From: Thermoanaerobaculia bacterium
GTDB lineage: Bacteria > Acidobacteriota > Thermoanaerobaculia > Gp7-AA8
Direction: 5' to 3'
Assembly (NCBI GenBank): GCA_035536275.1
Contig: DATLOL010000168.1
Coordinates: forward strand, 19,179-83,178
Length of the DNA stretch: 64,000 bases
Positions 1 to 64,000 of the stretch are shown here, piece after piece. Within the stretch, counting starts at the first letter, position 1; each line of letters opens with the position of its first letter. The notes beneath the pieces were generated by a model. It was not told the origin of the DNA. It saw only the letters and a list, made by a program, of their open reading frames with translations, and searched no databases. The position numbers and the translations under genes are program-made.

Positions 1-370
1 CCTCCTCGAGAAACTGGACGTCGAAGTGCCGCAGATGCACGACGACTTCTTCAAGCCGCGGCCCCCGAACGCGCCGCCGGCGAAGGCGGCGATCGTCCAG
101 GGCACGCCGACCGACTACCGCCTGCACGTGACGGCGCCTCGCTGGTCGCTCATCGTCAGCAGCGTGCCGTGGTGGCCGGGGTGGAAAGTGTCGCGCAACG
201 GCATCCGGGTCGATCCGATCCGCGTCAACGGCGCCTTCCTCGGATTCGCCGTGCCGCCCGGTGAGGTCGACGTACGGGTCTGGTACGACCCCTGGACCTT
301 CCGCCTCGGCGCGATCATCGCCGCAGCGACGCTGGCCGCGCTCGTCGCGTATGGTGTGCGTCGCAGATGA
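1..370 (+). CDS. YfhO-like polytopic membrane protein, C-terminal fragment (5' end lies off-window)
   Basis: The frame is open from the window edge ([25 protein letters not shown]...). The C-terminal ~110 aa parallel the C-terminus of the next ORF ([39 protein letters not shown], terminal TM helix). Confidence 0.7.
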   Translation, partial: LLEKLDVEVPQMHDDFFKPRPPNAPPAKAAIVQGTPTDYRLHVTAPRWSLIVSSVPWWPGWKVSRNGIRVDPIRVNGAFLGFAVPPGEVDVRVWYDPWTFRLGAIIAAATLAALVAYGVRRR

Positions 371-2868
371 ACTGGACGTGGATCTGGGTCGGTGCGCTGT
401 ACGTTGCGGGCGTCTTCCTGCTGCGCCGCAAGGGCGTGGATCTGTCGCGCCGGATCGCACTTTTCTTCTTCGCCCTGGTCCTCCTCTTCTTCTTCCAGCC
501 GCTGACGCAGGACTACGTCGCCGCGCAGGACGACTTCCTGAACACGCTCCCGCCGTGGCACTTCATGACCCGCACACACGAGTCGATCAACGGCGAGATG
601 AACGACATCCCGCTGCAGCACACGCCGTGGGGACATCAGGTGCGGGAGAGCTGGAAATCGCTGCGCGTGCCGCTGTGGAACCACCTCAACGGCTCGGGCT
701 ATCCGCTGCTCGCGAACGGACAGAGTCAGGCGCTCTCACCGATCCGGCTGCTGATGCTGCCGCTCCCGGCGAACCGGTTCATGGCCGGGGAGGCGGCGGC
801 GAAGATCCTGATCGCGCTCACGTTCGCGTTCCTGTTCCTGCGCGGGCGCGGCTACTCGGAGCTCGCGAGCGTGACCGGCGCGACGATCTTCGGCTTCAGC
901 GGATTCCTGCACAGTTGGCTGCACTTCCCGCACATCACCACGGCCTGTTTTCTGCCGGTGATCCTCTGGCTCGTGGATCGGATCGCGGACACTTACTTTA
1001 TCCCGCGCGCAGACGCGGGATCTCCGGTGCCTCCGGAAACGCACGTGGCTGCGTCGGCGCCGGGGCACCCGAGATGCCGCGTCTTCGCGCGGCATAAACT
1101 GCTGGTGGCAGCGGCCCTGATCTGGACGGCCATCCTGTTCGGGGGCCATCCGGAGACGGCGTCGCACATCTTCTTTCTCTCGCTGCTCTACGTGATCTGG
1201 ATCGTCTTCGTGGAGAAGCGCGCAACGTGGCGTCTCTTCCTCACCCTCGGCGGCGCGATGACCGTGGCCGCGCTGCTCTCCGCGCCGTTCCTCGTGCCGT
1301 TCCTCGAGGCGCTGCCGAAGTCGATGCGCTACGGTGAGCTGCAGGTGTCGCCGCTCGAGCGGGAGACGCTCCCGTACACCGACATCAACTGCATGATCGT
1401 GCTCTTCCAGGCGCATTTCTTCGGACGGGTGCCGTTCGAAGAGGCGTGGGGGCCGGCCGTCGCCGAGCCGGTGGGCGGGTTCGCCGGCGTCCTCGGTATC
1501 GCCGCGTTCTTCGCGTTGCTGGTGCACGTGATCCGGCGCCGCGCGTGGCGCTCCATCGAATTCTTCTTCGTCCTCGCCACCGTGATCGTCTTCGGGGTCA
1601 TCAACGGCTGGCCACTGATCGGTGACGCCATCCACGCGGTGTTGCCCGTCGTCGCGCACGCGCGCTTCCGATTGCTGTTCGTGCTGCTGATGGGGATCCT
1701 GGCCGCCGCGGCGATCGATGTCACGCAGCGCGACCGCACACCCATGCTCGTCGGCGTGACCGTCGTCGCGGCGATGCTGCTCGCGTTGTTCACGCTCAAG
1801 GAGTTCCCGAGCGACGCCGCGCGCGTGACCGCGTTGCTCACCTCCGCGCGCAGTGTGGCCGTGCTGATCCTGGCCGTGCTGGTGACACTGCTCACGCGCT
1901 TTCGCAAGTGGGCGGTCATGGCGCTGCTCGTGGCCGTCATCGTGGAGCTGTGGAGCGTCACGCGGGGATGGAACCCGCCGTTCCCCGGCCGGATGATGTA
2001 TCCGAAGACGCCGCTCATCGCGGAACTGGAGAAGCTGCGCGACTCGCAGCCACCCAACACGTTCCGCATCATCGGCAGCTCCGCCGTTCTCTATCCGAAC
2101 GTCAACGCGATGTTCGGCTTCGAGGAGGTGCGTGCCCACGACCCGATGGCCTTCGACCGCTACATGGGCTTCATGGTCATGACCGCGGATCTGAAGACCG
2201 GCGCCGAGCACTATCACCCGTGGTTCGAGAATGTGGAGGCCTCGGCGCTCGACTTTCTCAACGCGCGCTATCTCCTCGTCGATCCGTACCTCCCCGCACC
2301 CGACGCCGAACGGTGGAAGAGGGTCTACGACGGCATCGACGGAAAGATCTACGAGAACCAGCGCGTGCTGCCGCGCTTCTTCGCGGTCCGCAACGTGATC
2401 CTCGAATTCCGCGATCACCTCTTCTATCAGAAGCTCCGCGAGCACACCGACTGGGCAAACACGGCCCTGCTGGAGCGGCTCGACCTCGAAGCGCCGCAGC
2501 AGGACGCCGATTTCTTCAAGCCCCGCCCGCCCAACGCACCGGCCGCCGTCGCGCGGATCGTGGAAGCCGACCCGACGTCGTACCGCATCACCGCCACCGC
2601 GCCGCGCTGGTCACTGATCGTCAGCAGCATCCCGTCCTGGCCCGGATGGAGGGTGGTGCGCGACGGCAAGTCGATCGAGCCGATCCGCGTGAACGGTGCG
2701 TTTATCGGGTTCGCGGTGCCGCCGGGCACCTCGGACGTGCGCATTTACTACTCGCCCTGGACGTGGTGGGTGGGGTGTGCGCTCGCCGCACTGGGCGTGC
2801 TCGTGCTGGGACTCATAGGACTTATGGGACGAATGGGACGAATGGGTTCTAGCGAAACTTCCGCGTGA
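367..2868 (+). CDS. YfhO-family-like large membrane protein (tandem paralog of the upstream fragment)
   Basis: 833-aa ORF with strong GC3 bias. It has many N-terminal hydrophobic helices, a large C-terminal soluble region and a final TM helix. The start overlaps the upstream stop (ATGA). The family call rests on architecture only. Confidence 0.75.
997..1098. repeat. Palindromic element (family D: TTTATCCCGCG.GCAGACGCGGGATCTC ... GAGAT.C.GCGTCTTCGCG..G.ATAAA) embedded in-frame in the YfhO-like CDS
   Basis: Same terminal arms as the intergenic copy at 31065-31169. It is 102 nt long (34 codons), so the host ORF stays open (..[34 protein letters not shown]..). Confidence 0.8.
2808..2846. repeat. 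9-nt periodic repeat (N-ATGGGAC-N)n at the 3' end of the YfhO-like CDS
   Basis: gggactcataggacttatgggacgaatgggacgaatggg. It is translated as [14 protein letters not shown] reverse-complement relative lies at 53669-53710. Confidence 0.75.
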
Positions 2869-3634
2869 GGCGCTCGCGCGAGAAACTATCCACGCGCGCC
2901 AGCGCCGGCGCGAGCACCTCGCGCTGTTTCTCGATGAGCTGGGCGATGCCGCTCTTCGCGAGGTTCATCATCGACTGCATCTCTTCCTCGCTGAAGCTCG
3001 CGCCTTCGGCGGTGCCCTGCAGCTCGATGAAGCGGCCCTTGTCCGTCGCCACCACGTTCATATCGACGCCCGCCTTCGAATCCTCGACGTAGTTGAGGTC
3101 GAGAACCGGGATGCCGCCGACGATGCCCACGGAGATCGCCGCGACGAAGTCGACCACCGGCCAGTTGGCCATCGTGCCGTTCGTGTAGAGGTTGGACAGC
3201 GCCAGCACGAGCGCACAGTACGCGCCGGTGATCGACGCCGTGCGCGTGCCACCGTCGGCCTGAATGACGTCGCAGTCCAGCCAGACCGTGCGCTCGCCCA
3301 TCTTCTCCTGATTGACCGCGGCCCGCAGCGCGCGGCCGATGAGACGCTGGATCTCCATCGTCCGGCCGCCCTGTTTTCCTTTGGCGGCCTCGCGCTCCAC
3401 GCGCTCGGTTGTCGCACGCGGGAGCATCCCGTACTCCGCGGTCACCCAGCCCTTGCCGGTGCGATAAAGGAACGGCGGCACTTTCTCCTGCACCGAGGCG
3501 GTGCAGCAGACGCGGGTGTCCCCGACCTCGATGAGGACCGAGCCTTCCGCGTGCTTGATGAAGTTGGGGCGGATCGCGACCGGCCGAAGCTCGTCCGCGG
3601 CGCGTCCGTCGAAGCGTGTCTTTCCGTTGCTCAA
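2849..3634 (-). CDS. rph: Ribonuclease PH
   Basis: [61 protein letters not shown] and DCDV.QADGGTR.ASITGA are classic RNase PH blocks. I place the start at TTG 3634, which gives a TTGA overlap with the glgC stop. The longer ORF up to 4018 is Arg/His-rich nonsense. Confidence 0.9.
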
Positions 3635-4899
3635 GCCGTCACTCTTTCTTCGATGACCGCACCCTTCGGCACCACCACCAATCCCGAGTCGGTGACCGTG
3701 AAGCGCTGGCGGTCGTACTCGAGGTCGTAGCCGATGGTCGTGCCGGGCGGGATCTTCACGCCCTTGTCGATGATCGCGCGCCGCACCTTGCAGTGGCGTC
3801 CCACTTCGACGCCGTCCATGAGGATGCATTCGTCCACGTCGGCGTACGAGTTGATGCGCACACGCGGACTGAGCACACAGCGATTGATGGTGCCGCCGGA
3901 GATGATCGAGCCGTCCGACACGAGCGAGTCCGTGGCGATGCCGATGCGCTGCGACTTCGAGTCGGCGAAGACGAACTTCGCCGGCGGCTGATGCAGCGGC
4001 GCCGAGACGACGGGCCACATCGGGTTGTAAAGGTTGAACAGCGGCGTCACCGCGACCAGGTCCAGAGCCGCCGCAAAGTACGAGTCGATCGTGCCCACGT
4101 CCCGCCAGTACCCCTGGTTGATGGCATCCTCGCCGGGGATGAAGTTCGTGGCGAAGTCATACGCGTACACCTTCATCCGCGGGTACATCTCCGGGATGAT
4201 CTCCTTGCCGAAGTCCACGCCGGCGTTGCGCAGCGCGTTGCGCTGCAGCACGTCGATCATGACGTTCGCCTTGAATATGTAGTTGCCCATCGAGGCCAGG
4301 ATCATGTCCGGCCGGTCGGGCATCGTCTTCGCGCCCTGCTTGGGCTTCTCCACGAATCCGGTGACTCGATAGTCGTCGTCGATCTCGACTACGCCGAACT
4401 GGTCGGCCTCGGCTACGGGCACCGGGATCGTGGCGATGGTCAGGTCCGCATCGTTGTTGATGTGGTCCTGCAGCATCTGGTTCACATCCATCTTGTAGAT
4501 GTGATCGCCGCCGAAGACGCACACGTACTCGGGCCGCTCGTCGAAGATCAGCTCGAGGTTCTGGAAGACCGCGTCGGCCGTGCCGCGGAACCAGAACGGG
4601 CCCCGCCGCATCTGCGCCGGCACGACGTCGACGTACTGGCCGATCTCCGGCACCAGGCGCCACGTGCGGGTGATGTGCTCGATCAGCGAGTTCGATTTGA
4701 ACTGCGTGAGGATCTTGATCTTGAAGAAGCCGGAGTTGATGAAGTTGTTGATGACGAAGTCGATGATCCGATAGCGGCCGCCGAAAGGAACGGCCGGCTT
4801 GGCCCGGTCCTTCGTGAGCGGGAAGAGCCGCTCGCCCTGCCCTCCGGCAAGGATCATGGTCAGAACGTTGCGCCGGGCAAGTGATCCGTACATGTGCAT
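3631..4899 (-). CDS. glgC: Glucose-1-phosphate adenylyltransferase
   Basis: [45 protein letters not shown] and a C-terminal left-handed beta-helix region. Start MHMYGS at 4899. The upstream part of the 708-aa ORF is non-coding-like. Confidence 0.95.
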
Positions 4900-4968
4900 T
4901 CGCTGAGGTGCGAGATTCTTTCCAAGATTTGCAGCGTGCGCAAGGCGCGGTCTTATACTGCGCCCGAC

Positions 4969-5868
4969 ATGGCGGAGAAGGACTACTACGAGATCCTCGG
5001 CGTGAAGAAAACCGCCTCCGAGGGAGAGCTCAAGAAGGCCTATCGCGACCTGGCCAAGAAGTACCACCCCGACAAGAACAAAGGCAACAAGGAAGCGGAG
5101 AATCGCTTCAAGGAAATCTCCGAGGCCTACGCCGTCCTCTCGGACAAGGACAAGCGCGCGCAGTACGACCGTCTCGGGCGCGAGGCGTTCGGCCCGGGCG
5201 GCGCGAACCCCTTCGCCGGCTTCGACTTCTCGGAGTTCATGGGCGCCCGCGGCGGCGCGCGAGGACGTCGCACCAGCACGCGCGGCAACAGCACGACGAT
5301 CGACTTCACGGACATCTTCGGCGATCTGTTCGGCACCGGCGGAGGCCGCGGCGGATTCGAGTCCGCCCCCGAGCCGGAGCTGCAGGCCGAGGTCACGATC
5401 GACTTTCGCGACGCCATCCGCGGCACGACCATGGCACTCAGCGTCAACGGCGACTCGATCAAGGTAAAGATCCCCGAGGGCATCCGCGACGGGCAGAAAA
5501 TCCGCGTGCCGCGCAGGGGACAGCCTTCGATCCAGCTCACCGTGCACGTCCGCCCGCATCCGTTCTTCGAGCGGCGCGGCGACGACATCTACGTCGATCT
5601 GCCGATCACCGTCGGCGAGGCAATCCGCGGTGCGGAAGTGGAGGCGCCGACGATCCACGGCCCTTCGCGCATTCGCATCCCCGCGGGCACGCAGGCCGGA
5701 CGCACGATGCGCCTCTCCGGCAAGGGCGTGAAGAAGAAGGACAGCGCGGGCGATCACTACGTCCGCATCCAGATCGTGATTCCGCCCTCGGCGCCGGAAG
5801 ACGCGGTCGAGAAGATCGAGGCCGCGTACGTCGAGAGTCCGCGCACCAACCTGAGAACGGCGCTCTGA
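4969..5868 (+). CDS. cbpA: DnaJ-domain co-chaperone without zinc finger (CbpA-like)
   Basis: J domain DYYEILGV......[17 protein letters not shown] with the HPD motif, a G/F-rich linker and two C-terminal beta domains. No CxxCxGxG repeats are present. Start at MAEKDYY. Confidence 0.85.
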
Positions 5869-6293
5869 TGCAGATCCAACTCATTCGCGCCGACATCACC
5901 TCGCTCAAAGTCGACGCCATGGCGTCGCCGGATCCCGAGGCGTTGTCGCAGAACGGGCGGGCGGTCGTGATGACCGGGGGCAACCTCCTGGCGCGTTTCG
6001 TCATCGAGGTCCCGGTGCCGCGGGGCGAGGACGAGAACGCGGACCTGAAGCTTCGCGAGTCCACGCGCGACGCCCTGGAGCGCGCCGACGAGCTGGCTGT
6101 CGCCACCATCGGCCTTCCCGTCCTCGGCAAGCGCTCCCTCGGGTTCACGACCGAGCGCTGCGCGCGAGTGATGCTGCGCGCGGCCCTCGATTTCCGCACC
6201 CGTGCACGATCACTGCAGCGGGTCATCTTCTGCCTGTTCGGGAAAGAGGAGTACGCCGTGTTCGAGAGCGTGCTCGAGGAGCTCGAAGGTTGA
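5868..6293 (+). CDS. Macro-domain protein (short)
   Basis: IQLIRADITSLKVDAMASP resembles the GDIT...VDAIVNAAN block. ATIGLPVLGKRSLGF and RVIFCLFGKEEYAVFE resemble the FPAISTG.YG.P and V.FVLF blocks. ATG overlaps the upstream TGA. Confidence 0.65.
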   Translation: MQIQLIRADITSLKVDAMASPDPEALSQNGRAVVMTGGNLLARFVIEVPVPRGEDENADLKLRESTRDALERADELAVATIGLPVLGKRSLGFTTERCARVMLRAALDFRTRARSLQRVIFCLFGKEEYAVFESVLEELEG

Positions 6294-7009
6294 ACGGCAA
6301 CGGCAACATCTTCGTCATCGGTGACTCGCACATCGGTCTGACCGAGGGTGCGGAGAAACCGGTCAATGCGTGGCTGGATCGGCTGGCCGCGCTGAAGCCG
6401 AAGGCGCTCTACCTGAACGGCGACCTCTTTCACTACCTCATCGCGCACGACAAGTTCCGCACGGCGTCGGTGGACCGGGTGATGGCGAAGTTCGGCGAGC
6501 TGCGCGACTCCGGCATCGGCATCCACTACGTCGAGGGCAACCGCGACTTCTTTCTGAAAAACTCGTTCGTCGAGGACGTGGTCACGGACGTGGCCATCGA
6601 GTACGCGGTGCCGGCGGGGACGAAGAAGTACCTCATCATCCACGGCGACATGATCAACGACCGCGACTGGAAGTACCGTTTCTGGCGCCACGCGTCGAAG
6701 AACCCCCTGACGAAGTTCGGCGTGACGATGATCCCCAGCCGCATGGCCCGGCGGTTCGTCGACGACATGGAGCGCAAGCTCGCGAGATCGAACTTCAAGC
6801 ACAAGACGCGGATCCCCGTCGAGCTGATGGAGGCGTACGGCAAGAAACGCTACCGCGAGGGCTTCACGGACGTCGTATTCGGCCACTTCCACGCGAAGAT
6901 GATCCTCCCCGGCCGCTCCACCGTGACCGTGCTGCCACCCTGGTACGAGTCGGGCGAGGCGCTGATGATCGATCCGCGCACGGGCGAGTCGCAGTTCGTG
7001 GTGGTGTAG
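6290..7009 (+). CDS. Metallophosphoesterase, LpxH-like
   Basis: Calcineurin-like motifs GDSHIG, NGDLFH, EGNRDF and IIHGD. TTG start overlaps the upstream stop. Confidence 0.7.
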   Translation: MNGNGNIFVIGDSHIGLTEGAEKPVNAWLDRLAALKPKALYLNGDLFHYLIAHDKFRTASVDRVMAKFGELRDSGIGIHYVEGNRDFFLKNSFVEDVVTDVAIEYAVPAGTKKYLIIHGDMINDRDWKYRFWRHASKNPLTKFGVTMIPSRMARRFVDDMERKLARSNFKHKTRIPVELMEAYGKKRYREGFTDVVFGHFHAKMILPGRSTVTVLPPWYESGEALMIDPRTGESQFVVV

Positions 7010-7012
7010 TCA

Positions 7013-7774
7013 ATGCGCGTGACCTTCCTCGGGACGGGAACTTCCACCGGCGTTCCCGTCGTCGGCTGCCGCTGCGCGGTCTGCACGTCGCGCGATCCGC
7101 GCAACGAGCGGCTGCGGCAGTCCGTGCACATCGAGAAGGACGGTAAGCACTTCCTCATCGACACGACGCCCGACCTACGCCAGCAACTCCTGCGGCATCC
7201 CATCCCCCGGCTCGACTTCGTGCTCTTTACGCACTCGCACTCCGATCACCTGATGGGGCTGGACGACATCCGCCCGTTCAACTTCCGGCAGCGGCAGTCC
7301 ATCCGCGCGTACGCGAGCCCGTCGACGGCGAAGGCCGTGCGCCGCGCGTTCAGCTACATCTGGGAAAGCTCGCAACTGGGCGGGGGCAAGCCGCAACTCG
7401 AGCTGATGGAGGTCGAGGAGGCGTTCGACGGGGAGGGCTTCGAGATCGTGCCCCTGCCTGTCGACCACGGCGACTGGACGATCCTCGGGTTCCGGATCGG
7501 CCCGTTCGCATACATTACCGACACGAACGGCATCCCCGACGCGACGATGCGGCTGCTCGAGGGCGTGGAAGTGCTCGCCCTGGACGGACTGCGTCCCGCG
7601 CCCTCCCATCCCACGCACTTCACGATCGGCGAGGCGGTGGAGGTCGCGCAGAAAATCGGCGCGCGGATGACGTACCTCATTCACCTCACGCACGAGGTCG
7701 ACCACGAGACGGTCGAGGCCACGCTTCCGCCGAACGTCCGTCTGGGCTGGGACGGGCTGGAGCTGACGTTTTGA
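7013..7774 (+). CDS. MBL-fold metallo-hydrolase (PhnP/GPMBL-like)
   Basis: VTFLGTGTS.GVP, a C.C..C zinc knuckle and the HSHSDH motif. Confidence 0.85.
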   Translation: MRVTFLGTGTSTGVPVVGCRCAVCTSRDPRNERLRQSVHIEKDGKHFLIDTTPDLRQQLLRHPIPRLDFVLFTHSHSDHLMGLDDIRPFNFRQRQSIRAYASPSTAKAVRRAFSYIWESSQLGGGKPQLELMEVEEAFDGEGFEIVPLPVDHGDWTILGFRIGPFAYITDTNGIPDATMRLLEGVEVLALDGLRPAPSHPTHFTIGEAVEVAQKIGARMTYLIHLTHEVDHETVEATLPPNVRLGWDGLELTF

Positions 7775-9057
7775 CCCGTGTCATCGCGAAAACGGGCCCA
7801 CTCGACGCCACCGTCACCGCACCTCCTTCCAAGTCGTACAGCGTCCGCGCGCTCTTGCTTGCAGCGATGTCCCGCGGCACGACCACGGTGCGCAACTGTC
7901 TCGATGCCGATGACACGCGCTACGCGCTCGAAGCCATTCGCGCGCTCGGCTTCGACGTCTCCGGCTCGATTCAGCGCGAGGTGTACATCGGGCCGCGGCG
8001 GACGATGTCGGCCAACGAAGTCCCGATCTTCATCGGCAACGCCGGCACGGCCATGCGCTTTCTCACGGGCTGGCTGGCGTTCACGCCGGGACGCTTCATC
8101 CTCGACGGCGAAGAGCGCATGCGTGAGCGCCCCATCGGCGACCTGGTCGACGTGCTGGCCTCCATCGACGCGGAGGTCGAGTACGCCGACAAGGAGGGCT
8201 ATCCGCCGCTCCGCATTCGCGGCAAACGGATGCGCGGAGGCTTCGACGTCACCATCTCCGCGGAGACCTCCAGCCAGTTCGTGTCCGCGCTGATGCTCGG
8301 CGGCGCGACGCTCCCCGACGGCATTACGCTGCGGATCTCCGCGCAGGCTTCCGCGCCGTACATCGACATCACCGCCGACATCCTTCAGGCCTTCGGCGCG
8401 AACGTCACGCGCGACGGCCACGTGATCAAGGTGCGCGCGGGGAACCTCGAGCGCGAGGAGTACACCGTCGAGGGCGACTACTCGTCGGCGTCGTACTGGT
8501 TCGCCGCCGCCGCGGCTACGCGCGGCACCATGCGCGTGCGCGGACTGGCCATTCCGACGGCGCAGGGTGACGCCGGTTTCCTCGACATCCTGAACGCGAT
8601 GGGTTGCCGCGTCGACGTCAGCAACGAGGAGATAGCCGTCACCGGCACCGAGCGCCTCGCCGGCGGCATGTTCGACTGCAACGCGACGCCTGACATCGTA
8701 CCGACCCTCGCCGCGATCGCGCCGCTGGCCTCATCCCCCGTCGAGATCGTGAACGTCGCCAACCTGCGCGTGAAAGAGTCGGATCGCATCGCCACCGTGG
8801 CCTCCGAGCTGCGCACCCTCGGCGCCACCGTCGAGGAGCGCGCCGATGGACTGCTCATCCATCCCGGCTGGAGCGAAGCACCCGCGACGGTCGAGACGCA
8901 CAACGATCACCGCATTGCCATGGCCTTCGCCATCGCCGGCCTCGCGCGCGGCAACGTCACCATCGCGAAGGAGCAGGTGGTGACGAAGTCGTACCCGCGT
9001 TTCTGGCGTGACCTCGGATCCCTCACAGCCCCGAGCGAAGTCGAGGGGCCGACGTAG
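7771..9057 (+). CDS. aroA: 3-phosphoshikimate 1-carboxyvinyltransferase (EPSP synthase)
   Basis: PPSKS.S.RALLLAA...G.T...N.L...DT, NAGTAMRFL, ETSSQF.SALML, RVKESDRI and HNDHRIAMAF. The last residues (SEVEGPT) are encoded by a palindromic repeat arm. Confidence 0.95.
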   Translation: MTRVIAKTGPLDATVTAPPSKSYSVRALLLAAMSRGTTTVRNCLDADDTRYALEAIRALGFDVSGSIQREVYIGPRRTMSANEVPIFIGNAGTAMRFLTGWLAFTPGRFILDGEERMRERPIGDLVDVLASIDAEVEYADKEGYPPLRIRGKRMRGGFDVTISAETSSQFVSALMLGGATLPDGITLRISAQASAPYIDITADILQAFGANVTRDGHVIKVRAGNLEREEYTVEGDYSSASYWFAAAAATRGTMRVRGLAIPTAQGDAGFLDILNAMGCRVDVSNEEIAVTGTERLAGGMFDCNATPDIVPTLAAIAPLASSPVEIVNVANLRVKESDRIATVASELRTLGATVEERADGLLIHPGWSEAPATVETHNDHRIAMAFAIAGLARGNVTIAKEQVVTKSYPRFWRDLGSLTAPSEVEGPT

Positions 9058-9123
9058 GCTCACCATGCGCTCAACCAACGGCGCCGTTAGGCTAAGCTGG
9101 CCCCTCGACTTCGCTCGGGGCTG
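9026..9123. repeat. Palindromic element (family C variant): perfect 25-bp inverted repeat cagccccgagcgaagtcgaggggcc / ggcccctcgacttcgctcggggctg
   Basis: The arms at 9026-9050 and 9099-9123 are exact reverse complements. The left arm overlaps the aroA 3' end and stop codon. Confidence 0.9.
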
Positions 9124-9139
9124 ACTGCGAAGAAGACAG

Positions 9140-10471
9140 ATGGACGCCTGGCTACTTTTCTTCGCCTTCCTGTTCGTGCTCGCCAACGGCTTCTTCGTGG
9201 CCGCCGAGTTCGCGATCGTCAAGGTTCGCTCGACGCAGATCACCGAGCTCGCCGAGCAGGGCTCTGCGCGCGCGAAGATGGCGAAGAAGCTGATCCGCCA
9301 TCTCGACGCCTACCTATCCGCCACCCAGCTCGGCATCACCCTGGCCTCCCTCGCCCTCGGCTGGATCGGTGAGCCGGCGTTCCACCATCTCATCCAGCCG
9401 CTCTTCACGCGCTTCAACATCCCCGAGGCGGCGGCGCGGACGATCTCGGCGACGGTGGCCTTCGTCATCATCTCCATCCTCCACATCGTCCTGGGCGAGC
9501 TCGCGCCGAAGTCGATCGCCATTCAGAAACCGGTCGGAACGACGCTCTGGACCGCGCATCTGCTGCACGCGTTCTACGTCATCACCTATCCCGCGATCTG
9601 GCTGCTCAACGGCGTGTCGCGCGCGATCCTGCGGGCGATCGGGATCGAGCCCGCGGGCGAGCACGCCGAGATTGCCCACTCCTCGGAGGAGCTGCGCCTC
9701 ATTCTCCAGAGCTCGGAGAAGGCGGGCATTCTGTCCGAGGAAAACCGGGAGATCATCGAAGGGGTCTTCCAGTTCTCGAAGCGCACCGCGCGCCAGATCA
9801 TGGTCCCGCGCACGGACGTGGTCATCCTCTCCACGGCCAAAACCATCGAGGAGAACCTGGAGACCATCCGTACCACGCGCCACACCCGCTATCCGCTCTG
9901 CCACGGAAGCCTCGACGACACGATCGGCCTCATTCACGTGAAAGACCTGATGCTCGCGCTGCTGCGCGGGCCGGGACGCAGCCTTCAGGAGCTGAAGCGC
10001 GACGTGCTGTTCGTCCCGGAGAACTCGACCGTCGAGTCGCTCCTGTCGCAGTTCATCGAGAGCAAGACGCACATGGCCATCGTGCTCGACGAGTACGGCG
10101 GCGCGTCGGGGATCGTGTCGCTGGAGAACATCACCGAGGAGCTGTTCGGGCAGATTCAGGACGAGTTCGACCGGGAGCGGCCGGAGATCGAGCCGCTCGG
10201 CAACGGTCGCTATCGCGTGCGCGGCGACTATCTGATCGAGGATCTCGCCGATCGCCTGAAGATCGACCTCGGGGAGCCGGAAGAGGAAACGGTGGGCGGC
10301 TACGTGGCGGCGCGTCTCGGCCGTGAGGTGATGCCCGGCGACAAGGTGGAGCTGGGCGAGCTCGCCATCAGCGTGCTGGAAGCCGAACGCTTCCGCGTGC
10401 GGTGGGTGCTGGTGGTGACGAAAATGCCGCCGATCGAAGTGATCTTCGAAGAAGACGAGGAGGCGGGCTAG
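9140..10471 (+). CDS. CNNM/TlyC/CorC-family membrane protein (DUF21-CBS pair-CorC_HlyC)
   Basis: N-terminal ...NGFFVAAEFA.VK.R, LSATQLGITL.SL..G, IM.PR.D.. and the C-terminal transporter-associated domain. Confidence 0.9.
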   Translation: MDAWLLFFAFLFVLANGFFVAAEFAIVKVRSTQITELAEQGSARAKMAKKLIRHLDAYLSATQLGITLASLALGWIGEPAFHHLIQPLFTRFNIPEAAARTISATVAFVIISILHIVLGELAPKSIAIQKPVGTTLWTAHLLHAFYVITYPAIWLLNGVSRAILRAIGIEPAGEHAEIAHSSEELRLILQSSEKAGILSEENREIIEGVFQFSKRTARQIMVPRTDVVILSTAKTIEENLETIRTTRHTRYPLCHGSLDDTIGLIHVKDLMLALLRGPGRSLQELKRDVLFVPENSTVESLLSQFIESKTHMAIVLDEYGGASGIVSLENITEELFGQIQDEFDRERPEIEPLGNGRYRVRGDYLIEDLADRLKIDLGEPEEETVGGYVAARLGREVMPGDKVELGELAISVLEAERFRVRWVLVVTKMPPIEVIFEEDEEAG

Positions 10472-10489
10472 AGCCCGCCCCCTCCGGCG

Positions 10490-10627
10490 TTAGCTTTTGC
10501 GGAAGAGCCTCGTCACCGCGTGCCACGCGCGCGAGACGACACCCTCGTGATGCTGCTCCTGCGAGGCCGTAGCGTTGCGGGCCACGCGGGCTTCTTTGAG
10601 AATTCGATCGGTTTCCTGGATACGCAT
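10490..10627 (-). CDS. Small hypothetical protein (45 aa)
   Basis: The ATG is preceded by a near-perfect Shine-Dalgarno (AAGGAGCGAAATG on the minus strand). No family is recognised. The longer 73-aa version runs into a repeat. Confidence 0.4.
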   Translation of the reverse strand: MRIQETDRILKEARVARNATASQEQHHEGVVSRAWHAVTRLFRKS

Positions 10628-10642
10628 TTCGCTCCTTTCGTC

Positions 10643-10747
10643 GCTGTTGCTATGTTCTCCCCTGCCCGCACACCCGTTGCTGTGTTGCTTGCGGTGCGGC
10701 GCCCTGAACACAGCAACGGGTGTGCGGGCGGGTGGAAAACCAGCAAC
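10643..10747. repeat. Palindromic element, family B (GTTGCTG-type arms), subtype with inner stem CCCGCACACCCGTTGCTGTGTT
   Basis: 22-bp perfect inner stem, 10665-10686 against 10707-10728. The outer ...ggaaaaccagcaac is shared with the copy at 47256-47362. Confidence 0.85.
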
Positions 10748-10753
10748 TCAAGA

Positions 10754-11239
10754 CTACCTGCGCAGCTTGATGACCGCGGTCTCGATCAGCTTGTCGCCCG
10801 GGAGGCCTTCCTGCCACGCGGTCGCCTTCAGGCTGCCCGTCTCGGAGAGCGTGCCGAACGCCGTGCGGACGCGGAAACGGACCGTGCTGGTCTCGGCCGG
10901 CTGGATCTTGCCGAACGTGAAGCGGTACATGTTCGAGCCCGGCGTGTGGAGCACGTTCACGCCCTTGTCGTTGGTCTGGTCGAGCACGACCAGTTGCGGC
11001 GGCAGCTCGACCTCGAGCAGCACGTCCTGAATGTTGTTCACGCCGCGGTTGCTCATGACGACGTCCAGATTGTCGACGCCGTTCTCAGGCAGGTCATCGG
11101 GGTGGGTGATGTTCAGCTTCAGAAGCTGGCCGCGCGAAGTGACGGCCATGCCGCTCGACTTACATGCTGCCGTCGAGAGCAGCCCGACCGCCAGGATGGC
11201 CATGACGGCGATGGTCAGTAGTTGTTTGTTACGTCTCAT
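10754..11239 (-). CDS. Lipoprotein, function unknown
   Basis: Signal peptide plus lipobox (LLSTAAC). The 161 aa are beta-rich. Start MRRNKQ at 11239. The remainder of the 495-aa ORF is antisense to the kinase gene. Confidence 0.65.
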   Translation of the reverse strand: MRRNKQLLTIAVMAILAVGLLSTAACKSSGMAVTSRGQLLKLNITHPDDLPENGVDNLDVVMSNRGVNNIQDVLLEVELPPQLVVLDQTNDKGVNVLHTPGSNMYRFTFGKIQPAETSTVRFRVRTAFGTLSETGSLKATAWQEGLPGDKLIETAVIKLRR

Positions 11240-11323
11240 TGTTTCTCCTTCCACGCCAGAGTTATTGTGCAAAGTGAGGGCCGGTCTGGCGGTTGTCAGC
11301 GCATTTGCAATACAAGAGCGCGC

Positions 11324-12265
11324 ATGACGTACTACATCGGCGTCGACGGCGGCGCTTCGAAGACCGCAGCCATCGTCGTAGACGAGCAGGGCAATAAGCT
11401 GGGCTCCGGTCTGGCGGGCGCATCCAATCACCTCCGTGTCGGCATCGAGGAGGCCACCCGCAACGTCGAGCGCGCGGTCAACATCGCCCTGGTCGAAGCC
11501 GGCATCGCCATCAAGGACGTCGAATATGCGTATTGCGGCATCGCCGGCTCCGACCACCCGTCGCATCGCGAGAAGGTCGTCGAGGCGCTGCGTGTGTTCT
11601 TCCCCCGCGGCAACTTCATCGTCGACACCGACGCACGTATCGCGCTCACCGGCGCGATCGGTTTCGGCGCCGGCATCGTCGTGATCTCGGGGACGGGCTC
11701 GGTCGCGTTCGGGCGCAACTCCTCCGGTCACGAAGTACGCGCCGGCGGCTGGGGCCCGACCCTCGGCGATGAAGGGAGCGGATTCTGGATCGCGCGCGAA
11801 GGGCTGTCGGCGATCGTGCGCGCGCACGACGGGCGCGGCTTCGCCACGGGCATGACCGACCTGCTCTGCGCCGAATACGAGATGTGCAGCCCCGACGATC
11901 TCCCGCAATTCGTTTACGCGACGACGACACACGTCGACGACATCGCCCGCTACGGCAAGCTGGTGATCGAGGCCGCGCAGAACGGCGACGACATCGCCCG
12001 CGACATCCTGGCCCGCGCGGGATCGGAGCTCGCCGAGTGCGTGCTCGCCATCGCCCGCAAGCTGCACATGGCCGACTCCGAGTTCCCCGCCGCGTTCGTG
12101 GGCGGCGCCTTTCACGCCGGCGACCTGCTCCTCAACCCGATGCGGCTTCGCCTGCAGCGCGACGCTCCCGGCGCGACGCTGCAGGCGCCAGAACGCTCGC
12201 CGGTCGAAGGAGCGGCGATGATGGCGATGCACGCGGCGCAAGCGCCGCGTGCGGGGCGCGCTTAA
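11324..12265 (+). CDS. BadF/BadG/BcrA/BcrD-type ATPase (N-acetylglucosamine kinase-like)
   Basis: YIGVDGG.SKT, GI.GSD, ISGTGS.AFG, GGWG..LGDEGSG.WI and GG.F are ASKHA-fold motifs. Confidence 0.8.
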   Translation: MTYYIGVDGGASKTAAIVVDEQGNKLGSGLAGASNHLRVGIEEATRNVERAVNIALVEAGIAIKDVEYAYCGIAGSDHPSHREKVVEALRVFFPRGNFIVDTDARIALTGAIGFGAGIVVISGTGSVAFGRNSSGHEVRAGGWGPTLGDEGSGFWIAREGLSAIVRAHDGRGFATGMTDLLCAEYEMCSPDDLPQFVYATTTHVDDIARYGKLVIEAAQNGDDIARDILARAGSELAECVLAIARKLHMADSEFPAAFVGGAFHAGDLLLNPMRLRLQRDAPGATLQAPERSPVEGAAMMAMHAAQAPRAGRA

Positions 12266-12272
12266 CTGAACA

Positions 12273-13925
12273 TCATTTCGCGCGCGCTTTGGCCGTCACG
12301 TCGTAGAACTCCTCGCCCTTCAGCCACATCGGCTTCTCCGCGGCGTTCGCCGCCTCGTGGCCGAGCCACAGCGCGAGCTTGCCGACCTGCGTGGCCGCGC
12401 TGAAGTCCCACGTCGGGTCGTATTCGTCGCTGGCCTGGTGATAGTGCTTCTCGCGGTACTCCTGCGACTTCGTCTTGCCCCACTCGGCCGGCTTGCCGAC
12501 GACGTCGTTCCCCTGCTTGATCGAGAACGCGGGCACGCCGACCTTGGCGAGGCTGAAGTGGTCGGAGCGGTAGTACGAGCCCTGCTCCGGCGCCTGATCC
12601 GGCACGATGATGAGGTTCATCGCCTTCGTGATCTTCTCCGCGGACGGGAAGAACGTGGTGCGGTCGATGCCGATCATGGTCACGCTGCCGACCGGCCCGA
12701 GGAGCTGGATCGCGTCGATGTTGATGCCCATGACCATGCGGCCCGCCGGAATCGGCGGATGCTCGCCCAGGTACTCCGATCCGAGGAGACCCTGCTCCTC
12801 GGCGGCGACGAAGGCGAAGTAGAGACTGCGTTTCGGACGCTGCTTCGACTCGCTCCAGACGCGCGCCACCTCCAGGATCGTAGCCGTGCCGCTCGCGTTG
12901 TCGATCGCACCGTTGTAGATCGTATCGGTCGCGTCATCGTCGTCCGGCGTGCCGATGCCGATGTGATCATGGTGCGCAGAATAGAGAACTCCCTCGTTCT
13001 TCAACTGCGGATCGCTGCCTTCGATCCTGCCGACCACGTTGGCCGTATCGAACGGGCGCATCGTGCTGGCGATGTCCGCGCGGAAGCGCATCCCCAGCGG
13101 CACCGGCTTGAAGCTGCGCGACGCCGCGGATTTCGTCAGCGTGCCGAGATCGAGGCCGGCCGTCTTGAAGAGCTGCGCAGCGACCTCCTGCGAGATCCAG
13201 CCCGCGAACCTGAGCGCGTGCTGCCCCGGCGCGTTCTTGACGTACGACTGCTCTCCCGTCCACGAGTTCCGCACGACTTGCCAGCCGTATCCCGCCGCCG
13301 CGTTCGTATGAATGAGCAGCACAGCGTCCGCCCCGCGTGCGGTGGCGATCTCGTATTTGTACGTCCAGCGTCCGTAGTACGTGCGCGCGCGGCCGCGGAA
13401 GAGGTCCGGCTCTTTCTCGTTCGCTGGCGGATCGTCGACGAGCATCACCAGCGTCTTGCCCTTCAGGTCCGCGCCTTTGTAGTCGTCCCACTTGTACTCG
13501 GGCGCAACGACGCCGTGGCCCACGAAGACCAGCTCCGAGTCGAGGCTCACCGCCTCCTTCTGCGTCTGATTGCCGCCTACGTACTGATCGCGATACGCGA
13601 GCGGACCGAGAACCACGCCGTCGCCCTTCCGGATCTCCACGCGCGACTTCTCCTCGACCGTGGTGATGCCGAGGAGCGAGACCTTCTGGAAGAACGTGCC
13701 GTCGTCGCCGGCGGGCTGCACGCCCACGGCCTCGAGCTGCGCCGCGAGATACGCGGTCGTCAGTGCGTCGCCGCGCGTGCCGGGACCGCGGCCTTCCAAC
13801 AGATCGCTGGACAGGTACTTCAGATGCGCACGAACCGCCTCGGGGCGGAACGAGTCGAAAGCCGGTTGGGCAACGAGCGGGAGGGCGATCAGCAGAGACA
13901 GGAGCAGGCGAATCATTTGCCGCAT
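12273..13925 (-). CDS. M28-family aminopeptidase with PA domain, secreted
   Basis: Signal peptide MRQMIRLLLSLLIALPLVAQ. Also HHDH.G, DNASG.A..LE.AR, F.A.AAEE.GLLGS and SDH..F. Start chosen at 13925. Confidence 0.85.
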   Translation of the reverse strand: MRQMIRLLLSLLIALPLVAQPAFDSFRPEAVRAHLKYLSSDLLEGRGPGTRGDALTTAYLAAQLEAVGVQPAGDDGTFFQKVSLLGITTVEEKSRVEIRKGDGVVLGPLAYRDQYVGGNQTQKEAVSLDSELVFVGHGVVAPEYKWDDYKGADLKGKTLVMLVDDPPANEKEPDLFRGRARTYYGRWTYKYEIATARGADAVLLIHTNAAAGYGWQVVRNSWTGEQSYVKNAPGQHALRFAGWISQEVAAQLFKTAGLDLGTLTKSAASRSFKPVPLGMRFRADIASTMRPFDTANVVGRIEGSDPQLKNEGVLYSAHHDHIGIGTPDDDDATDTIYNGAIDNASGTATILEVARVWSESKQRPKRSLYFAFVAAEEQGLLGSEYLGEHPPIPAGRMVMGINIDAIQLLGPVGSVTMIGIDRTTFFPSAEKITKAMNLIIVPDQAPEQGSYYRSDHFSLAKVGVPAFSIKQGNDVVGKPAEWGKTKSQEYREKHYHQASDEYDPTWDFSAATQVGKLALWLGHEAANAAEKPMWLKGEEFYDVTAKARAK

Positions 13926-14028
13926 TTTGGAACGTCCGGCGCCCAAACCCTCGTAACAATAACGTAACAGCAAGATCCTGCACATTCGAGGGTAGGGATT
14001 TCGGGACATAAATCACTCCTAAGTCAGA

Positions 14029-14256
14029 GTGAACGACAAACTCCCATTCGAGTTCGACGCAACCACCGCTGTCCACCTCCCGATGTCCGAGCGGGTCCTC
14101 GACAAGCTCGCCGATATCCTCTTTGCTACTGACGAGATCCTCGGCATGCTGCGGGTGCCGGAGCAATTGCCCGACGACACCAGCGTGACCATCGAGGCGT
14201 CGATGCAAACCGTCTACGACGAGGTCAATGAGCTGATGAAGAAGCTCAGCGACTGA
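14029..14256 (+). CDS. Small acidic hypothetical protein (75 aa)
   Basis: GTG start and high GC3 across the ORF. There is no obvious RBS and no recognisable family. Confidence 0.35.
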   Translation: MNDKLPFEFDATTAVHLPMSERVLDKLADILFATDEILGMLRVPEQLPDDTSVTIEASMQTVYDEVNELMKKLSD

Positions 14257-14272
14257 CGCGCCTCTCGGCGCT

Positions 14273-14393
14273 GTGTCGTCGGTTGTCAGTTATCTGTGGG
14301 AGTCTGGACGACCGATCCCGCTATTGTCTTTAAGCGACGTGTCCCGCTAGCCAACCCGCCACTGACAACTGACAACCGACAACCGACAACAAC
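14273..14393. repeat. Palindromic element, family A (GTTGTCG/GTTGTCA heptamer arms)
   Basis: Left arm gtgtcgtcggttgtcagttatctgtgg. Right arm ccactgacaactgacaaccgacaaccgacaacaac. The hairpin is imperfect with a ~60-nt loop. Confidence 0.85.
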
Positions 14394-14396
14394 CCC

Positions 14397-14438
14397 TTGA
14401 CAACCCGAGCGCTCGAACCTAACTTAACGCTGTTAAGT
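14397..14438 (+). promoter_or_regulatory. Candidate sigma70-type promoter (TTGACA-17 nt-TAACTT) overlapping a 7-3-7 palindrome ACTTAAC-GCT-GTTAAGT (candidate TetR operator)
   Basis: The hexamers and spacing are read directly from the sequence. The palindrome at 14422-14438 overlaps the -10 element. GGAGG lies at 14442-14446, 6 nt before the TTG start of the TetR gene. Confidence 0.45.
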
Positions 14439-14452
14439 AACGGAGGATCGTT

Positions 14453-15067
14453 TTGGGACCGAAGGAACGTCGAGAGCGAGAACGCGAAGAGATCCGCACC
14501 CGGATCCTCGACGCCGCACGCGAGTTGTTCGTCAGCGAAGGGGTCGAGTCCGTCACCATGCGCCGGATCGCCGACCGCATCGAGTACTCGCCCACCGCGA
14601 TCTACTTTCACTTCCGGGACAAGGACGCGCTGCTCGCCGAGCTCTGCGACTGCGACTTCCGCACCTTCTCGCAGAACTTCCAGACCGTCGCGCAGATCGC
14701 GGATCCCGTCGAGCGCCTGCGCGCCGCCGGACGCCTCTACGTCGAATTCGGCCTGAAGCACCCCAGCCACTACCGGCTGATGTTCATGACCCCGAAGAAC
14801 CCCGGCAGCAAGACCATCGACAAGGGCAACCCCGAAGAGGATGCCTACGCGTTCCTCAAAACGATCATCGGCGACGTGAAGGCGCACGGCCGCCTGCGCG
14901 ACGAGTACGCGAACGTCGATCTCGCCGCGCAGGTGGTCTGGTCGGCCATTCACGGCGTGGTCTCGCTCGAGATCGCGAAGTGCAACGACGAGTGGGTGGA
15001 GTGGAAGCCCATCGCCGAACGGGCCGAGGGCGTGATCGACATGATCGAGCGCGGGGTGATGCAATGA
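14453..15067 (+). CDS. TetR/AcrR family transcriptional regulator
   Basis: N-terminal HTH: I..AA.ELF...G.ES.TMR.IA..I.YS..AIY.HF..K..LL. Confidence 0.85.
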   Translation: MGPKERREREREEIRTRILDAARELFVSEGVESVTMRRIADRIEYSPTAIYFHFRDKDALLAELCDCDFRTFSQNFQTVAQIADPVERLRAAGRLYVEFGLKHPSHYRLMFMTPKNPGSKTIDKGNPEEDAYAFLKTIIGDVKAHGRLRDEYANVDLAAQVVWSAIHGVVSLEIAKCNDEWVEWKPIAERAEGVIDMIERGVMQ

Positions 15068-16194
15068 GCGTCGACCTCGCAACGAAGTCGCTGCTGCACG
15101 ACAAGCTGCGCTTCTTCATTACCGTGTCCGGCGTCGCCTTCGCCGTGACCCTCGTGTTCGTGCAGGTCGGCCTCTTCCTCGGCTTGATGGACAACGCGTC
15201 GCTGACCATCGACCAGATCGACGCGGACCTCTGGGTGACGTCGCGCAACACGCCGAACGTCGACTTCGCGCACACGTTCCCCGAGACCTATCTCAAGCGC
15301 GTGCGCTCGATTCCCGGCATCGCGCGCGCCGACAACCTGATCGTCTGGTTCATGAACGTGAACCTGCCGACGGGCGCCGTCGAAGGCACGGAGGTGTACG
15401 CGCTGGAGAACTTCGAGCGCTGGAACTTCCCGCAGAACGTGGCCGAAGGCAATCTGGCGGACCTGCGCCGCGGGCCATACATGGTGCTCGACGACTCCGC
15501 GAAGAAGCGCTGGGGCGCGTTCGCGGTCGGCGAGCATCGCGAAGTGCTGGGACGGCGGCTGAAGATCATCGGCCGCACCGTGGACGCGAAGTCGTTCACC
15601 ACGACGCCCCTCACGTTCATGGACTATCGCCTCGCGCAGAGCATCAACGAGGGAGAGCTGCGCGGCAATACGACCTACATCCTCGTCAAGCTCGCGCCGG
15701 GTGCGGACGTCGAAGCGGTGCGCAAGGAGATCCAGCGCCGCCTTCCCTACAACGACGTCTTCACGCGCCCCGAGTGGGCGAAGCGCTCCCGCTCGTACTG
15801 GATCGATTCCACGGGCCTCGGCCTGAACATGTACATCACCGTCTTCCTGGGATGCCTCGTCGGCATCGTGGTCGTCGCGCAGACGCTCTACACGTCGACC
15901 ATGGAGCACATCCGCGAGTTCGGCACGGTCAAGGCCATCGGCGGCGGCAACGGCGAGATCTACGCGATCCTCGGCAAGCAGGCCACCATCGCGGCAGTAG
16001 CCGGCTTCGCCCTCGGCGCGCTCCAGGCGTTCGCGCTGCGGCCGGTCATGGCGAAGATCGACCTGAAGCTCATCATCCCGATGGAGTTCTACGCGCTGGT
16101 GCTCGCCGGTGCGGTCGTGCTCTGTCTCACCGCGGCGATGATCTCGTTCCGCAAAGTGGCGTCGATCGACCCGGCGCTGGTGTTCCGCACATGA
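15064..16194 (+). CDS. ABC transporter permease, FtsX/MacB/DevC-like
   Basis: ATGA overlap with the TetR stop. It has an N-terminal TM helix, a large periplasmic domain and a C-terminal 3-TM FtsX-type domain (..FGT.KA.G........I..QA...). Confidence 0.8.
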   Translation: MSVDLATKSLLHDKLRFFITVSGVAFAVTLVFVQVGLFLGLMDNASLTIDQIDADLWVTSRNTPNVDFAHTFPETYLKRVRSIPGIARADNLIVWFMNVNLPTGAVEGTEVYALENFERWNFPQNVAEGNLADLRRGPYMVLDDSAKKRWGAFAVGEHREVLGRRLKIIGRTVDAKSFTTTPLTFMDYRLAQSINEGELRGNTTYILVKLAPGADVEAVRKEIQRRLPYNDVFTRPEWAKRSRSYWIDSTGLGLNMYITVFLGCLVGIVVVAQTLYTSTMEHIREFGTVKAIGGGNGEIYAILGKQATIAAVAGFALGALQAFALRPVMAKIDLKLIIPMEFYALVLAGAVVLCLTAAMISFRKVASIDPALVFRT

Positions 16195-16200
16195 CTGAAC

Positions 16201-16376
16201 GTGTCATCCGACGTGTCATCCGACGTGTCATCCCGAGCGCAGTCGAGGGATCCCCTGCCTCGGGCGCGCTCGTCGCGTTCCAGCAGGGGGTCCCTCGACC
16301 GTCCTCCGCTGCGCTCCGGCGGCTCGGGATGACACGCTGCTCCACGTGTCATCCCGCGCTTCAGCGCGGGATCCCC
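16201..16376. repeat. Composite palindromic element, family C (GTGTCATCCCGAGCGCAGTCGAGGGATCCCC) with a 12-nt tandem leader (GTGTCATCCGAC x2) and a second short hairpin
   Basis: Left arm 16225-16255 and a degenerate right arm ending ..ctcgggatgacac at 16335. A second unit, gtgtcatcccgcgcttcagcgcgggatcccc, lies at 16346-16376. The element sits between the permease and ATPase genes of one operon. Confidence 0.85.
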
Positions 16377-16396
16377 TGATTGATGAGAGATAAACC

Positions 16397-17056
16397 ATGA
16401 AAATCCTGCACACGCGAAGCATCGAGAAGCATTTTCAGGAAGGACGCGAGGTCGTGCCCGTGCTGCGCGGCATCGACTTCGACGTCGACCGCGGCGAGAT
16501 CGTCGCGCTCGAAGGTCCCTCCGGATCCGGCAAGACCACGTTCCTCTCCATCCTCGGTTGCATCCTCACGCCGACGAAGGGCGAGGTCGTCATCGAGGGC
16601 GCGGCCGTCGACGCGAAGCGCCTCGCCGAGGTGCGACGGCGCTCGCTCGGCTTCGTGTTCCAGCAGTTCAATCTCTTCCCCTCGCTCACCGCGATCGAGA
16701 ACGTCGAGTACGCGTTGAATGTGAAGGGCGTGAAGGGGCGCGACGCGCGCATCGAGGCGCAGCGCGTCATCGAGGCGGTGGGGCTCGGCGACCGGCAGCA
16801 CTTCCTGCCGCGCGAGTTGAGCGGCGGGCAGAAACAGCGTGTGGCCATCGCCCGCGCGCTCGCCGGCAGCGCGCCCATTCTGCTCGCCGACGAGCCGACC
16901 GCGAACCTCGATACGCAGGCCGGCACCCAGGTCCTGGAGATGTTCCGCGGCCTGGCCAAGAAAGAAAACCGCGCGTTGGTGATCGTCACCCACGATCCAA
17001 AGGTGCGCACGATCGCGGACCGCGTCGTGAAGATTCAGGACGGAGCTCTCGTATGA
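16397..17056 (+). CDS. ABC transporter ATP-binding protein (MacB/LolD-like)
   Basis: Walker A GPSGSGKTT, Q-loop, signature LSGGQKQRVAIARAL, Walker B LLADEPT and H-loop VTHD. Confidence 0.95.
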   Translation: MKILHTRSIEKHFQEGREVVPVLRGIDFDVDRGEIVALEGPSGSGKTTFLSILGCILTPTKGEVVIEGAAVDAKRLAEVRRRSLGFVFQQFNLFPSLTAIENVEYALNVKGVKGRDARIEAQRVIEAVGLGDRQHFLPRELSGGQKQRVAIARALAGSAPILLADEPTANLDTQAGTQVLEMFRGLAKKENRALVIVTHDPKVRTIADRVVKIQDGALV

Positions 17057-17910
17057 ACCGCATTCTCTATCCCCTCCTCGGCATCCTCATTCTAGCCGCC
17101 ACCGTCGTGCAGGTGAACGCGACGCGCGTGAAGACGCCGCCTGCGCGGCCTCAGAACGCCGTCACGGAGAAGCCGCGCGTCGTCGCCGAAGGGCGTGTCG
17201 TCACGTATCCCGGCGCCGAGGTCACCGTCGGAACCGACGTCGCCGGCACGATCGACACGCTCGCCGTGAACGAGAAGGAAACGGTTCGGCGCGGACAGAC
17301 CATCGCTCTCATCCGCGCCGATGACACCCGCGCCGCCCTCGGCGTCGCACGAGCAAGAGTGAAAGAGGCCGACGCCGACATCCGCCTGTTCGAGTCGGAA
17401 GTGGCGCGGGCGAAGAACCTGTGGGACGTCGAAGTCGGCTCGCGGCAGGCGTTCGACAAAGCGGACCGCGATCTCGATGCGGCACGCGCCCGCCGGGCAT
17501 CGGCGGCCGCCGAAGTCACGCGCCTCGAGGCGCTCGTCGAGAAGAGCGTGATCACCGCGCCGATCGACGGCGTGGTCATCACCCGTCACGTGCACGCCGG
17601 CGAGACCGTCGACGTCGGAGAGGCCATCATCACGGTGGCCAACCTCGATCGCACGCGCGTCGAGGCGGAGATCGACGAGTACGACTCCGCCCGCATGCGC
17701 CTCGGCGCACAGGTGCAGGTCAGCGCCGAGGGCTTCGAGCGCACGTGGAAGGGCACCATCGAAGAGATCCCGGACTCCGTCGTCAACCGGCGGCTCAATC
17801 CTCAGGACCCCGCGAAACCGATCGACACGCGGGTGCTGCTGGTGAAGGTCGCCTTCACCGAACCGACGCCGTTGAAGCTGGGGCAGCGCGTGGAAGTGCG
17901 CGTCGATTGA
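17053..17910 (+). CDS. HlyD/RND-type periplasmic adaptor (membrane fusion protein)
   Basis: ATGA overlap with the ATPase stop. It has an N-terminal TM helix, a coiled-coil hairpin (ARARV.EADA...), ITAPIDGVV and a beta-barrel tail. Confidence 0.85.
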   Translation: MNRILYPLLGILILAATVVQVNATRVKTPPARPQNAVTEKPRVVAEGRVVTYPGAEVTVGTDVAGTIDTLAVNEKETVRRGQTIALIRADDTRAALGVARARVKEADADIRLFESEVARAKNLWDVEVGSRQAFDKADRDLDAARARRASAAAEVTRLEALVEKSVITAPIDGVVITRHVHAGETVDVGEAIITVANLDRTRVEAEIDEYDSARMRLGAQVQVSAEGFERTWKGTIEEIPDSVVNRRLNPQDPAKPIDTRVLLVKVAFTEPTPLKLGQRVEVRVD

Positions 17911-17934
17911 GCGTATGCTCGCGACGTAGCGTCC

Positions 17935-18765
17935 ATGAAACCCCTTGCTCTCGTCATCGAGAACGACGCCGGTACGCGCCGTTTGCTCGACGTCCTGCTG
18001 TCCCGTGTGGGCATGGACGTCGATCTTGCGCCCAGCGGAACCGACGCGCTGATCCTTTTGCAGAACGTGCAGTACGACGTCGTGCTGATCGATCTCTTCC
18101 TGCCCGGCAAGTCGGGGTTGGAACTGCTGGAGTGGATTGCCGAGGAGCGTCCGGAGCTGCTGGCGCGCGCGGTCGTGGTTTCCTCCGCGCCACCATCGCG
18201 GCTCGATGAGCTGTCGGCGCGCTGGCCGCAGATTCGGACCATCCGCAAGCCGTTCGAGCTCGGTGAAGTGCTGGAGACGACGCAGGCCATCGTCGCCGAC
18301 CGCGTCCCGCGCGTGCAGACGCCGGCCGAGAAGTTCTGCCGGCACTCGATCCGCGCCGGCGCGAAGGCGGGCGTGGTCGTCGCCCGCAGGGACGAGTACA
18401 TCAGTCCCGTGCTGTCGTTCGGCTACACCAGAGAGATGATCGACCAGTATTTTCCGCTGCCGCTGGACGCGCCGTATCCGCTGACGGCCACCATGCGTAA
18501 CGGCAAGCCGGTGTGGATCGCCTCGCTGGTCATGGCCGCGCCCGACTATCCGACGCTGGCCCCGGTGTGGGAGGCGAACGAGAGCCGCGCACTGGCCACG
18601 GTGCCGCTGCTCGAATCCAGTCGCGTCGTCGGCGCCGTGGGCTGGAGTTTCCGCGAGCCGCGGCTCTTCTCCCCGGCCGAGCAGCAGGTTTTCACCGAGA
18701 TCGCTGAGGCCCTTCCGGACTGGCTCAACCTCGACAAGCAATCCACGACGCCCGTCAGCGCGTAA
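17935..18765 (+). CDS. Response regulator, REC + GAF-like output domain
   Basis: REC: LVIE.D....LL..LL.. and DVVLIDLFLPG.SG.ELL, ending ...KPF. The C-terminal half has a GAF-like pattern (..ATVPLL...RVVGAVGWSF.....F...E...). Confidence 0.75.
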   Translation: MKPLALVIENDAGTRRLLDVLLSRVGMDVDLAPSGTDALILLQNVQYDVVLIDLFLPGKSGLELLEWIAEERPELLARAVVVSSAPPSRLDELSARWPQIRTIRKPFELGEVLETTQAIVADRVPRVQTPAEKFCRHSIRAGAKAGVVVARRDEYISPVLSFGYTREMIDQYFPLPLDAPYPLTATMRNGKPVWIASLVMAAPDYPTLAPVWEANESRALATVPLLESSRVVGAVGWSFREPRLFSPAEQQVFTEIAEALPDWLNLDKQSTTPVSA

Positions 18766-18772
18766 CGTCGTC

Positions 18773-20128
18773 GTGACGCAACGCTCGCTCGAAGTCCTCA
18801 ACGAAGTCGCCCGCATCGCCACGCTCGATCTCGAGCTGCGCCCGATGCTTCAGCGAATCACCGATGCGCTGGCCGCGAAATTCGGGTGGGAGTTCGTCGC
18901 ACTGGTGTCCATCGACGACGACCGCTTCGTCTGCGAGGCGCTGACGACGTCGAGCGATACCGCCGTCCACGTCGGCTACAGCCGTGCCCTCGGTAGCGGC
19001 GTCGTGGGCGAGGTCGCGGCCACCGGCCGCTCCGTGCTCATCGACGACGTGACCACGCATCCGAACTACGTCGAGACGATGCCCGGCGCACGCTCCGAGC
19101 TCTGCGTGCCCGTCACCCATCACGGCCGCATCGTGGCCGTCCTCAATCTGGAGAGCACGCGGACCGCCGCGTTCTGTGGACAACTGCCGCTCCTCCGGAC
19201 CGTCGCCGATCAGATCGCCGGTGCGATCGCCAGCGCGCAGATGTACGACGAGCTGCGGCAGCGTGCGCGCCTGATGCAGATGATGAGCGAAGTCTCACGC
19301 ACGGCCCTCGAGGCAACCGATCTCGCGGAGCTGCTCGACCGCATCGTGCGCTACATCGAAGAGCGCTTCCCGCTGCGCCGCGCGGCCATCCTCCTCGGCG
19401 ATTCCGGCGCGGCGCACACGCCGCTTTCGCTCACGATCCCGATCCGTTCCCGTGGGGAGGTCCTCGGCGTGCTGCAGCTCGAGAGCGAAACGCCGGACGT
19501 CTTCACGCCCGCGACCGTGCTCGCGCTCGAGGCCTTCGCCGATCAGGTGGGCGGCGCGATCCGGCTCGCGTCGCTGACCGCGCAGCTCGAGGCGAAGACC
19601 CACGCCCTCGGCGATGCGAACGAGCATCTCGCACGCGCCATCGAGACGCTGCATCTCATCTCGACCCAGGACGGACTCACCGGCGTACCGAATCGTAGGC
19701 ATTTCGATGAAACGCTGTCGCGCGAGTGGCGGCGGGCCGCGCGGTCGCAGCGGCCGCTGTCGATGCTCATGCTCGACATCGACTACTTCAAGCGCTTCAA
19801 CGACACGGCCGGACATCAGGCCGGCGACGATTGCCTGCGCCTCGTCGCGCAGGCGCTTGCCGATTCGCTGCACCGCGCCGGCGACGTCGTCGCGCGCTAC
19901 GGCGGCGAAGAGTTCGCGGTGCTGCTGCCGGAGACCAATGGCGCGGACGCGAGGCAGCTCGCGGAGGGATTGCGCGAGCGCGTTGCGGCGACGGGAAACA
20001 TCACGGTGAGCATCGGCGTCGGGAGCGTCGTGCCACCGCGCGATGCCAGCGGTTGCGAGCTGCTCGTGCGCGCCGCCGATGAGGCGTTGTACGAGGCCAA
20101 GCGCCTCGGCCGCAACCGCGTGGTCTAG
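18773..20128 (+). CDS. Diguanylate cyclase, GAF-GAF-GGDEF
   Basis: RSELCVP......IVAVLNLES (GAF), DGLTG.PNRR.F and RAGDVVARYGGEEF. The GGEEF active site has an RxxD I-site 5 residues upstream. GTG start. Confidence 0.9.
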   Translation: MTQRSLEVLNEVARIATLDLELRPMLQRITDALAAKFGWEFVALVSIDDDRFVCEALTTSSDTAVHVGYSRALGSGVVGEVAATGRSVLIDDVTTHPNYVETMPGARSELCVPVTHHGRIVAVLNLESTRTAAFCGQLPLLRTVADQIAGAIASAQMYDELRQRARLMQMMSEVSRTALEATDLAELLDRIVRYIEERFPLRRAAILLGDSGAAHTPLSLTIPIRSRGEVLGVLQLESETPDVFTPATVLALEAFADQVGGAIRLASLTAQLEAKTHALGDANEHLARAIETLHLISTQDGLTGVPNRRHFDETLSREWRRAARSQRPLSMLMLDIDYFKRFNDTAGHQAGDDCLRLVAQALADSLHRAGDVVARYGGEEFAVLLPETNGADARQLAEGLRERVAATGNITVSIGVGSVVPPRDASGCELLVRAADEALYEAKRLGRNRVV

Positions 20129-20162
20129 CCCGTCCCCTGGGGAGAGGGGACTGGGGCGGCGG

Positions 20163-20855
20163 CTACTTTCTTCGCCGCTGCCGCCCGTCCGACGCTCGCG
20201 CGACGTCCGCCGGCGGCACGATCTCCACGCCCTGCTCGCCGCGCCGTCCGGCACCGCCGCGGCGCGCTTTCTCCAGCGTCATCAGGAATCCGAACGCCGG
20301 ATCCTTGAACTGCAGGTGCCGCAGCATGTGCCAGTGCCGGCGCACGTACGTTTGCAGGAACTGCAACACGTGGCCGAGGGAGATGATGCGGCAGGGAGGA
20401 ACCTGCTCGCCGGGAGGGAAGGACCCGAAGGCGATCAGGCGCACCGAGTACGACGGCGGGATCTCCGCGGCGCCCGTGTGCAGGAGTTGCTGGACGACCC
20501 GGTCCGTGTCGCCCACTTCACCGAAGCGGTTGATCACCGTGCGCAGCACTTCCGGATCGCGGATGCCGCTGTTGATACCGACCCGCCCCTCCTTCACCTC
20601 GCCGATGATCATGTCGATCTGGCCGGGGGGGATGGCCAGCCCGTCGTCGAGGCCGGAGAGGTCGAGGCCTTTCGGCGCCTTGCGCGCCTTCTGCGCCAGC
20701 GGCTCGCCGGACGGAAACCGGAACGCCAGGATGTCGATGTCCGTGATCGTGCGGAACCCGTTACGCCCGGCGCCGGCGATGATCGGATACTCGGCGGAAG
20801 TGAAATAGCCGTTCAGCTGGAGGTACGCCTGAACGAGGGCGACGGCGTGGTCCAT
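20163..20855 (-). CDS. Hypothetical protein with PD-(D/E)xK nuclease-like motif; last gene of the GAF-kinase/REC/CHAT operon
   Basis: Good GC3 bias. The N-terminal alpha-beta pattern carries AEYPI ... TDIDILAF ... MIIGEVKEG (E / D / ExK spacing). It lies 60 nt downstream of the CHAT gene on the same strand. The fold call is inference. Confidence 0.6.
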   Translation of the reverse strand: MDHAVALVQAYLQLNGYFTSAEYPIIAGAGRNGFRTITDIDILAFRFPSGEPLAQKARKAPKGLDLSGLDDGLAIPPGQIDMIIGEVKEGRVGINSGIRDPEVLRTVINRFGEVGDTDRVVQQLLHTGAAEIPPSYSVRLIAFGSFPPGEQVPPCRIISLGHVLQFLQTYVRRHWHMLRHLQFKDPAFGFLMTLEKARRGGAGRRGEQGVEIVPPADVARASDGRQRRRK

Positions 20856-20915
20856 TGCTGCACATGTTAGCGTGCAGTTTGCGGTTTGCGTTCTACGGAA
20901 ATGCGTATGCCGTCG

Positions 20916-22454
20916 TCAAGGCTCGGTCTGGCAGACCATCACCGCTGACGCCCACAATGGCTTCTGCCGCCCACCGGCATGGTCCGCGGCGGCGCGGCGG
21001 CTACGGAGCAGCGCCATCCCCGGCGACAACGACGCGAACAGCTCCTTGTAGAACGTCTGCGCGAACGTGCGCGCGCCGAGGTCGCTCACATTCCAGCGAT
21101 AGCCGATCGTGATCGGAACGTCGCCACGGACGACCCCGTCGAGCGTTCCGTGAAAGTCGCCCTTGCCCACCTGTTGCGCCGTTGCCGCACTGACGCAGCA
21201 ACTGAAGAACGCCAGCCGCAGGTCGCTGCCGCCCACCAGCAGTTTCAGTTGCGCCGCCGTCAGTGACCGTGTGCGCGCGCCCGTGGTGAGCACGATCCCG
21301 CTGCTCTCCGGCGAATGCTTGTCGTACTCTCCGTGCCCGGCGTAATGCACGATGTGATAGCGGCCGCTCTGCAGCAGCTTCCTGCAGTTCTCGTATGTCG
21401 CATCCTTGCCGCGCACGTCGTGGATCAGCGGCTCGATGCCGAGCGCTTTGAGCGCGTTCTCGAGATGCGAGCGCACCTCGGCCAGCTCGCGATCGACGTG
21501 AGGGATCTTCCCGTCCGTGTTCGCCGCGATCAGCAGAACGCGAAGGGGCTGCCTCGTCTGCGCGAGCGTGGCCACGAATTCGTGGAACGGCTCGCCCTTC
21601 TGCGTCGGCCGCAGGCCGTCCGTGGCCAGACGCCGCACGATGATCTGTTCGAAGCACAGGTAGTCGCTCCCGTCGGTGAGCAGCTCGAACGGAACGCCGA
21701 GGGCGGGAGCGTTGCCCGTGAACTGGATGACGGTGGGATCCTGTCTCGACGTGAAGTCGCCTCCGCGAATCAGCACCTCCGCGAGATTCGGCTGCTTCAT
21801 GAGGGTCTGATAGAGCTCGCGGCCGATCGTCCGGGCCTCGTCCGGCCAGACCCGGCTCGTGCCTTTCTCGATTCGCAGGTTCAGGGCGTCGGCTCGCGCG
21901 GCGAATCCCGCCCCATCGAAGGCCGCGTCCAGATAGTAGGAGCCCTTCCGCACCGGTCCCGTGAGCTCGGCCGAGACGAAGCGGTCGTTGCTCATCGAGA
22001 TCGTGACGCCGCAACGCCTGCGCACCCGACGCTCCGCCGTCCGCACGAGTGACGCAAGAATCGCCTTGCGCGCCCGAGCGACGAATGCCTCGCGCGGGAA
22101 TCCGGTCTTGTCGAAAAACGCATCGACCGAATACTCGTCGAACGCCTCCATCACGTGCTTCATGTCCGCGTGCACGCTCACGACGAACAGCGCCGGATCG
22201 ACGGAGGCCTGCTCCGACCGCAGCCGTTGCAAGATTTCGAATCCGCCGCGATTGATGACGGCGCTCGGCGTGACGATGGCGACCAGCGAGATATCGACGG
22301 TGACGAGGTCGTACTCGTGCAGAAGGAGCGCCTTCCACGCCTCGTCCACACTGGACGCCGTCTGAATCTCCAGTCCCGGGATCGCCGCCAGAGAAAGAGA
22401 GAGGATCTCACGCCACTCGGAGGCGTCGTCGATCACCAGCGCGGACAGGCTCAC
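20916..22454 (-). CDS. Response-regulator receiver fused to CHAT (caspase-fold) protease domain
   Basis: REC: ALVIDDASEWREILSLSLA ... LVTVDISL. CHAT: LGVPFELL, LRVLLIAAN, IVHYAGHG (catalytic His position) and LAFFSCCVSA (catalytic Cys position). The GTG start shares GTGA with the upstream stop. Confidence 0.85.
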   Translation of the reverse strand: MSLSALVIDDASEWREILSLSLAAIPGLEIQTASSVDEAWKALLLHEYDLVTVDISLVAIVTPSAVINRGGFEILQRLRSEQASVDPALFVVSVHADMKHVMEAFDEYSVDAFFDKTGFPREAFVARARKAILASLVRTAERRVRRRCGVTISMSNDRFVSAELTGPVRKGSYYLDAAFDGAGFAARADALNLRIEKGTSRVWPDEARTIGRELYQTLMKQPNLAEVLIRGGDFTSRQDPTVIQFTGNAPALGVPFELLTDGSDYLCFEQIIVRRLATDGLRPTQKGEPFHEFVATLAQTRQPLRVLLIAANTDGKIPHVDRELAEVRSHLENALKALGIEPLIHDVRGKDATYENCRKLLQSGRYHIVHYAGHGEYDKHSPESSGIVLTTGARTRSLTAAQLKLLVGGSDLRLAFFSCCVSAATAQQVGKGDFHGTLDGVVRGDVPITIGYRWNVSDLGARTFAQTFYKELFASLSPGMALLRSRRAAADHAGGRQKPLWASAVMVCQTEP

Positions 22455-24061
22455 AAGCCCAGGCGCTCCGCGGACATTGCGGCCGACAGCAGGCCGTGCT
22501 CGCGCTGTACGGCGCCGAGGTGCATGAAGCGAATGAGGTTGAGTCCGTAGAACATCGTCGCGACGTCGAAATCGGGCAGCTCCGAGAAGTTCCGCTTCTG
22601 CGTCACCCGCGCGGCGAGCGATCGGATCACCAGCGATGCATTGAATGCCTTGCGCACGGCGGGGTTCTCACTGGTGAAATCGCTGCGCAGGTTGTCGTTC
22701 TCGTCGAGCTCGCGCGCCGCGGCGACTGCCAGCTCCATCTCCTCCCGCTCCGCCAGCGTCGCCTCGGACGGCCCCAGAAGCGTCACCCGGATGGCCGTAT
22801 CCATCAATGCGAAATCGCGGAGGACGTGCGCCGGTCCGGTGTTGAGAAAATCGATCAGCCAGCAGTTACTGCCCTGATCGACGAGGACGTTGCTCTCATT
22901 CAGGTCGCCATGCGTCAGACACTCGTGCGTCGAATAGACCATCTGTTCATCGCCGACGGCCGGAATCGGATTCCGCAGCTTGCGCACGGGATTCAGCGAA
23001 TTGAAGTGCAGCGTCTTCGTCCCCTGCACATTCCCCAGTTTCTGCAGCGCCTCAGTGAGACCGCCGACGTCACAACCGAGCCGCTCGCGGTATTCGCGGC
23101 CGAGGTTACGTGGGCGAGGTTGACGGCGATTGTCGTACCAGCCTTTACAGGTTTCGAGGAACAGGCGCCGCAGCGCCATGCGGATCTCCGCGTCCGACGA
23201 CTTCCGGTAGAACGTTTTGAAATCGTCGAACTCATTGTTCCCCAGGAGCGAGTAGCACGTTGCTCCCAGTCGCCACGTGTGCGCACTCCGGTAAATGGAC
23301 GTGATCCGGCCGCCCTGCAGGAACGGCTGCACATAGTCGGCGAAGTTCTTGTTTTCCTGTTCGATGTCGTTGACGTCGCCGAACTTGAGGACCACCGGCG
23401 CTCCACCGCCTCCGGTCTTGAGAAACGGCTGCACCTTGGCGACGCCGGCACCGCTCCGGCCAGGGCTCATCGGCGTAATGACGATGCGCTCCGCGTTGTA
23501 GAACGTCCGCGCCAGCAGGTCCTCGAATTCCTCCGAGATGAGGGCGAACTGCTCGCTGTTCTTTTTGATTCTGTCCCGGCCGACTTTCAGGTTATGCAGA
23601 ATCTCCAGGCCGCTGGCGTCGACATTGGCCGCGTGCTGCCAGTCCACCTGCAGGTCGAGATTGATCGGAACGGACCTGGCGAGCAGCTCGCGGGCCGTCT
23701 CTGTGAACGCGCGATGATTGAAGGTCTGCTTCTCGATCAGAGTCGTCGTGGGCCGTCCGGCCAGCGCGGCGACGGTCCGGTCGACGTTCGCATAGCCGGA
23801 AACGACGATGACGGCCGCGGCGTCGATGCGCACGGTCTTGTAGAGGTCCAGCAGGAGATCCAGTCCGTCGCTGTCCCACCCGCGGTGCAGGCTGATGTCG
23901 AAAACGAGGAGGTGATAGCTGTTGCGGTCCAGGCGCTCGCGGAATTCTTCCGGCGTCGCGGTGACGTCGACCTGGGCGCCCAGTTGGGCGAGGCTCAGGC
24001 TCAGTAGTTCGCGCCACTCCGGGTTGTCGTCGAGGACCAGCGCGCGGTAGTTACGGATCAC
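22451..24061 (-). CDS. Response-regulator receiver fused to APH/eukaryotic-like protein-kinase-fold domain
   Basis: REC: ALVLDDNPEWRELLSLSLA ... LLVFDISL. Kinase fold: G-loop GRSGAGV, VVLKFG (Lys), EQEN (alphaC Glu), HGDLNESNVLVD (catalytic loop) and WLIDF (DFG-Asp equivalent). I place the start at GTG 24061, a GTGA overlap. The upstream part of the 659-aa ORF overlaps the preceding gene out of frame. Confidence 0.8.
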   Translation of the reverse strand: MIRNYRALVLDDNPEWRELLSLSLAQLGAQVDVTATPEEFRERLDRNSYHLLVFDISLHRGWDSDGLDLLLDLYKTVRIDAAAVIVVSGYANVDRTVAALAGRPTTTLIEKQTFNHRAFTETARELLARSVPINLDLQVDWQHAANVDASGLEILHNLKVGRDRIKKNSEQFALISEEFEDLLARTFYNAERIVITPMSPGRSGAGVAKVQPFLKTGGGGAPVVLKFGDVNDIEQENKNFADYVQPFLQGGRITSIYRSAHTWRLGATCYSLLGNNEFDDFKTFYRKSSDAEIRMALRRLFLETCKGWYDNRRQPRPRNLGREYRERLGCDVGGLTEALQKLGNVQGTKTLHFNSLNPVRKLRNPIPAVGDEQMVYSTHECLTHGDLNESNVLVDQGSNCWLIDFLNTGPAHVLRDFALMDTAIRVTLLGPSEATLAEREEMELAVAAARELDENDNLRSDFTSENPAVRKAFNASLVIRSLAARVTQKRNFSELPDFDVATMFYGLNLIRFMHLGAVQREHGLLSAAMSAERLGL

Positions 24062-24477
24062 GCCGGCTGGCTCCAGATCGCACGGCGCGCCCGCTGTTTG
24101 CACGACGACTGATTCGCCGCCTCCACGGTGCGCAGGAGAGACGCCGGCGCTCCATAACGTTCGGCGACGCATGTCGCCCCTAACGCAAAGATTCTGCACA
24201 CTGTCGCGACGTCGGCACCGCCGGGCGCGACCACGACCGGTAACGCGCGGCTCACCAGGCGGCGGATCTCGTCGACCGCGGTCTCGGAAACAGATCCGCA
24301 ACCGTAGATGATCACGTCCGGGGCTGGCGTCTCGGCCGCGAGGCCCTGCAGCAGACTGTCCGCGGAAGGAAAACAGCGCGCCGTGTGGCCGGACTGCGCG
24401 AACACGCACCGAGCGGAGTCGCCCCACCATTGAGCGGTGTCAGTGAGCCAGATCAGAAGCGTCGCGCCGGTTGCCAT
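24058..24477 (-). CDS. Small receiver-like (possibly pseudo-receiver) protein
   Basis: 139-aa ORF with an alternating beta/alpha pattern: TLLIWLTD ... DVIIYGCGS ... LPVVVAPGG ... There is no Asp at the expected phospho-acceptor position. It is sandwiched with overlaps between the HK and the REC-kinase genes. Confidence 0.5.
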   Translation of the reverse strand: MATGATLLIWLTDTAQWWGDSARCVFAQSGHTARCFPSADSLLQGLAAETPAPDVIIYGCGSVSETAVDEIRRLVSRALPVVVAPGGADVATVCRIFALGATCVAERYGAPASLLRTVEAANQSSCKQRARRAIWSQPA

Positions 24478-27400
24478 ACGTTACCTCCACTTCTGCGCGC
24501 GGAAGGGTGAGCACGAATCGCGCGCCGCGCTCGCTATCCGCCAATATCAGGTCGCCGCGATTGATGATCGCTTTGCTCCGGGCGCTGAACAGGCCCCAGC
24601 CGGAACTCTCTTTCGACGACACACCGAGCCGGAAAATGTGCGGACGCTCGCGGACGGGCACACCGGGGCCGTCGTCGGCGAACTCGATCTCGACCATGTG
24701 ACCGTTCGATCGCGCGCGCAGCCAGATTCGTCCGGATCCGTTCATCGCCGCGACAGCGTTGTCGGCGAGGTTCTGCAGAATCAGCCGGACGTCGTTGGCC
24801 GCCGCATAAATGCGGGGAGTATCGGGCGTGATTTCGTTGATGACCTCGTAGCCGAGCGGCGCGGCGAGCTTGTCGATGTCGTTGACGATGTCCGCGAGCG
24901 AAAACGGCGCAGGATCGCTGGACGTCACCGCCTTCACATTGTCGCGGAGCTGCTGGCCGAAGGCGATCACGCGCGACACGGACGTCGTGACGGCCTTGAG
25001 GTGCGCTTCCGCCGCGAGGCGGTCCCCTCGGTCGAGGTCCATACGCGCAAAGTCGATGCGCGAATCGACGCCGCCCAGGCCTTCGCCGAGGCGATGGGCG
25101 AGATCGAGTGCGGCATCGCCCATCGACACCATGATCGCGGCGTTCTTGTTCCGCTCCAGCAGCTCCGTCTCGCGCTCGGCGCTGTCCATGCGCTGCAGCG
25201 TCACGGCGAGGAGCCGGGCCAGGCCGCGGATCAGTTTCCGGTCCGGTTCCGCGAAATAGCGCGGACGCGGATGACTCATGCCGATGCTGCCGTAGATCGT
25301 GTTGTTGATGAAGACCGGCGCGACCATGAGGGAGCGCGAGCTCTTGTCGGATAGGGAGATCGGACCATACTCGTAGGGCGGATACTGCAGGTCCTCGATC
25401 ATGACGTCCTCCCAGCGGTCCTTGAACACCTGGGCATAGACGCTGTCGGTAATCGGGATCGACGGGAACGGCTCCGCGCCCTCCCCGGCTTTCGCCACCA
25501 GGCGGAACTCGTTCGCCGCAAAGTCATAGGCGCGTACGACCGCGAAACAGGAACACTGCTCGGCCGCCTCGCGCACGACGATGGAAGACGCCTCGAGCCG
25601 CTGGCTGCCGCTGAGTGCACTGAGCGCCTCGCCCGCGTCGAGCAGGGCGTTGAAGCGCTGGAGCTCGCGGCGGGCCAGATTCTGGCTGCTGGTGATCTCC
25701 ATCGCCAGCACGGCCTCGTCGGCGAACAATTGGAGGAGCTCCTTGTCGTCGTCGTCGAATGCGTTGAAATCCGTGCTTTCGACGTTCAGAACACCGATCA
25801 GTTTGCGCTCGTGTCCCACGAGAGGCACCGCGACTTCGCTGTGAATCCCCGGCTTGCCCTGATACCACTCGTCCTTGTAGGCGTCACCGAGTGCGCGATA
25901 GCCCTCCTTGTCGCGCGCGACCTTGGCCATGATGCCGCGCTTGAGATCTGCGGGGCGGGCCTTGACGAGATCGATCTCCGTAATCGGGGTCGCGAGGCCG
26001 CTCTCTTCACGATTGCAGTAGAGCGTGCGGACCAGTTCCTCGTTGCTGTCGTGGAGATCGAGATCGGAGCGCGTGGCCCGGGTCAGTTCCAGAGCCGACC
26101 GCACGACCGCGCGCAGAACGTCGTTCGGGTCCTTCGCTTCGGCGATCGTCTTCTGCGACAGCTCGAGCAGGGTCCGCATCTGGCGGCGGCGCTCGGTGGC
26201 CTCGTGATAGCGGTCCGAGCTCTGGAACGCCATTGCGGCCGCGGAGGCAATGGCCCTCACGACGCGCTGCGTGCCATCGTCGAAGGTTGTTTCGCCATGT
26301 CCGGCGAGCAGCAACACGCCCCACAGCGACGTTCCGTCGTGCATCGGCGCGATCAGGACGGACGGGAAGTCGGCGAGAAAGTCGCGCTCCTCGTCCGTCG
26401 TGGCCACGCTCTTCCGCGGATTGACGGCGATGGTCATCCGGCTGCGCGCCGACTGGCCGCCGATCAGCCCTCGGTTCCGCTTCAGGCGCGGGAGCTGGTC
26501 GACATGCGGAAAGCCGTGACTGATCTTGGCCTCGAGCTCGTCGCTCTCGTCGTCATACAGAAAGATGATCCCGGCCTCGACCCGCGCGGCATCTTTTGCG
26601 TGAGTGAGCGTCTGTTCGAGGATCTCCTCGCGTTGCAGTTTTCCGACGACGGCGGTCGTGAAGCCGATCAGCCGCTGATGCTCGTGCGCACGGCGCATCG
26701 CGTCTTCGTAGGCCTGCGCTTTCTTGACCGCGATCACGACCTGTCCGGCGAGGGTGTCCACGAACTCCGCGTGCTCGGCATTGAAATGCCGAGGATCGGA
26801 GCTCTCGAAATTGAGGACGCCGATGACGCTTTCGTTGTCGATCAGCGGGTGATCGAGCTCCGACTCCATGCCGTCGCCCGTATCGATGAACAGCGTGCTC
26901 CAGAACGGGTCGTTCCGAACGTTGTTCGCGACCGCGGGTTGGCCCTGGCGGAAGGCCCAGGCACTGATCCCTTTCGGCGAGTCGACGTTCAGCGGGCGAT
27001 TGATCTCGTGCGGCGTTTTGCCGACCGACGTCGCCACGCGCAGCTTGCCGTCGACCAGGAGCAGCAGCGACGCCCGATCCGCTTTCACGATGTCGTTGGC
27101 ACCGCTGACGATCGCGTGTAGGACGTCGCTCAGCGAACGGCTCTGGTTGAGTTGCTGATCGATCAGGCGAATCGCGGCCAGCTTGCGGCTGTGCTGTTCG
27201 CCGCGCTTCGAATACAGGCGCGCGTTGTTGATGGCGATCGCGCTGAACACGCTCAACCCGCGGATCACCCGCGTCTGCGGACCGGCGAACGTCTGCGGCT
27301 GACGGTAATTGAGATAAAGCGCGCCGACGGTCACGCCCGCGATGCGAAGAGGAACGGCGACCGCGGACGCCACCTGCTCTCGCTTCTGGAACAGGCTCTC

Positions 27401-28681
27401 CGTCCTCAATACCGTCCGCCCGAGCTTCGCGGCGATCTCGCTTCCCAGCTTCGATGCGTCGGGCGCGAACACCGGCTCGCGCAGCTCGATCGTCGACGTC
27501 GGAACGTCGCCGATCTCGTACGAGGACGGCAGGGGCACGGTCCGATCGAGCAGCTCGCCGATGACCAGCGGCCGGGGCGGGTCGAAGCGCCGTTCGACGG
27601 AGTCATAGGAGAACAGGACCACCAGATCGGCTTTCGTCGCGGCCTGGATTCGCTCCGCGACGGCGAACTCGATGTCGTCGATCTGCAGATCGGTGGTCAG
27701 GACCTGTCCGACGGACTGCAGGAGGTCGAGGGACTGAAACAGCTCGATGCCGTTCAATGCCGTCGCCACGTGGTTTCCCAGGATCTCGAGAATGCGAACG
27801 TCTTCGTCGTCGTAGATGTCCTGCGCGATGTGCTGCACGAGCAGGAATCCGACGGGCGTCGTGCGCAGACTGAGCGGGACGAACACGTTGGACTGGGCGC
27901 GGCCGCCGAGGGGAAAGCCGAAGTCGTCCAGCGGATCGTTCGGTGAGCGGACGACCTTGTTCGCCTCGAGCGCCGCGCGGCAGGCGTCGTACAGCCGCAA
28001 ACCGATTCGCGTGCCGCGCTCGCCGTCCAGCCGGTGATGGAGATCGACCGTGAGCCCGGTCCGGTCGATCACCCCGAGCATGAACGAGTACTCGGTGTCG
28101 ATCGTGCCCGAGACCTGTTCCAGGAGCTGCTTGAACAGGTCAGGAACGGTGGTCAGGTTCTGATTGATCGCGTTGCCGATCTGAACGACGTTCTTGTAGC
28201 GGATGAACGACCACGCCGTCTGCAGCTCCGCGGCGCTGCGATCGCCGAACCGGACCAGCTTCTCGGTGTCGGGAGGCAGGAACGTTCTCTGTGCGACATA
28301 GTTGAGGTACAGAACAGCGAAGGGGTGGCGGCGCGCGGGCATCATCAGCCGCACGGCCATGAACGAGCGGATCTGCTCCCGCTCCGTGAACGAGCTCTGA
28401 TAACGCCCCGTCGCCGCGACGTTGTTGACGACCAGATAGCGCTCGGCCAGCGTGTCCTGCGTAATGCCTTGCGGGCGCGGCGCGGCAAACTGGAAGGGCT
28501 TCCGGAACTTGCCCGCGGTGTGCGGCGGAGAGAGGAATGCGCCGGTGGCAGGGTTGAAGAGATACAGCACGCAGTTGTCGCAGCCGAACTCCGCGAGCGC
28601 CGTCTCGAGGATGGCGGTGCTCACAGCGACGAGGTCGTCATTGGGGACAGACTCCTCGGGCCCGGGCGCAAGGTTCGTCAC
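24440..28681 (-). CDS. Sensor histidine kinase with about seven tandem GAF domains
   Basis: Seven recurrences of the GAF tail pattern, for example FMAVRLM..FAVLYLNY, VFVPLSL..VGFLLVQH, AVAVPLRIAGVTVGALYLNY, HPLI....VIGVLNFES, LIAPMHDG.SLWGVLLLAG, VAVPLVG...LIGVLNVES and MVAPVFINNTIYGSIGMS. These are followed by DHp (DLAHRLGEG) and HATPase_c (LQNLADNAV, DDGPGV, GWGLF). Start set at GTG 28681, because codons between 28681 and ATG 28828 have poor GC3 and an Arg-run translation. No TM helix is evident, so the protein is probably cytoplasmic. Confidence 0.85.
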   Translation of the reverse strand: MTNLAPGPEESVPNDDLVAVSTAILETALAEFGCDNCVLYLFNPATGAFLSPPHTAGKFRKPFQFAAPRPQGITQDTLAERYLVVNNVAATGRYQSSFTEREQIRSFMAVRLMMPARRHPFAVLYLNYVAQRTFLPPDTEKLVRFGDRSAAELQTAWSFIRYKNVVQIGNAINQNLTTVPDLFKQLLEQVSGTIDTEYSFMLGVIDRTGLTVDLHHRLDGERGTRIGLRLYDACRAALEANKVVRSPNDPLDDFGFPLGGRAQSNVFVPLSLRTTPVGFLLVQHIAQDIYDDEDVRILEILGNHVATALNGIELFQSLDLLQSVGQVLTTDLQIDDIEFAVAERIQAATKADLVVLFSYDSVERRFDPPRPLVIGELLDRTVPLPSSYEIGDVPTSTIELREPVFAPDASKLGSEIAAKLGRTVLRTESLFQKREQVASAVAVPLRIAGVTVGALYLNYRQPQTFAGPQTRVIRGLSVFSAIAINNARLYSKRGEQHSRKLAAIRLIDQQLNQSRSLSDVLHAIVSGANDIVKADRASLLLLVDGKLRVATSVGKTPHEINRPLNVDSPKGISAWAFRQGQPAVANNVRNDPFWSTLFIDTGDGMESELDHPLIDNESVIGVLNFESSDPRHFNAEHAEFVDTLAGQVVIAVKKAQAYEDAMRRAHEHQRLIGFTTAVVGKLQREEILEQTLTHAKDAARVEAGIIFLYDDESDELEAKISHGFPHVDQLPRLKRNRGLIGGQSARSRMTIAVNPRKSVATTDEERDFLADFPSVLIAPMHDGTSLWGVLLLAGHGETTFDDGTQRVVRAIASAAAMAFQSSDRYHEATERRRQMRTLLELSQKTIAEAKDPNDVLRAVVRSALELTRATRSDLDLHDSNEELVRTLYCNREESGLATPITEIDLVKARPADLKRGIMAKVARDKEGYRALGDAYKDEWYQGKPGIHSEVAVPLVGHERKLIGVLNVESTDFNAFDDDDKELLQLFADEAVLAMEITSSQNLARRELQRFNALLDAGEALSALSGSQRLEASSIVVREAAEQCSCFAVVRAYDFAANEFRLVAKAGEGAEPFPSIPITDSVYAQVFKDRWEDVMIEDLQYPPYEYGPISLSDKSSRSLMVAPVFINNTIYGSIGMSHPRPRYFAEPDRKLIRGLARLLAVTLQRMDSAERETELLERNKNAAIMVSMGDAALDLAHRLGEGLGGVDSRIDFARMDLDRGDRLAAEAHLKAVTTSVSRVIAFGQQLRDNVKAVTSSDPAPFSLADIVNDIDKLAAPLGYEVINEITPDTPRIYAAANDVRLILQNLADNAVAAMNGSGRIWLRARSNGHMVEIEFADDGPGVPVRERPHIFRLGVSSKESSGWGLFSARSKAIINRGDLILADSERGARFVLTLPRAEVEVTYGNRRDASDLAH

Positions 28682-28850
28682 GGCGCTTCCACTCTGATGT
28701 GTGTGATTTCTGCCATCATACCGGAACTTGATTCCGGCGATGGAACCGGAAGTCTTCAGCGTTTGCGTTCTGCGGCAACGCCGACGCCGGCGAAGAGCGC
28801 GCCGAGGATGGCGAACCGTCTCATTCACCGTTACACTTCACGCAAATCTC

Positions 28851-29237
28851 ATGACGACCGAAAACGTGCCCGTCCGGAAGCCGTCCTACGACTGCCTCAA
28901 GTGTCCCGCCTACTGCTGCAGCTACGAGCGGATCATCGTCGAAAACAAGGACTTGAAACGCTTGGCGCGGCACTTCGGGATCGACGTCGAGACCGCCCGC
29001 CGCCGCTTCACCAAGATCACCAGCGGCGAGCAGGTGCTGCGTCATCAGAAGGACAAGATCTACGGCTCGATCTGCATGTTTCTCGACACCAGGACCCGCC
29101 GCTGCACGATCTACGACGCGCGCCCCGGCGTCTGTCACGAGTACCCGGACAGACCGCGTTGCGGCTACTACGACTTTCTGAAGTGGGAGCGGACGCATCA
29201 GGAAGACGAAAAGTTCATTCCGCTCAAGCGCGGGTGA
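28851..29237 (+). CDS. YkgJ-family cysteine-cluster protein (CxxCxxCC)
   Basis: CLKCPAYCCS ... C.F......C.IY..RP.VC..YP. Start at MTTENVP. Confidence 0.8.
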   Translation: MTTENVPVRKPSYDCLKCPAYCCSYERIIVENKDLKRLARHFGIDVETARRRFTKITSGEQVLRHQKDKIYGSICMFLDTRTRRCTIYDARPGVCHEYPDRPRCGYYDFLKWERTHQEDEKFIPLKRG

Positions 29238-29262
29238 CGCGAGTGCGCTGCCTCATCTCCTG

Positions 29263-29354
29263 ATGTTGCTGGTTGCTGTGTTGCTGGTTCCTTGGGATAC
29301 ATGGCCTGAAACCCATGCCGCGCCAGCAACGAGCAACACAGCAACCAGCAACAT
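29263..29354. repeat. Palindromic element, family B (GTTGCTG heptamer arms)
   Basis: Left arm atgttgctggttgctgtgttgctgg. Right arm ccagcaacgagcaacacagcaaccagcaacat. Confidence 0.85.
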
Positions 29355-29394
29355 CTCGGGATGACGCACTCGCCCTGAGCGTGTTCTTCCTCGC

Positions 29395-30366
29395 ATGATT
29401 CGACGCTTTCTCGCGCTCGTGCTGCTGGCGGCCACGAGCGTCTCCGCGCAGGTCTCCGAGGAAGTCTCGGTCAGTTACGTGATGGTCCCTTTCACCGTCC
29501 TCGGGCGGAAAGGCGTGCCCGTCACTGATCTCGACAAGAAGGAAGTGACGCTCCGCGTCGACGGCCAGAAAGTCGCGACGGACATGTTCGAGCGCTCGTT
29601 CAACGCGCCCGTGTCGTGGACGATCCTCCTGGACGGTTCGGGATCGATGGGACTGGCGGGCAAAGCCGAGGCGGCCAAGGCGGTCATCAATGCGCTGACG
29701 GCGCGCCGCAAGGCCGGGGACGACTTCGCGCTGTTCCTGTTCACGTCCGAGGGACATGCGAAAGAGCTCGTGCCATTCACGGAGAATCCGGCCGCGATCA
29801 CGCGCGCGGTCGACGTCGTCAAGCCGTGGGGCAAGACCGCGTTCTTCGACGCGCTGGCGGAGATGCCGGAGCACAGCGAGCTGGGACGCAATCCCTCGCG
29901 CGCGATCATCCTGCTCAGCGACGGCATCGACAACGCCTCGCGACTCACCCGCGAGCAGATCGAGAAGCAGCTCGAAGGCGTGGCCATCCCGATTTACGCC
30001 TTCGGTCTGCGCGAGCCCGGAGAGCAGAGGCAGGTGCGCAAGAACGCGCCGATCAACGAAGAGATGGCGAACATCGATCTGCTCGAGGAACTGGCGGTCG
30101 CGACCGGAGGCAACCTCTTTGTCGGCAACCAGCCGGAGCATTTGGCACGGGCAATGGATGGAATCGAACGAACTCTGCGGGCCCAGTACCTCATTGGGTT
30201 TTCCCCTACGGGAAAGGGTGCAGTAAAGTACCGCCGCATTTCGCTGGAGCTCGCGGGGCGCGTGCGTTCCGTTCGGGTTCGGGCCGGCTACCGCGGCACC
30301 GAGCCACCGGTGTTGAGCACCGCGTCCCGTGGGAGCCGGCGCAACGAAAGGAAGAACAGTCGATGA
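29395..30366 (+). CDS. Secreted von Willebrand factor A domain protein
   Basis: Signal peptide, MIDAS DGSGSM, ..T.F.DAL and LLSDG.DN.S. Confidence 0.8.
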   Translation: MIRRFLALVLLAATSVSAQVSEEVSVSYVMVPFTVLGRKGVPVTDLDKKEVTLRVDGQKVATDMFERSFNAPVSWTILLDGSGSMGLAGKAEAAKAVINALTARRKAGDDFALFLFTSEGHAKELVPFTENPAAITRAVDVVKPWGKTAFFDALAEMPEHSELGRNPSRAIILLSDGIDNASRLTREQIEKQLEGVAIPIYAFGLREPGEQRQVRKNAPINEEMANIDLLEELAVATGGNLFVGNQPEHLARAMDGIERTLRAQYLIGFSPTGKGAVKYRRISLELAGRVRSVRVRAGYRGTEPPVLSTASRGSRRNERKNSR

Positions 30367-30977
30367 CCAATTACACCAGGGTGCTTTCCGCGGCCGCGCT
30401 CGCCGTAATGCTGTCCGCGTGCGCGACCAACAAGGCGGTCGATCAGAAGATCGCCGAGGCGCAGGCACAGACGAATCAGAAGATCGAGTCGGTCTCCGGA
30501 CAGGTCGAGGATCTGCAGCAGAAGCAGCAGCAGACCGACGTCCGGCTCGAGGAGCTCAGCCAGTCCGCGCAGGAAGCGCTCAAGCGGGCGCAGGAAGCGG
30601 GCGTGCTGGCCAAGGGCAAAGTGGTCTTCGAGCAGACCTTCTCCGAGGATCGCATCAAGTTCAAGCTCGACTCGTATGAGCTGTCGGCCGACGCGAAGGC
30701 CGCGCTCGACGAGTTCGCCGGCCGCGTGAAGGGTCTCGAGGCCTCGTACTTCATCGAGATCCAGGGCCACACCGACGACACCGGTGGTGAGCGCTACAAC
30801 GAGGAGCTCGGCCAGCGCCGCGCGGACTCGGTGCGCCGCTACCTCTCCCGCGAGCACAAGCTCGCGCTGAATCGCATGTCGACGATCTCCTACGGAGACA
30901 CGCTGCCGCTCGAGTCGAACAAGACCCGGACCGGCCGCGCAGCCAACCGCCGCGTCGTCATCGTCGTCCTCGAATAG
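30363..30977 (+). CDS. OmpA-family lipoprotein with N-terminal coiled coil
   Basis: Lipobox LSAC, a Q/E-rich coiled coil and the OmpA C-terminal block IQGHTDDTGGERYN.ELG.RRA..V..YL ... NRRVVIVV. ATGA overlap with the vWA stop. Confidence 0.85.
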   Translation: MTNYTRVLSAAALAVMLSACATNKAVDQKIAEAQAQTNQKIESVSGQVEDLQQKQQQTDVRLEELSQSAQEALKRAQEAGVLAKGKVVFEQTFSEDRIKFKLDSYELSADAKAALDEFAGRVKGLEASYFIEIQGHTDDTGGERYNEELGQRRADSVRRYLSREHKLALNRMSTISYGDTLPLESNKTRTGRAANRRVVIVVLE

Positions 30978-31000
30978 GCCACAGCCTCACGCGGTACCAA

Positions 31001-31035
31001 AAGCCGGCGTACGCACGCCGGCTTTTTTGTTTTTG
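31001..31035 (+). terminator. Rho-independent terminator
   Basis: Stem agccggcgt / acgccggct with a 4-nt loop (acgc), followed by TTTTTGTTTTT, 24 nt after the OmpA-like stop. Confidence 0.7.
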
Positions 31036-31064
31036 GGGGGGCTCGGTAGCAGCCCCCTTCGCAG

Positions 31065-31169
31065 TTTATCCCGCGAGCAGACGCGGGATCTCGGGTACAC
31101 CTGCGTTCCTCGCGCGACGCACGACCAGCGTAGCCGAACCGGAGATCCTGCGTCTTCGCGCAGGATAAA
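31065..31169. repeat. Palindromic element, family D (intergenic copy)
   Basis: tttatcccgcgagcagacgcgggatctc ... ggagatcctgcgtcttcgcgcaggataaa. Same arms as 997-1098. Confidence 0.85.
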
Positions 31170-31172
31170 GTT

Positions 31173-31916
31173 TTAAGCAAACGTCGCCACGACCGGAGCG
31201 TGGTCGCTGGTACCGACCTCGCGCAGCGAAGGGCAGGAGACTGCCTTCTTCGCCAGCTCTTCGCTGGCCAGCACGTAGTCGAGGCGCCAGCCGATGTTGC
31301 GCTCGCGCATGTTGCGCCACGGCGCCCACCAACTGAAGTACGTGTCGTCGTCCGGATGGAGCATGCGTCCGACGTCGACCAGGCCGCCGTCGCGCAGGAG
31401 CTGCTCGAACAGCTCGCGCTCCGTCGGCAGTTGTCCGATCGCGCGCGGCTTGCGCTCTTTCGGGTGCACGTCCATGTCCGAGCGGGCGATGTTCATATCG
31501 CCGCACAGCACCAGCTTCAGCCCCTGTCCACGCAGCCCGGCCGCGTAATCGATCAGCGAGTGGATGAACGCGATCTTCGCTTCGAAGTCCTTCCCGCCGT
31601 TCGGAACGTACACGCTGGTGAACACTGTGTCCTCGATTTGAGCCTGCACGATGCGGGTCTCGTGATCGAACTCCGGATGCGTGCAGGCCACGTTCTGGGC
31701 GAACTCCGTGCGGATGTGCAGCCCCACGCCGGAGTAGCCGCCCGCACCGTGCCAGTAGCACGTATATCCTTCCAGGGAACAGGTTTGCGGGATCTGATCG
31801 AGCCTGGCCTTGATCTCCTGCAGACAGATGACGTCGGGCTGCTCGGCCGCGGCGAACTGGACGAACTGCTCGTGCCGCGCGCGGATCCCGTTGACGTTCC
31901 AGGTGGCGATTTTCAT
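31173..31916 (-). CDS. xth: Exodeoxyribonuclease III
   Basis: MKIATWNVNG.R, D..CLQE.K, GY.GV, GD.N.A, ...W.....R..N.G.R.DY and SDH.P. Start at 31916. Confidence 0.9.
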   Translation of the reverse strand: MKIATWNVNGIRARHEQFVQFAAAEQPDVICLQEIKARLDQIPQTCSLEGYTCYWHGAGGYSGVGLHIRTEFAQNVACTHPEFDHETRIVQAQIEDTVFTSVYVPNGGKDFEAKIAFIHSLIDYAAGLRGQGLKLVLCGDMNIARSDMDVHPKERKPRAIGQLPTERELFEQLLRDGGLVDVGRMLHPDDDTYFSWWAPWRNMRERNIGWRLDYVLASEELAKKAVSCPSLREVGTSDHAPVVATFA

Positions 31917-31944
31917 GGTCCGGGGATTGTATTCGCGACCCCTC

Positions 31945-32625
31945 ATGCGCAAAGCAGCACTCCTCCTCCTCCTTCTCACCGTGACCACCACCGCGTTCGC
32001 CCAGGACGACGACGACTGGCGCGGCCGGCGCGGCCGCGATCGTGATCGCGATCGCTACGATGCCCCGCGCGACAACGCGTTCGAGATCACGCCCTTCGTC
32101 GGCTACCGCTGGGGCGGAACGATCTTCGCCAACCAGACTTTCATCTTCGGCGAGGACGTCGACGTCGAGCCCTCCATGAACCTCGGCGGCAGCATCGGCA
32201 TCCCCCTCGGCGACTCCGGCTTCAAGCTCGAGCTGATGGCCAACCATCAGTCCTCGGAGCTGGAGACCGGCAGCGGCCTGTTCGAGCCCGACAACGACGT
32301 CGCCGACATCGACGTGACCTACATCCAGGGCGGCCTGCAGATCCCGTTCGCCCGCTCGCGCAACGCATCGCCGTACGTGAGCGTGATGGCCGGCATCGCC
32401 AATCTCGATCCGCAGATCCGAGGCGTGTCCGCGGAGCAGCGCTTCTCCGCGTCGGCCGGCATCGGCGTCAAGGTGCCGATGAACAGCATGCTCAGCTTCC
32501 GCTTCGAGGGCCGCGGCTACTACACGTCGCTCGAAGAGGAGGACGAGTGCACGATCTGCGACTACTTCTACAACGAGGACTTCTACCAGGGCGAGGTGAA
32601 CGCCGGTTTGGTATTCTCATTCTGA
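31945..32625 (+). CDS. Outer-membrane beta-barrel protein (OmpW/porin-family-like)
   Basis: Signal peptide ..TTAFAQ, alternating amphipathic beta strands and a C-terminal aromatic residue (..AGLVFSF). Confidence 0.65.
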   Translation: MRKAALLLLLLTVTTTAFAQDDDDWRGRRGRDRDRDRYDAPRDNAFEITPFVGYRWGGTIFANQTFIFGEDVDVEPSMNLGGSIGIPLGDSGFKLELMANHQSSELETGSGLFEPDNDVADIDVTYIQGGLQIPFARSRNASPYVSVMAGIANLDPQIRGVSAEQRFSASAGIGVKVPMNSMLSFRFEGRGYYTSLEEEDECTICDYFYNEDFYQGEVNAGLVFSF

Positions 32626-32626
32626 C

Positions 32627-33100
32627 GTGATCAGTCGCATTCTCGCCGCGCTGGCCTACGCCGGCGCGGCGTTTTTCTTTGGGATGGCCCTCGGCGAGCG
32701 CGGTGAGCTCGGCGTGGTGCAGTACGTGTTCACGGTCGTCATCCCCATCGCCGCCCTGGTCATCGCGGTGATCTCGAAACGCAATCGCGCGCACATCGTG
32801 ATCACCGGCGCGCTCATGCTCGGCGGCCTGCTCCTCGGACAGCGCCAGTTCCGCCACGCCTGGGAGGATTGCCTCACCCGCGGATACGAAGTGCGTGACG
32901 CGCTACTGAAGCTGGAAGGCGACTATCCCGCGCGCCTCGAAAACCCACCCTGCCGCGCCGGATTCCGGACGACGATCCTGCACTACCTGTCGAACGAGCG
33001 CGGGTTTCGGTTGTGGATGACGAATGATCGTCAGGTAGTGAACTTCGACTCGCGTGTCATCCCGAGCGCAGTCGAGGGACCCCCTGCCTCGCAGCGATGA
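32627..33100 (+). CDS. Hypothetical membrane protein
   Basis: GTG start 1 nt after the upstream stop, with three hydrophobic helices. The last ~15 residues (VIPSAVEGPPASQR) are encoded by a family C repeat arm. Confidence 0.45.
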   Translation: MISRILAALAYAGAAFFFGMALGERGELGVVQYVFTVVIPIAALVIAVISKRNRAHIVITGALMLGGLLLGQRQFRHAWEDCLTRGYEVRDALLKLEGDYPARLENPPCRAGFRTTILHYLSNERGFRLWMTNDRQVVNFDSRVIPSAVEGPPASQR

Positions 33101-33132
33101 AGGGGATCCCTCGACTACGCTCGGGATGACAC
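33054..33132. repeat. Palindromic element, family C
   Basis: gtgtcatcccgagcgcagtcgagggaccccc ... ggggatccctcgactacgctcgggatgacac. Confidence 0.9.
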
Positions 33133-33137
33133 ATGGG

Positions 33138-34178
33138 TCAGCTCCACCGGAAAATCTTCAAGCCCACCACGCCGCTGACGACCGTCCACACCGCGAGGTT
33201 GATCAGCTGCGGGAGCACGTCCGCGCTGCCGTCGTTCATGACCATGCGCAGCGCGTCGGCGAGGGCGGTCAGCGGCAAGGCGCGGATCACCGGCTTCACC
33301 GCATCAGGGAATCGCTCGTACGAGAAGAACACGCCCGAGCAGATCCACATCGGCATCATCACCACGTTCATCAAGCCGCTCACCGCCTCCAACGTCTTCG
33401 CGCGCGACGACACGAGGATGCCGATGCCCGCGAACGCGGCGCCGCCGAGGAGACAGATCAGGCAGAAGAGGAGAAACGAGCCGCGGATCTCGACGTCGAA
33501 CACGAGCCACGCGAAGGCCGTCACCATCGCCACCTCGAAGACGAGGAACACCAGGCGCGAGATGAACTGTGCGACGAGGAACTGCCACTTCCGCATCGGC
33601 GTGGCCAGGAAACGCTTCAGCAGTTTCTTGAGGCGCGCGTTCACGACCGCGAAGCTGATGCTCCACATGCCCGTGCCCATCAGGTTCATGGCGATGAGAC
33701 CCGGCACGAGGAAGTCGACGTAGCGCGAGCCCTGCTCCGCGACCTTCACTTCCTTCGCCCGGAACGCGTCGCGCCGTCCGGCGCCGCCCTGCAGCGCATC
33801 GTCGACTTCCACGCGCGCGGTGCGCGACTCGGGACGGGTCGCATCGTACCGATACACCGGCACCTCGCCGCCCTCGACGAACAGGGAGATCTTGCCGCGA
33901 CGCAGCTCCTCGCGTCCCGCGTCGAGTGCGTACACGCGCGGCTGCAGCGCGGGCGACTTCTTCATCGCCGCTAGATGCTTCTGCGCCGACGGCCCTTCCG
34001 CAATGCCGACCGGAATCCGGTCCGGCGGCTTCTCGCGGAACGCGAATCCGAGGGCGAGGGTGAGCAGGAGCGGGAAGACGAAGACCCAGAACACCGCGTC
34101 GGGCTCGCGGATGAACTCCTTGAGGCGAAACACGGTCAGCTCGGTGAGCGCCGAATGGGTGGGGCGTTTCTCAGGCAT
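33138..34178 (-). CDS. ABC-2 type transporter permease
   Basis: One N-terminal TM helix, a ~150-aa extracytoplasmic loop and five C-terminal TM helices. It overlaps the ATPase gene stop by 8 nt. Confidence 0.85.
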   Translation of the reverse strand: MPEKRPTHSALTELTVFRLKEFIREPDAVFWVFVFPLLLTLALGFAFREKPPDRIPVGIAEGPSAQKHLAAMKKSPALQPRVYALDAGREELRRGKISLFVEGGEVPVYRYDATRPESRTARVEVDDALQGGAGRRDAFRAKEVKVAEQGSRYVDFLVPGLIAMNLMGTGMWSISFAVVNARLKKLLKRFLATPMRKWQFLVAQFISRLVFLVFEVAMVTAFAWLVFDVEIRGSFLLFCLICLLGGAAFAGIGILVSSRAKTLEAVSGLMNVVMMPMWICSGVFFSYERFPDAVKPVIRALPLTALADALRMVMNDGSADVLPQLINLAVWTVVSGVVGLKIFRWS

Positions 34179-35097
34179 CGCGCAGCTCCCTTCCCGTCAG
34201 CGCGACGAACAGATCCTCGAGTGTCGCAGCGTGCGTGGAGAGCGTCTCCAGATGCACGCCGCGCGCGTCGACGACCGAGATGAGCTGCGGCACGGCGACG
34301 GCCAGCGAGTCGACGCGCAACTGCCACGCTTCGCCGCGTCGCGCGGCGCCGTGGAATCCGTGGAGCGACTGGAACGCATCCGCGTCGAGCGCCGGAACAG
34401 TGATCAACTCGATCACGTGCGGCGCGTCCAGCTTCGCGATCAGCTCCTTCGGCGTGCCGAGGGCGATGCGCTTGCCGTGATCGATAATGGCGATGCGGTC
34501 GCAGAGCCGCTCCGCTTCTTCCATGTAGTGCGTCGTCAGCAGAATCGTTCCGCCGCGCTCGCGGTACCCGGTGACGACCTCCCAGAGCTGCAGGCGGCTC
34601 TGCGGATCGAGTCCGGTGGTGGGCTCGTCCATGAAAAGGATCTCCGGCTCGCCGACCAAGGAGCAGGCCACCGCCAGACGCTGCTTCTGGCCGCCGGAGA
34701 GCTTGCCCACACGCGAGTTCCGCTTCTCGTCCAGCGACAGCGCCCGCAACAGATCCTCGGGATCGCGCCCGCTGCGGTAGAACGATCGGAACAGCCGCAG
34801 CGTCTCGTACACGGTCATCTTCTCGCTGAGCTGCGTCTCCTGCAGCGACACGCCGATGCGCTCCCGGATGTCGCGCTCGCTGTCGTTCCAGTTCAGGCCG
34901 AGGATGCGCACCTCGCCGCTGTCGGGCGTGTTGAGACCTTCGAGAATCTCGATGGTGGTCGTCTTCCCCGCGCCGTTCGGGCCGAGGAGCCCGAAGCACT
35001 CGCCGCGGCCGACCTCGAGATCGATGCCGTCGACGGCTTTGACGTCCGGGTAGTGCTTTCGCAGGTCTCGGCAGAGGATGGCCAGATTGTCAGTCAC
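34171..35097 (-). CDS. ABC transporter ATP-binding protein (DrrA/ABC-2 type)
   Basis: GLLGPNGAGKTTT, LSGGQKQRL..A and LFMDEPTTGLD. GTG 35097 is preferred over ATG 35118, because the latter lies inside the family E hairpin. Confidence 0.9.
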   Translation of the reverse strand: MTDNLAILCRDLRKHYPDVKAVDGIDLEVGRGECFGLLGPNGAGKTTTIEILEGLNTPDSGEVRILGLNWNDSERDIRERIGVSLQETQLSEKMTVYETLRLFRSFYRSGRDPEDLLRALSLDEKRNSRVGKLSGGQKQRLAVACSLVGEPEILFMDEPTTGLDPQSRLQLWEVVTGYRERGGTILLTTHYMEEAERLCDRIAIIDHGKRIALGTPKELIAKLDAPHVIELITVPALDADAFQSLHGFHGAARRGEAWQLRVDSLAVAVPQLISVVDARGVHLETLSTHAATLEDLFVALTGRELRDA

Positions 35098-35110
35098 GCG
35101 CGCGGAAGAT

Positions 35111-35189
35111 AGTCTCAAAGTCGCAAAGTCTCAAAGAGCAAAGCGGTGCGACCGCCGATTCTCCTTTGAGACTTTGCGACTTTGAGACT
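35111..35189. repeat. Palindromic element, family E: perfect 26-bp inverted repeat agtctcaaagtcgcaaagtctcaaag
   Basis: The arms at 35111-35136 and 35164-35189 are exact reverse complements. It fills almost the entire 94-nt divergent intergenic region. Confidence 0.9.
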
Positions 35190-35191
35190 CC

Positions 35192-36136
35192 ATGCGCGCC
35201 ATCGTCGTCAATCCCGACCACTCCCTCTCCGTCGCCGACGTCCCGCCTCCGCCCCTCGGCGCACGTGATCTGCGGATCGATGTGCGCGCCACAGCAGTGA
35301 ATCGCGCGGACCTGCTGCAACGCGCCGGCAAGTACCCGCCGCCACCCGGCGCGTCGGAGATCCTCGGGCTCGAATGCGCGGGCGTCGTCTCCGATGTGGG
35401 CGCGGAGGTGAGCGAATGGCGCGTGGGCGATCGTGCGATGGCGCTGCTCGCCGGTGGCGGGTACGCGGAGGACGTGGTCGTTGACGCCGGATCGGCGATG
35501 CACGTCCCCGATCAGCTGTCCGACGAGGAGGCGGCGGCAGTACCGGAGGTCTTTCTCACCGCCTTCCTCAATCTCTTTCTGCTCGCGCGATTGCAGGAAG
35601 GCGAGTCGGTGCTGATCCACGGCGGCGGCAGCGGCGTGGGCACGGCAGCGACGACGCTGGCGAAGCTCGCCGAGGCGCGCGTGCTCGTCACCGCCGGATC
35701 CGCGGAAAAGTGCGCGCAGTGTCTCGCCCACGGCGCCGACGTGGCCATCAACTACCGCGAGGAGGACTTCGTCGAGAAAGCGCGCGGCGTGAACGTGATT
35801 CTCGATCACATCGGCGCACGCTATCTGCCCCGCGACCTGGAGGCGCTGGCGACGGGCGGCCGGATCGTCGTCATCGGCTCGATGGGCGGCGAGCGCGTCG
35901 CCGAGGTCGACGTCGTCAAGCTCCTCGGCAAGCGCGCGCAGATCATCGGCTCGACCCTTCGCTCACGCAGCGTCGAGGACAAAGCGGCGATCGTCGCCGC
36001 GTTCGTGGAGCGTTTCGCGTCGCGGGTGAAGCCGGTCGTACACGCGGTGCTGCCCCTCGAGCGCGCGGAGGAGGCTCACCGGATGATGGCGTCGAGCGAG
36101 CACTTCGGAAAGATCGTGCTCTCAGTGGCGCGCTGA
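35192..36136 (+). CDS. NAD(P)H:quinone oxidoreductase (zeta-crystallin/PIG3 family MDR)
   Basis: V.A.A.NRADL.QR.G.YPPPPG.S.ILGLE.AG.V and GG.SGVG.AA. No catalytic zinc ligands are present. Confidence 0.9.
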   Translation: MRAIVVNPDHSLSVADVPPPPLGARDLRIDVRATAVNRADLLQRAGKYPPPPGASEILGLECAGVVSDVGAEVSEWRVGDRAMALLAGGGYAEDVVVDAGSAMHVPDQLSDEEAAAVPEVFLTAFLNLFLLARLQEGESVLIHGGGSGVGTAATTLAKLAEARVLVTAGSAEKCAQCLAHGADVAINYREEDFVEKARGVNVILDHIGARYLPRDLEALATGGRIVVIGSMGGERVAEVDVVKLLGKRAQIIGSTLRSRSVEDKAAIVAAFVERFASRVKPVVHAVLPLERAEEAHRMMASSEHFGKIVLSVAR

Positions 36137-37312
36137 TCTTCGCCGCGGTACCTCAGGAGGCCGCGGCGCCGCGCTCACCGCGGCCAGGGCATCGAGTCGC
36201 GGGAACGTCAACCCGTTGCGGGCATCGACCATCGGCTTGCCGGTACGTCGCAGCAGCTCGGTGAGGAAATCGGCCGACAGTCCGTGGCCGCTCACCTGCC
36301 GGATCAGCAGGATCGTGCCGGCGACGTGCGGCGTCGCCATCGACGTGCCGGTGAACGTCGTTGTGCCGCCGCCGCGGCGGCTGGCGGTAATCAACGAGCC
36401 GGGCGCGACGATGTCCATCGACGCGCTGCTGTTCGTGTACGACGTTATCGTGTCGGCGCTATCGGGCGTGGCGCCGACGCCGAGGACTTCGTCCATGCAG
36501 GCGGGCAACCACATCGAATCCGTGTCTCCGTCGTTGCCTGTGCACGCAGCAATGAGAACGCCGCGCTGGCGCAGCCTCGCGATGACCGGCTGCAGCCCGA
36601 GGGCGACCGCGCCACCGGTGCACTGCGCGGGCGTGTAGTGCGCGGACGAGCCGAGACTCATGTTGATGACGTCGACCTCGGGATGGCTGTCCTCGATCCA
36701 CTTCAACCCATCGAAGATCTGCTTGAATGTGCGGAAGCGGTTCACGGAGTCCATCACCTTCACCGCCACGATGGTCGCCGCCGGCGCCATTCCCGCCGCG
36801 GCATCCGCGCCGCCACCTGCACCGATTGAGCTCACGTGCGTGCCGTGCCCGTGATCGTCCTCCGCCGAGCCCGGCCCGGAGAGCTGCTTCGCGCCGCCGG
36901 GACAGCATCCCGTGCCGTCGAGGTTGTCGCAGAAGCACTGCTCCGCGACGATGCGTCCCGCAAAGTCGGGATGATCGGTGTCGATCCCCGTGTCGAGGAC
37001 GGCAATGGTCTGCCCACGGCCGTCAACACCCTGAATGCGCAGCACGTCGGCGCCGACGCGGGTGATGCTTTCGGTCAGCCCACCCTGTCCGCCCTCATCG
37101 ATCGAGACCGCGAGGACGCGCGGGTCGCGGCGCAGCGCGTCGAGCTCCGCGCGCTCCACCTCCATCGAGTAGACGTCGGTGTCGCCCCAGCGCTCGCCTT
37201 TCGCTGCGGCGGCGCCGTCGAACGCGACGACCACGCGGACGCGGTCGGCGCGAAGAGGAAGGACGAGAAAGAGAAGGACCAGGAGCGCGCGCACGCGCTC
37301 ATTCTCGCCCAA
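36122..37312 (-). CDS. Secreted S8 (subtilisin-family) serine peptidase
   Basis: Catalytic triad blocks DTGID.DHPDF, HGTHVSS and GTSMATPHVAG, plus a signal peptide. Confidence 0.9.
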   Translation of the reverse strand: MGENERVRALLVLLFLVLPLRADRVRVVVAFDGAAAAKGERWGDTDVYSMEVERAELDALRRDPRVLAVSIDEGGQGGLTESITRVGADVLRIQGVDGRGQTIAVLDTGIDTDHPDFAGRIVAEQCFCDNLDGTGCCPGGAKQLSGPGSAEDDHGHGTHVSSIGAGGGADAAAGMAPAATIVAVKVMDSVNRFRTFKQIFDGLKWIEDSHPEVDVINMSLGSSAHYTPAQCTGGAVALGLQPVIARLRQRGVLIAACTGNDGDTDSMWLPACMDEVLGVGATPDSADTITSYTNSSASMDIVAPGSLITASRRGGGTTTFTGTSMATPHVAGTILLIRQVSGHGLSADFLTELLRRTGKPMVDARNGLTFPRLDALAAVSAAPRPPEVPRRRSARH

Positions 37313-37811
37313 ACGCGAAGAGTCCGATCTTCGCGTCGATCAGAACGCCCTCGCCTTCCTTCTTCCGCAGCCACTCGCGCAGCTCTTCGCGGGGGACGGC
37401 GTGCACGGTGATGTTCTCGCCACCCACGCCTCCGCCCTCGCCGTGTTTGCGCACGCCGCGGGCGCGATACAGGCTCACGATCTCCGAGGTGATGCCGGGG
37501 GAGGTCGGTCCGCGGAAGAGCAGTTCGACGGAGTCGCAGGTGTAGCCGGTCTCCTCCTCGAGCTCCTTCTTCGCCGACTCCGCCGGATCGGTGGGGCCGT
37601 CCTTCTCATCGCCGACCAGCCCCGCCGCGAAGTCGATCACGCGCTTGCCGACGGGCTTGCGATGCTGCTCGGTGAGCACGATCTCGCCGCGGTCCGTTTC
37701 CGCGACCACGGCCACGGCTTCGGTGGCGAACTTGCGCTCGACGTACTGCCAGCCGTCGCGCTCTTTGACGAGGAGGTGGTCACCTTCGAAGATGGTCGTT
37801 GTTCGTGTCAT
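37299..37811 (-). CDS. NUDIX hydrolase (ADP-ribose pyrophosphatase-like)
   Basis: Nudix box GLVGDE......AKKELEEETGY. The ATG at 37809-37811 lies inside a family C repeat arm (gtgtCATcccgagc). Confidence 0.8.
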   Translation of the reverse strand: MTRTTTIFEGDHLLVKERDGWQYVERKFATEAVAVVAETDRGEIVLTEQHRKPVGKRVIDFAAGLVGDEKDGPTDPAESAKKELEEETGYTCDSVELLFRGPTSPGITSEIVSLYRARGVRKHGEGGGVGGENITVHAVPREELREWLRKKEGEGVLIDAKIGLFAFGRE

Positions 37812-37875
37812 CCCGAGCGAAGTCGAGGGATCCCCTGCTACCTGGGGGATGCCTCGATTTCGCTCGGCATGACAC
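37805..37875. repeat. Palindromic element, family C
   Basis: gtgtcatcccgagcgaagtcgagggatcccc ... gggggatgcctcgatttcgctcggcatgacac. Confidence 0.9.
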
Positions 37876-37884
37876 CCTTCCAAC

Positions 37885-38934
37885 TCAGAACAGCGAAGCT
37901 TGTGCCGTCCTGCGCCGGAAGTGCTCCGTGGAGAGCTGGCGGTCTTCCTCGTTCAGGCCCAGCTTGCGGCAGGTGACGTCGAACAGCGCTTCCAACTGAT
38001 CGGCGAAGACCCCCGTGCCTCGGCCGCGCACGCCCCACTGGGCGTCGTAGAGCTTTCCGTCGCGGAGCTCGCGCACGCGGTTCAGCACCTTGTCCTTGCG
38101 ATCGGGGAAGTGCTCTTCCAGCCACTTCTCGAACAGCGGCGCGACCGCCCATGGCAGTCGCAGGGCGACGTAGCCCGCCCATTTCGCGCCGGCCTCGCGC
38201 GCCGCTTTGAGGATGTTCGGCATCTCGTGATCGGTGATCGCGGGCACGACCGGCGCGACCATCACTCCGACCGGTACGCCGGCGTCGGCGAGCCTGGCCA
38301 CGGCCTCGAGGCGCAGTTCCGGCGTCGAGGTGCGCGGCTCCATGGTCCGCTGCAGGGAGTTGTCGAGGGTGGTGATGGAGATGAAGACGCGCGCGGCGTT
38401 GAACGACGCGAGCTCGGCCAGCACGTCGGCGTCGCGCGTGACTAGGTGGTTCTTGGTGATGACGCCGACGGGATTGCGGAAATCGGCCAGCACCTCCAGG
38501 CAGCCGCGGGTCAGGCCGAGACGGCGCTCGATGGGCTGGTAGGGATCGGTGACGCCGCTGATGGCGAGCACCTTCGGCTCCCAGTTTTTGGCGTTCAACT
38601 CTTCACGGAGGAGAGTCGGCGCGTCCTCCTTGACCATGATCTTCGTCTCGAAATCAAGGCCCGCGGAAAAGCCGAGGTACTCGTGCGTGGGACGCGCGAA
38701 ACAGTAGATGCAGCCGTGCTCGCAGCCGCGGTACGGATTGATGGAGGCGTCGAAGCCGACGTCGGGACTGTCGTTGGTGGCGATGATGGTGCGGGTGGGG
38801 TCGCGCAGGTACATCGTGCCCGGAGTCTCGTCCGGATCGAGAGGAGCCTCCTCGTCGCGGACGTACTCCAGTTTTTCGAAGCGGTTCTGCGGGTTCCACG
38901 AGGCGCCGCGGCCTTTAATCATCGGGGAGAGCAT
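37885..38934 (-). CDS. Radical SAM protein, PA0069-like family
   Basis: NRF........ and YRGCEHGCIYCFAR (CxxxCxxC cluster). Start taken at MLSPMIKGRG (38934). An alternative start at 38982 runs into the tandem array. Confidence 0.85.
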   Translation of the reverse strand: MLSPMIKGRGASWNPQNRFEKLEYVRDEEAPLDPDETPGTMYLRDPTRTIIATNDSPDVGFDASINPYRGCEHGCIYCFARPTHEYLGFSAGLDFETKIMVKEDAPTLLREELNAKNWEPKVLAISGVTDPYQPIERRLGLTRGCLEVLADFRNPVGVITKNHLVTRDADVLAELASFNAARVFISITTLDNSLQRTMEPRTSTPELRLEAVARLADAGVPVGVMVAPVVPAITDHEMPNILKAAREAGAKWAGYVALRLPWAVAPLFEKWLEEHFPDRKDKVLNRVRELRDGKLYDAQWGVRGRGTGVFADQLEALFDVTCRKLGLNEEDRQLSTEHFRRRTAQASLF

Positions 38935-38965
38935 ATCGGGGGGCGCGGACTCTCCACCCTGTAGA

Positions 38966-39175
38966 GCGGACCGCAAATCCACGGGCGCGGATCTCGTATC
39001 CGCGGGAACGGATCACGTATCCGTCGGCGCGGATCGCGTATCCGTCGGCGCGGATCGCGTATCCGTCGGCGCGGATCGCATATCCGTCGGCGCGGATCGC
39101 GTATCCGTCGGCGCGGATCGCGTATCCGCGAGTGCGGATCGCCTGTCCGCGGGCGCGAATCGGGGGTCCGAACCA
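38966..39175. repeat. Tandem array of about 10 x 21-bp units (core GCGGATCGCGTATCCGTCGGC), each unit internally palindromic (CGGAT-N5-ATCCG)
   Basis: Units start at 38966, 38987, 39008, 39029, 39050, 39071, 39092, 39113, 39134 and 39155. The central four to five units are identical or differ by 1 nt, and the edge units are degenerate. Confidence 0.9.
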
Positions 39176-39184
39176 CCAAATATG

Positions 39185-40402
39185 TCACAAAGACGTCATC
39201 CTCCGCAGTTCCCGCGCGCGCACCGCCGTCACCGCCACCACCAGCAGGGTCATGCACCCGCCGAAGATCACGCTCGGCACGACGCCCATCAGGCGCGCCG
39301 CCACCCCCGACTCGAACGCGCCGATCTCGTTCGACGCGCCGATGAAGATCTGGTTCACCGCCGACACCCGTCCCATCATCTGCTCCGGCGTCCGCATCTG
39401 CAGCAGCGTGCTCCGGATGACCACGCTCACGTTGTCGCACACGCCGCTCACGAACAGCACCGCGAACGACAGCCACAGGTTCCGCGACAACGCGAACGCG
39501 ATCATGCAGACCCCGAACGCCGCCACCGACGCGAACAGCGCGAAGCCCGCGCGCCGCATCTCCGGCCGGTGGGCGATGACCATCCCCGTGACGATCGATC
39601 CCGCCGCCGGTGCCGCGCGCAACAGACCCAACCCTTCCGGCCCCGCATTCAACAGATCGGCAAACGCCGGCAGCAGTGCCACCGCGCCGCCGAAGAGCAC
39701 CGCAAACAGGTCGAGCGTCATCGCGCCGAGGAGCACGGGGTCGCGCCAGACGAATCGGATGCCGCTCTGCAGCGACTCGCCGAGGGGCATGTCCGGCGGC
39801 TGCGGCGTGACGCGATGCTCGACCGACGCGATTGCCGCGAGCGACAACGCCATCACCACCACCACGACGATGTACGCCAGCGTTGGCCCTTTGAATCCGT
39901 ACAGCAACCCCCCCATGGCCGGACCCGCGACCGCCGCGAGATGCCACGTCGAGGTCCGCCACGCCACCGCGTTCGCATACAGCTCGCGCGGCACCACCTC
40001 GGCCGACAACGCGAACACCGCCGGCCGCATGAAGCTCCGCGCCGTCGCGCTCAGCGCCACGACCAGGTACACCGGCCAGACCCGCTCCCGTGTGATCGCG
40101 CCGGGCGTCACCGTCAGCACGAGCAGCGCGACCGCGGAGAGCACGAGAGCCATCGTTCCGCCGATCGCGAGCGCGCGCCGCTCCGTGCGATCGGCCACGT
40201 GCCCCGCATACAGCGCGATGCCGATGTACGGCAGCGCCTCGGCGAGCCCGATCAGCCCCAGCGTCAGCGGATCACGAGTAAGCGCAAACACCTGCCAGCC
40301 GACGACGACGATCTGCGCCTCGCGCGCGAGAGTCAGCGCTCCGTGGGAGAGAAGCAGGCGGCGAAAGTCGGGGAGGCGCAGCGTCGCGTACGGCGAAGGC
40401 AC
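39185..40402 (-). CDS. MFS transporter
   Basis: 12 predicted hydrophobic helices and the motif G...DR..RR between TM2 and TM3 (GHVADRTERR). GTG start. Confidence 0.85.
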   Translation of the reverse strand: MPSPYATLRLPDFRRLLLSHGALTLAREAQIVVVGWQVFALTRDPLTLGLIGLAEALPYIGIALYAGHVADRTERRALAIGGTMALVLSAVALLVLTVTPGAITRERVWPVYLVVALSATARSFMRPAVFALSAEVVPRELYANAVAWRTSTWHLAAVAGPAMGGLLYGFKGPTLAYIVVVVVMALSLAAIASVEHRVTPQPPDMPLGESLQSGIRFVWRDPVLLGAMTLDLFAVLFGGAVALLPAFADLLNAGPEGLGLLRAAPAAGSIVTGMVIAHRPEMRRAGFALFASVAAFGVCMIAFALSRNLWLSFAVLFVSGVCDNVSVVIRSTLLQMRTPEQMMGRVSAVNQIFIGASNEIGAFESGVAARLMGVVPSVIFGGCMTLLVVAVTAVRARELRRMTSL

Positions 40403-40427
40403 AGTTTCCTTATACTGCCGGTACGGA

Positions 40428-41042
40428 ATGCAGCGAGAGGAGAAATCGGAGCGTAGCCAACACGCCGTGCTCGACGCCGCGCTCCACCTCTTCGCGTCGC
40501 AGGGTTACCGCGCCACGACCATGCGTGAGATCGCGGACGAAGCGGGCGTCTCCACCGGCAACGTCTACCATCACTTCCCCGACAAAGAGACGATCTTCCG
40601 CGAGCTGATCGACGAGTATTTCGCCATCGCCGACACGCAGCGTTTCCCCTTCCGCCGGGCCCTGGCGTCTCTCTCCAACTTCCCCGACAACATCGAGCAG
40701 CTCGGCTACGCGGCCCGCGAGTCCATCGAGCAGTTCCGCGATTACAACCTGCTCATCTACGTCGACGTCATCGAGTTCGGCGGCACGCACATCCAGAAGT
40801 TCTACGGCGAGATGGCCGAACGCTTCACGCGCATGTTCGAGGAGCACGGGGTGGAGGAGATCCGCGCCAAGCTGCGCCCGAACGTCTCCCCGACCTCGGC
40901 GCTCCTGCTCACCACGCGAATGTTCTTCAACTACTTCTCCGTGGAGATCCTGTTCGGTGTCAAGGCGCCGTTCGGCAAGGACTCGACCGAGGTGGTGAAG
41001 GAGATCGCGGACATCATCCGCAACGGCGTGTGCGCGCGCTGA
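40428..41042 (+). CDS. TetR/AcrR family transcriptional regulator (divergent from the MFS gene)
   Basis: HTH: ..LDAAL.LFA..GY..TTMREIA.EAGVS.GN.YHHF..KE.IF. It lies only 25 nt from the MFS start. Confidence 0.85.
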   Translation: MQREEKSERSQHAVLDAALHLFASQGYRATTMREIADEAGVSTGNVYHHFPDKETIFRELIDEYFAIADTQRFPFRRALASLSNFPDNIEQLGYAARESIEQFRDYNLLIYVDVIEFGGTHIQKFYGEMAERFTRMFEEHGVEEIRAKLRPNVSPTSALLLTTRMFFNYFSVEILFGVKAPFGKDSTEVVKEIADIIRNGVCAR

Positions 41043-41049
41043 TTCGCGC

Positions 41050-41132
41050 GTTGTCGGTTGTCGGTTGTCAGTTGTCTGTGGCTCTCCGCCTGGCCGAAAT
41101 CCACAGACAACCGACAACTGACAACTGATAAC
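41050..41132. repeat. Palindromic element, family A
   Basis: gttgtcggttgtcggttgtcagttgtctgtgg ... ccacagacaaccgacaactgacaactgataac. Confidence 0.9.
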
Positions 41133-41141
41133 GTTCGCATC

Positions 41142-43781
41142 ATGCGACTCGCACTCATCCTCCTCATCGCGACCACCGCATTCGCGCAGAACGACCCCGA
41201 GTACACCGAAGCGATCCGCAAAAACACCACCGAGCCCCGCTTCATGACGGAGCTCGTCGATCACCTTCCCGCCTCCGCCACCGTTCCCACGCCTCTGAAG
41301 TTCCACGGCTACATCGCCGGGCAGGAAGGGAAGCTCACCTACGCCGAGGACGTGTACCGCTACATGCGGGCGCTGGAGGCGGCGTCACCGCGGGTGAAGG
41401 TGTTCTCGATCGGGCAGACCGAGGAGGGACGCGAGTTCATCGTCGTCGCGATTGCGAACGAGGAGACCATCGCCAATCTCGATCGCTACCGCGACATCAA
41501 CCGGCGCCTCGCCGATCCGCGCAAGATCAGCGACGAGGAAGCGCGGGCGCTCATCGCGCAGGGCAAGCCGATGTACTACGCGACCGGCGCGATGCACTCG
41601 CCGGAAACCGGCAGTCCCGAAATGCTGATGGAGCTCGCGTACCGCCTGGCCGTCGAGGAGACGCCGTTCATCCAGGCCATCCGCGACAACGTGATCACGT
41701 TGATCACCCCCGTCCTCGAAGTGGACGGCCGCAATCGCCAGGTCGATCTCTGGCGCTGGCGCGAGGCCAACAAGGGCGTGCCCACCCCGCCGCTCATCTA
41801 CTGGGGCAAGTATGTCGCCCATGACAACAATCGCGACCAGATCGGCATGGCCCTCGCGCTGAGCAGGAACGCGATGAAGGTCTACTACGACTTCCATCCG
41901 CAGGTGATGCACGACCTGCACGAGTCGGTGCCGTTCCTCTACATCTCCACGGGCACGGGCCCGTTCAATCCCGCGCTCGATCCGCTGATGATCGACGAGT
42001 GGCATCGCATGGGCTTCCACGAGATGGACGAGCTCACGCGACGCGGACTGCCGGGCGTGTGGCTGCACGGCTTCTGGGACGGCTGGGCGCCGAACTATCT
42101 GTTCTGGCTCGGCGCCGGACGCAACACCGTCGCGCGCTTTTACGAGACCTACGGCAACCGCTGGCCCACGACCGAGCGCCGCGTCGTGCGAGGTCAGAGC
42201 GAGCGCGCCTGGTTCCGGCAGAATCCTGCGCTGCCCGAGGTGCGCTGGTCGCTGCGAAACAACGTCAACTATCAGCAGTCGGGCGTGTTGTTCGCGCTGA
42301 ACGACATGGCCCGCAATCGGGAGCGTTTCCTCGAGCGCTACTGGACAATGGGCAAGCGCGCGGTCGGCAAGGCGGCGAACGAGGGGCCGGCGGCGTGGGT
42401 GATCGATGCGGGACAAAAGCGCCAATCGCAGGTGCGCGATCTCCTGACGCTCCTCGACCGCCACGGCATCGAGATCCACACCGCGGATGAGGCGTTCTCA
42501 CTCACCACCAATTGGCCGCCGCCGGTGAAAGCCGACAAAGACAAGAAGCCCGAACCGGTGAAGTTCGCGAAGGGCTCGTACATCGTGCGCATGGATCAGC
42601 CCTACTCGCGTCTCGCGGACACACTTCTCGACGTGCAGTACGTGCGCGGCGAAGAGCGCGTGTACGACGACACCGGCTGGACCCTCGGATACCTCTTCAA
42701 CGTCGACGTCAAACGCGTCGTGAATCCGGACGTGCTGAAGGTGAAGATGCGCGCGTCTGGTGGAGCGGCCGCCGCTCCACAGGCATCCGAGGTCGCTCAT
42801 TACCGCGAGTGGTTCGCGAATCCAGCCAACAAAAAGCCGCGCATCGCCCTGATGCACACCTGGTTCACGACCCAGGACGAGGGGTGGTGGCGCCTTGCGC
42901 TGGAGTCGATGGGCGTGCCGTACGACTACGTGTCGACGCAGGACGTCTCGGCCATGGCCAACCTCCGCGAAAAGTACGACGTCATCCTTTTCCCGCCGGT
43001 GAGCTCGCGCGTGACCCCGCAGGACATCGTCAACGGCTACCCGGCTGGACCACCCCTCCCGTGGAAGAAGACCGACCTCACCCCGAACCTCGGCGGCCCC
43101 GACGAGACCGACGACATGCGTCCCGGCCTCGGCCTGACCGGCGTCGCGAACCTGCAGCGCTTCGTCGAGGACGGCGGCCTCCTCGTCACGGCGCGCGACA
43201 CGTCGGTGTGGGCGATCCAGTACGGACTCGCGCGCTGGGTGCGCACGGTCGACACTCCGAAGCTCAAGGCGCCGGGCACGATCGTGCGCGGCGCGGTGAC
43301 GGCGAAGGATCATCCGATCGCGAAGGGCTACGACGAGACCCTGCCCCTGTACTTCTCCGGCGGCCCGGTCTTCCGCGTCGGCCTGCGCGACGATCGCGAT
43401 ACGCCCGAGACGCGCCCCAGCGGCCGCGGAGGCAAGGACGACCCCGACATCCCGCAGGGCCGCGCGTTCGTGCCGACGCCAGAGCGTCCGAAGCCGGAAC
43501 CGTTCGGCACCCCCGAAGACGCGCCGTGGAGCTCCGAGCACCTCATGCCGCAGGAAGCGGATCGCCCGAAGATCGTGATGTCCTTCGCGGAAAAGGATCT
43601 GCTCCTCTCGGGCATGCTCGAAGGCGCGGACGAGATCTCCGGCAAACCGGTCGTGATCGACGTCCCCCGCGGCAAAGGCCACGTCATCCTGATGTCGACC
43701 AACCCGATGTGGCGCATGAACACGCCGGGGCTGTACGGCATCGTGATGAACGCGATCGTGGAGATGGCGCCCGCGCCCTGA
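41142..43781 (+). CDS. Secreted M14-family (carboxypeptidase-like) metallopeptidase, large
   Basis: Signal peptide ..TTAFAQ and a zinc motif region GAMHSPETGSPE (HxxE). There is a long C-terminal extension. Start at MRLALILL. Confidence 0.75.
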   Translation: MRLALILLIATTAFAQNDPEYTEAIRKNTTEPRFMTELVDHLPASATVPTPLKFHGYIAGQEGKLTYAEDVYRYMRALEAASPRVKVFSIGQTEEGREFIVVAIANEETIANLDRYRDINRRLADPRKISDEEARALIAQGKPMYYATGAMHSPETGSPEMLMELAYRLAVEETPFIQAIRDNVITLITPVLEVDGRNRQVDLWRWREANKGVPTPPLIYWGKYVAHDNNRDQIGMALALSRNAMKVYYDFHPQVMHDLHESVPFLYISTGTGPFNPALDPLMIDEWHRMGFHEMDELTRRGLPGVWLHGFWDGWAPNYLFWLGAGRNTVARFYETYGNRWPTTERRVVRGQSERAWFRQNPALPEVRWSLRNNVNYQQSGVLFALNDMARNRERFLERYWTMGKRAVGKAANEGPAAWVIDAGQKRQSQVRDLLTLLDRHGIEIHTADEAFSLTTNWPPPVKADKDKKPEPVKFAKGSYIVRMDQPYSRLADTLLDVQYVRGEERVYDDTGWTLGYLFNVDVKRVVNPDVLKVKMRASGGAAAAPQASEVAHYREWFANPANKKPRIALMHTWFTTQDEGWWRLALESMGVPYDYVSTQDVSAMANLREKYDVILFPPVSSRVTPQDIVNGYPAGPPLPWKKTDLTPNLGGPDETDDMRPGLGLTGVANLQRFVEDGGLLVTARDTSVWAIQYGLARWVRTVDTPKLKAPGTIVRGAVTAKDHPIAKGYDETLPLYFSGGPVFRVGLRDDRDTPETRPSGRGGKDDPDIPQGRAFVPTPERPKPEPFGTPEDAPWSSEHLMPQEADRPKIVMSFAEKDLLLSGMLEGADEISGKPVVIDVPRGKGHVILMSTNPMWRMNTPGLYGIVMNAIVEMAPAP

Positions 43782-43794
43782 CGGGCGTTGAATT

Positions 43795-43880
43795 GTTGTC
43801 GGTTGTCAGTTGTCGGTTATCTGCGGTGCGTGGCCTGGAACCGAGGCACCGCAGACAACTGACAACTGACAACCGACAAC
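43795..43880. repeat. Palindromic element, family A
   Basis: gttgtcggttgtcagttgtcggttatctgcggtg ... caccgcagacaactgacaactgacaaccgacaac. Confidence 0.9.
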
Positions 43881-43892
43881 ACCGGATTAAGT

Positions 43893-44264
43893 ATGAGCAC
43901 GATCTTCATCGTCGTCTTCGCGCTCGGGGTGCTCCTCGTGCTGGCGACCTTTCTCAGCAAGGCGGGGCAGTTGTCGCGTGCCCTCCGCGGCTTCGCGTAC
44001 CGGCCCGTCGAGATCCGGGTGTGGGGGCAGCCGATTCCGGGGGCCCGGCAGATCCACTCGATCCGCACGATCGTTGCGGGTCTGCACCTCTTCATCACCT
44101 GCGAGGACGGCTCGACGCACGATCTGAAAGTCGCGCAGCCGCGCGATGCCAGCGTCGGCGAAGATGCGGCGGAGATTCGGGAAGCGGCTTACGTGCAGTG
44201 GGCGAAACGAAAGCTGCCGCGCGCCGCGGGAGTGCCCGCCGTGACGCTCAGTTGTCGTAGCTGA
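43893..44264 (+). CDS. Hypothetical protein with N-terminal TM anchor
   Basis: ATG start, one hydrophobic helix (IFIVVFALGVLLVLATFL) and acceptable GC3. No family is recognised. Confidence 0.4.
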   Translation: MSTIFIVVFALGVLLVLATFLSKAGQLSRALRGFAYRPVEIRVWGQPIPGARQIHSIRTIVAGLHLFITCEDGSTHDLKVAQPRDASVGEDAAEIREAAYVQWAKRKLPRAAGVPAVTLSCRS

Positions 44265-44682
44265 CGACGCGGGTTATGCGCCATTCGCCGTCCGTCTTCT
44301 TCCAGACGTGGACGAACTTGAACACGCCGCAGTCCTTTCCCTCGGCGCCGCTGCAGAAGCGGTGCGCGCCGATCTGCATCGCACCGTAATTGGGAATGGG
44401 ATAGACCTCCAATGATTCCGGCAGCAGCTCGCGGCGCGGACTGTTCCCGCGCGAGAAGTTCTCGCCGAGCTGTTTGACGGTCTGGTCGTAGCCGGAGAGG
44501 CCGCCCTTGTCGTGGTAGAACTCGAGCGACTTGTCGAACACTGTCCCCACGACCTTGATGTCGCGGGCGTTGAAGGCGTCGAAGAGCTTCTTGTCCATCG
44601 CCGCGATCTCCTCGCGCAGCGTGGCCGGGTTCTGAGCGAGAGCCGGAACGGCGAGCAGGAAGAGCAGCAGAACGCGTTTCAT
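44248..44682 (-). CDS. Secreted NTF2-like (SnoaL/DUF4440-like) protein
   Basis: Signal peptide ..VPALAQ. The ~125-aa alpha+beta cone pattern ends ..VW.K..G.W.I. Confidence 0.6.
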   Translation of the reverse strand: MKRVLLLFLLAVPALAQNPATLREEIAAMDKKLFDAFNARDIKVVGTVFDKSLEFYHDKGGLSGYDQTVKQLGENFSRGNSPRRELLPESLEVYPIPNYGAMQIGAHRFCSGAEGKDCGVFKFVHVWKKTDGEWRITRVVSYDN

Positions 44683-44792
44683 GACCTTCTTCTACGGACG
44701 GATCGGGGGCGAGGTTGCGATTTGTCACGAGCGGCGCCGTCGCCGTCGCCAGCGGTCATCCGCGCCAAATGCGCGCGCGTATCATCGAGAGC

Positions 44793-45818
44793 ATGAACCG
44801 GCGCGTGGTGCTGCTCGCGCTCGTGGCCTGGACGCTCATCGCGCTCTTCTTCGCCACGCAGGCGTACTTCAATCCCGCGTACGAGGAACGCCCGCGGTGG
44901 AGCGACGCCGTCACGGTGAACCTCGTCTACTACTGGCTCTGGGGTCTGGCCTCGCCGCTGGTCGCCTATCTCGTGCGGCGCTTTCCGCTGCGCAGCGTGC
45001 GCAACGCCCTCGTGCACGTCGCCGCCAGCCTCGCTCTCACGACGCTGCACCTGCTCATCGCCGAGTCGATCCTCTGGACGTTCGTCGGCTCCGTGTACCG
45101 GCAGAGCAAGCCGTTCGGGGAGAGCCTGTCCATGGCCTTCGGGGTCAACTTTCAAAGCAGCATTCCGACGTACTGGGTGATTCTGGCCGCGTACCTGGCC
45201 TGGACCTATGCGCGGAACACGTCGCGGCTGGAGACGCAGCTCGCGCACGCGCAGCTCGACGCGCTGAAGATGCAGCTCAATCCGCACTTCCTCTTCAACA
45301 CTCTGAACTCCGTCTCGTCGCTGATGTACCACGACGTCGAGGCCGCGGACGCGATGCTCACCCGCCTCTCGGACTTTCTCCGCCTCACGCTGGAGCGCCC
45401 CATCGCGACCGAGATCCCGCTGCACGAGGAGCTGGAGTTCGTGGAGCGCTATCTCGAGATCGAGCGCATCCGCTTCGAGGAACGATTGCGCGTGAACATC
45501 GACGTCGCGCCGGACACGGAGCAGGCCCTCGTCCCGGCGCTGGTGCTGCAGCCGCTGGTCGAGAATGCGATCCACCACGGCATCGCGCGGAGATCCGAGG
45601 GAGGGTCGATTCAGATCCGGGCGACGCGGGACAACGGCATGCTCCGGCTGTTGGTCACCGACGACGTCTCCTGCGCGGAGAGCGTTCGCGAGCGGGTCGG
45701 CCTCTCCAACACCCGCGCGCGCCTCAACGCGCTGTACGGCGCGCGGCACCAGTTCGAGTACGGGCCGACCGCGGACGGCTTCGCCGTGGAGATTGCCATC
45801 CCATGCTCCGCACCCTGA
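44793..45818 (+). CDS. LytS/YehU-type sensor histidine kinase
   Basis: Multi-TM N-terminus, His_kinase block QLNPHFLFNTLNS and HATPase (LQPLVENAI.HG, ..V.D.. ; G.GL.N.R.RL). Confidence 0.85.
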   Translation: MNRRVVLLALVAWTLIALFFATQAYFNPAYEERPRWSDAVTVNLVYYWLWGLASPLVAYLVRRFPLRSVRNALVHVAASLALTTLHLLIAESILWTFVGSVYRQSKPFGESLSMAFGVNFQSSIPTYWVILAAYLAWTYARNTSRLETQLAHAQLDALKMQLNPHFLFNTLNSVSSLMYHDVEAADAMLTRLSDFLRLTLERPIATEIPLHEELEFVERYLEIERIRFEERLRVNIDVAPDTEQALVPALVLQPLVENAIHHGIARRSEGGSIQIRATRDNGMLRLLVTDDVSCAESVRERVGLSNTRARLNALYGARHQFEYGPTADGFAVEIAIPCSAP

Positions 45819-46495
45819 TCGTCGATGATGAGCGGCTGGCGCGGCGGAAGATCCGCACCTTCCTCGAGGCGCGGAACGACGTGACCGTGGCCGGCGAGGC
45901 GGCGAACGTCGAGGAGGCCATCGCCATCGTGGAGCGGGAGCGTCCCGATCTGGTCCTGCTCGACATCGCCATGCCCGGCGGCGACGGCTTCGACGTCGTC
46001 CGCGCGCTGCCGTCGAATCACCATCCCGCGGTCGTGTTCATCACCGCGCACGGCGACTACGCGATCCGCGCCTTCGAGGTCGCGGCCGTCGACTATCTCC
46101 TCAAGCCGTTCGACCGGGTCCGCTTCAACGCGGCCATCGACCGGGCCAAGAAGAGCGCGCCGCGCGATCTCCGGGCCGCCTTCTTTCCGGTCAAGAAACG
46201 CGACCGCACGATCCTCGTCGCCGTGCGCGACGTCGACTGGATCGAGGCCGAAGGAAAGTACGTGCGCCTGCACGTGCGCGACAGCTCGTATCTCGTGCGC
46301 GACGCCATCGCCGCCGTGGAAGAGCGCCTCGACGGCAAGCAGTTCGTGCGCATCCACCGCAGCACGATCGTGAACCTGCGGCGCGTGACCGAGATTCGCG
46401 ACGACTCTCTGGTCGTGCTGCAGGACGGCACGCAGTTGACGATGAGTCGGAGGTTCCGGACGCGCGTTCGCGAGGCAACGGGCTTAAATTTGTAG
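45803..46495 (+). CDS. LytTR-family response regulator
   Basis: REC (LIVDDE..AR, LDI.MPG..G) plus a C-terminal LytTR domain (..I.AEGKYV.LH........R..I........F.RIHRS.IVN). It overlaps the HK 3' end by 16 nt. Confidence 0.9.
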   Translation: MLRTLIVDDERLARRKIRTFLEARNDVTVAGEAANVEEAIAIVERERPDLVLLDIAMPGGDGFDVVRALPSNHHPAVVFITAHGDYAIRAFEVAAVDYLLKPFDRVRFNAAIDRAKKSAPRDLRAAFFPVKKRDRTILVAVRDVDWIEAEGKYVRLHVRDSSYLVRDAIAAVEERLDGKQFVRIHRSTIVNLRRVTEIRDDSLVVLQDGTQLTMSRRFRTRVREATGLNL

Positions 46496-46497
46496 GT

Positions 46498-47241
46498 ATG
46501 TGGTCGCCAGAGCAGTACTCGCGATTCGCGAAGGAGCGCAAACAGCCCTTCCTCGACCTTCTCTCCCTCGTCGAGCGCCGCCCGCGCATGCGCGCGGTCG
46601 ATCTCGGCTGCGGCACCGGCGAGCTGACCCGGGAGCTGCACGAGACCCTCGGCGCGGAGGAGACGGTCGGCATCGACGACTCCGAGACCATGCTCCTCAA
46701 GGCCGGACACTTCGACGGCGAGATGCTGCGCTTCGAAAAGGGGAGCATCGAGGCCTTCGTCAGCGACCGCCCGTACGACCTGATCTTCTCCAACGCCGCG
46801 CTGCACTGGATCCCCGATCACGAGCAGCTCATTACCAGTCTGACCAATGTCCTCTCCACGCGCGGACAGCTGGCCGTGCAGATGCCGGCCAACGACAGTC
46901 ATCCGTCGCACGCCGTGGCGGCCGAGGTCGGGCGCGACTTCGGCCTCGCGCCGCGGCCGGATCACGTCCTGCCGGTCGAGCGTTACGCGGAGCTGCTCCA
47001 TCGACTGGGGTACGAGCGCCAGCACGTCCGGATGCAGGTCTACGGTCACGTGTTGCCGTCAGCGGACGACGTCGTCGAGTGGGTGCGCGGCGCGCTGCTC
47101 ACGCACTATCAGGCCCAGCTCGACCCGGACCGCTTCGACGAATTTCTCGCCGCGTACCGGGCGCGCCTCCGCGACGCGATCGGCAGCGACCGTGCCTTCT
47201 TCTACACGTACAAGCGAATCCTGATGTGGGGAACGTTCTAG
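46498..47241 (+). CDS. tam: Trans-aconitate 2-methyltransferase-like SAM-dependent methyltransferase
   Basis: W.P.QY..F..ER..PF.DLL and the SAM motif I VDLGCGTGELT ... D.SE.ML. Confidence 0.8.
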   Translation: MWSPEQYSRFAKERKQPFLDLLSLVERRPRMRAVDLGCGTGELTRELHETLGAEETVGIDDSETMLLKAGHFDGEMLRFEKGSIEAFVSDRPYDLIFSNAALHWIPDHEQLITSLTNVLSTRGQLAVQMPANDSHPSHAVAAEVGRDFGLAPRPDHVLPVERYAELLHRLGYERQHVRMQVYGHVLPSADDVVEWVRGALLTHYQAQLDPDRFDEFLAAYRARLRDAIGSDRAFFYTYKRILMWGTF

Positions 47242-47255
47242 CGCGCTTCGCGCAC

Positions 47256-47362
47256 GTTGTTGGTTGCTGGTTTTCCACCCGGGCCGCCCACCCGTTGCTT
47301 CTCAGGCCCTGCATGAATGAGCAACGGGTGCGCGGGCGGTCGGAAAACCAGCAACCAGCAAC
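47256..47362. repeat. Palindromic element, family B (subtype shared with 10643-10747)
   Basis: gttgttggttgctggttttccacccgggccgcccacccgttgct ... agcaacgggtgcgcgggcggtcggaaaaccagcaaccagcaac. Confidence 0.85.
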
Positions 47363-47392
47363 CGCGCGACGCGCAAGCGGCGCGCATAGGTC

Positions 47393-47863
47393 CTATTCCT
47401 CGGCCATGATCGTGTGCAGCGCGAGCATGGCCGTCATCGACGCCAGCGCGAACACGACCGCGAAGAACGACATCGACAGCGACTGCCCACTGGCCACGTT
47501 CTGAAAGAGCCCGGTGGGCGTGAAGCCGCGGAGCCAGATGGCGATCGCGTCCCACTTCCACGTCAGCAGCGCGGCCCAGCCGCCGGCGACGACCAGATAG
47601 GCGATCAACTGCACGACCGTGATCGGGCGGGCCACGCGCGCCGCATCCGCGCTCGCGTGCAGGAGCTGCGCTTTGAGGTAGAGCAGTTGCGGATCGGGAA
47701 GACGGTGCTCGCGATCGCTGATCTTGGCGAAGCGAGTGATCCACGGCGCCACCGACGCTGCGGCCACGCAGTCGTCGCATTCGAGGAGGTGCGCGCGCAA
47801 GCCGTCGGACCAGCGATCCTGCTGCGCCGCGGTGAGGACGTCGTGCTCCCAGCGGCAGGTCAT
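47393..47863 (-). CDS. Anti-sigma factor (membrane-anchored, zf-HC2-like N-terminus)
   Basis: It overlaps the sigma gene stop by 4 nt. The N-terminus carries C....H.....H..C..C and the C-terminus has TM helices. Confidence 0.6.
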   Translation of the reverse strand: MTCRWEHDVLTAAQQDRWSDGLRAHLLECDDCVAAASVAPWITRFAKISDREHRLPDPQLLYLKAQLLHASADAARVARPITVVQLIAYLVVAGGWAALLTWKWDAIAIWLRGFTPTGLFQNVASGQSLSMSFFAVVFALASMTAMLALHTIMAEE

Positions 47864-48447
47864 CGGCGCACCTCCGGGGCGAGCCCTTTCCGGGTCAGGA
47901 GCTCGCCGAGGCGTTTGCGCGCGCGGAAGAGGAGCACTTTGACGCTGTTGGGCTTCACGCCGAGGGCTTCGCTGATGTCGGCGTGATCGGCTTCTTCGAC
48001 GTGGGCCAGCCAGAGCAGCGCGCGCTCGCGCGGCTTCAGCTCGGCGAAGGTCTTCATCATGTCGTGGCGCAGGACCTCGCGCGGCTCGGTCGAAGGACCG
48101 TGCTCGCGCACCTCGATCCGCTCCGCACGGGAGCGCTCGCGCTTCGTCTCGCGGAAATAATCGAGGGCGAGGTTCGTGGCCGTGCGGAACAGCCAGCGCC
48201 GCTGATGATCCTCCGTCGCCAGCGCGGGATTCGAGCGCAGGTAGCGGAAGAATGTCTTCTGCAGCAGATCGTCGGCCGCGGCTTCGTCGCCGGTCATGCG
48301 GAAGAGGTACGACCAGAGGCTTCCCGCCGTGCGGCGATAGAAGGCCTCGAAGCGTCCCTCGTCCATCGGCTTCGGGTTACCGGTGCGCGTTCGCGCCTCG
48401 GCCACGAGCGAAGCCGGGATCATCCCGGTGGCGGCCATGGTCGTCAT
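47860..48447 (-). CDS. ECF-type RNA polymerase sigma-70 factor
   Basis: Region 2 (F..FY.R....L..Y...M.GD...A.DL.Q.TF ; ..WLF.....A.DY.R) and region 4 (L.P.ER..L.L........I.E.LG.....VK..L.RAR..L). Confidence 0.85.
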   Translation of the reverse strand: MTTMAATGMIPASLVAEARTRTGNPKPMDEGRFEAFYRRTAGSLWSYLFRMTGDEAAADDLLQKTFFRYLRSNPALATEDHQRRWLFRTATNLALDYFRETKRERSRAERIEVREHGPSTEPREVLRHDMMKTFAELKPRERALLWLAHVEEADHADISEALGVKPNSVKVLLFRARKRLGELLTRKGLAPEVRR

Positions 48448-48450
48448 GTC

Positions 48451-48906
48451 TCACGAGTTCGTGTTCTGGTTCGGTTTCAGCACGTCGCCGCCCAGTCCGG
48501 CGGAGAGTCGCCAGGTCACGAGCGTGGCCAGGAAGTAGCCGATGCCGAGGCTGAAGAGGATCGCGGCGGGAACGGCGAAGGATTCCGAGTGGAAGGCCGT
48601 CAACGCCAGGAAGGCCGCGCCGAGCGTCGTCAGCACGATCGAGCGCGTGAATCCGGACATGATCCGCTCGCGCGCCAGCACGCCCGAAACGCCCTGCACA
48701 CCGCTCACGAACTGCCGGCCGGCGGGGGACTGGAGAAAGTCGACGAGCTCCGGCGCCGAGCCGAAACGGTCGATGAGTCTGGTCTGCACTTCGGCCTGCA
48801 GCTCGGCGCGACGCTGCTTCGCGCGGGCCACGAAGTAGACGACCAGCACGACCATGATCGTCGACGTGAACATTCCGCAAATCGCCATCCACATGGGTTC
48901 CGCCAT
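48451..48906 (-). CDS. Hypothetical membrane protein, first gene of the ECF sigma operon
   Basis: GGAGG lies 6 nt upstream of the ATG (minus strand). The protein has three hydrophobic helices. Confidence 0.6.
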   Translation of the reverse strand: MAEPMWMAICGMFTSTIMVVLVVYFVARAKQRRAELQAEVQTRLIDRFGSAPELVDFLQSPAGRQFVSGVQGVSGVLARERIMSGFTRSIVLTTLGAAFLALTAFHSESFAVPAAILFSLGIGYFLATLVTWRLSAGLGGDVLKPNQNTNS

Positions 48907-49010
48907 TGACTTGCCTCCGATTCTGCTCCTACTACGAGCGCCGGGCCGCTCGGGTTAACAACGTGAAGGATTTCGCGTACACTGATCGCGGATCTCCAAC
49001 TCCATCCCTC

Positions 49011-49445
49011 ATGAATGACGACGTGATCGATCTCCGGAAGAGCGACCGCTTTGTCGTGGTCGAGCCGATCGAAGGCATCTTCGGCGCGACCCCGATCGTT
49101 CTTCTCAACGTGAGCCTGGGCGGCCTGCAGGTCCTGCACGCCGCGCCGCTGCGGATCGGCACTCGCGCGACGCTCTCGTTTCACAAAAACGGCGAGAGCG
49201 CGTCGGTCGTGGTCCTCGTCGTCTGGAGCCATCTCTCACAGACCAGCGAAGGACTGCGCTACCGGTCCGGCGTGAAGCTCGACGCCCCCGACGTCGGTTA
49301 CGCGCGCGCGCTCAACGCGTACGTACGCTTGGGCATCGTCGCGATGGACACCGACTCCCTCGAGCGCAAACGCCAGCGCGAGCAGGAGCGGGAGATGCGG
49401 CGGAAGTCGTCGCCGAAGATGCCGTTGCCGCCGCCGACCTCGTAA
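49011..49445 (+). CDS. PilZ-domain protein (candidate c-di-GMP receptor)
   Basis: RxxxR (RKSDR) and N.S..G (NVSLGG) motifs at the correct spacing. Start at MNDDVIDL. Confidence 0.7.
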   Translation: MNDDVIDLRKSDRFVVVEPIEGIFGATPIVLLNVSLGGLQVLHAAPLRIGTRATLSFHKNGESASVVVLVVWSHLSQTSEGLRYRSGVKLDAPDVGYARALNAYVRLGIVAMDTDSLERKRQREQEREMRRKSSPKMPLPPPTS

Positions 49446-49447
49446 GC

Positions 49448-49570
49448 GTGTTGTCGGTTGTCAGTTGTCGGTTATCTGGGGTGCCTCGGCTGACGGGGCA
49501 CGCCGCGCCAGAAAGTCGCGAAGACTGGCCCGAAGCCTGCGCCCCCGCAGACAACCGACAACCGACAACA
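49448..49570. repeat. Palindromic element, family A (long loop)
   Basis: gtgttgtcggttgtcagttgtcggttatctgggg ... cccccgcagacaaccgacaaccgacaac. It lies between convergent genes. Confidence 0.85.
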
Positions 49571-49574
49571 AAAG

Positions 49575-50603
49575 TCAGAATCCAATGAAATTCGGCTCCG
49601 GATGGATCTCCACGCCGAACGCCGCGCGCACGCGCTCCTGAATCATCCGCACCAGCTCCACCACTTCCTCGGCCGTGCCTCCGCCGCGATTGATCACTGC
49701 CAGCGAGTGCTTCGAGGACAGGCCGACGTTTCCGTGCACGAATCCCTTCTGGAATCCGGAGTGCTCGATGAGCCAGGCTGCGGAGAGCTTCACCTCGTCG
49801 CCGGACGGAAAGTGCGGCGCCTCCGGCGCGATGCGCGCGAAGTTCTCGTACTCCGCCTTCGGGACGATCGGGTTCATGAAGAACGAGCCGTCGCTGCGGG
49901 TGTCGGGATCGCCGGGGTCGAGCACCATGCCCTTGCGCTTGCGGATGGCGATCACCGAGTCGCGGACGCCCTGGAGGTCGTCGACGGACACGCCGCGCTG
50001 GTCGACGTACTTTTGCAGCTCCGGGTAGCGGACCGTCGCGCAGCCGCCGCGTTTCAGGCGGAACGTCACCGACAGCACGACGTAGCGCTCGCGCTCGTAG
50101 TTCTTGAAGAGGCTCGATCGATAGCCGAAGCGGCAGTCCCAGTTCGTGAACCAGATCACCTTGCCGGTCGTGCGATCGAGCGCCTCCACGCGGGCGACGG
50201 TCTCGGCCACTTCCTGGCCATACGCGCCAACGTTCTGGATCGGCGTCGCACCGGTCGATCCGGGGATGCCGGACAGGCACTCGATGCCCGCCCATCCGTG
50301 CGACACCGCGTAGGCGACGAAGTCGTCCCACGGCTCGCCCGCCGCGACCTTCACCATGGCCTGCTCGTCCTCGCTCTCGACGGTGATGCCGCGCAGGTCG
50401 AGATGGATGACCAGTCCGTCGAAGCCCGTGTCGGAGATCAGCAGGTTGCTGCCGCCGCCGAGGAGGAACACGGGACGGTCGCCGGCCCAGGCCAATGCGT
50501 CGCGGAGCTCGTCGACCGTTGTCGCCCGAAAAAAGAATCGCGCCGGACCACCAATGCCGATGGTGGTCAGCGGCGCGAGAGAAACGTTCTCCTGAAGATT
50601 CAC
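49575..50603 (-). CDS. murB: UDP-N-acetylenolpyruvoylglucosamine reductase
   Basis: L...TT..IGG.A, LGGGSNLL, AGE.WD.FV......G..G.E.LSGIPG..GA.PIQN.GAYG and GS.F.NP. Confidence 0.95.
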   Translation of the reverse strand: MNLQENVSLAPLTTIGIGGPARFFFRATTVDELRDALAWAGDRPVFLLGGGSNLLISDTGFDGLVIHLDLRGITVESEDEQAMVKVAAGEPWDDFVAYAVSHGWAGIECLSGIPGSTGATPIQNVGAYGQEVAETVARVEALDRTTGKVIWFTNWDCRFGYRSSLFKNYERERYVVLSVTFRLKRGGCATVRYPELQKYVDQRGVSVDDLQGVRDSVIAIRKRKGMVLDPGDPDTRSDGSFFMNPIVPKAEYENFARIAPEAPHFPSGDEVKLSAAWLIEHSGFQKGFVHGNVGLSSKHSLAVINRGGGTAEEVVELVRMIQERVRAAFGVEIHPEPNFIGF

Positions 50604-52189
50604 TAAACCCCGGGCATCGCCTTCTTCAACGGACGCAGGAGCACGAAGAGGACGACGGCCATGACCCAGGCCATGATCGCCAGGGTGAGGAAGAACTGGG
50701 CGTGGCTCCAGCGATCCCAGTACACGCCGATCGCGGTGAGCTTGTTGCCGATGGCCGTGGCCAGGAACCAGCCGCCCATCATCAGGCCGCGCCAGCGCAC
50801 CGGCGCGACCTTCGACACGAGCGACAGACCCATGGGGCTGAGCATCAGCTCAGCGAGCGAGATGACCGCGTAGAGCAGCAGCAGCCACCACAGCGACGCC
50901 TTGGTCGTGGGAGACGTGGTGATGCCCGTGGCCGTGTGATTGTCGAGGCGCACGAAGTCGCCCGGCGCCACGCTGCCGTTGACCGTCACCGGCCACGCTT
51001 CCTTCTCCACGGGCTTGTCGCCTTCGATGACCTCGACCTGCTGCGCAGGCACGGTGATCTTCAGGTAGTCGCGCGCTTCCTTCGCGATCTGTACGTACGT
51101 TTGAGCGCCGTCGGTCTTGATCACCTTGAACGCCGGCGCCGTGAAGCCGTTCGCCTGCGACGCGAAATACAGCACCAGCATCGACAGACCGGTCAGGGTC
51201 ATCCCGAACATCATCTTGGTCGGCGTGGAGGGCTCGAGATTACGCTTGTCGAGCCACGTCCAGAACGCGGCCAGCGGGAGCGAGAGGAGAATGATGTAGA
51301 TCGGGTTGATGGCGTTGGAGAGCACGCCGCCGGCCTCGATGAACGTCCAGCGCGTGTGATCCTCGGCCCAGAACGTCAGCGTGAGAGAGTTCTGGTGGAA
51401 GATCATCCAGAACACGATCACGATCAGGAAGACCACGATCAGCGCGACGATGCGCTTCCATTCCGGAACGGCCTGCATAGCCCGCGCGTCTTCGTTGAGC
51501 ACCGGCGGCAGGTCCGTGGATGTCGCCACCGCTTCCTGATTGCCCTTCGAGCCGTCGGCGCGCGCGAAGTCGCCCTTCCCGCGGCCACGGTCCGCGTGAC
51601 GGACGTGCTTCGTGCCGCTGATGAAGACGATCAGCGAGATGATCATGCCGATCGCGCCCATGAAGAAGGCCGGGTGGAAACCCCACTTCGGCTGCACGAA
51701 TCCGGCGACGAGCGGTGCCAGCGTCGCGCCGATGTTGATGCCCATGTAGAAGATCAGGTAGGCCTTGTCCTTGAGATGGCTGCCCTCGGGATAGAGGTTG
51801 CCGACCATCGAGGACACGTTCGGTTTGAAGAAGCCGTTCCCGATGACGAGACAGGCCAGCGCCGCGTAGACGACGCCGATCTTGCCCGGAACGGCGAGCA
51901 GCGCGTGACCCGCGATGAAGAAGCACGCGCCGACGATGATCGACTTGCGGAAGCCGAGGAACAGGTCCGCGATCAGGCCGCCGAACAGCGGCGAGGCATA
52001 GACGGCGGCGAGATACCAGGCGGAAACGGCCGTGGCTTCAGCATTCGTGAAGCCGAAGCCCTGGATGTTGTCGCGCAGATACAGCGCGAGCATGGCGTTC
52101 ACGGTGTAGAAGCTGTAGCGCTCCCACATCTCGCTCGAGAACAGGACGTACAAACCCTTCGGGTGCTTGTCTACCGCGGCTGTGGCCAT
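50603..52189 (-). CDS. Proton-dependent oligopeptide transporter (POT/PTR2 family, DtpT-like)
   Basis: ERYSFY........LYL, GG..AD...G.R..I and F.IGNG.FKPN.S..VG.LY are POT signature blocks. An extracytoplasmic insertion lies between the helix bundles. Confidence 0.9.
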   Translation of the reverse strand: MATAAVDKHPKGLYVLFSSEMWERYSFYTVNAMLALYLRDNIQGFGFTNAEATAVSAWYLAAVYASPLFGGLIADLFLGFRKSIIVGACFFIAGHALLAVPGKIGVVYAALACLVIGNGFFKPNVSSMVGNLYPEGSHLKDKAYLIFYMGINIGATLAPLVAGFVQPKWGFHPAFFMGAIGMIISLIVFISGTKHVRHADRGRGKGDFARADGSKGNQEAVATSTDLPPVLNEDARAMQAVPEWKRIVALIVVFLIVIVFWMIFHQNSLTLTFWAEDHTRWTFIEAGGVLSNAINPIYIILLSLPLAAFWTWLDKRNLEPSTPTKMMFGMTLTGLSMLVLYFASQANGFTAPAFKVIKTDGAQTYVQIAKEARDYLKITVPAQQVEVIEGDKPVEKEAWPVTVNGSVAPGDFVRLDNHTATGITTSPTTKASLWWLLLLYAVISLAELMLSPMGLSLVSKVAPVRWRGLMMGGWFLATAIGNKLTAIGVYWDRWSHAQFFLTLAIMAWVMAVVLFVLLRPLKKAMPGV

Positions 52190-52315
52190 GTCGCTCCCTC
52201 CGATTGTGCGGGCGCAAGATACAAGAATTCTGCCGAACGCGGCCAGACTAACGAGACCCCGCCGCTACAGCGTTCCCACTGTGTCACGAGCGGCCCTGAC
52301 GGCGTCACGAACGGC

Positions 52316-52828
52316 TCAGAACGATTTGAACTGCGCGTCTTCGAGTGCGTCGGCCACGAACATCCGCGACTGGCCCGAGTTGGAGTAGGCCCAGTCGTAA
52401 CTGATGCCGGTGACCATCAGCGACTCGTCGGGACAGAGCTCGCCCAGGGCGGCGCCGAGGGTCTGCACGTCGGTGCGATCGTCGCTCTGGATCACGAACG
52501 CCGACTCGAACGGCAGATCGACGACGGTGCCGAGGCGATGCAGCGCCGCGTGCAGCTCCGTGTAATCCGCACCCGGCGTGAGGCTGTGGCGCACGAGCAG
52601 GAAATCGCGCGCGTTCGTGAACTGCGCGCACGCCACGAGCAGGCGCGCGTCGCTCCCGAGCTGCGACCGCAGGTACCGCACCAGCGGCGCCGCATGCCGC
52701 CCCTCGGGCAGGAACACCTGCCAGCTCTGATCGAAATTCGCATCCGCGCCGAGGCGGCGCATCACGTGCGAGACCTCGACGGTGAGGTCTCCCTCATAAC
52801 AAATCTGGAACAGCCTGATCTCCCCCAT
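52316..52828 (-). CDS. Hypothetical protein (170 aa), possible internal duplication
   Basis: Good GC3. Start MGEIRLF at 52828. There is no signal peptide or TM helix, and no family is recognised. Confidence 0.5.
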   Translation of the reverse strand: MGEIRLFQICYEGDLTVEVSHVMRRLGADANFDQSWQVFLPEGRHAAPLVRYLRSQLGSDARLLVACAQFTNARDFLLVRHSLTPGADYTELHAALHRLGTVVDLPFESAFVIQSDDRTDVQTLGAALGELCPDESLMVTGISYDWAYSNSGQSRMFVADALEDAQFKSF

Positions 52829-52877
52829 CGCACCCTCCCGAGCCGTTCGCGTTGTGGTGGGACGGGAAAAGGATAAA

Positions 52878-52906
52878 TTGAAAATCGAAAATTGAGAATC
52901 GAAAAA
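52878..52906. repeat. AT-rich heptamer repeat TTGAAAA-TCGAAAA-TTGAGAA-TCGAAAA
   Basis: A conspicuous low-GC patch in a high-GC genome. It overlaps the TTG start of the LigD-like ORF. A related stretch, ctgaaaatcaaacaaaaaatcg, lies at 53644-53666. Confidence 0.75.
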
Positions 52907-54094
52907 GCTGACGCCGTTGCGTACTACAAGGCGATCGCGAAGGCGATCCTGCCGCATCTGCGCAACCGGCCGTTATCGTTCAAGCGCTTCCCCGACGACC
53001 TCGGCGGCGAGTTTTTCTGGGAAAGGGACGCGCCGTCGTTCACGCCGAAGTGGGTAAAACGCTTCCCCGTCCCGCGGCGCGAAGGCGGACCGCCGATCGA
53101 CTACATCGTCTGCAACGACGCGCGGACGCTGACCTGGCTCGCGAGCACCGGCGCCGTGGAGCTGCATCCGTTCCTGCACAAGGTGCCGCGCATCGACGTG
53201 GCCACACACGTCGTATTCGATCTCGACCCCGGCGAAGGCGCGGACCTCCGCCACTGCGCGAAGGTCGCACTGCTGCTGCGCGACGCGCTGCCCCTGCAGT
53301 CCTTCGCGAAGGTGTCGGGATCGAAAGGGATCCAGGTCTACGTGCCGCTGAACACCAACGCGACGCACGAGACCACGGAGACGTTCGCACGCCTCGTCGC
53401 CGAGGAGCTCGCGCGCGCGTACCCGAAGCTGATCACCGCAAAGATCTCCAAGCCGCTGCGCCACGGAAAAGTCTTCATCGACTGGAGCCAGAACGCCGAC
53501 TACAAGACCACCGTGGCGGCCTACTCGCTCCGCGCGACAGGCCTGGTGAGCATGCCCGTGCGCTGGAACGAGCTGACAGCTGCGTTCACGCCAGCGCAAG
53601 CGCTCGCGCGAGCGCGCAAGCTGGGCGACCTCTTCGCCCCAGTCCTGAAAATCAAACAAAAAATCGCCCCCCATACGTCCCATGAGTCCCATAGGTCCCC
53701 TAAGTCCCATCAGACCACCCTCCCAAAACCCAACTCCCAATCCGGTAGAAGGCTCTTCCTGATCACCAAAACCGAGACCGGCCCCGAGCTGTGGCTCGAC
53801 ATGCGCTCCCGCTTCAAGCGCTTCCTTCTCAGGCCCGATCGCGAGGGCAGGGGAAAGCTCATCGCCATGCCCGCGGGCGAGTTCGCGATCGATCCCGCGT
53901 ATTACCGCGCCGAGGTGCCGAGGGAGTGGAAGGGGCGGGTCCAGATCGTCGACAGCGGCGCGTATGAGGTCATCGAAGGTTCATGGCAGCGCAAACGCTT
54001 CGACCTCTGGTTCAGCGGGAAGGTGATGTCCGGACGCTGGCTGCTCGAGGCGACCGGCGAGGGTCATCGCTCGTGGCGGCTCACGCCGCAGTGA
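52892..54094 (+). CDS. ligD: LigD polymerase (primase-polymerase) domain protein with C-terminal phosphoesterase-like, apparently degenerate, domain
   Basis: Pol domain: YY.AIA..ILPHL.NRPL...RFPDG, DLDP, K.SG.KG.QVYVPL and GKVFIDW.QN......VAAYS.RA. The C-terminal ~120 aa resemble the PE beta-barrel tail (IVD.G.YE.IEG......F.L.F.G..M.G.W.L) but lack the His-rich metal motif. Confidence 0.75.
   Translation: MRIEKADAVAYYKAIAKAILPHLRNRPLSFKRFPDDLGGEFFWERDAPSFTPKWVKRFPVPRREGGPPIDYIVCNDARTLTWLASTGAVELHPFLHKVPRIDVATHVVFDLDPGEGADLRHCAKVALLLRDALPLQSFAKVSGSKGIQVYVPLNTNATHETTETFARLVAEELARAYPKLITAKISKPLRHGKVFIDWSQNADYKTTVAAYSLRATGLVSMPVRWNELTAAFTPAQALARARKLGDLFAPVLKIKQKIAPHTSHESHRSPKSHQTTLPKPNSQSGRRLFLITKTETGPELWLDMRSRFKRFLLRPDREGRGKLIAMPAGEFAIDPAYYRAEVPREWKGRVQIVDSGAYEVIEGSWQRKRFDLWFSGKVMSGRWLLEATGEGHRSWRLTPQ
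53669..53710. repeat. 9-nt periodic repeat (reverse complement of the ATGGGAC type) inside the LigD-like CDS linker
   Basis: cccatacgtcccatgagtcccataggtcccctaagtcccat, translated as HTSHESHRSPKSH. It is the reverse-complement relative of 2808-2846. Confidence 0.75.
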
Positions 54095-54989
54095 CGATGC
54101 GGTGGCGCGTGCCCTGGAGGATCTTGCGCACGTCCGGCTTCGCCCCGCGCAACGACTCGGCGATGAGATTGCGCAGCTCGACCGGCTCGACCGGCTTGTA
54201 GAGCACGGCCGCGACGAGGTCGCGATCGGCCTCGCTGACCAACTGGTCGCTGAAGCCGGTGATGATGTACAGGTGCCGCGGGCGCACTTCTCCGCGCGTT
54301 CGGAGAAAGTCCAGCACTTCCCAGCCCGAGAGGCGGGGCATGTTTAGATCGAGCAGGGCCACGTCGTAGCGACGGGTCTTCATGGCCTCGATCGCGTCAC
54401 GCCCGCTGGCGACGATGTCCGCCTCCACGCCGACGCGAGCCGCGACCTGCGTGTACATCTGGCGGATCAGCGCCTCGTCGTCGGCCATGAGGATGCGCTT
54501 GCCCTCCCACTCGTTCCCACAGGCCGTGAGCGCATCGCGCAGCGCGGCGGGATCTGCGTAGCGCTGCGCGGGATCCTTCTTCAGGCAGCGCCGGATCACC
54601 GCTTCGACCTTGCGCGGCACCTGCGGCGGCAGCTCCATCGGCTCCTGGGAGCACGCCGCGAGCATCACCGCGGCCGGCGACGAACCGCGGAACGGCGGAT
54701 GTCCGGCCAGCATGTGGTAGAGGATCGCGCCGATCGAGTAGACGTCGGACGCCGCCGAGGCGGGCTTGCCGAGGATCCGCTCCGGCGAGGCGTACTGGCC
54801 GTAGCGGGAGCGATCGGCAGTGCCGGGAGGCAGCACGCCGATGCCGGTGTCGGACACGGAGATCGACGACGGCCAGAGCTCGCCGTGCACGAAGTTCAAC
54901 TCGTTCGCGAGCTCACGCCCGATGCGCACGACCTCGTCGGCAGGCATCGGCCCGCCCGCCATCAAAACCGAGAGGGGCTCCGAGGACAT
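54081..54989 (-). CDS. Ser/Thr-kinase C-lobe-only pseudokinase fused to a receiver domain
   Basis: The N-terminal ~150 aa align by eye to the Hanks kinase C-lobe: HGELWPSSI in place of HRDLKPxNI, DTG for DFG, SPE for APE, then DVYSIGAILYHMLAGHPPF. There is no N-lobe, G-loop or VAIK motif. The C-terminal REC (ILMADDE ; DVALLDLNMP ; KP) looks canonical. Confidence 0.75.
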   Translation of the reverse strand: MSSEPLSVLMAGGPMPADEVVRIGRELANELNFVHGELWPSSISVSDTGIGVLPPGTADRSRYGQYASPERILGKPASAASDVYSIGAILYHMLAGHPPFRGSSPAAVMLAACSQEPMELPPQVPRKVEAVIRRCLKKDPAQRYADPAALRDALTACGNEWEGKRILMADDEALIRQMYTQVAARVGVEADIVASGRDAIEAMKTRRYDVALLDLNMPRLSGWEVLDFLRTRGEVRPRHLYIITGFSDQLVSEADRDLVAAVLYKPVEPVELRNLIAESLRGAKPDVRKILQGTRHRIVTAA

Positions 54990-55026
54990 GGAATCGGCGG
55001 AGGGACGTGCATCCGCCGTGCCTCCG

Positions 55027-57129
55027 TCACTTCACGGCGAGCGTCGCCAGCAGCCACGCGTAATCCGCCGCCTCGTCGCGGAGCTTGTCGTAGCGTCCCG
55101 AGGCGCCGCCGTGGCCCGCGCCCATGTTGGTGCGCAGCAGCAGCACGTTCTCGTCGGTCTTGTTCGCGCGCAGACGGGCCACCCACTTCGCCGCTTCCCA
55201 GTAGCCGACCTGCGAGTCGTTCAGCGACGTCCGGACCAGCATCGACGGATACTTTTTCTTCTCCACATTCGAGTACGGGTCGTAGCTCTTCATGTAGAAG
55301 TAGGCGTCCTTGTCGTTCGGATTGCCCCACTCGATGTACTCCTGCGTCGTCAGCGGGAGCGTCGGATCGGACATCGTGTTGATGACGTCGACGAACGGCA
55401 CGTACGCCATCACGGCCTTGAACAGATCCGGGCGCATGTTGATCACCGCCCCCATCAGCAGTCCGCCGGCGCTGCCGCCGGAGATGGCCAGCTTGTCCGG
55501 CGTCGTGTACTCGTTCTTCACCAGGTAATCGGCCACGGCGATGAAATCGGTGAAGGTGTTCTTCTTCGACATCATCCGCCCCTGCTCGTGCCACTCCTTG
55601 CCCATCTCCCCGCCGCCGCGGATGTTCGCGAGCACGTACACCACGCCGCGGTCCACGAGCGAGAAGCGGTTGGAGCTGAAGCCGGCCGACTGCGACGAGC
55701 CGTACGAGCCGTACGCGTACAGCAGCGTCGGATTCTTGCCCTTCGGGTTCAGGTCCTTGCGATAGACGAGCGCCACCGGGACCTTCGCCCCGTCCGGCGC
55801 GGGCACGAAGAAGCGGTCGACCTTGTACTTCGCCGGATCGTAGCCGCCGAGGACCTCGTTGCGCTTGAGCAGGACCTGCTTGCGCGAGTCGAGATCGTAG
55901 TCGTACACCGAGGCCGGGGTGATGAAGGACTGGTAGGTGTAGCGGTAGACGTTCGTGTCGAACTCCACGTTCGCGCTCGGACTCACCGCATACGCCGCCT
56001 CGGGGAAGCTGATCCAATGCGACTTGCCGCCGCCGGCGTCCGCGTGCAGGTCGTAGATCTCGAGATGCGACAGGCCGCCCTCGCGCAGGCGAACGACCAT
56101 GTGGTTCTTGAACAGGTCGATCGACTCGAGACGGATGGGCTTGCGATGCGGGATGAGCTCTTTCCAGTTCTTCTGCGCGTAGTTCATCACCGGCGCGGTG
56201 GCGACACGGTAGTTGATGCCCGTGTCGTTGGTGAGGAAGTAGAAGAGGTCTCCGCGATGATCGGGGTAGTACTTGTGATCGGTCTTGCGCGGGAGCATCA
56301 CCACCGGCGTCGTGTCCGGCTTCGCGGCCGGGATGAGCTGCGCCTCGCTGGTGGTCTTGGAGTCGGCGATGACGAAGATCCAGTCGCCGCTTCGGGAGCG
56401 GTCGACGTACGCGTCGAACAGCTCGTCCTTCTCCTCGTAAACCACCGCGGGCGTCTCGCCGAGGACGTGGCGGAAGACGCGGTTGGAGCGCTTGGCGTCG
56501 TTCTCGGTCGAGTAGAACAGCGTCTTGTTGTCCTTCGCCCACTCCAGAGACGTGATGCGCTCGGCGAGGTTCTCCGTGACTTTGCCGGTGCGGAGATCCT
56601 TCACGTGCAGCCGATACTGGCGGTAGCCCGTGTCGTCGGTGGTGAAGGCGAGCAGGTTCGTGTCGTCGGACACGGCCATCGCCCCCACGCTCATGAACTT
56701 CTTTCCCTCGGCGAGCTGATTGACGTCGAGGAGGATCTCCTCCGCCGCCTCCAGGTTGCCCTTCTTCCGCGCGTGGATGGAGTACTGCTTCCCTTCCAAC
56801 GTCCGCGAGTAATAGAGGTAGCCGTTGCGGCGGTACGGGACGTTGATGTCGGTCTGCTTGATGCGGCCGAGCATCTCGTCGTAGAGCTTCTTCTCCAGAT
56901 CGGCCAGCGGCTTCGTGACCGCGGCCGCGTACGCGTTCTCGGCCTCGAGATACGCGAGCGTCTCGGCGCTTTTCTTGTCGCGCAGCCATCCGTAGTCGTC
57001 GAGACGGGTGTCGCCGTGCAGCGTGATCGATTTCGGGACCTTCTTCGCCGCCGGAGGCAGCGGAATGTCGGTAGCGAGGAGAGGGAGAGTGGCGGCAGTC
57101 ATGGCGAGGAACGCGAGAAGACGTTTCAT
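55027..57129 (-). CDS. ptrB: S9A prolyl oligopeptidase family, oligopeptidase B-like, secreted
   Basis: An N-terminal beta-propeller region begins D.Y.WLRD. The catalytic domain has GGSAGGLL (Ser), D..V.. and ..GHGG (His). Start MKRLLAF at 57129. Confidence 0.85.
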   Translation of the reverse strand: MKRLLAFLAMTAATLPLLATDIPLPPAAKKVPKSITLHGDTRLDDYGWLRDKKSAETLAYLEAENAYAAAVTKPLADLEKKLYDEMLGRIKQTDINVPYRRNGYLYYSRTLEGKQYSIHARKKGNLEAAEEILLDVNQLAEGKKFMSVGAMAVSDDTNLLAFTTDDTGYRQYRLHVKDLRTGKVTENLAERITSLEWAKDNKTLFYSTENDAKRSNRVFRHVLGETPAVVYEEKDELFDAYVDRSRSGDWIFVIADSKTTSEAQLIPAAKPDTTPVVMLPRKTDHKYYPDHRGDLFYFLTNDTGINYRVATAPVMNYAQKNWKELIPHRKPIRLESIDLFKNHMVVRLREGGLSHLEIYDLHADAGGGKSHWISFPEAAYAVSPSANVEFDTNVYRYTYQSFITPASVYDYDLDSRKQVLLKRNEVLGGYDPAKYKVDRFFVPAPDGAKVPVALVYRKDLNPKGKNPTLLYAYGSYGSSQSAGFSSNRFSLVDRGVVYVLANIRGGGEMGKEWHEQGRMMSKKNTFTDFIAVADYLVKNEYTTPDKLAISGGSAGGLLMGAVINMRPDLFKAVMAYVPFVDVINTMSDPTLPLTTQEYIEWGNPNDKDAYFYMKSYDPYSNVEKKKYPSMLVRTSLNDSQVGYWEAAKWVARLRANKTDENVLLLRTNMGAGHGGASGRYDKLRDEAADYAWLLATLAVK

Positions 57130-57175
57130 CGCGACACTGAAAGCCGGGCTCGGCGGCGGGCATTCCCGCTGGACG

Positions 57176-57265
57176 ATGTTGCTGGTTGCTGGTTCCTCGT
57201 TGCTGGCGGGACATGGCTCGCCAGCCGGAACTGCGCGAGCAACCAGCAACCAGCAACACAGCAAC
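57176..57265. repeat. Palindromic element, family B
   Basis: atgttgctggttgctggttcctcgttgctgg ... gagcaaccagcaaccagcaacacagcaac. Confidence 0.85.
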
Positions 57266-57270
57266 CGCTC

Positions 57271-58242
57271 TCACAGAATCAGGTGCAGATCTCCGAACTC
57301 GTGCCAGAGGTACTTCTCCGCCAGCGCCGCGTCGTAGGACTTGCGCACGTGAGCCGGTCCCGCGAGCGCCTCGAGCATTGCGAGGTGCGTGGCGCGGGGC
57401 TCGTGCAGGCCGGTGAGCAGCGCGTCGACGACGCGCAGGCCGCGGTCGGGGGTGATGACGAGGTCCGTCCAGCCGCGTGACGCGATGACACGGCCGGCGC
57501 GGTCCACGCTCGACTCGAGCGCGCGCACCACCGTCGTTCCCACCGCGACCACGCGTCCGCCGCGGGCCTTCGCCCGCCGCACCTCCTCGGCCGTGCGCTG
57601 GGGCACCTCGTACAGCTCGTCGTACGGGCGTTCGTGCGATTCGAGCGACGCGACGCCCGCGTGCAGCACCAGTTTCGCCAGACGCACGCCGCGACGGCGC
57701 AGGCAGACCAGCATCTGTCGCGTGAACGCGCGTCCGGCGGAGGGCATCTCGGCCGATCCCGGCTCGTCGGCGTACACGGTCTGGTACGCATCGATCGGAA
57801 AGCGTCGATCGATGTACGAGTACGTGATCGGACGTCCGAAACGCGAGAGGTACGCGCGGAGATCGGCCACGCCGTCGAGGCGTGCGACCCAGAGACGGCC
57901 CGAGTCGCGGCAGGGCGTGAGCAGGGTGATTTTTGCACCGCCGGGAAGGACAGGCGGGATCGCCTCTCCTCCACCGCGCGGCTCGACCACCACCAGCCCG
58001 CCCGGCAGCGGCGTCGAGAAGTGCAGGTTCCCGATCGCCGCGGGGAGCGTCGCCGTCGTGTTCAACACGACCAGGTCGCCGGCGCGAAGGAATCGCGGCA
58101 GATCGCGAAAGTGCGCGTGCACGATCGAGTCGTCGTCGCGGCGGGAGACCATCAGACGCACGTCGTCGCGGCCGTCGCCGCGCAGCTCGGCCGGCTCGCG
58201 CGCCTCCAGCTCGCGCGGCAGGACGAAGTCCAGCGTGGTCAT
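57271..58242 (-). CDS. queA: S-adenosylmethionine:tRNA ribosyltransferase-isomerase family protein
   Basis: D..LP.ELIA-like N-terminus, RLMV, LVVLN.T...P, YQTVYA..PGS.E.PSAG..FT, LH.GV.S, .A.GTT..RALES and L.T.FH.P.. Some canonical blocks diverge, so it may be a QueA paralog family. ATGA overlap with the SDR stop. Confidence 0.75.
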   Translation of the reverse strand: MTTLDFVLPRELEAREPAELRGDGRDDVRLMVSRRDDDSIVHAHFRDLPRFLRAGDLVVLNTTATLPAAIGNLHFSTPLPGGLVVVEPRGGGEAIPPVLPGGAKITLLTPCRDSGRLWVARLDGVADLRAYLSRFGRPITYSYIDRRFPIDAYQTVYADEPGSAEMPSAGRAFTRQMLVCLRRRGVRLAKLVLHAGVASLESHERPYDELYEVPQRTAEEVRRAKARGGRVVAVGTTVVRALESSVDRAGRVIASRGWTDLVITPDRGLRVVDALLTGLHEPRATHLAMLEALAGPAHVRKSYDAALAEKYLWHEFGDLHLIL

Positions 58243-58871
58243 GCCGCCTCCTCGATCACCGAGACGATCCGCGGCGCGACGCTCTCCGGCAGGGGCAGAT
58301 GAGAGATGTCGCCGCCGTCGATCGCGTCCTGGTGCATCTGCGTGCGCATCTCGCCGGGATCGATGACGTGCACGCGCACGCCCGTGCCCTCCAGCTCGAC
58401 GGCCAGCGTGCGGGACATGTGCTCCAGCGCGGCCTTGCTCGCGCCGTAGCCTCCCCATCCCGGATACGCGTTCACCGCGGCGTCGGACGAGATGTTGACG
58501 ATTACGCCGTCGCCGCGCGCACGCATCTGCGGCAGGACGAGCTGGGTGAGATGCAGTGGCGCGACGGCGTTCACCTTGAACACGCGCAGCAGCGCGTCCC
58601 ACGGATAGTCGGCCAGGCGCGGCATCGGCAGCGGGCCGAGCTCGGAGGCGTTGTTGACCAGGACGTCGACGCGTCCCGCGCGCGCCACGAGCTCTTCGGC
58701 GATCTCGGAGACGTCGCCCGGAACGGCGATCGCGCCGAGCTCCCAGGCCAGCTCCTGCAGCGGTTCAGTACGGCGGGCATTGAGAATGAGGCGGTAGCCG
58801 CGCGAGTCGAGCAGCCGCGCAATCGCGCGTCCGAGTCCCTGCGAGGCGCCGGTGATCAGTGCAGTCTTCAT
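58239..58871 (-). CDS. Short-chain dehydrogenase/reductase (SDR)
   Basis: TGASQGLGRAIA (TGxxxGxG), NNAS and Y...KAAL (YxxxK). Start MKTALITG at 58871. Confidence 0.9.
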   Translation of the reverse strand: MKTALITGASQGLGRAIARLLDSRGYRLILNARRTEPLQELAWELGAIAVPGDVSEIAEELVARAGRVDVLVNNASELGPLPMPRLADYPWDALLRVFKVNAVAPLHLTQLVLPQMRARGDGVIVNISSDAAVNAYPGWGGYGASKAALEHMSRTLAVELEGTGVRVHVIDPGEMRTQMHQDAIDGGDISHLPLPESVAPRIVSVIEEAA

Positions 58872-58993
58872 GGACACAAAATGCGTCCGCACCAGCTTCG
58901 AAGACCTCGTCCGAAAGGACAGGGGGAGGGAATGGCCTTTCTTCCGCCCCTCCTTCCTCATGAAAGCCAAACTCGCTGCAACCCTCTTCTTCG

Positions 58994-61055
58994 TTGCCCT
59001 CTCACGAGATGCCCGCCCTCCGGGTGAAATTGCTCGCCGTCGCCCCCGAGCATCCCCAGCCGGAAGAGACCACGGAAGTCAGGTTGACGATCGACAACGC
59101 CGGGGCGGCCACGGACGTCGAGGTCGCGTTCCATGCCGAGGACGACCAGCTCGCGACGCACACGGTGACGATCCCCGCACACGGCGAAGTCACCGTGGCG
59201 GTCCCGTGGATGGCGAAGACCGCCGGCACGTACACGCTCGCCGCGATCGTCGATCCCGGGCGCGAGCTCGACGAGCGCGATCGCTACGACAACGTGGCCA
59301 TGCTCGACGTGGTCGTGTCCGAGCCGCCCGCCGTCGAAGCGGACTTTGCGCTGACGGCGATGGAGGCTTTCATGCCCCCGGACGCCCCGGGCGGCCTTCG
59401 CATCGAAGTCGCCAACGTGGGCGACGTCGCGGCGAGCGCTCCCGTGATCGTGCGGCGCGACGGCCGGCGCGTGGCGGTCCTGCCGGCCGGTCCGATCGAC
59501 GCCGGCAAGAGCGTCACCGTCGAAATGCCGTGGAGCGATCCCGATCGCGGTAAGTGGAGCGCGGAAGTCAATCCGCGATACGCCGCCGCCGAACCGGACG
59601 CGAAGAACAACACGATCGTCGCCGGCCCGCCCACCTCGGGGGCGGACCTGCGCATCGAGTCCCTCGCGTTTCACACGCAATCCGACGGGAGAGAGCGGCG
59701 GAACATCGGCATCAACTTCCGCATCGTGAACGACGGTGGGCAGGACATCGACAAACCTTTCCGCACGCGCATCGATCCGGGCGCCGTCGATCCCGACGGG
59801 AACCTCGTCCCCGCGTACGTCACGACGGATGCGCTGCCCGCGGGCGGAGTCGTGTACGTGTCGCACATCTTCGAGTCGGCGCCGGACGACTTCGCGGTCA
59901 CCGCGTCCGCCGACGTCGATGGCGCGGCCGACGAGGACGACGAGGACAACAACGAGCTGCTGGACGAGTTTCATCACGCCGCACTCGAGCCGGATCGCTG
60001 GGTCTCCATCGGCCCCCGAAACATCATCAACTCGAACAACCACGGCTACGGATGGACCGAGGCCACGGGACGCCTTTCCACGATGGCCATCCATCCGACG
60101 CAGACGTCGACGCTGTACGTCGGCGCGCAGTTGAGCGGTGTGTGGAGGACGATGGACGGCGGAACGACCTGGTCCGCGCTGGCCGAAGGCGCTCCGATGC
60201 GCATCGCCGCGCACCCGACCTGGTCGATGATCAAAGGCGGCGACGGCGCGACGGTCGACATCGATCCGACCAACTCCTCGAATCATGTACGCGATGCACC
60301 AGTACGTGGACAGCGTCTCGCGCTCCACGAACGAGGGCGGCAGCTTCAACCTCATCACCAACGGACTGATCGGCGGGTCGATCTGCCAGAACCTCCATTC
60401 CCAGGTCCACCCGAGCCGGCCGGCGACGCTGGCCGCTTCCTGCAAGTTCCTCTGGCGCTCGCTGAACGCCGGCGCCAACTGGACCGCGTTCTTCGGGCCA
60501 CTCACCGGAGGAGAGACGCTCCGAACGACGATCGACGGGCCGGACAACACCTTCTACGCCGGCAGCAGCGGCGGATGGATCTGGGTCGGCGTCAATGGCA
60601 GTAACTGGCAGAACATCTTTCAGCATCGCCCTCCACGGCCGGTCACGGACCTGGAGATCAATCCCGACAATCGCGCGCAGCTCTATGCCTCGTTCGGCGG
60701 CACCGGTGCGAAGCGGGTCTATCGCTTCGTGCGGAGCTCCGTGACCGGTACCTTCACGGCGCAGGACATCAGCGCCGACCTTCCGGAGAATCTCCTTGTC
60801 CGAACGCTCGCCGTCGACAGGAATCGCCCGCTCACCGTCTATGCCGGCACCGACCGCGGCGTGTACCAGGGCCGCGCGACCAGTCACGGATTGTTCTGGT
60901 TCTGGCGGCCCTACATGAACGGCATGCCGCCCGCGGACGTGCGCGATCTGGAAGTGCATCCGGAGACGGGGATCATGCGCGCGTTCACCCACGGCCGCAG
61001 CGCGTTCGAAGTGACGACGTCCAAAGGCGGAGGCGACGTGGTGACGCCACAGTAA
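58994..61055 (+). pseudogene. CARDB-repeat + BNR/sialidase-like beta-propeller protein, interrupted by a +1 frameshift near 60270-60290 (pseudogene or assembly indel)
   Basis: Frame A (58994-60604) carries three CARDB-like modules, then propeller motifs up to ..GATVDIDPTNSS, and degenerates into Arg/Pro nonsense afterwards. Frame B opens at 60231 and continues sensibly from IMYAMHQYVDSVSRSTNEGGSF to the stop at 61055. The joint reads DPTNSS|IMYA, typical of a propeller blade motif. Confidence 0.6.
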
Positions 61056-61056
61056 G

Positions 61057-62061
61057 ATGAACGCCATGAAACGCGCACTCTCTCTCCTGCTGCTCGTTCT
61101 CGCTCTGCCGGCATCCGGCATCACCATCAAGACCCTCGACCTCGCCGACGTCGACGACGACCGGATCGAGATCACCGCGCCGGTCTGGGACGGCTCGAAA
61201 GCGGGGCCGGTGCTCGTCGGCACGTTCGAGTCGAAGTTCGACCGCCAGGTGGCCGGCAAGCTCGCCGGCGGCTTCCGCAACGCGATGATCTCGAGCTACG
61301 ACCTCGCTCCCACGCTGGACCTCGGGCAGATCTTCGCCGACACGCTGCGCGCGGAAGGGACGAAGCTCGGCCTGACCATGATGGCGCCGCAGGAAGCGCG
61401 GGCGCCGCAGTGGACCATCGACGGCACGATCCACAACGCCACCGTCGACATCCAGCACATGGGTTATGGCTCGCTGCTCTTCTATACGTACCTCGACGTC
61501 GAGGTACGTGCGACGCCGAAGGACGGCCAGCCCGTCACGCATCGCGTCCGCCCGGCGCGGCTCTTCGTCATGTACAACGCCGGCATGGGCATGGGCGACG
61601 AGGTTCAGGCGGCGCTGGCGAAGATCGTCCTCGTCGGCGCGCAGCAGACCCTGGCGCGCCTCAACCGCGAGCACTTCAAGGCGCCGGCGCTCCCGGCGAT
61701 GGAGACCAGGCTGGCCGGGCTGAGGCAGATCGACGACCGCGGCGAGACGGAGCTGCACGCGATCGGCCTCTCCGGCGTGCGCGGCGCGTCGGCCGCGCTG
61801 GCATCACGGCTGGAAACCGAGAAGGACGAGAACGTGCGCACGTCCATCGTCTACGCGCTGACCAGCCTCGGCGCGACCGAGCACGTGCCGCTGCTCATCC
61901 GGCGGTACGCGTCCGAAGACCCGGACGTGCGCTACGCCACCATCATCGCCCTGGCCGGCACCGGCACGCCGGAGGCGGTGGCGTTGATCCGGGAGAAGGG
62001 GACGAAAGACAAGACGGTGATCATCCGCAAACTGTCGGAGCGGCTGCTCAGCGGGCAATGA
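61057..62061 (+). CDS. Secreted protein with C-terminal HEAT/PBS-lyase-like repeats
   Basis: Signal peptide LLLLVLALPASG. The C-terminal ~100 aa carry repeats of ..D..VR......L...G. Confidence 0.6.
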   Translation: MNAMKRALSLLLLVLALPASGITIKTLDLADVDDDRIEITAPVWDGSKAGPVLVGTFESKFDRQVAGKLAGGFRNAMISSYDLAPTLDLGQIFADTLRAEGTKLGLTMMAPQEARAPQWTIDGTIHNATVDIQHMGYGSLLFYTYLDVEVRATPKDGQPVTHRVRPARLFVMYNAGMGMGDEVQAALAKIVLVGAQQTLARLNREHFKAPALPAMETRLAGLRQIDDRGETELHAIGLSGVRGASAALASRLETEKDENVRTSIVYALTSLGATEHVPLLIRRYASEDPDVRYATIIALAGTGTPEAVALIREKGTKDKTVIIRKLSERLLSGQ

Positions 62062-62632
62062 GCCCGCGCTGATGGGCGAGAGTCACGGCCTGGGCGCGGT
62101 TCTCCGCGCCCAGCTTGTTGAAGATCGAGGTGACGTGAAACTTGACCGTGCGCTCGGTGACGCGCAGCGCGGCCGCGATCTCCTTGTTCGACTTGCCGTC
62201 CGCGAGAAGGCGCATCACGTCGCGCTCGCGCGGTGAGAGCCGCGGCGCATGCGACAGCGCGGCCACGCGCGACGCGATGCGCGGGTCGAGATACTGCTCG
62301 CCGCGCGCAACAGTGCGGATGGCCCGGGCGATCTCCTCCAGCGCCGCGCCTTTGAGCAGATAGCCGCGCGCCCCGGCGCGCAGGACGGCGTCGATCTGCT
62401 CGTCGCTGGCGTACGCGGTGAGGACGAGCACGGGGATGTTCAGTCGCGCGATCGCGTCCGTCCCGCTCATGCCCGGCAACTCGAGATCGAGGAGGATGAC
62501 CTCCGCCGCCACACGCGACGCCAGCAGTTCTTCGGCCGAGGCGTAAGCCGCGGCGATCTCGAACTCCCGCGCCAGCGCGGCGATCAGTCCCTCGCGGACG
62601 ACGGGGTGGTCGTCGACGACGATGATCCTCAC
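62048..62632 (-). CDS. NarL/FixJ (LuxR-type HTH) response regulator
   Basis: REC (IIVVDDHP.VREGL ; LLDL.LPGMSG) plus LuxR HTH (LS.RE..V..L.A.G.SNKEIA..L.V.E.TVK.H...I..KLG). The GTG start shares GTGA with the HK stop. Confidence 0.9.
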   Translation of the reverse strand: MRIIVVDDHPVVREGLIAALAREFEIAAAYASAEELLASRVAAEVILLDLELPGMSGTDAIARLNIPVLVLTAYASDEQIDAVLRAGARGYLLKGAALEEIARAIRTVARGEQYLDPRIASRVAALSHAPRLSPRERDVMRLLADGKSNKEIAAALRVTERTVKFHVTSIFNKLGAENRAQAVTLAHQRGLIAR

Positions 62633-63705
62633 CGCGGCACCTTCACCACCACCCGCGTCCCACCGTCGCACGTGATCTTCAGCGTCCCGCCCGCGAGCCG
62701 TGCCCGCTCGCGCATCCCGCGGATACCGTGTCGGTCTTCCGGCACGCGCCGCACGTCGAAGCCGACGCCGTCGTCTTCGATGGCGAGTGTCGCCGCGGCC
62801 TTCGAGCACTGCAGCGACACGCGCACCTGCTTCGCTCTCGCGTGCGCATTCACGTTCGCCAGCGCCTGCTGGGCGATGCGATACAGCTCAGCCTCGACGG
62901 CGAGCGGCAGCGCGCACTCCGCGGTCTCGAGCGTCACCCGGATGCCCGACTGCGACGTGAACTCGCGGACGAGATTCGCCAGCGCCTGCGCCAGCGGCTT
63001 GCCGGCCAGAGGGCCCTCGCGAAGGTTCATCACCGAGCGACGCGCCTCGTCGAGCGTCGCGCGCGTGACGCGCAGGGCCGCGTCACTCTGTCCTGCCTCG
63101 ATCTGCAGTGCGATCGCGGTCAGGCTCTGCGCGATCGTGTCGTGGATCTCGCGCGCCAGACGCGTCCTCTCGTCGGCGCGCGCATGGGCCGCGCTCTCTT
63201 CGGCGAGCCGCGCCCGCTCGATGGCCACGCCGAGCTGAAACCCGATCGTCGACAACAGACGCAGCTCGCGCGCGGACAGGCGCCGCATCTCCGGCGCCGT
63301 GATGTTCAGGATCCCAAGACGCTTGCCCTGAAACGTCAGCGGCACGGATGCGTGATGGGCGATGTTGCGGGTCAGGTCGTCGCGATGCTCGTTCACCGCC
63401 GGACGAAGGCGGCTGCAGCCCATCACGTCCACGTTGCCCGGCTCCAGCGCGGCCGCGCGGAACTGCTCGATGCACCAGCACGACGCGCCGGTCATGCGCA
63501 CCGGCTCCTGCAGGTACGGCGGCAGGTTCCGCGCCGCGGCGTTGTAGATGTGGCCCGTCTCCGGATCGACGAGCCACACCCAGCCGGTATCGAGCTGCAG
63601 CTCCGAGGCGATGACCTCGAGCGTGCGCTCCAGCGCCTCCCGCACCGTGGCCGCGCTGTTCAGCGCCTCGGCGATGGCGGCGACGATCTCCAGGTCGCGC
63701 TTCAC
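62629..63705 (-). CDS. GAF + HisKA_3 sensor histidine kinase (NarX/DesK-type), cytoplasmic
   Basis: N-terminal GAF (..SVPL...GK.LGILN..), the HisKA_3 H-box ER.RLAREIHD..AQSL and HATPase (..V.D.G.GF ; G.GI.GM.ERA...GG). Confidence 0.9.
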   Translation of the reverse strand: MKRDLEIVAAIAEALNSAATVREALERTLEVIASELQLDTGWVWLVDPETGHIYNAAARNLPPYLQEPVRMTGASCWCIEQFRAAALEPGNVDVMGCSRLRPAVNEHRDDLTRNIAHHASVPLTFQGKRLGILNITAPEMRRLSARELRLLSTIGFQLGVAIERARLAEESAAHARADERTRLAREIHDTIAQSLTAIALQIEAGQSDAALRVTRATLDEARRSVMNLREGPLAGKPLAQALANLVREFTSQSGIRVTLETAECALPLAVEAELYRIAQQALANVNAHARAKQVRVSLQCSKAAATLAIEDDGVGFDVRRVPEDRHGIRGMRERARLAGGTLKITCDGGTRVVVKVPR

Positions 63706-63727
63706 GCGCGCAATGGTAGCGCCGGCA

Positions 63728-64000
63728 TTACGGCGTCATGATCCGGATGATCTGCGAGCGCTGCTTCGTCACGTCGGACATGTCCCGCAGCCGCACGTCG
63801 TAACCCTGCAGCTTGCGCGGCTCGATCGACATCATGGCGTTGTCCAGCGCGTCGAGGGCGCCGAGGTCGGAGATGAAGTACCAGACCATGTGCGTCCAGC
63901 TCTCCTCGGTCGGCAGCGCCTGCACGGACAGGCCCCACGGCGACATGCGCGACTTCACCGAGTCGAACGTCGGCTTCGCCCATTCGTTGAAGAGGGCCAC
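63728..64000 (-). CDS. Hypothetical protein, C-terminal fragment (5' end off-window)
   Basis: The frame is open to the window edge with coding-like GC3. No family is recognised. Confidence 0.45.
   Translation of the reverse strand: MALFNEWAKPTFDSVKSRMSPWGLSVQALPTEESWTHMVWYFISDLGALDALDNAMMSIEPRKLQGYDVRLRDMSDVTKQRSQIIRIMTP

Follow-up and report, generated by a model that had tools for sequence, protein, structure and literature searches.

Which of the genes at this locus belong together, and is the unit that they form an immune module or an ordinary signalling pathway? The window (the whole 64,000-nucleotide stretch of DNA that was analysed) raises this question at positions 20163-28681, where the initial annotation had described five minus-strand ORFs with coupled junctions and had proposed that one sensor kinase controls a protease, a kinase and possibly a nuclease by phosphotransfer. 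Our results point to a smaller unit, which is probably a horizontally acquired four-gene two-component module with enzymes rather than a transcription factor as outputs and, likely, a Detocs-like role in biological conflict or abortive infection. Of the earlier interpretation, the pairing of a histidine kinase with receiver-fused enzymes, the enzymatic output and the conflict-type context stand, whereas the nuclease, a third receiver with an acceptor residue and the claim that no named system applies do not.

The cassette consists of four genes, all on the minus strand: a predicted soluble sensor histidine kinase of 1413 residues with seven GAF domains (HK; 24440-28681); a 139-residue homolog of the receiver (REC) fold without the acceptor Asp, here termed the pseudo-receiver (24058-24477); a 536-residue response regulator with a predicted APH-fold kinase output (REC-TCAD9; 22451-24061); and a 512-residue response regulator with a predicted caspase-fold CHAT protease output (REC-CHAT; 20916-22454). 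A fifth ORF, encoding 230 residues, lies outside it. Three junctions are coupled as first described: the HK stop codon (24440-24442) ends a 38-nt overlap with the ATG of the pseudo-receiver gene (24477), which is preceded by a GGAGG ribosome-binding site, and GTGA overlaps join the pseudo-receiver gene to REC-TCAD9 (24058-24061) and REC-TCAD9 to REC-CHAT (22451-22454). The coupling does not extend to the fifth ORF, which begins beyond a 60-nt gap (20856-20915). The start codons previously chosen for the HK (28681) and the kinase (24061) are backed by GC3, which falls upstream of 28681. All individual observations listed at the outset, i.e. coordinates, overlaps, motifs, seven GAF modules and no transmembrane segment, were reproduced, and the profile check suggested then, once run, returned six GAF matches plus HATPase_c for the HK, REC plus CHAT, and REC plus TCAD9/APH; as had been stated, no HTH was found by Pfam in the four operon proteins.

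Iterated domain searches (jackhmmer) delineate seven tandem GAF domains in the HK, spanning residues 16-1161 (about nt 25199-28636), so that the 'about seven' modules of the initial annotation become exactly seven; the Pfam matches are to GAF, GAF_2 and GAF_3. The same seven-GAF layout occurs in the HKs of six other loci and is conserved across phyla, and no TM-like segment was found in the HK. The H-box His1196 of the DHp region, in DLAHRLGEG (motif start 1193; codon 25094-25096), does not vary among 12 HKs and lines up with the phospho-His region of FixL/YF1 (4gcz), and the N box (LQNLADNA, in LQNLADNAV at 1302), G1 box (DDGPG, in DDGPGV at 1336) and G2 box (GWGL, in GWGLF at 1361) are conserved, the HATPase_c domain scoring 50.7 bits against a Pfam cut-off of 26.4. 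These features, a phospho-His in the DHp region and the ATP-binding N, G1 and G2 boxes, mark the protein, as judged from its sequence, as a histidine kinase of a two-component phosphotransfer system.

The receiver of REC-TCAD9 (aa 1-125) carries acceptor D55 and K111, and its kinase domain (aa ~170-536) has K226, E236, H384-G-D386, N391 and D404-F; 13 homologs show no change at D55, K111, K226, E236, HGD384-386, N391 or D404. The motifs GRSGAGV, VVLKFG, HGDLNESNVLVD and WLIDF, which had suggested a kinase fold, were confirmed at positions 201, 223, 384 and 401. Pfam matches the protein to TCAD9 (PF19974) at 135 bits (cut-off 40), as well as to Response_reg and APH, and an AF2 model (pLDDT 89) retrieved receivers (TMt 0.84-0.87) and, as the top kinase-fold match, APH(3')-Ia (E 1e-6) in Foldseek searches. 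Profile, modelled fold and the full set of catalytic motifs together identify a predicted TCAD9/APH-like kinase, the closest solved folds being aminoglycoside and amicoumacin kinases. For REC-CHAT, named 'CHAT domain-containing protein' by NCBI, Pfam reports CHAT (PF12770) at 84.6 bits (cut-off 24) and Response_reg; its receiver has acceptor D54, and the CHAT domain has H370/H374 in HYAGHG (from 370) and C419/C420 in FFSCCVS (from 416). The His/Cys motifs were rightly read as retained, and all of 8 orthologs keep the AGH His and both Cys of the CC pair; profile and conserved dyad identify a predicted CHAT peptidase. Both receivers align with D12/D13, D57, T87 and K109 of CheY and score 36.5 and 36.7 bits with Response_reg (cut-off 30.2), so that, with acidic pocket, acceptor Asp, Ser/Thr and Lys, both are predicted to be genuine receivers.

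The 139-residue protein aligns with the REC domains of its partner proteins (hhalign probability 96.5%, E 8e-10), and has no Pfam or PADLOC match, including none to PDC-M60B. In 19/19 dereplicated orthologs the column of CheY D57 holds G, A or S, with D12 kept. The small ORF therefore encodes a receiver homolog in which the acceptor Asp is consistently missing and which is predicted to be non-phosphorylatable, and the suggestion of three REC proteins as phosphotransfer targets has to be reduced to two.

Forty dereplicated REC-TCAD9 loci from Chloroflexota, Acidobacteriota and Nitrospirota formed the survey set. A GAF-HK lies directly upstream of REC-TCAD9 in every one of the 39 with readable upstream DNA (39/39), which bears out the HK as the conserved partner of receiver-fused enzymes, and from this adjacency and the operon coupling we infer phosphotransfer between the HK and its partner receivers. 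The slot after REC-TCAD9 is variable, being filled by REC-CHAT in 15 loci, by a second REC-TCAD9 in six and by REC-PNP_UDP_1 in one (L040), the last of which matches the PADLOC Detocs-type model PDC-M60C (1.3e-24) and a CBASS PN effector (1.5e-19). The pseudo-receiver is absent from about half of the loci. The co-occurrence proposed for the five genes hence holds for the HK and, in those 15 loci, for REC-CHAT, but not throughout for the small ORF and in no case for the nuclease-like ORF. A GAF-HK followed by REC-CHAT without TCAD9 is found in Kofleriaceae and on one metagenome contig.

The cassette is bounded by an exact 11-bp direct repeat, AGAACGCAAAC (minus strand), whose left copy at 28761-28771 marks the upstream and whose right copy at 20884-20894 marks the downstream boundary; these are its only two copies in the window, and they enclose 7,866 bp (20895-28760). 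Once the insert is taken out, the window aligns colinearly with L013, whose empty site has a single copy of the motif. An exact 11-mer is shared by about 1.6% of random 120-nt window pairs, so the repeat by itself is only moderately improbable. L012 and L013 lack the cassette but are otherwise syntenic, a different gene occupies the slot in L032, and an integrase adjoins the L001 homolog. The cassette is accessory and sporadic, sits in a variable slot and looks mobile. The vWA gene at 29395-30366 also occurs at sites without the insert and is an ancestral neighbour, and the flanks of the window contain REC-GAF and GAF-GGDEF signalling genes.

The same comparison bears on the 230-residue ORF (20163-20855, minus strand), which had been put forward as a nuclease-like member of the system. 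A five-gene unit, in which a PD-(D/E)xK nuclease encoded there would likewise answer to the HK, is very improbable: no homolog was found by tblastn in the related operon loci, and the gene occupies the same place, adjoining CxxCxxCC-vWA-OmpA, in the sister genomes L012, L013 and L032, all of which are without the cassette. The encoded protein has no receiver domain and has 1,859 homologs, the best 120 of which are 79-100% identical with all named hosts among those 120 being Thermoanaerobaculia or Acidobacteriota, and the right repeat copy falls between its gene and the CHAT gene. These results set strict limits on what can be made of its position on the same strand 60 nt downstream and of its invariant D41, E86 and K88 (DIDILA at 39, GEVKEG at 85). 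The D41...E86-x-K88 arrangement may hint at a PD-(D/E)xK fold, and the predicted order of secondary structure is compatible with a restriction-endonuclease-like alpha-beta-beta-beta-alpha-beta core. The AF2 model is of moderate confidence (pLDDT 66.6), and Foldseek searches with it gave nothing significant (none with E < 0.4); restriction endonucleases head the non-significant matches (E 0.4-0.7, EcoO109I and FokI first), with XisH lower (E 2.7). The protein has no Pfam or PDB sequence match. We regard the gene as a lineage-conserved, ancestral neighbour of the insertion site, outside the system.

A mobile-looking cassette with a small, non-phosphorylatable partner tightly coupled to the HK also brings to mind an addiction or toxin-antitoxin-like element, in which kinase and protease would be toxins and the pseudo-receiver their antidote, so that the element would maintain itself; alternatively, given that the nearest solved folds are antibiotic kinases, the HK might control an APH-fold kinase that detoxifies a compound. 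We think either distinctly unlikely. A simple toxin-antitoxin pair is hard to accept because a 1,400-residue seven-GAF sensor is kept with the kinase in all 39 loci; the pseudo-receiver, by contrast, is missing from about half of the loci. With respect to detoxification, TCAD9 recurs in conflict-system contexts, for example vWA-MoxR systems and CARF/SAVED fusions (PMC7159879, PMC10910872), and not in resistance islands.

Under the preferred reading, that of a conflict module with enzymatic outputs, an intracellular cue, which might be a ligand of the nucleotide type or something produced by infection or stress, would be read by the GAF array and trigger autophosphorylation of the HK on His1196. 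The phosphoryl group would pass to Asp55 of REC-TCAD9 and Asp54 of REC-CHAT, lifting receiver inhibition of both enzymes. The pseudo-receiver would be produced in step with the HK and probably docks on it or on a partner receiver and tunes the firing threshold through occupancy, whereas DtcB of Detocs is thought to absorb phosphate. The TCAD9 kinase, as the invariant partner of the HK family, probably acts as the central transducer or effector, and CHAT would fill an exchangeable effector slot, taken by PNP or a second TCAD9 elsewhere.

The gene context of the related loci bears on whether this output is immune. Neighbours of REC-TCAD9 include HTH-NB-ARC-WD40 STAND genes (nine loci), AAA_16 (six), nSTAND1 (four), Band_7 (four), TIR (three) and a ThsA-like SIR2 (5.7e-35); loci without CHAT usually have STAND NTPases, TIR, SIR2 or Band_7 nearby. 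The abortive-infection-like, enzymatic logic first suggested for the operon gains support from its enzyme outputs and from the swapping of effectors with PNP, SIR2, TIR and STAND NTPases. Against an immune role, no recognised defence gene lies beside the cassette in the window, and no homologs were found on viral contigs.

GAF-HKs are ordinary, common physiological sensors, and receiver-fused enzymes are an established class of physiological output. It is conceivable, though on balance we doubt it, that the locus serves non-immune signalling, the multi-GAF HK sensing a metabolite or second messenger and driving regulated proteolysis and phosphorylation that serve development, adaptation to stress or control of the cell cycle. 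The signalling genes in the window flanks might seem to favour this, but they are ancestral and also occur in genomes without the cassette, which is itself sporadic and in a variable slot. PADLOC gave no system-level match with the window proteins. Many carriers belong to filamentous or developmental lineages (such as Ktedonobacteria, Chloroflexia and Kofleriaceae), and a developmental proteolytic or kinase switch therefore fits the same data. Against a non-immune role, exchange of the slot with a Detocs-type PNP and the STAND, TIR, ThsA-like SIR2 and Band_7 neighbours form a typical conflict pattern.

A bolder possibility, which we advance tentatively, is that the multi-GAF HK and REC-TCAD9 are the core of an undescribed, widespread phosphorelay immune family in Chloroflexota and Acidobacteriota, in which a His-Asp relay would act via the kinase as obligate transducer on exchangeable death effectors (CHAT, PNP, SIR2, TIR and NLR-like STAND NTPases), with the pseudo-receiver as a safety catch. 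If so, two-component signalling would be joined to NLR-, caspase- and sirtuin-type immunity, beyond both Detocs and the ternary systems described by Aravind and colleagues. Whether or not this holds, the family physically links histidine kinases with NLR-like STAND genes, and offers a tractable handle on the role of TCAD9 kinases, which recur in several predicted conflict systems and CRISPR-linked CARF/SAVED proteins.

Enzymatic response regulators such as CheB, PleD/WspR and RpfG are also known from canonical two-component systems, where an H-box HK transfers phosphate to the Asp of a receiver and the receiver controls the enzyme fused to it. The cassette differs in its output enzymes, a kinase of the APH fold and a protease of the caspase-like type, in its dedicated pseudo-receiver, and in its sporadic, mobile occurrence in a conflict-type gene context. 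In CHAT immune systems (type III-E Craspase/Csx29; SAVED-CHAT, PDB 8tl0, to the CHAT domain protein of which REC-CHAT has a weak sequence match), a caspase-fold CHAT is similarly inactive until a sensor fires; however, the trigger there is binding of target RNA or a cyclic oligonucleotide, whereas we propose phosphorylation of a receiver Asp, and the cassette has no CRISPR, CARF or SAVED parts.

The TCAD9 family was defined from NTP-dependent ternary conflict systems (Kaur, Burroughs, Iyer & Aravind; eLife 2020 PMC7159879; eLife 2021 PMC8195603), with which the cassette family has in common the TCAD9 APH-like kinase, CHAT/caspase peptidases, receivers, STAND/TIR/SIR2 neighbours and a bias to multicellular or filamentous bacteria. 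In those systems, according to the two papers, receivers occur apart from histidine kinases, and the vWA-associated effectors yielded no HK domains (PMC7159879; PMC8195603), whereas an HK is the invariant partner here. The cassette is not a vWA-MoxR-VMAP ternary system: it has no MoxR, VMAP or vWA core, and the vWA gene close by is part of the ancestral CxxCxxCC-vWA-OmpA block seen at empty sites.

The closest parallel is Detocs, a defensive two-component system (DtcA/DtcB/DtcC; Rousset et al. 2023; PADLOC candidate PDC-M60), in which HK to REC-effector phosphotransfer can act as anti-phage immunity; DtcA combines a TPR N-terminus with an HK, DtcB is a stand-alone receiver thought to buffer phosphate via its acceptor Asp, and DtcC joins a receiver to an effector that kills the cell, which is PNP in about 80% of systems and another effector in the rest (bioRxiv 10.1101/2023.01.24.525353). 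The statement that no named system is recognisable was overstated, in that the operon follows Detocs logic and its kinase falls in the Pfam family TCAD9 from Kaur et al. 2020 (PMC7159879). In each, a cytoplasmic HK as sensor is combined with a small receiver-type protein that stands alone and with a cell-damaging enzyme that is fused to a receiver and sits in a modular slot; REC-CHAT and REC-TCAD9, with Asp, Ser/Thr and Lys intact, have the domain arrangement of DtcC but match PDC-M60C only weakly and through the REC domain (8.5e-5), and L040 even has the Detocs effector type. Nonetheless, the cassette is not a member of Detocs, because the tests for DtcA and DtcB both fail. The sensor is seven GAF rather than TPR, and the window HK matches no PADLOC model at E <= 0.01, including PDC-M60A, which a genuine DtcA (B. 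toyonensis pBtP18) matches at 4.6e-118; nor is the HK similar to that DtcA by BLASTP (E 0.96). DtcB depends on an acceptor Asp, which is missing from the small protein (hhalign probability 0.3% against genuine DtcB). The only PADLOC matches of the window receivers, to PDC-M60B and PDC-M60C, are weak. The invariant REC-TCAD9 kinase, the CHAT protease effector and hosts among Acidobacteriota and Chloroflexota are further differences. In the literature searched, Detocs is the sole two-component relay shown experimentally to switch an immune effector directly, the other two-component defence system found, Ambrosia, being proposed to work via transcription. The cassette family would extend the Detocs principle with a seven-GAF sensor that hints at small-molecule or nucleotide sensing, would add a caspase-like protease and an APH-fold TCAD9 kinase to its effectors, would replace the phosphate sink by a pseudo-receiver, and would carry it into phyla barely sampled in defence-system screens.

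All five minus-strand ORFs that the initial annotation grouped into one operon are present in the window, and every motif quoted for them was found where expected on checking positions. The junctions were confirmed as claimed, i.e. the 38-nt overlap of the gene for a seven-GAF histidine kinase (HK, 24440-28681) with a 139-residue ORF (24058-24477), the GTGA overlaps at 24058-24061 and 22451-22454 that join this small ORF to the gene for a receiver-fused kinase, REC-TCAD9 (22451-24061), and the latter to that for a receiver-fused protease, REC-CHAT (20916-22454), and the 60-nt gap (20856-20915) that precedes a 230-residue ORF (20163-20855). The start codons at 28681 (HK) and 24061 (kinase) agree with GC3 by codon position, which is 0.83-0.85 within the HK and kinase genes, whereas it is 0.57-0.61 in their upstream extensions; a GGAGG lies 5' of the ATG of the small ORF at 24477. 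Scans for sigma-70 promoters and intrinsic terminators were uninformative. With junctions, motifs, GAF count and lack of a transmembrane segment all reproduced, the observation itself is real; its interpretation, including which genes belong to the unit, requires revision in part.

Pfam profile searches assign GAF and HATPase_c domains to the HK, and Response_reg with CHAT and Response_reg with TCAD9/APH to the two receiver-fused enzymes. Iterated domain searching of the HK gave exactly seven GAF domains, in place of the earlier "about seven", and no transmembrane-like segment. Over its last 230 residues the HK aligns with FixL/YF1, EnvZ and PrrB-type kinases, such that the His of its DLAHRLGEG motif, which is invariant in 12 orthologs, matches the H-box His of FixL; conservation extends to the N, G1 and G2 boxes. 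These features show an HK that is predicted to be catalytically competent and soluble. REC-TCAD9 scores 135 bits against the Pfam TCAD9 profile (cut-off 40), and 13 homologs keep D55 and K111 of its receiver and K226, E236, H384-G-D386, N391 and D404-F of its kinase domain. Its AF2 model is confident (pLDDT 89, pTM 0.88), with Foldseek matches to receiver domains (TMt 0.84-0.87) and, as the top kinase-fold matches, to aminoglycoside 3'-phosphotransferases (E 1e-6). The receiver of REC-CHAT retains the Asp, Ser and Lys, and both the AGH His and the Cys pair CC of its protease domain are invariant in eight orthologs. Both receivers are shown by these comparisons to have apparently complete acceptor pockets, fused to a kinase and a protease that are each predicted to be intact.

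The proposed operon of five genes, with a nuclease among them, is rejected: the 230-residue ORF is an ancestral, lineage-conserved neighbour. No tblastn match to it was found in any locus with a homologous operon. A word-indexed search detected 1,859 homologs, the best 120 of which are 79-100% identical and come from Thermoanaerobaculia or Acidobacteriota where the source is named; the same search with the kinase and CHAT genes gave just 17-18 homologs, the nearest non-identical one at 54%. On long contigs from two related genomes (L012 and L013), the gene is divergent from a CxxCxxCC-vWA-OmpA block ~90 nt away, and neither contig has an HK, small ORF, kinase or CHAT gene; it looks like a lineage-specific core gene. 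With respect to its product, D39, D41, E86 and K88 are invariant and the C-terminal tail is basic. Its AF2 model is of moderate quality (pLDDT 66.6), and restriction endonucleases head the Foldseek list at non-significant E values of 0.4-0.7; there was no significant match in Foldseek or in a PDB sequence search, and none in Pfam (as also for the 139-residue ORF) or PADLOC. It may, tentatively, be a PD-(D/E)xK enzyme.

The slot between this gene and the CxxCxxCC gene (20856-20915 and 28682-28850) is empty in L012 and L013, is filled by an alpha/beta-hydrolase gene in a third relative, L032, and holds the cassette here; such variation between related genomes suggests a local integration hotspot. 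L013 also shares the other flank of the window (GAF-GGDEF, REC-GAF, ABC, MacB, TetR and M28 genes), and the window minus 20895-28760 is colinear with the empty L013 site. The insert lies between two copies of an 11-bp direct repeat, AGAACGCAAAC (20884-20894 and 28761-28771), which are the only ones in the window; the empty site has one. Because ~1.6% of random 120-nt window pairs have an exact 11-mer in common, the repeat supports insertion, but is not proof alone. Within the insert we found no integrase or transposase; a homologous cassette, L001, adjoins a phage-type integrase. Given the absence of the 230-residue gene from related operons, the empty sites in relatives, the colinearity and the flanking repeat, the unit is a cassette of four genes and 7.9 kb that occupies an intergenic slot of variable content. 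The REC-GAF protein (276 aa) and GAF-GAF-GGDEF diguanylate cyclase (451 aa) encoded on the plus strand at 17935-20128 converge on the 230-residue gene; since both are also present in the cassette-less L013, they are ancestral neighbours outside the module. The listed start of the divergent CxxCxxCC gene (28728-29237, plus strand) lies too far 5' and would run over the direct repeat and cassette boundary; this artefact comes from the first-start rule. By comparison with the homologs in L012 and L013, the start is the ATG at 28851, which gives a protein of ~128 aa.

Loci for comparison came from exact-protein look-ups, a GTDB genome scan based on 8 closer sequences (18 loci) and a metagenome scan (47 loci); they were mapped with HMMs from the window family. 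Dereplication at 90% kinase identity left 55 groups, and in 40 of them the architecture is REC-TCAD9. An HK catalytic core lies directly upstream of REC-TCAD9 in all 39 groups whose upstream sequence reaches 300 nt or more; in sufficiently long contigs, the number of GAF domains in the HK is usually five to eight. Downstream of REC-TCAD9 is REC-CHAT (15 groups), a second REC-TCAD9 (six) or a REC-PNP_UDP_1 (one, L040); 15 groups have no receiver-fused gene there. The HK is linked to receiver-fused enzymes across phyla. Hosts are Chloroflexota (Ktedonobacteraceae, including the cultured Ktedonospora formicarum, Chloroflexales, Caldilineaceae and Anaerolineae), Thermoanaerobaculia and one Nitrospirota MAG; a scan of viral contigs found no homologs. 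Neighbouring genes encode HTH-NB-ARC/NACHT-WD40 STAND (nine groups), AAA_16 (six), nSTAND1 (four), Band_7 (four) and TIR (three) proteins, and one SIR2 protein that matches Thoeris ThsA at 5.7e-35. When the kinase domain was searched exhaustively, 1,776 representative clusters matched at E <= 1e-3 and 151 passed E <= 1e-30, and among 84 full-length proteins from the 150 best matches, 73 have a receiver and three a GAF and HATPase_c fusion; the kinase family is therefore sizeable, and the literature searched has no description of its function.

A profile built from six orthologs of the small ORF and one of the receiver domains in its partner proteins match at a probability of 96.5% (E 8e-10). 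In 19 dereplicated orthologs the column of CheY D57 is G, A or S in every case; D12 is kept, and T87 and K109 are poorly kept. Because of the receiver-profile match and the substituted D57 column, the small ORF is read as a conserved pseudo-receiver, i.e. a receiver paralog predicted to be unable to take phosphate, and the three acceptor-Asp receivers initially claimed are reduced to two. A first idea from 15 loci, that the pseudo-receiver is exclusive to CHAT-containing loci, was weakened by the 40 dereplicated loci to one of enrichment: it is found in 19 groups, i.e. 11/14 CHAT loci versus 5/21 others (Fisher p = 0.002), the latter comprising 0/6 double-kinase loci and 5/15 loci without a downstream receiver-fused gene; L040 and two truncated loci make up the remaining three.

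Variant architectures were also observed. In eight mostly Ktedonobacteraceae-type loci (L015, L017, L020, L021, L042, L051, L057 and L070), a GAF-HK and one or two REC-TCAD9 genes are followed by an opposite-strand gene for a ~230-245-aa protein without Pfam or PADLOC match and, last in the array, by one for a ~1,000-1,200-aa HTH-NB-ARC/NACHT-WD40 STAND protein. A hybrid HATPase_c-REC-TCAD9 lies directly 3' of REC-CHAT in L016 (13357-15210; also L045 and L073), and in L019 (12292-14811) a single protein joins TCAD9 to an AAA_22 NTPase of STAND type, and an AAA_35-TIR protein comes next. Cloacimonadota loci (L022, L024-L027 and L074-L077) have a receiver-less 784-aa TCAD9 kinase with an N-terminal STAS domain and no adjacent HK, an arrangement suggesting that the same kinase is there under partner-switching rather than phosphorelay control. 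Distant REC-CHAT proteins (28% identity) in a Kofleriaceae MAG (L080) and on the metagenome contig of protein P0293 (JGI 3300043331) directly follow very large multi-GAF HKs, without TCAD9; at one of these loci the HK has 2,089 residues and its own receiver, with an S1-REC-GAF-HK before it and an astacin peptidase after.

Mechanistically, the GAF array would read a cue leading to phosphorylation of His1196 of the HK, from which both D55 in the kinase and D54 in the protease could receive phosphate in parallel, rendering the two enzymes active, with the pseudo-receiver acting on the HK or its partners through binding rather than by phosphate drainage. REC-TCAD9 would act on a protein or small-molecule substrate; as the invariant partner, and given that many CHAT-less loci carry receiver-less effectors (STAND, TIR, SIR2), it is the most plausible candidate for the link to them. 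The core of the original interpretation, that a phosphorelay would gate enzymatic effectors in the manner of conflict systems, is retained, without the nuclease and the third acceptor receiver. The family is coherent, cross-phylum and open to experimental testing, its function being predicted from sequence comparison and models.

With respect to known systems, assignment to vWA-MoxR ternary systems on the basis of TCAD9 and the vWA neighbour was rejected, the vWA block being ancestral and MoxR and VMAP absent. Ambrosia, a two-component defence system, is proposed to work via transcription; the four-gene cassette has no DNA-binding output. The conflict systems described by the Aravind group (PMC7159879, PMC8195603) share its parts list of APH-like kinase, CHAT and receivers; however, their receivers are explicitly reported without HKs, whereas here the HK is a linked partner. 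The combination of GAF-HK, REC-TCAD9 and REC-CHAT is undescribed in the literature searched, which covered Burroughs & Aravind 2020 (J Bacteriol) only through its citation in the Detocs paper as an earlier bioinformatic prediction. The suggestion of an unprecedented arrangement was nonetheless overstated, as Detocs shares the operon logic. In Detocs, DtcA is the sensor HK, DtcB is a buffering receiver that stands alone, and the effector, DtcC, is a receiver fused to PNP; both the His of the HK and the Asp of DtcC are required for defence, and the position of the effector is modular (bioRxiv 10.1101/2023.01.24.525353). The cassette fails as a Detocs member: a genuine Detocs (B. toyonensis plasmid) matches the PADLOC candidate models PDC-M60A, B and C at about 1e-118, 1e-47 and 1e-119, whereas the window HK has no PDC-M60 match and is unrelated to B. 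toyonensis DtcA (E 0.96), and the small ORF has no match to DtcB and lacks the Asp that DtcB function needs. The logic is the same, however, and the relative L040 (metagenome contig Ga0065712_10067876) has an operon of HK, pseudo-receiver and REC-TCAD9 with, in the CHAT slot (2692-4053), a Detocs-type REC-PNP_UDP_1 effector (PDC-M60C 1.3e-24; CBASS PN effector 1.5e-19). The cassette is classified, as a prediction, as a Detocs-like defensive two-component architecture.
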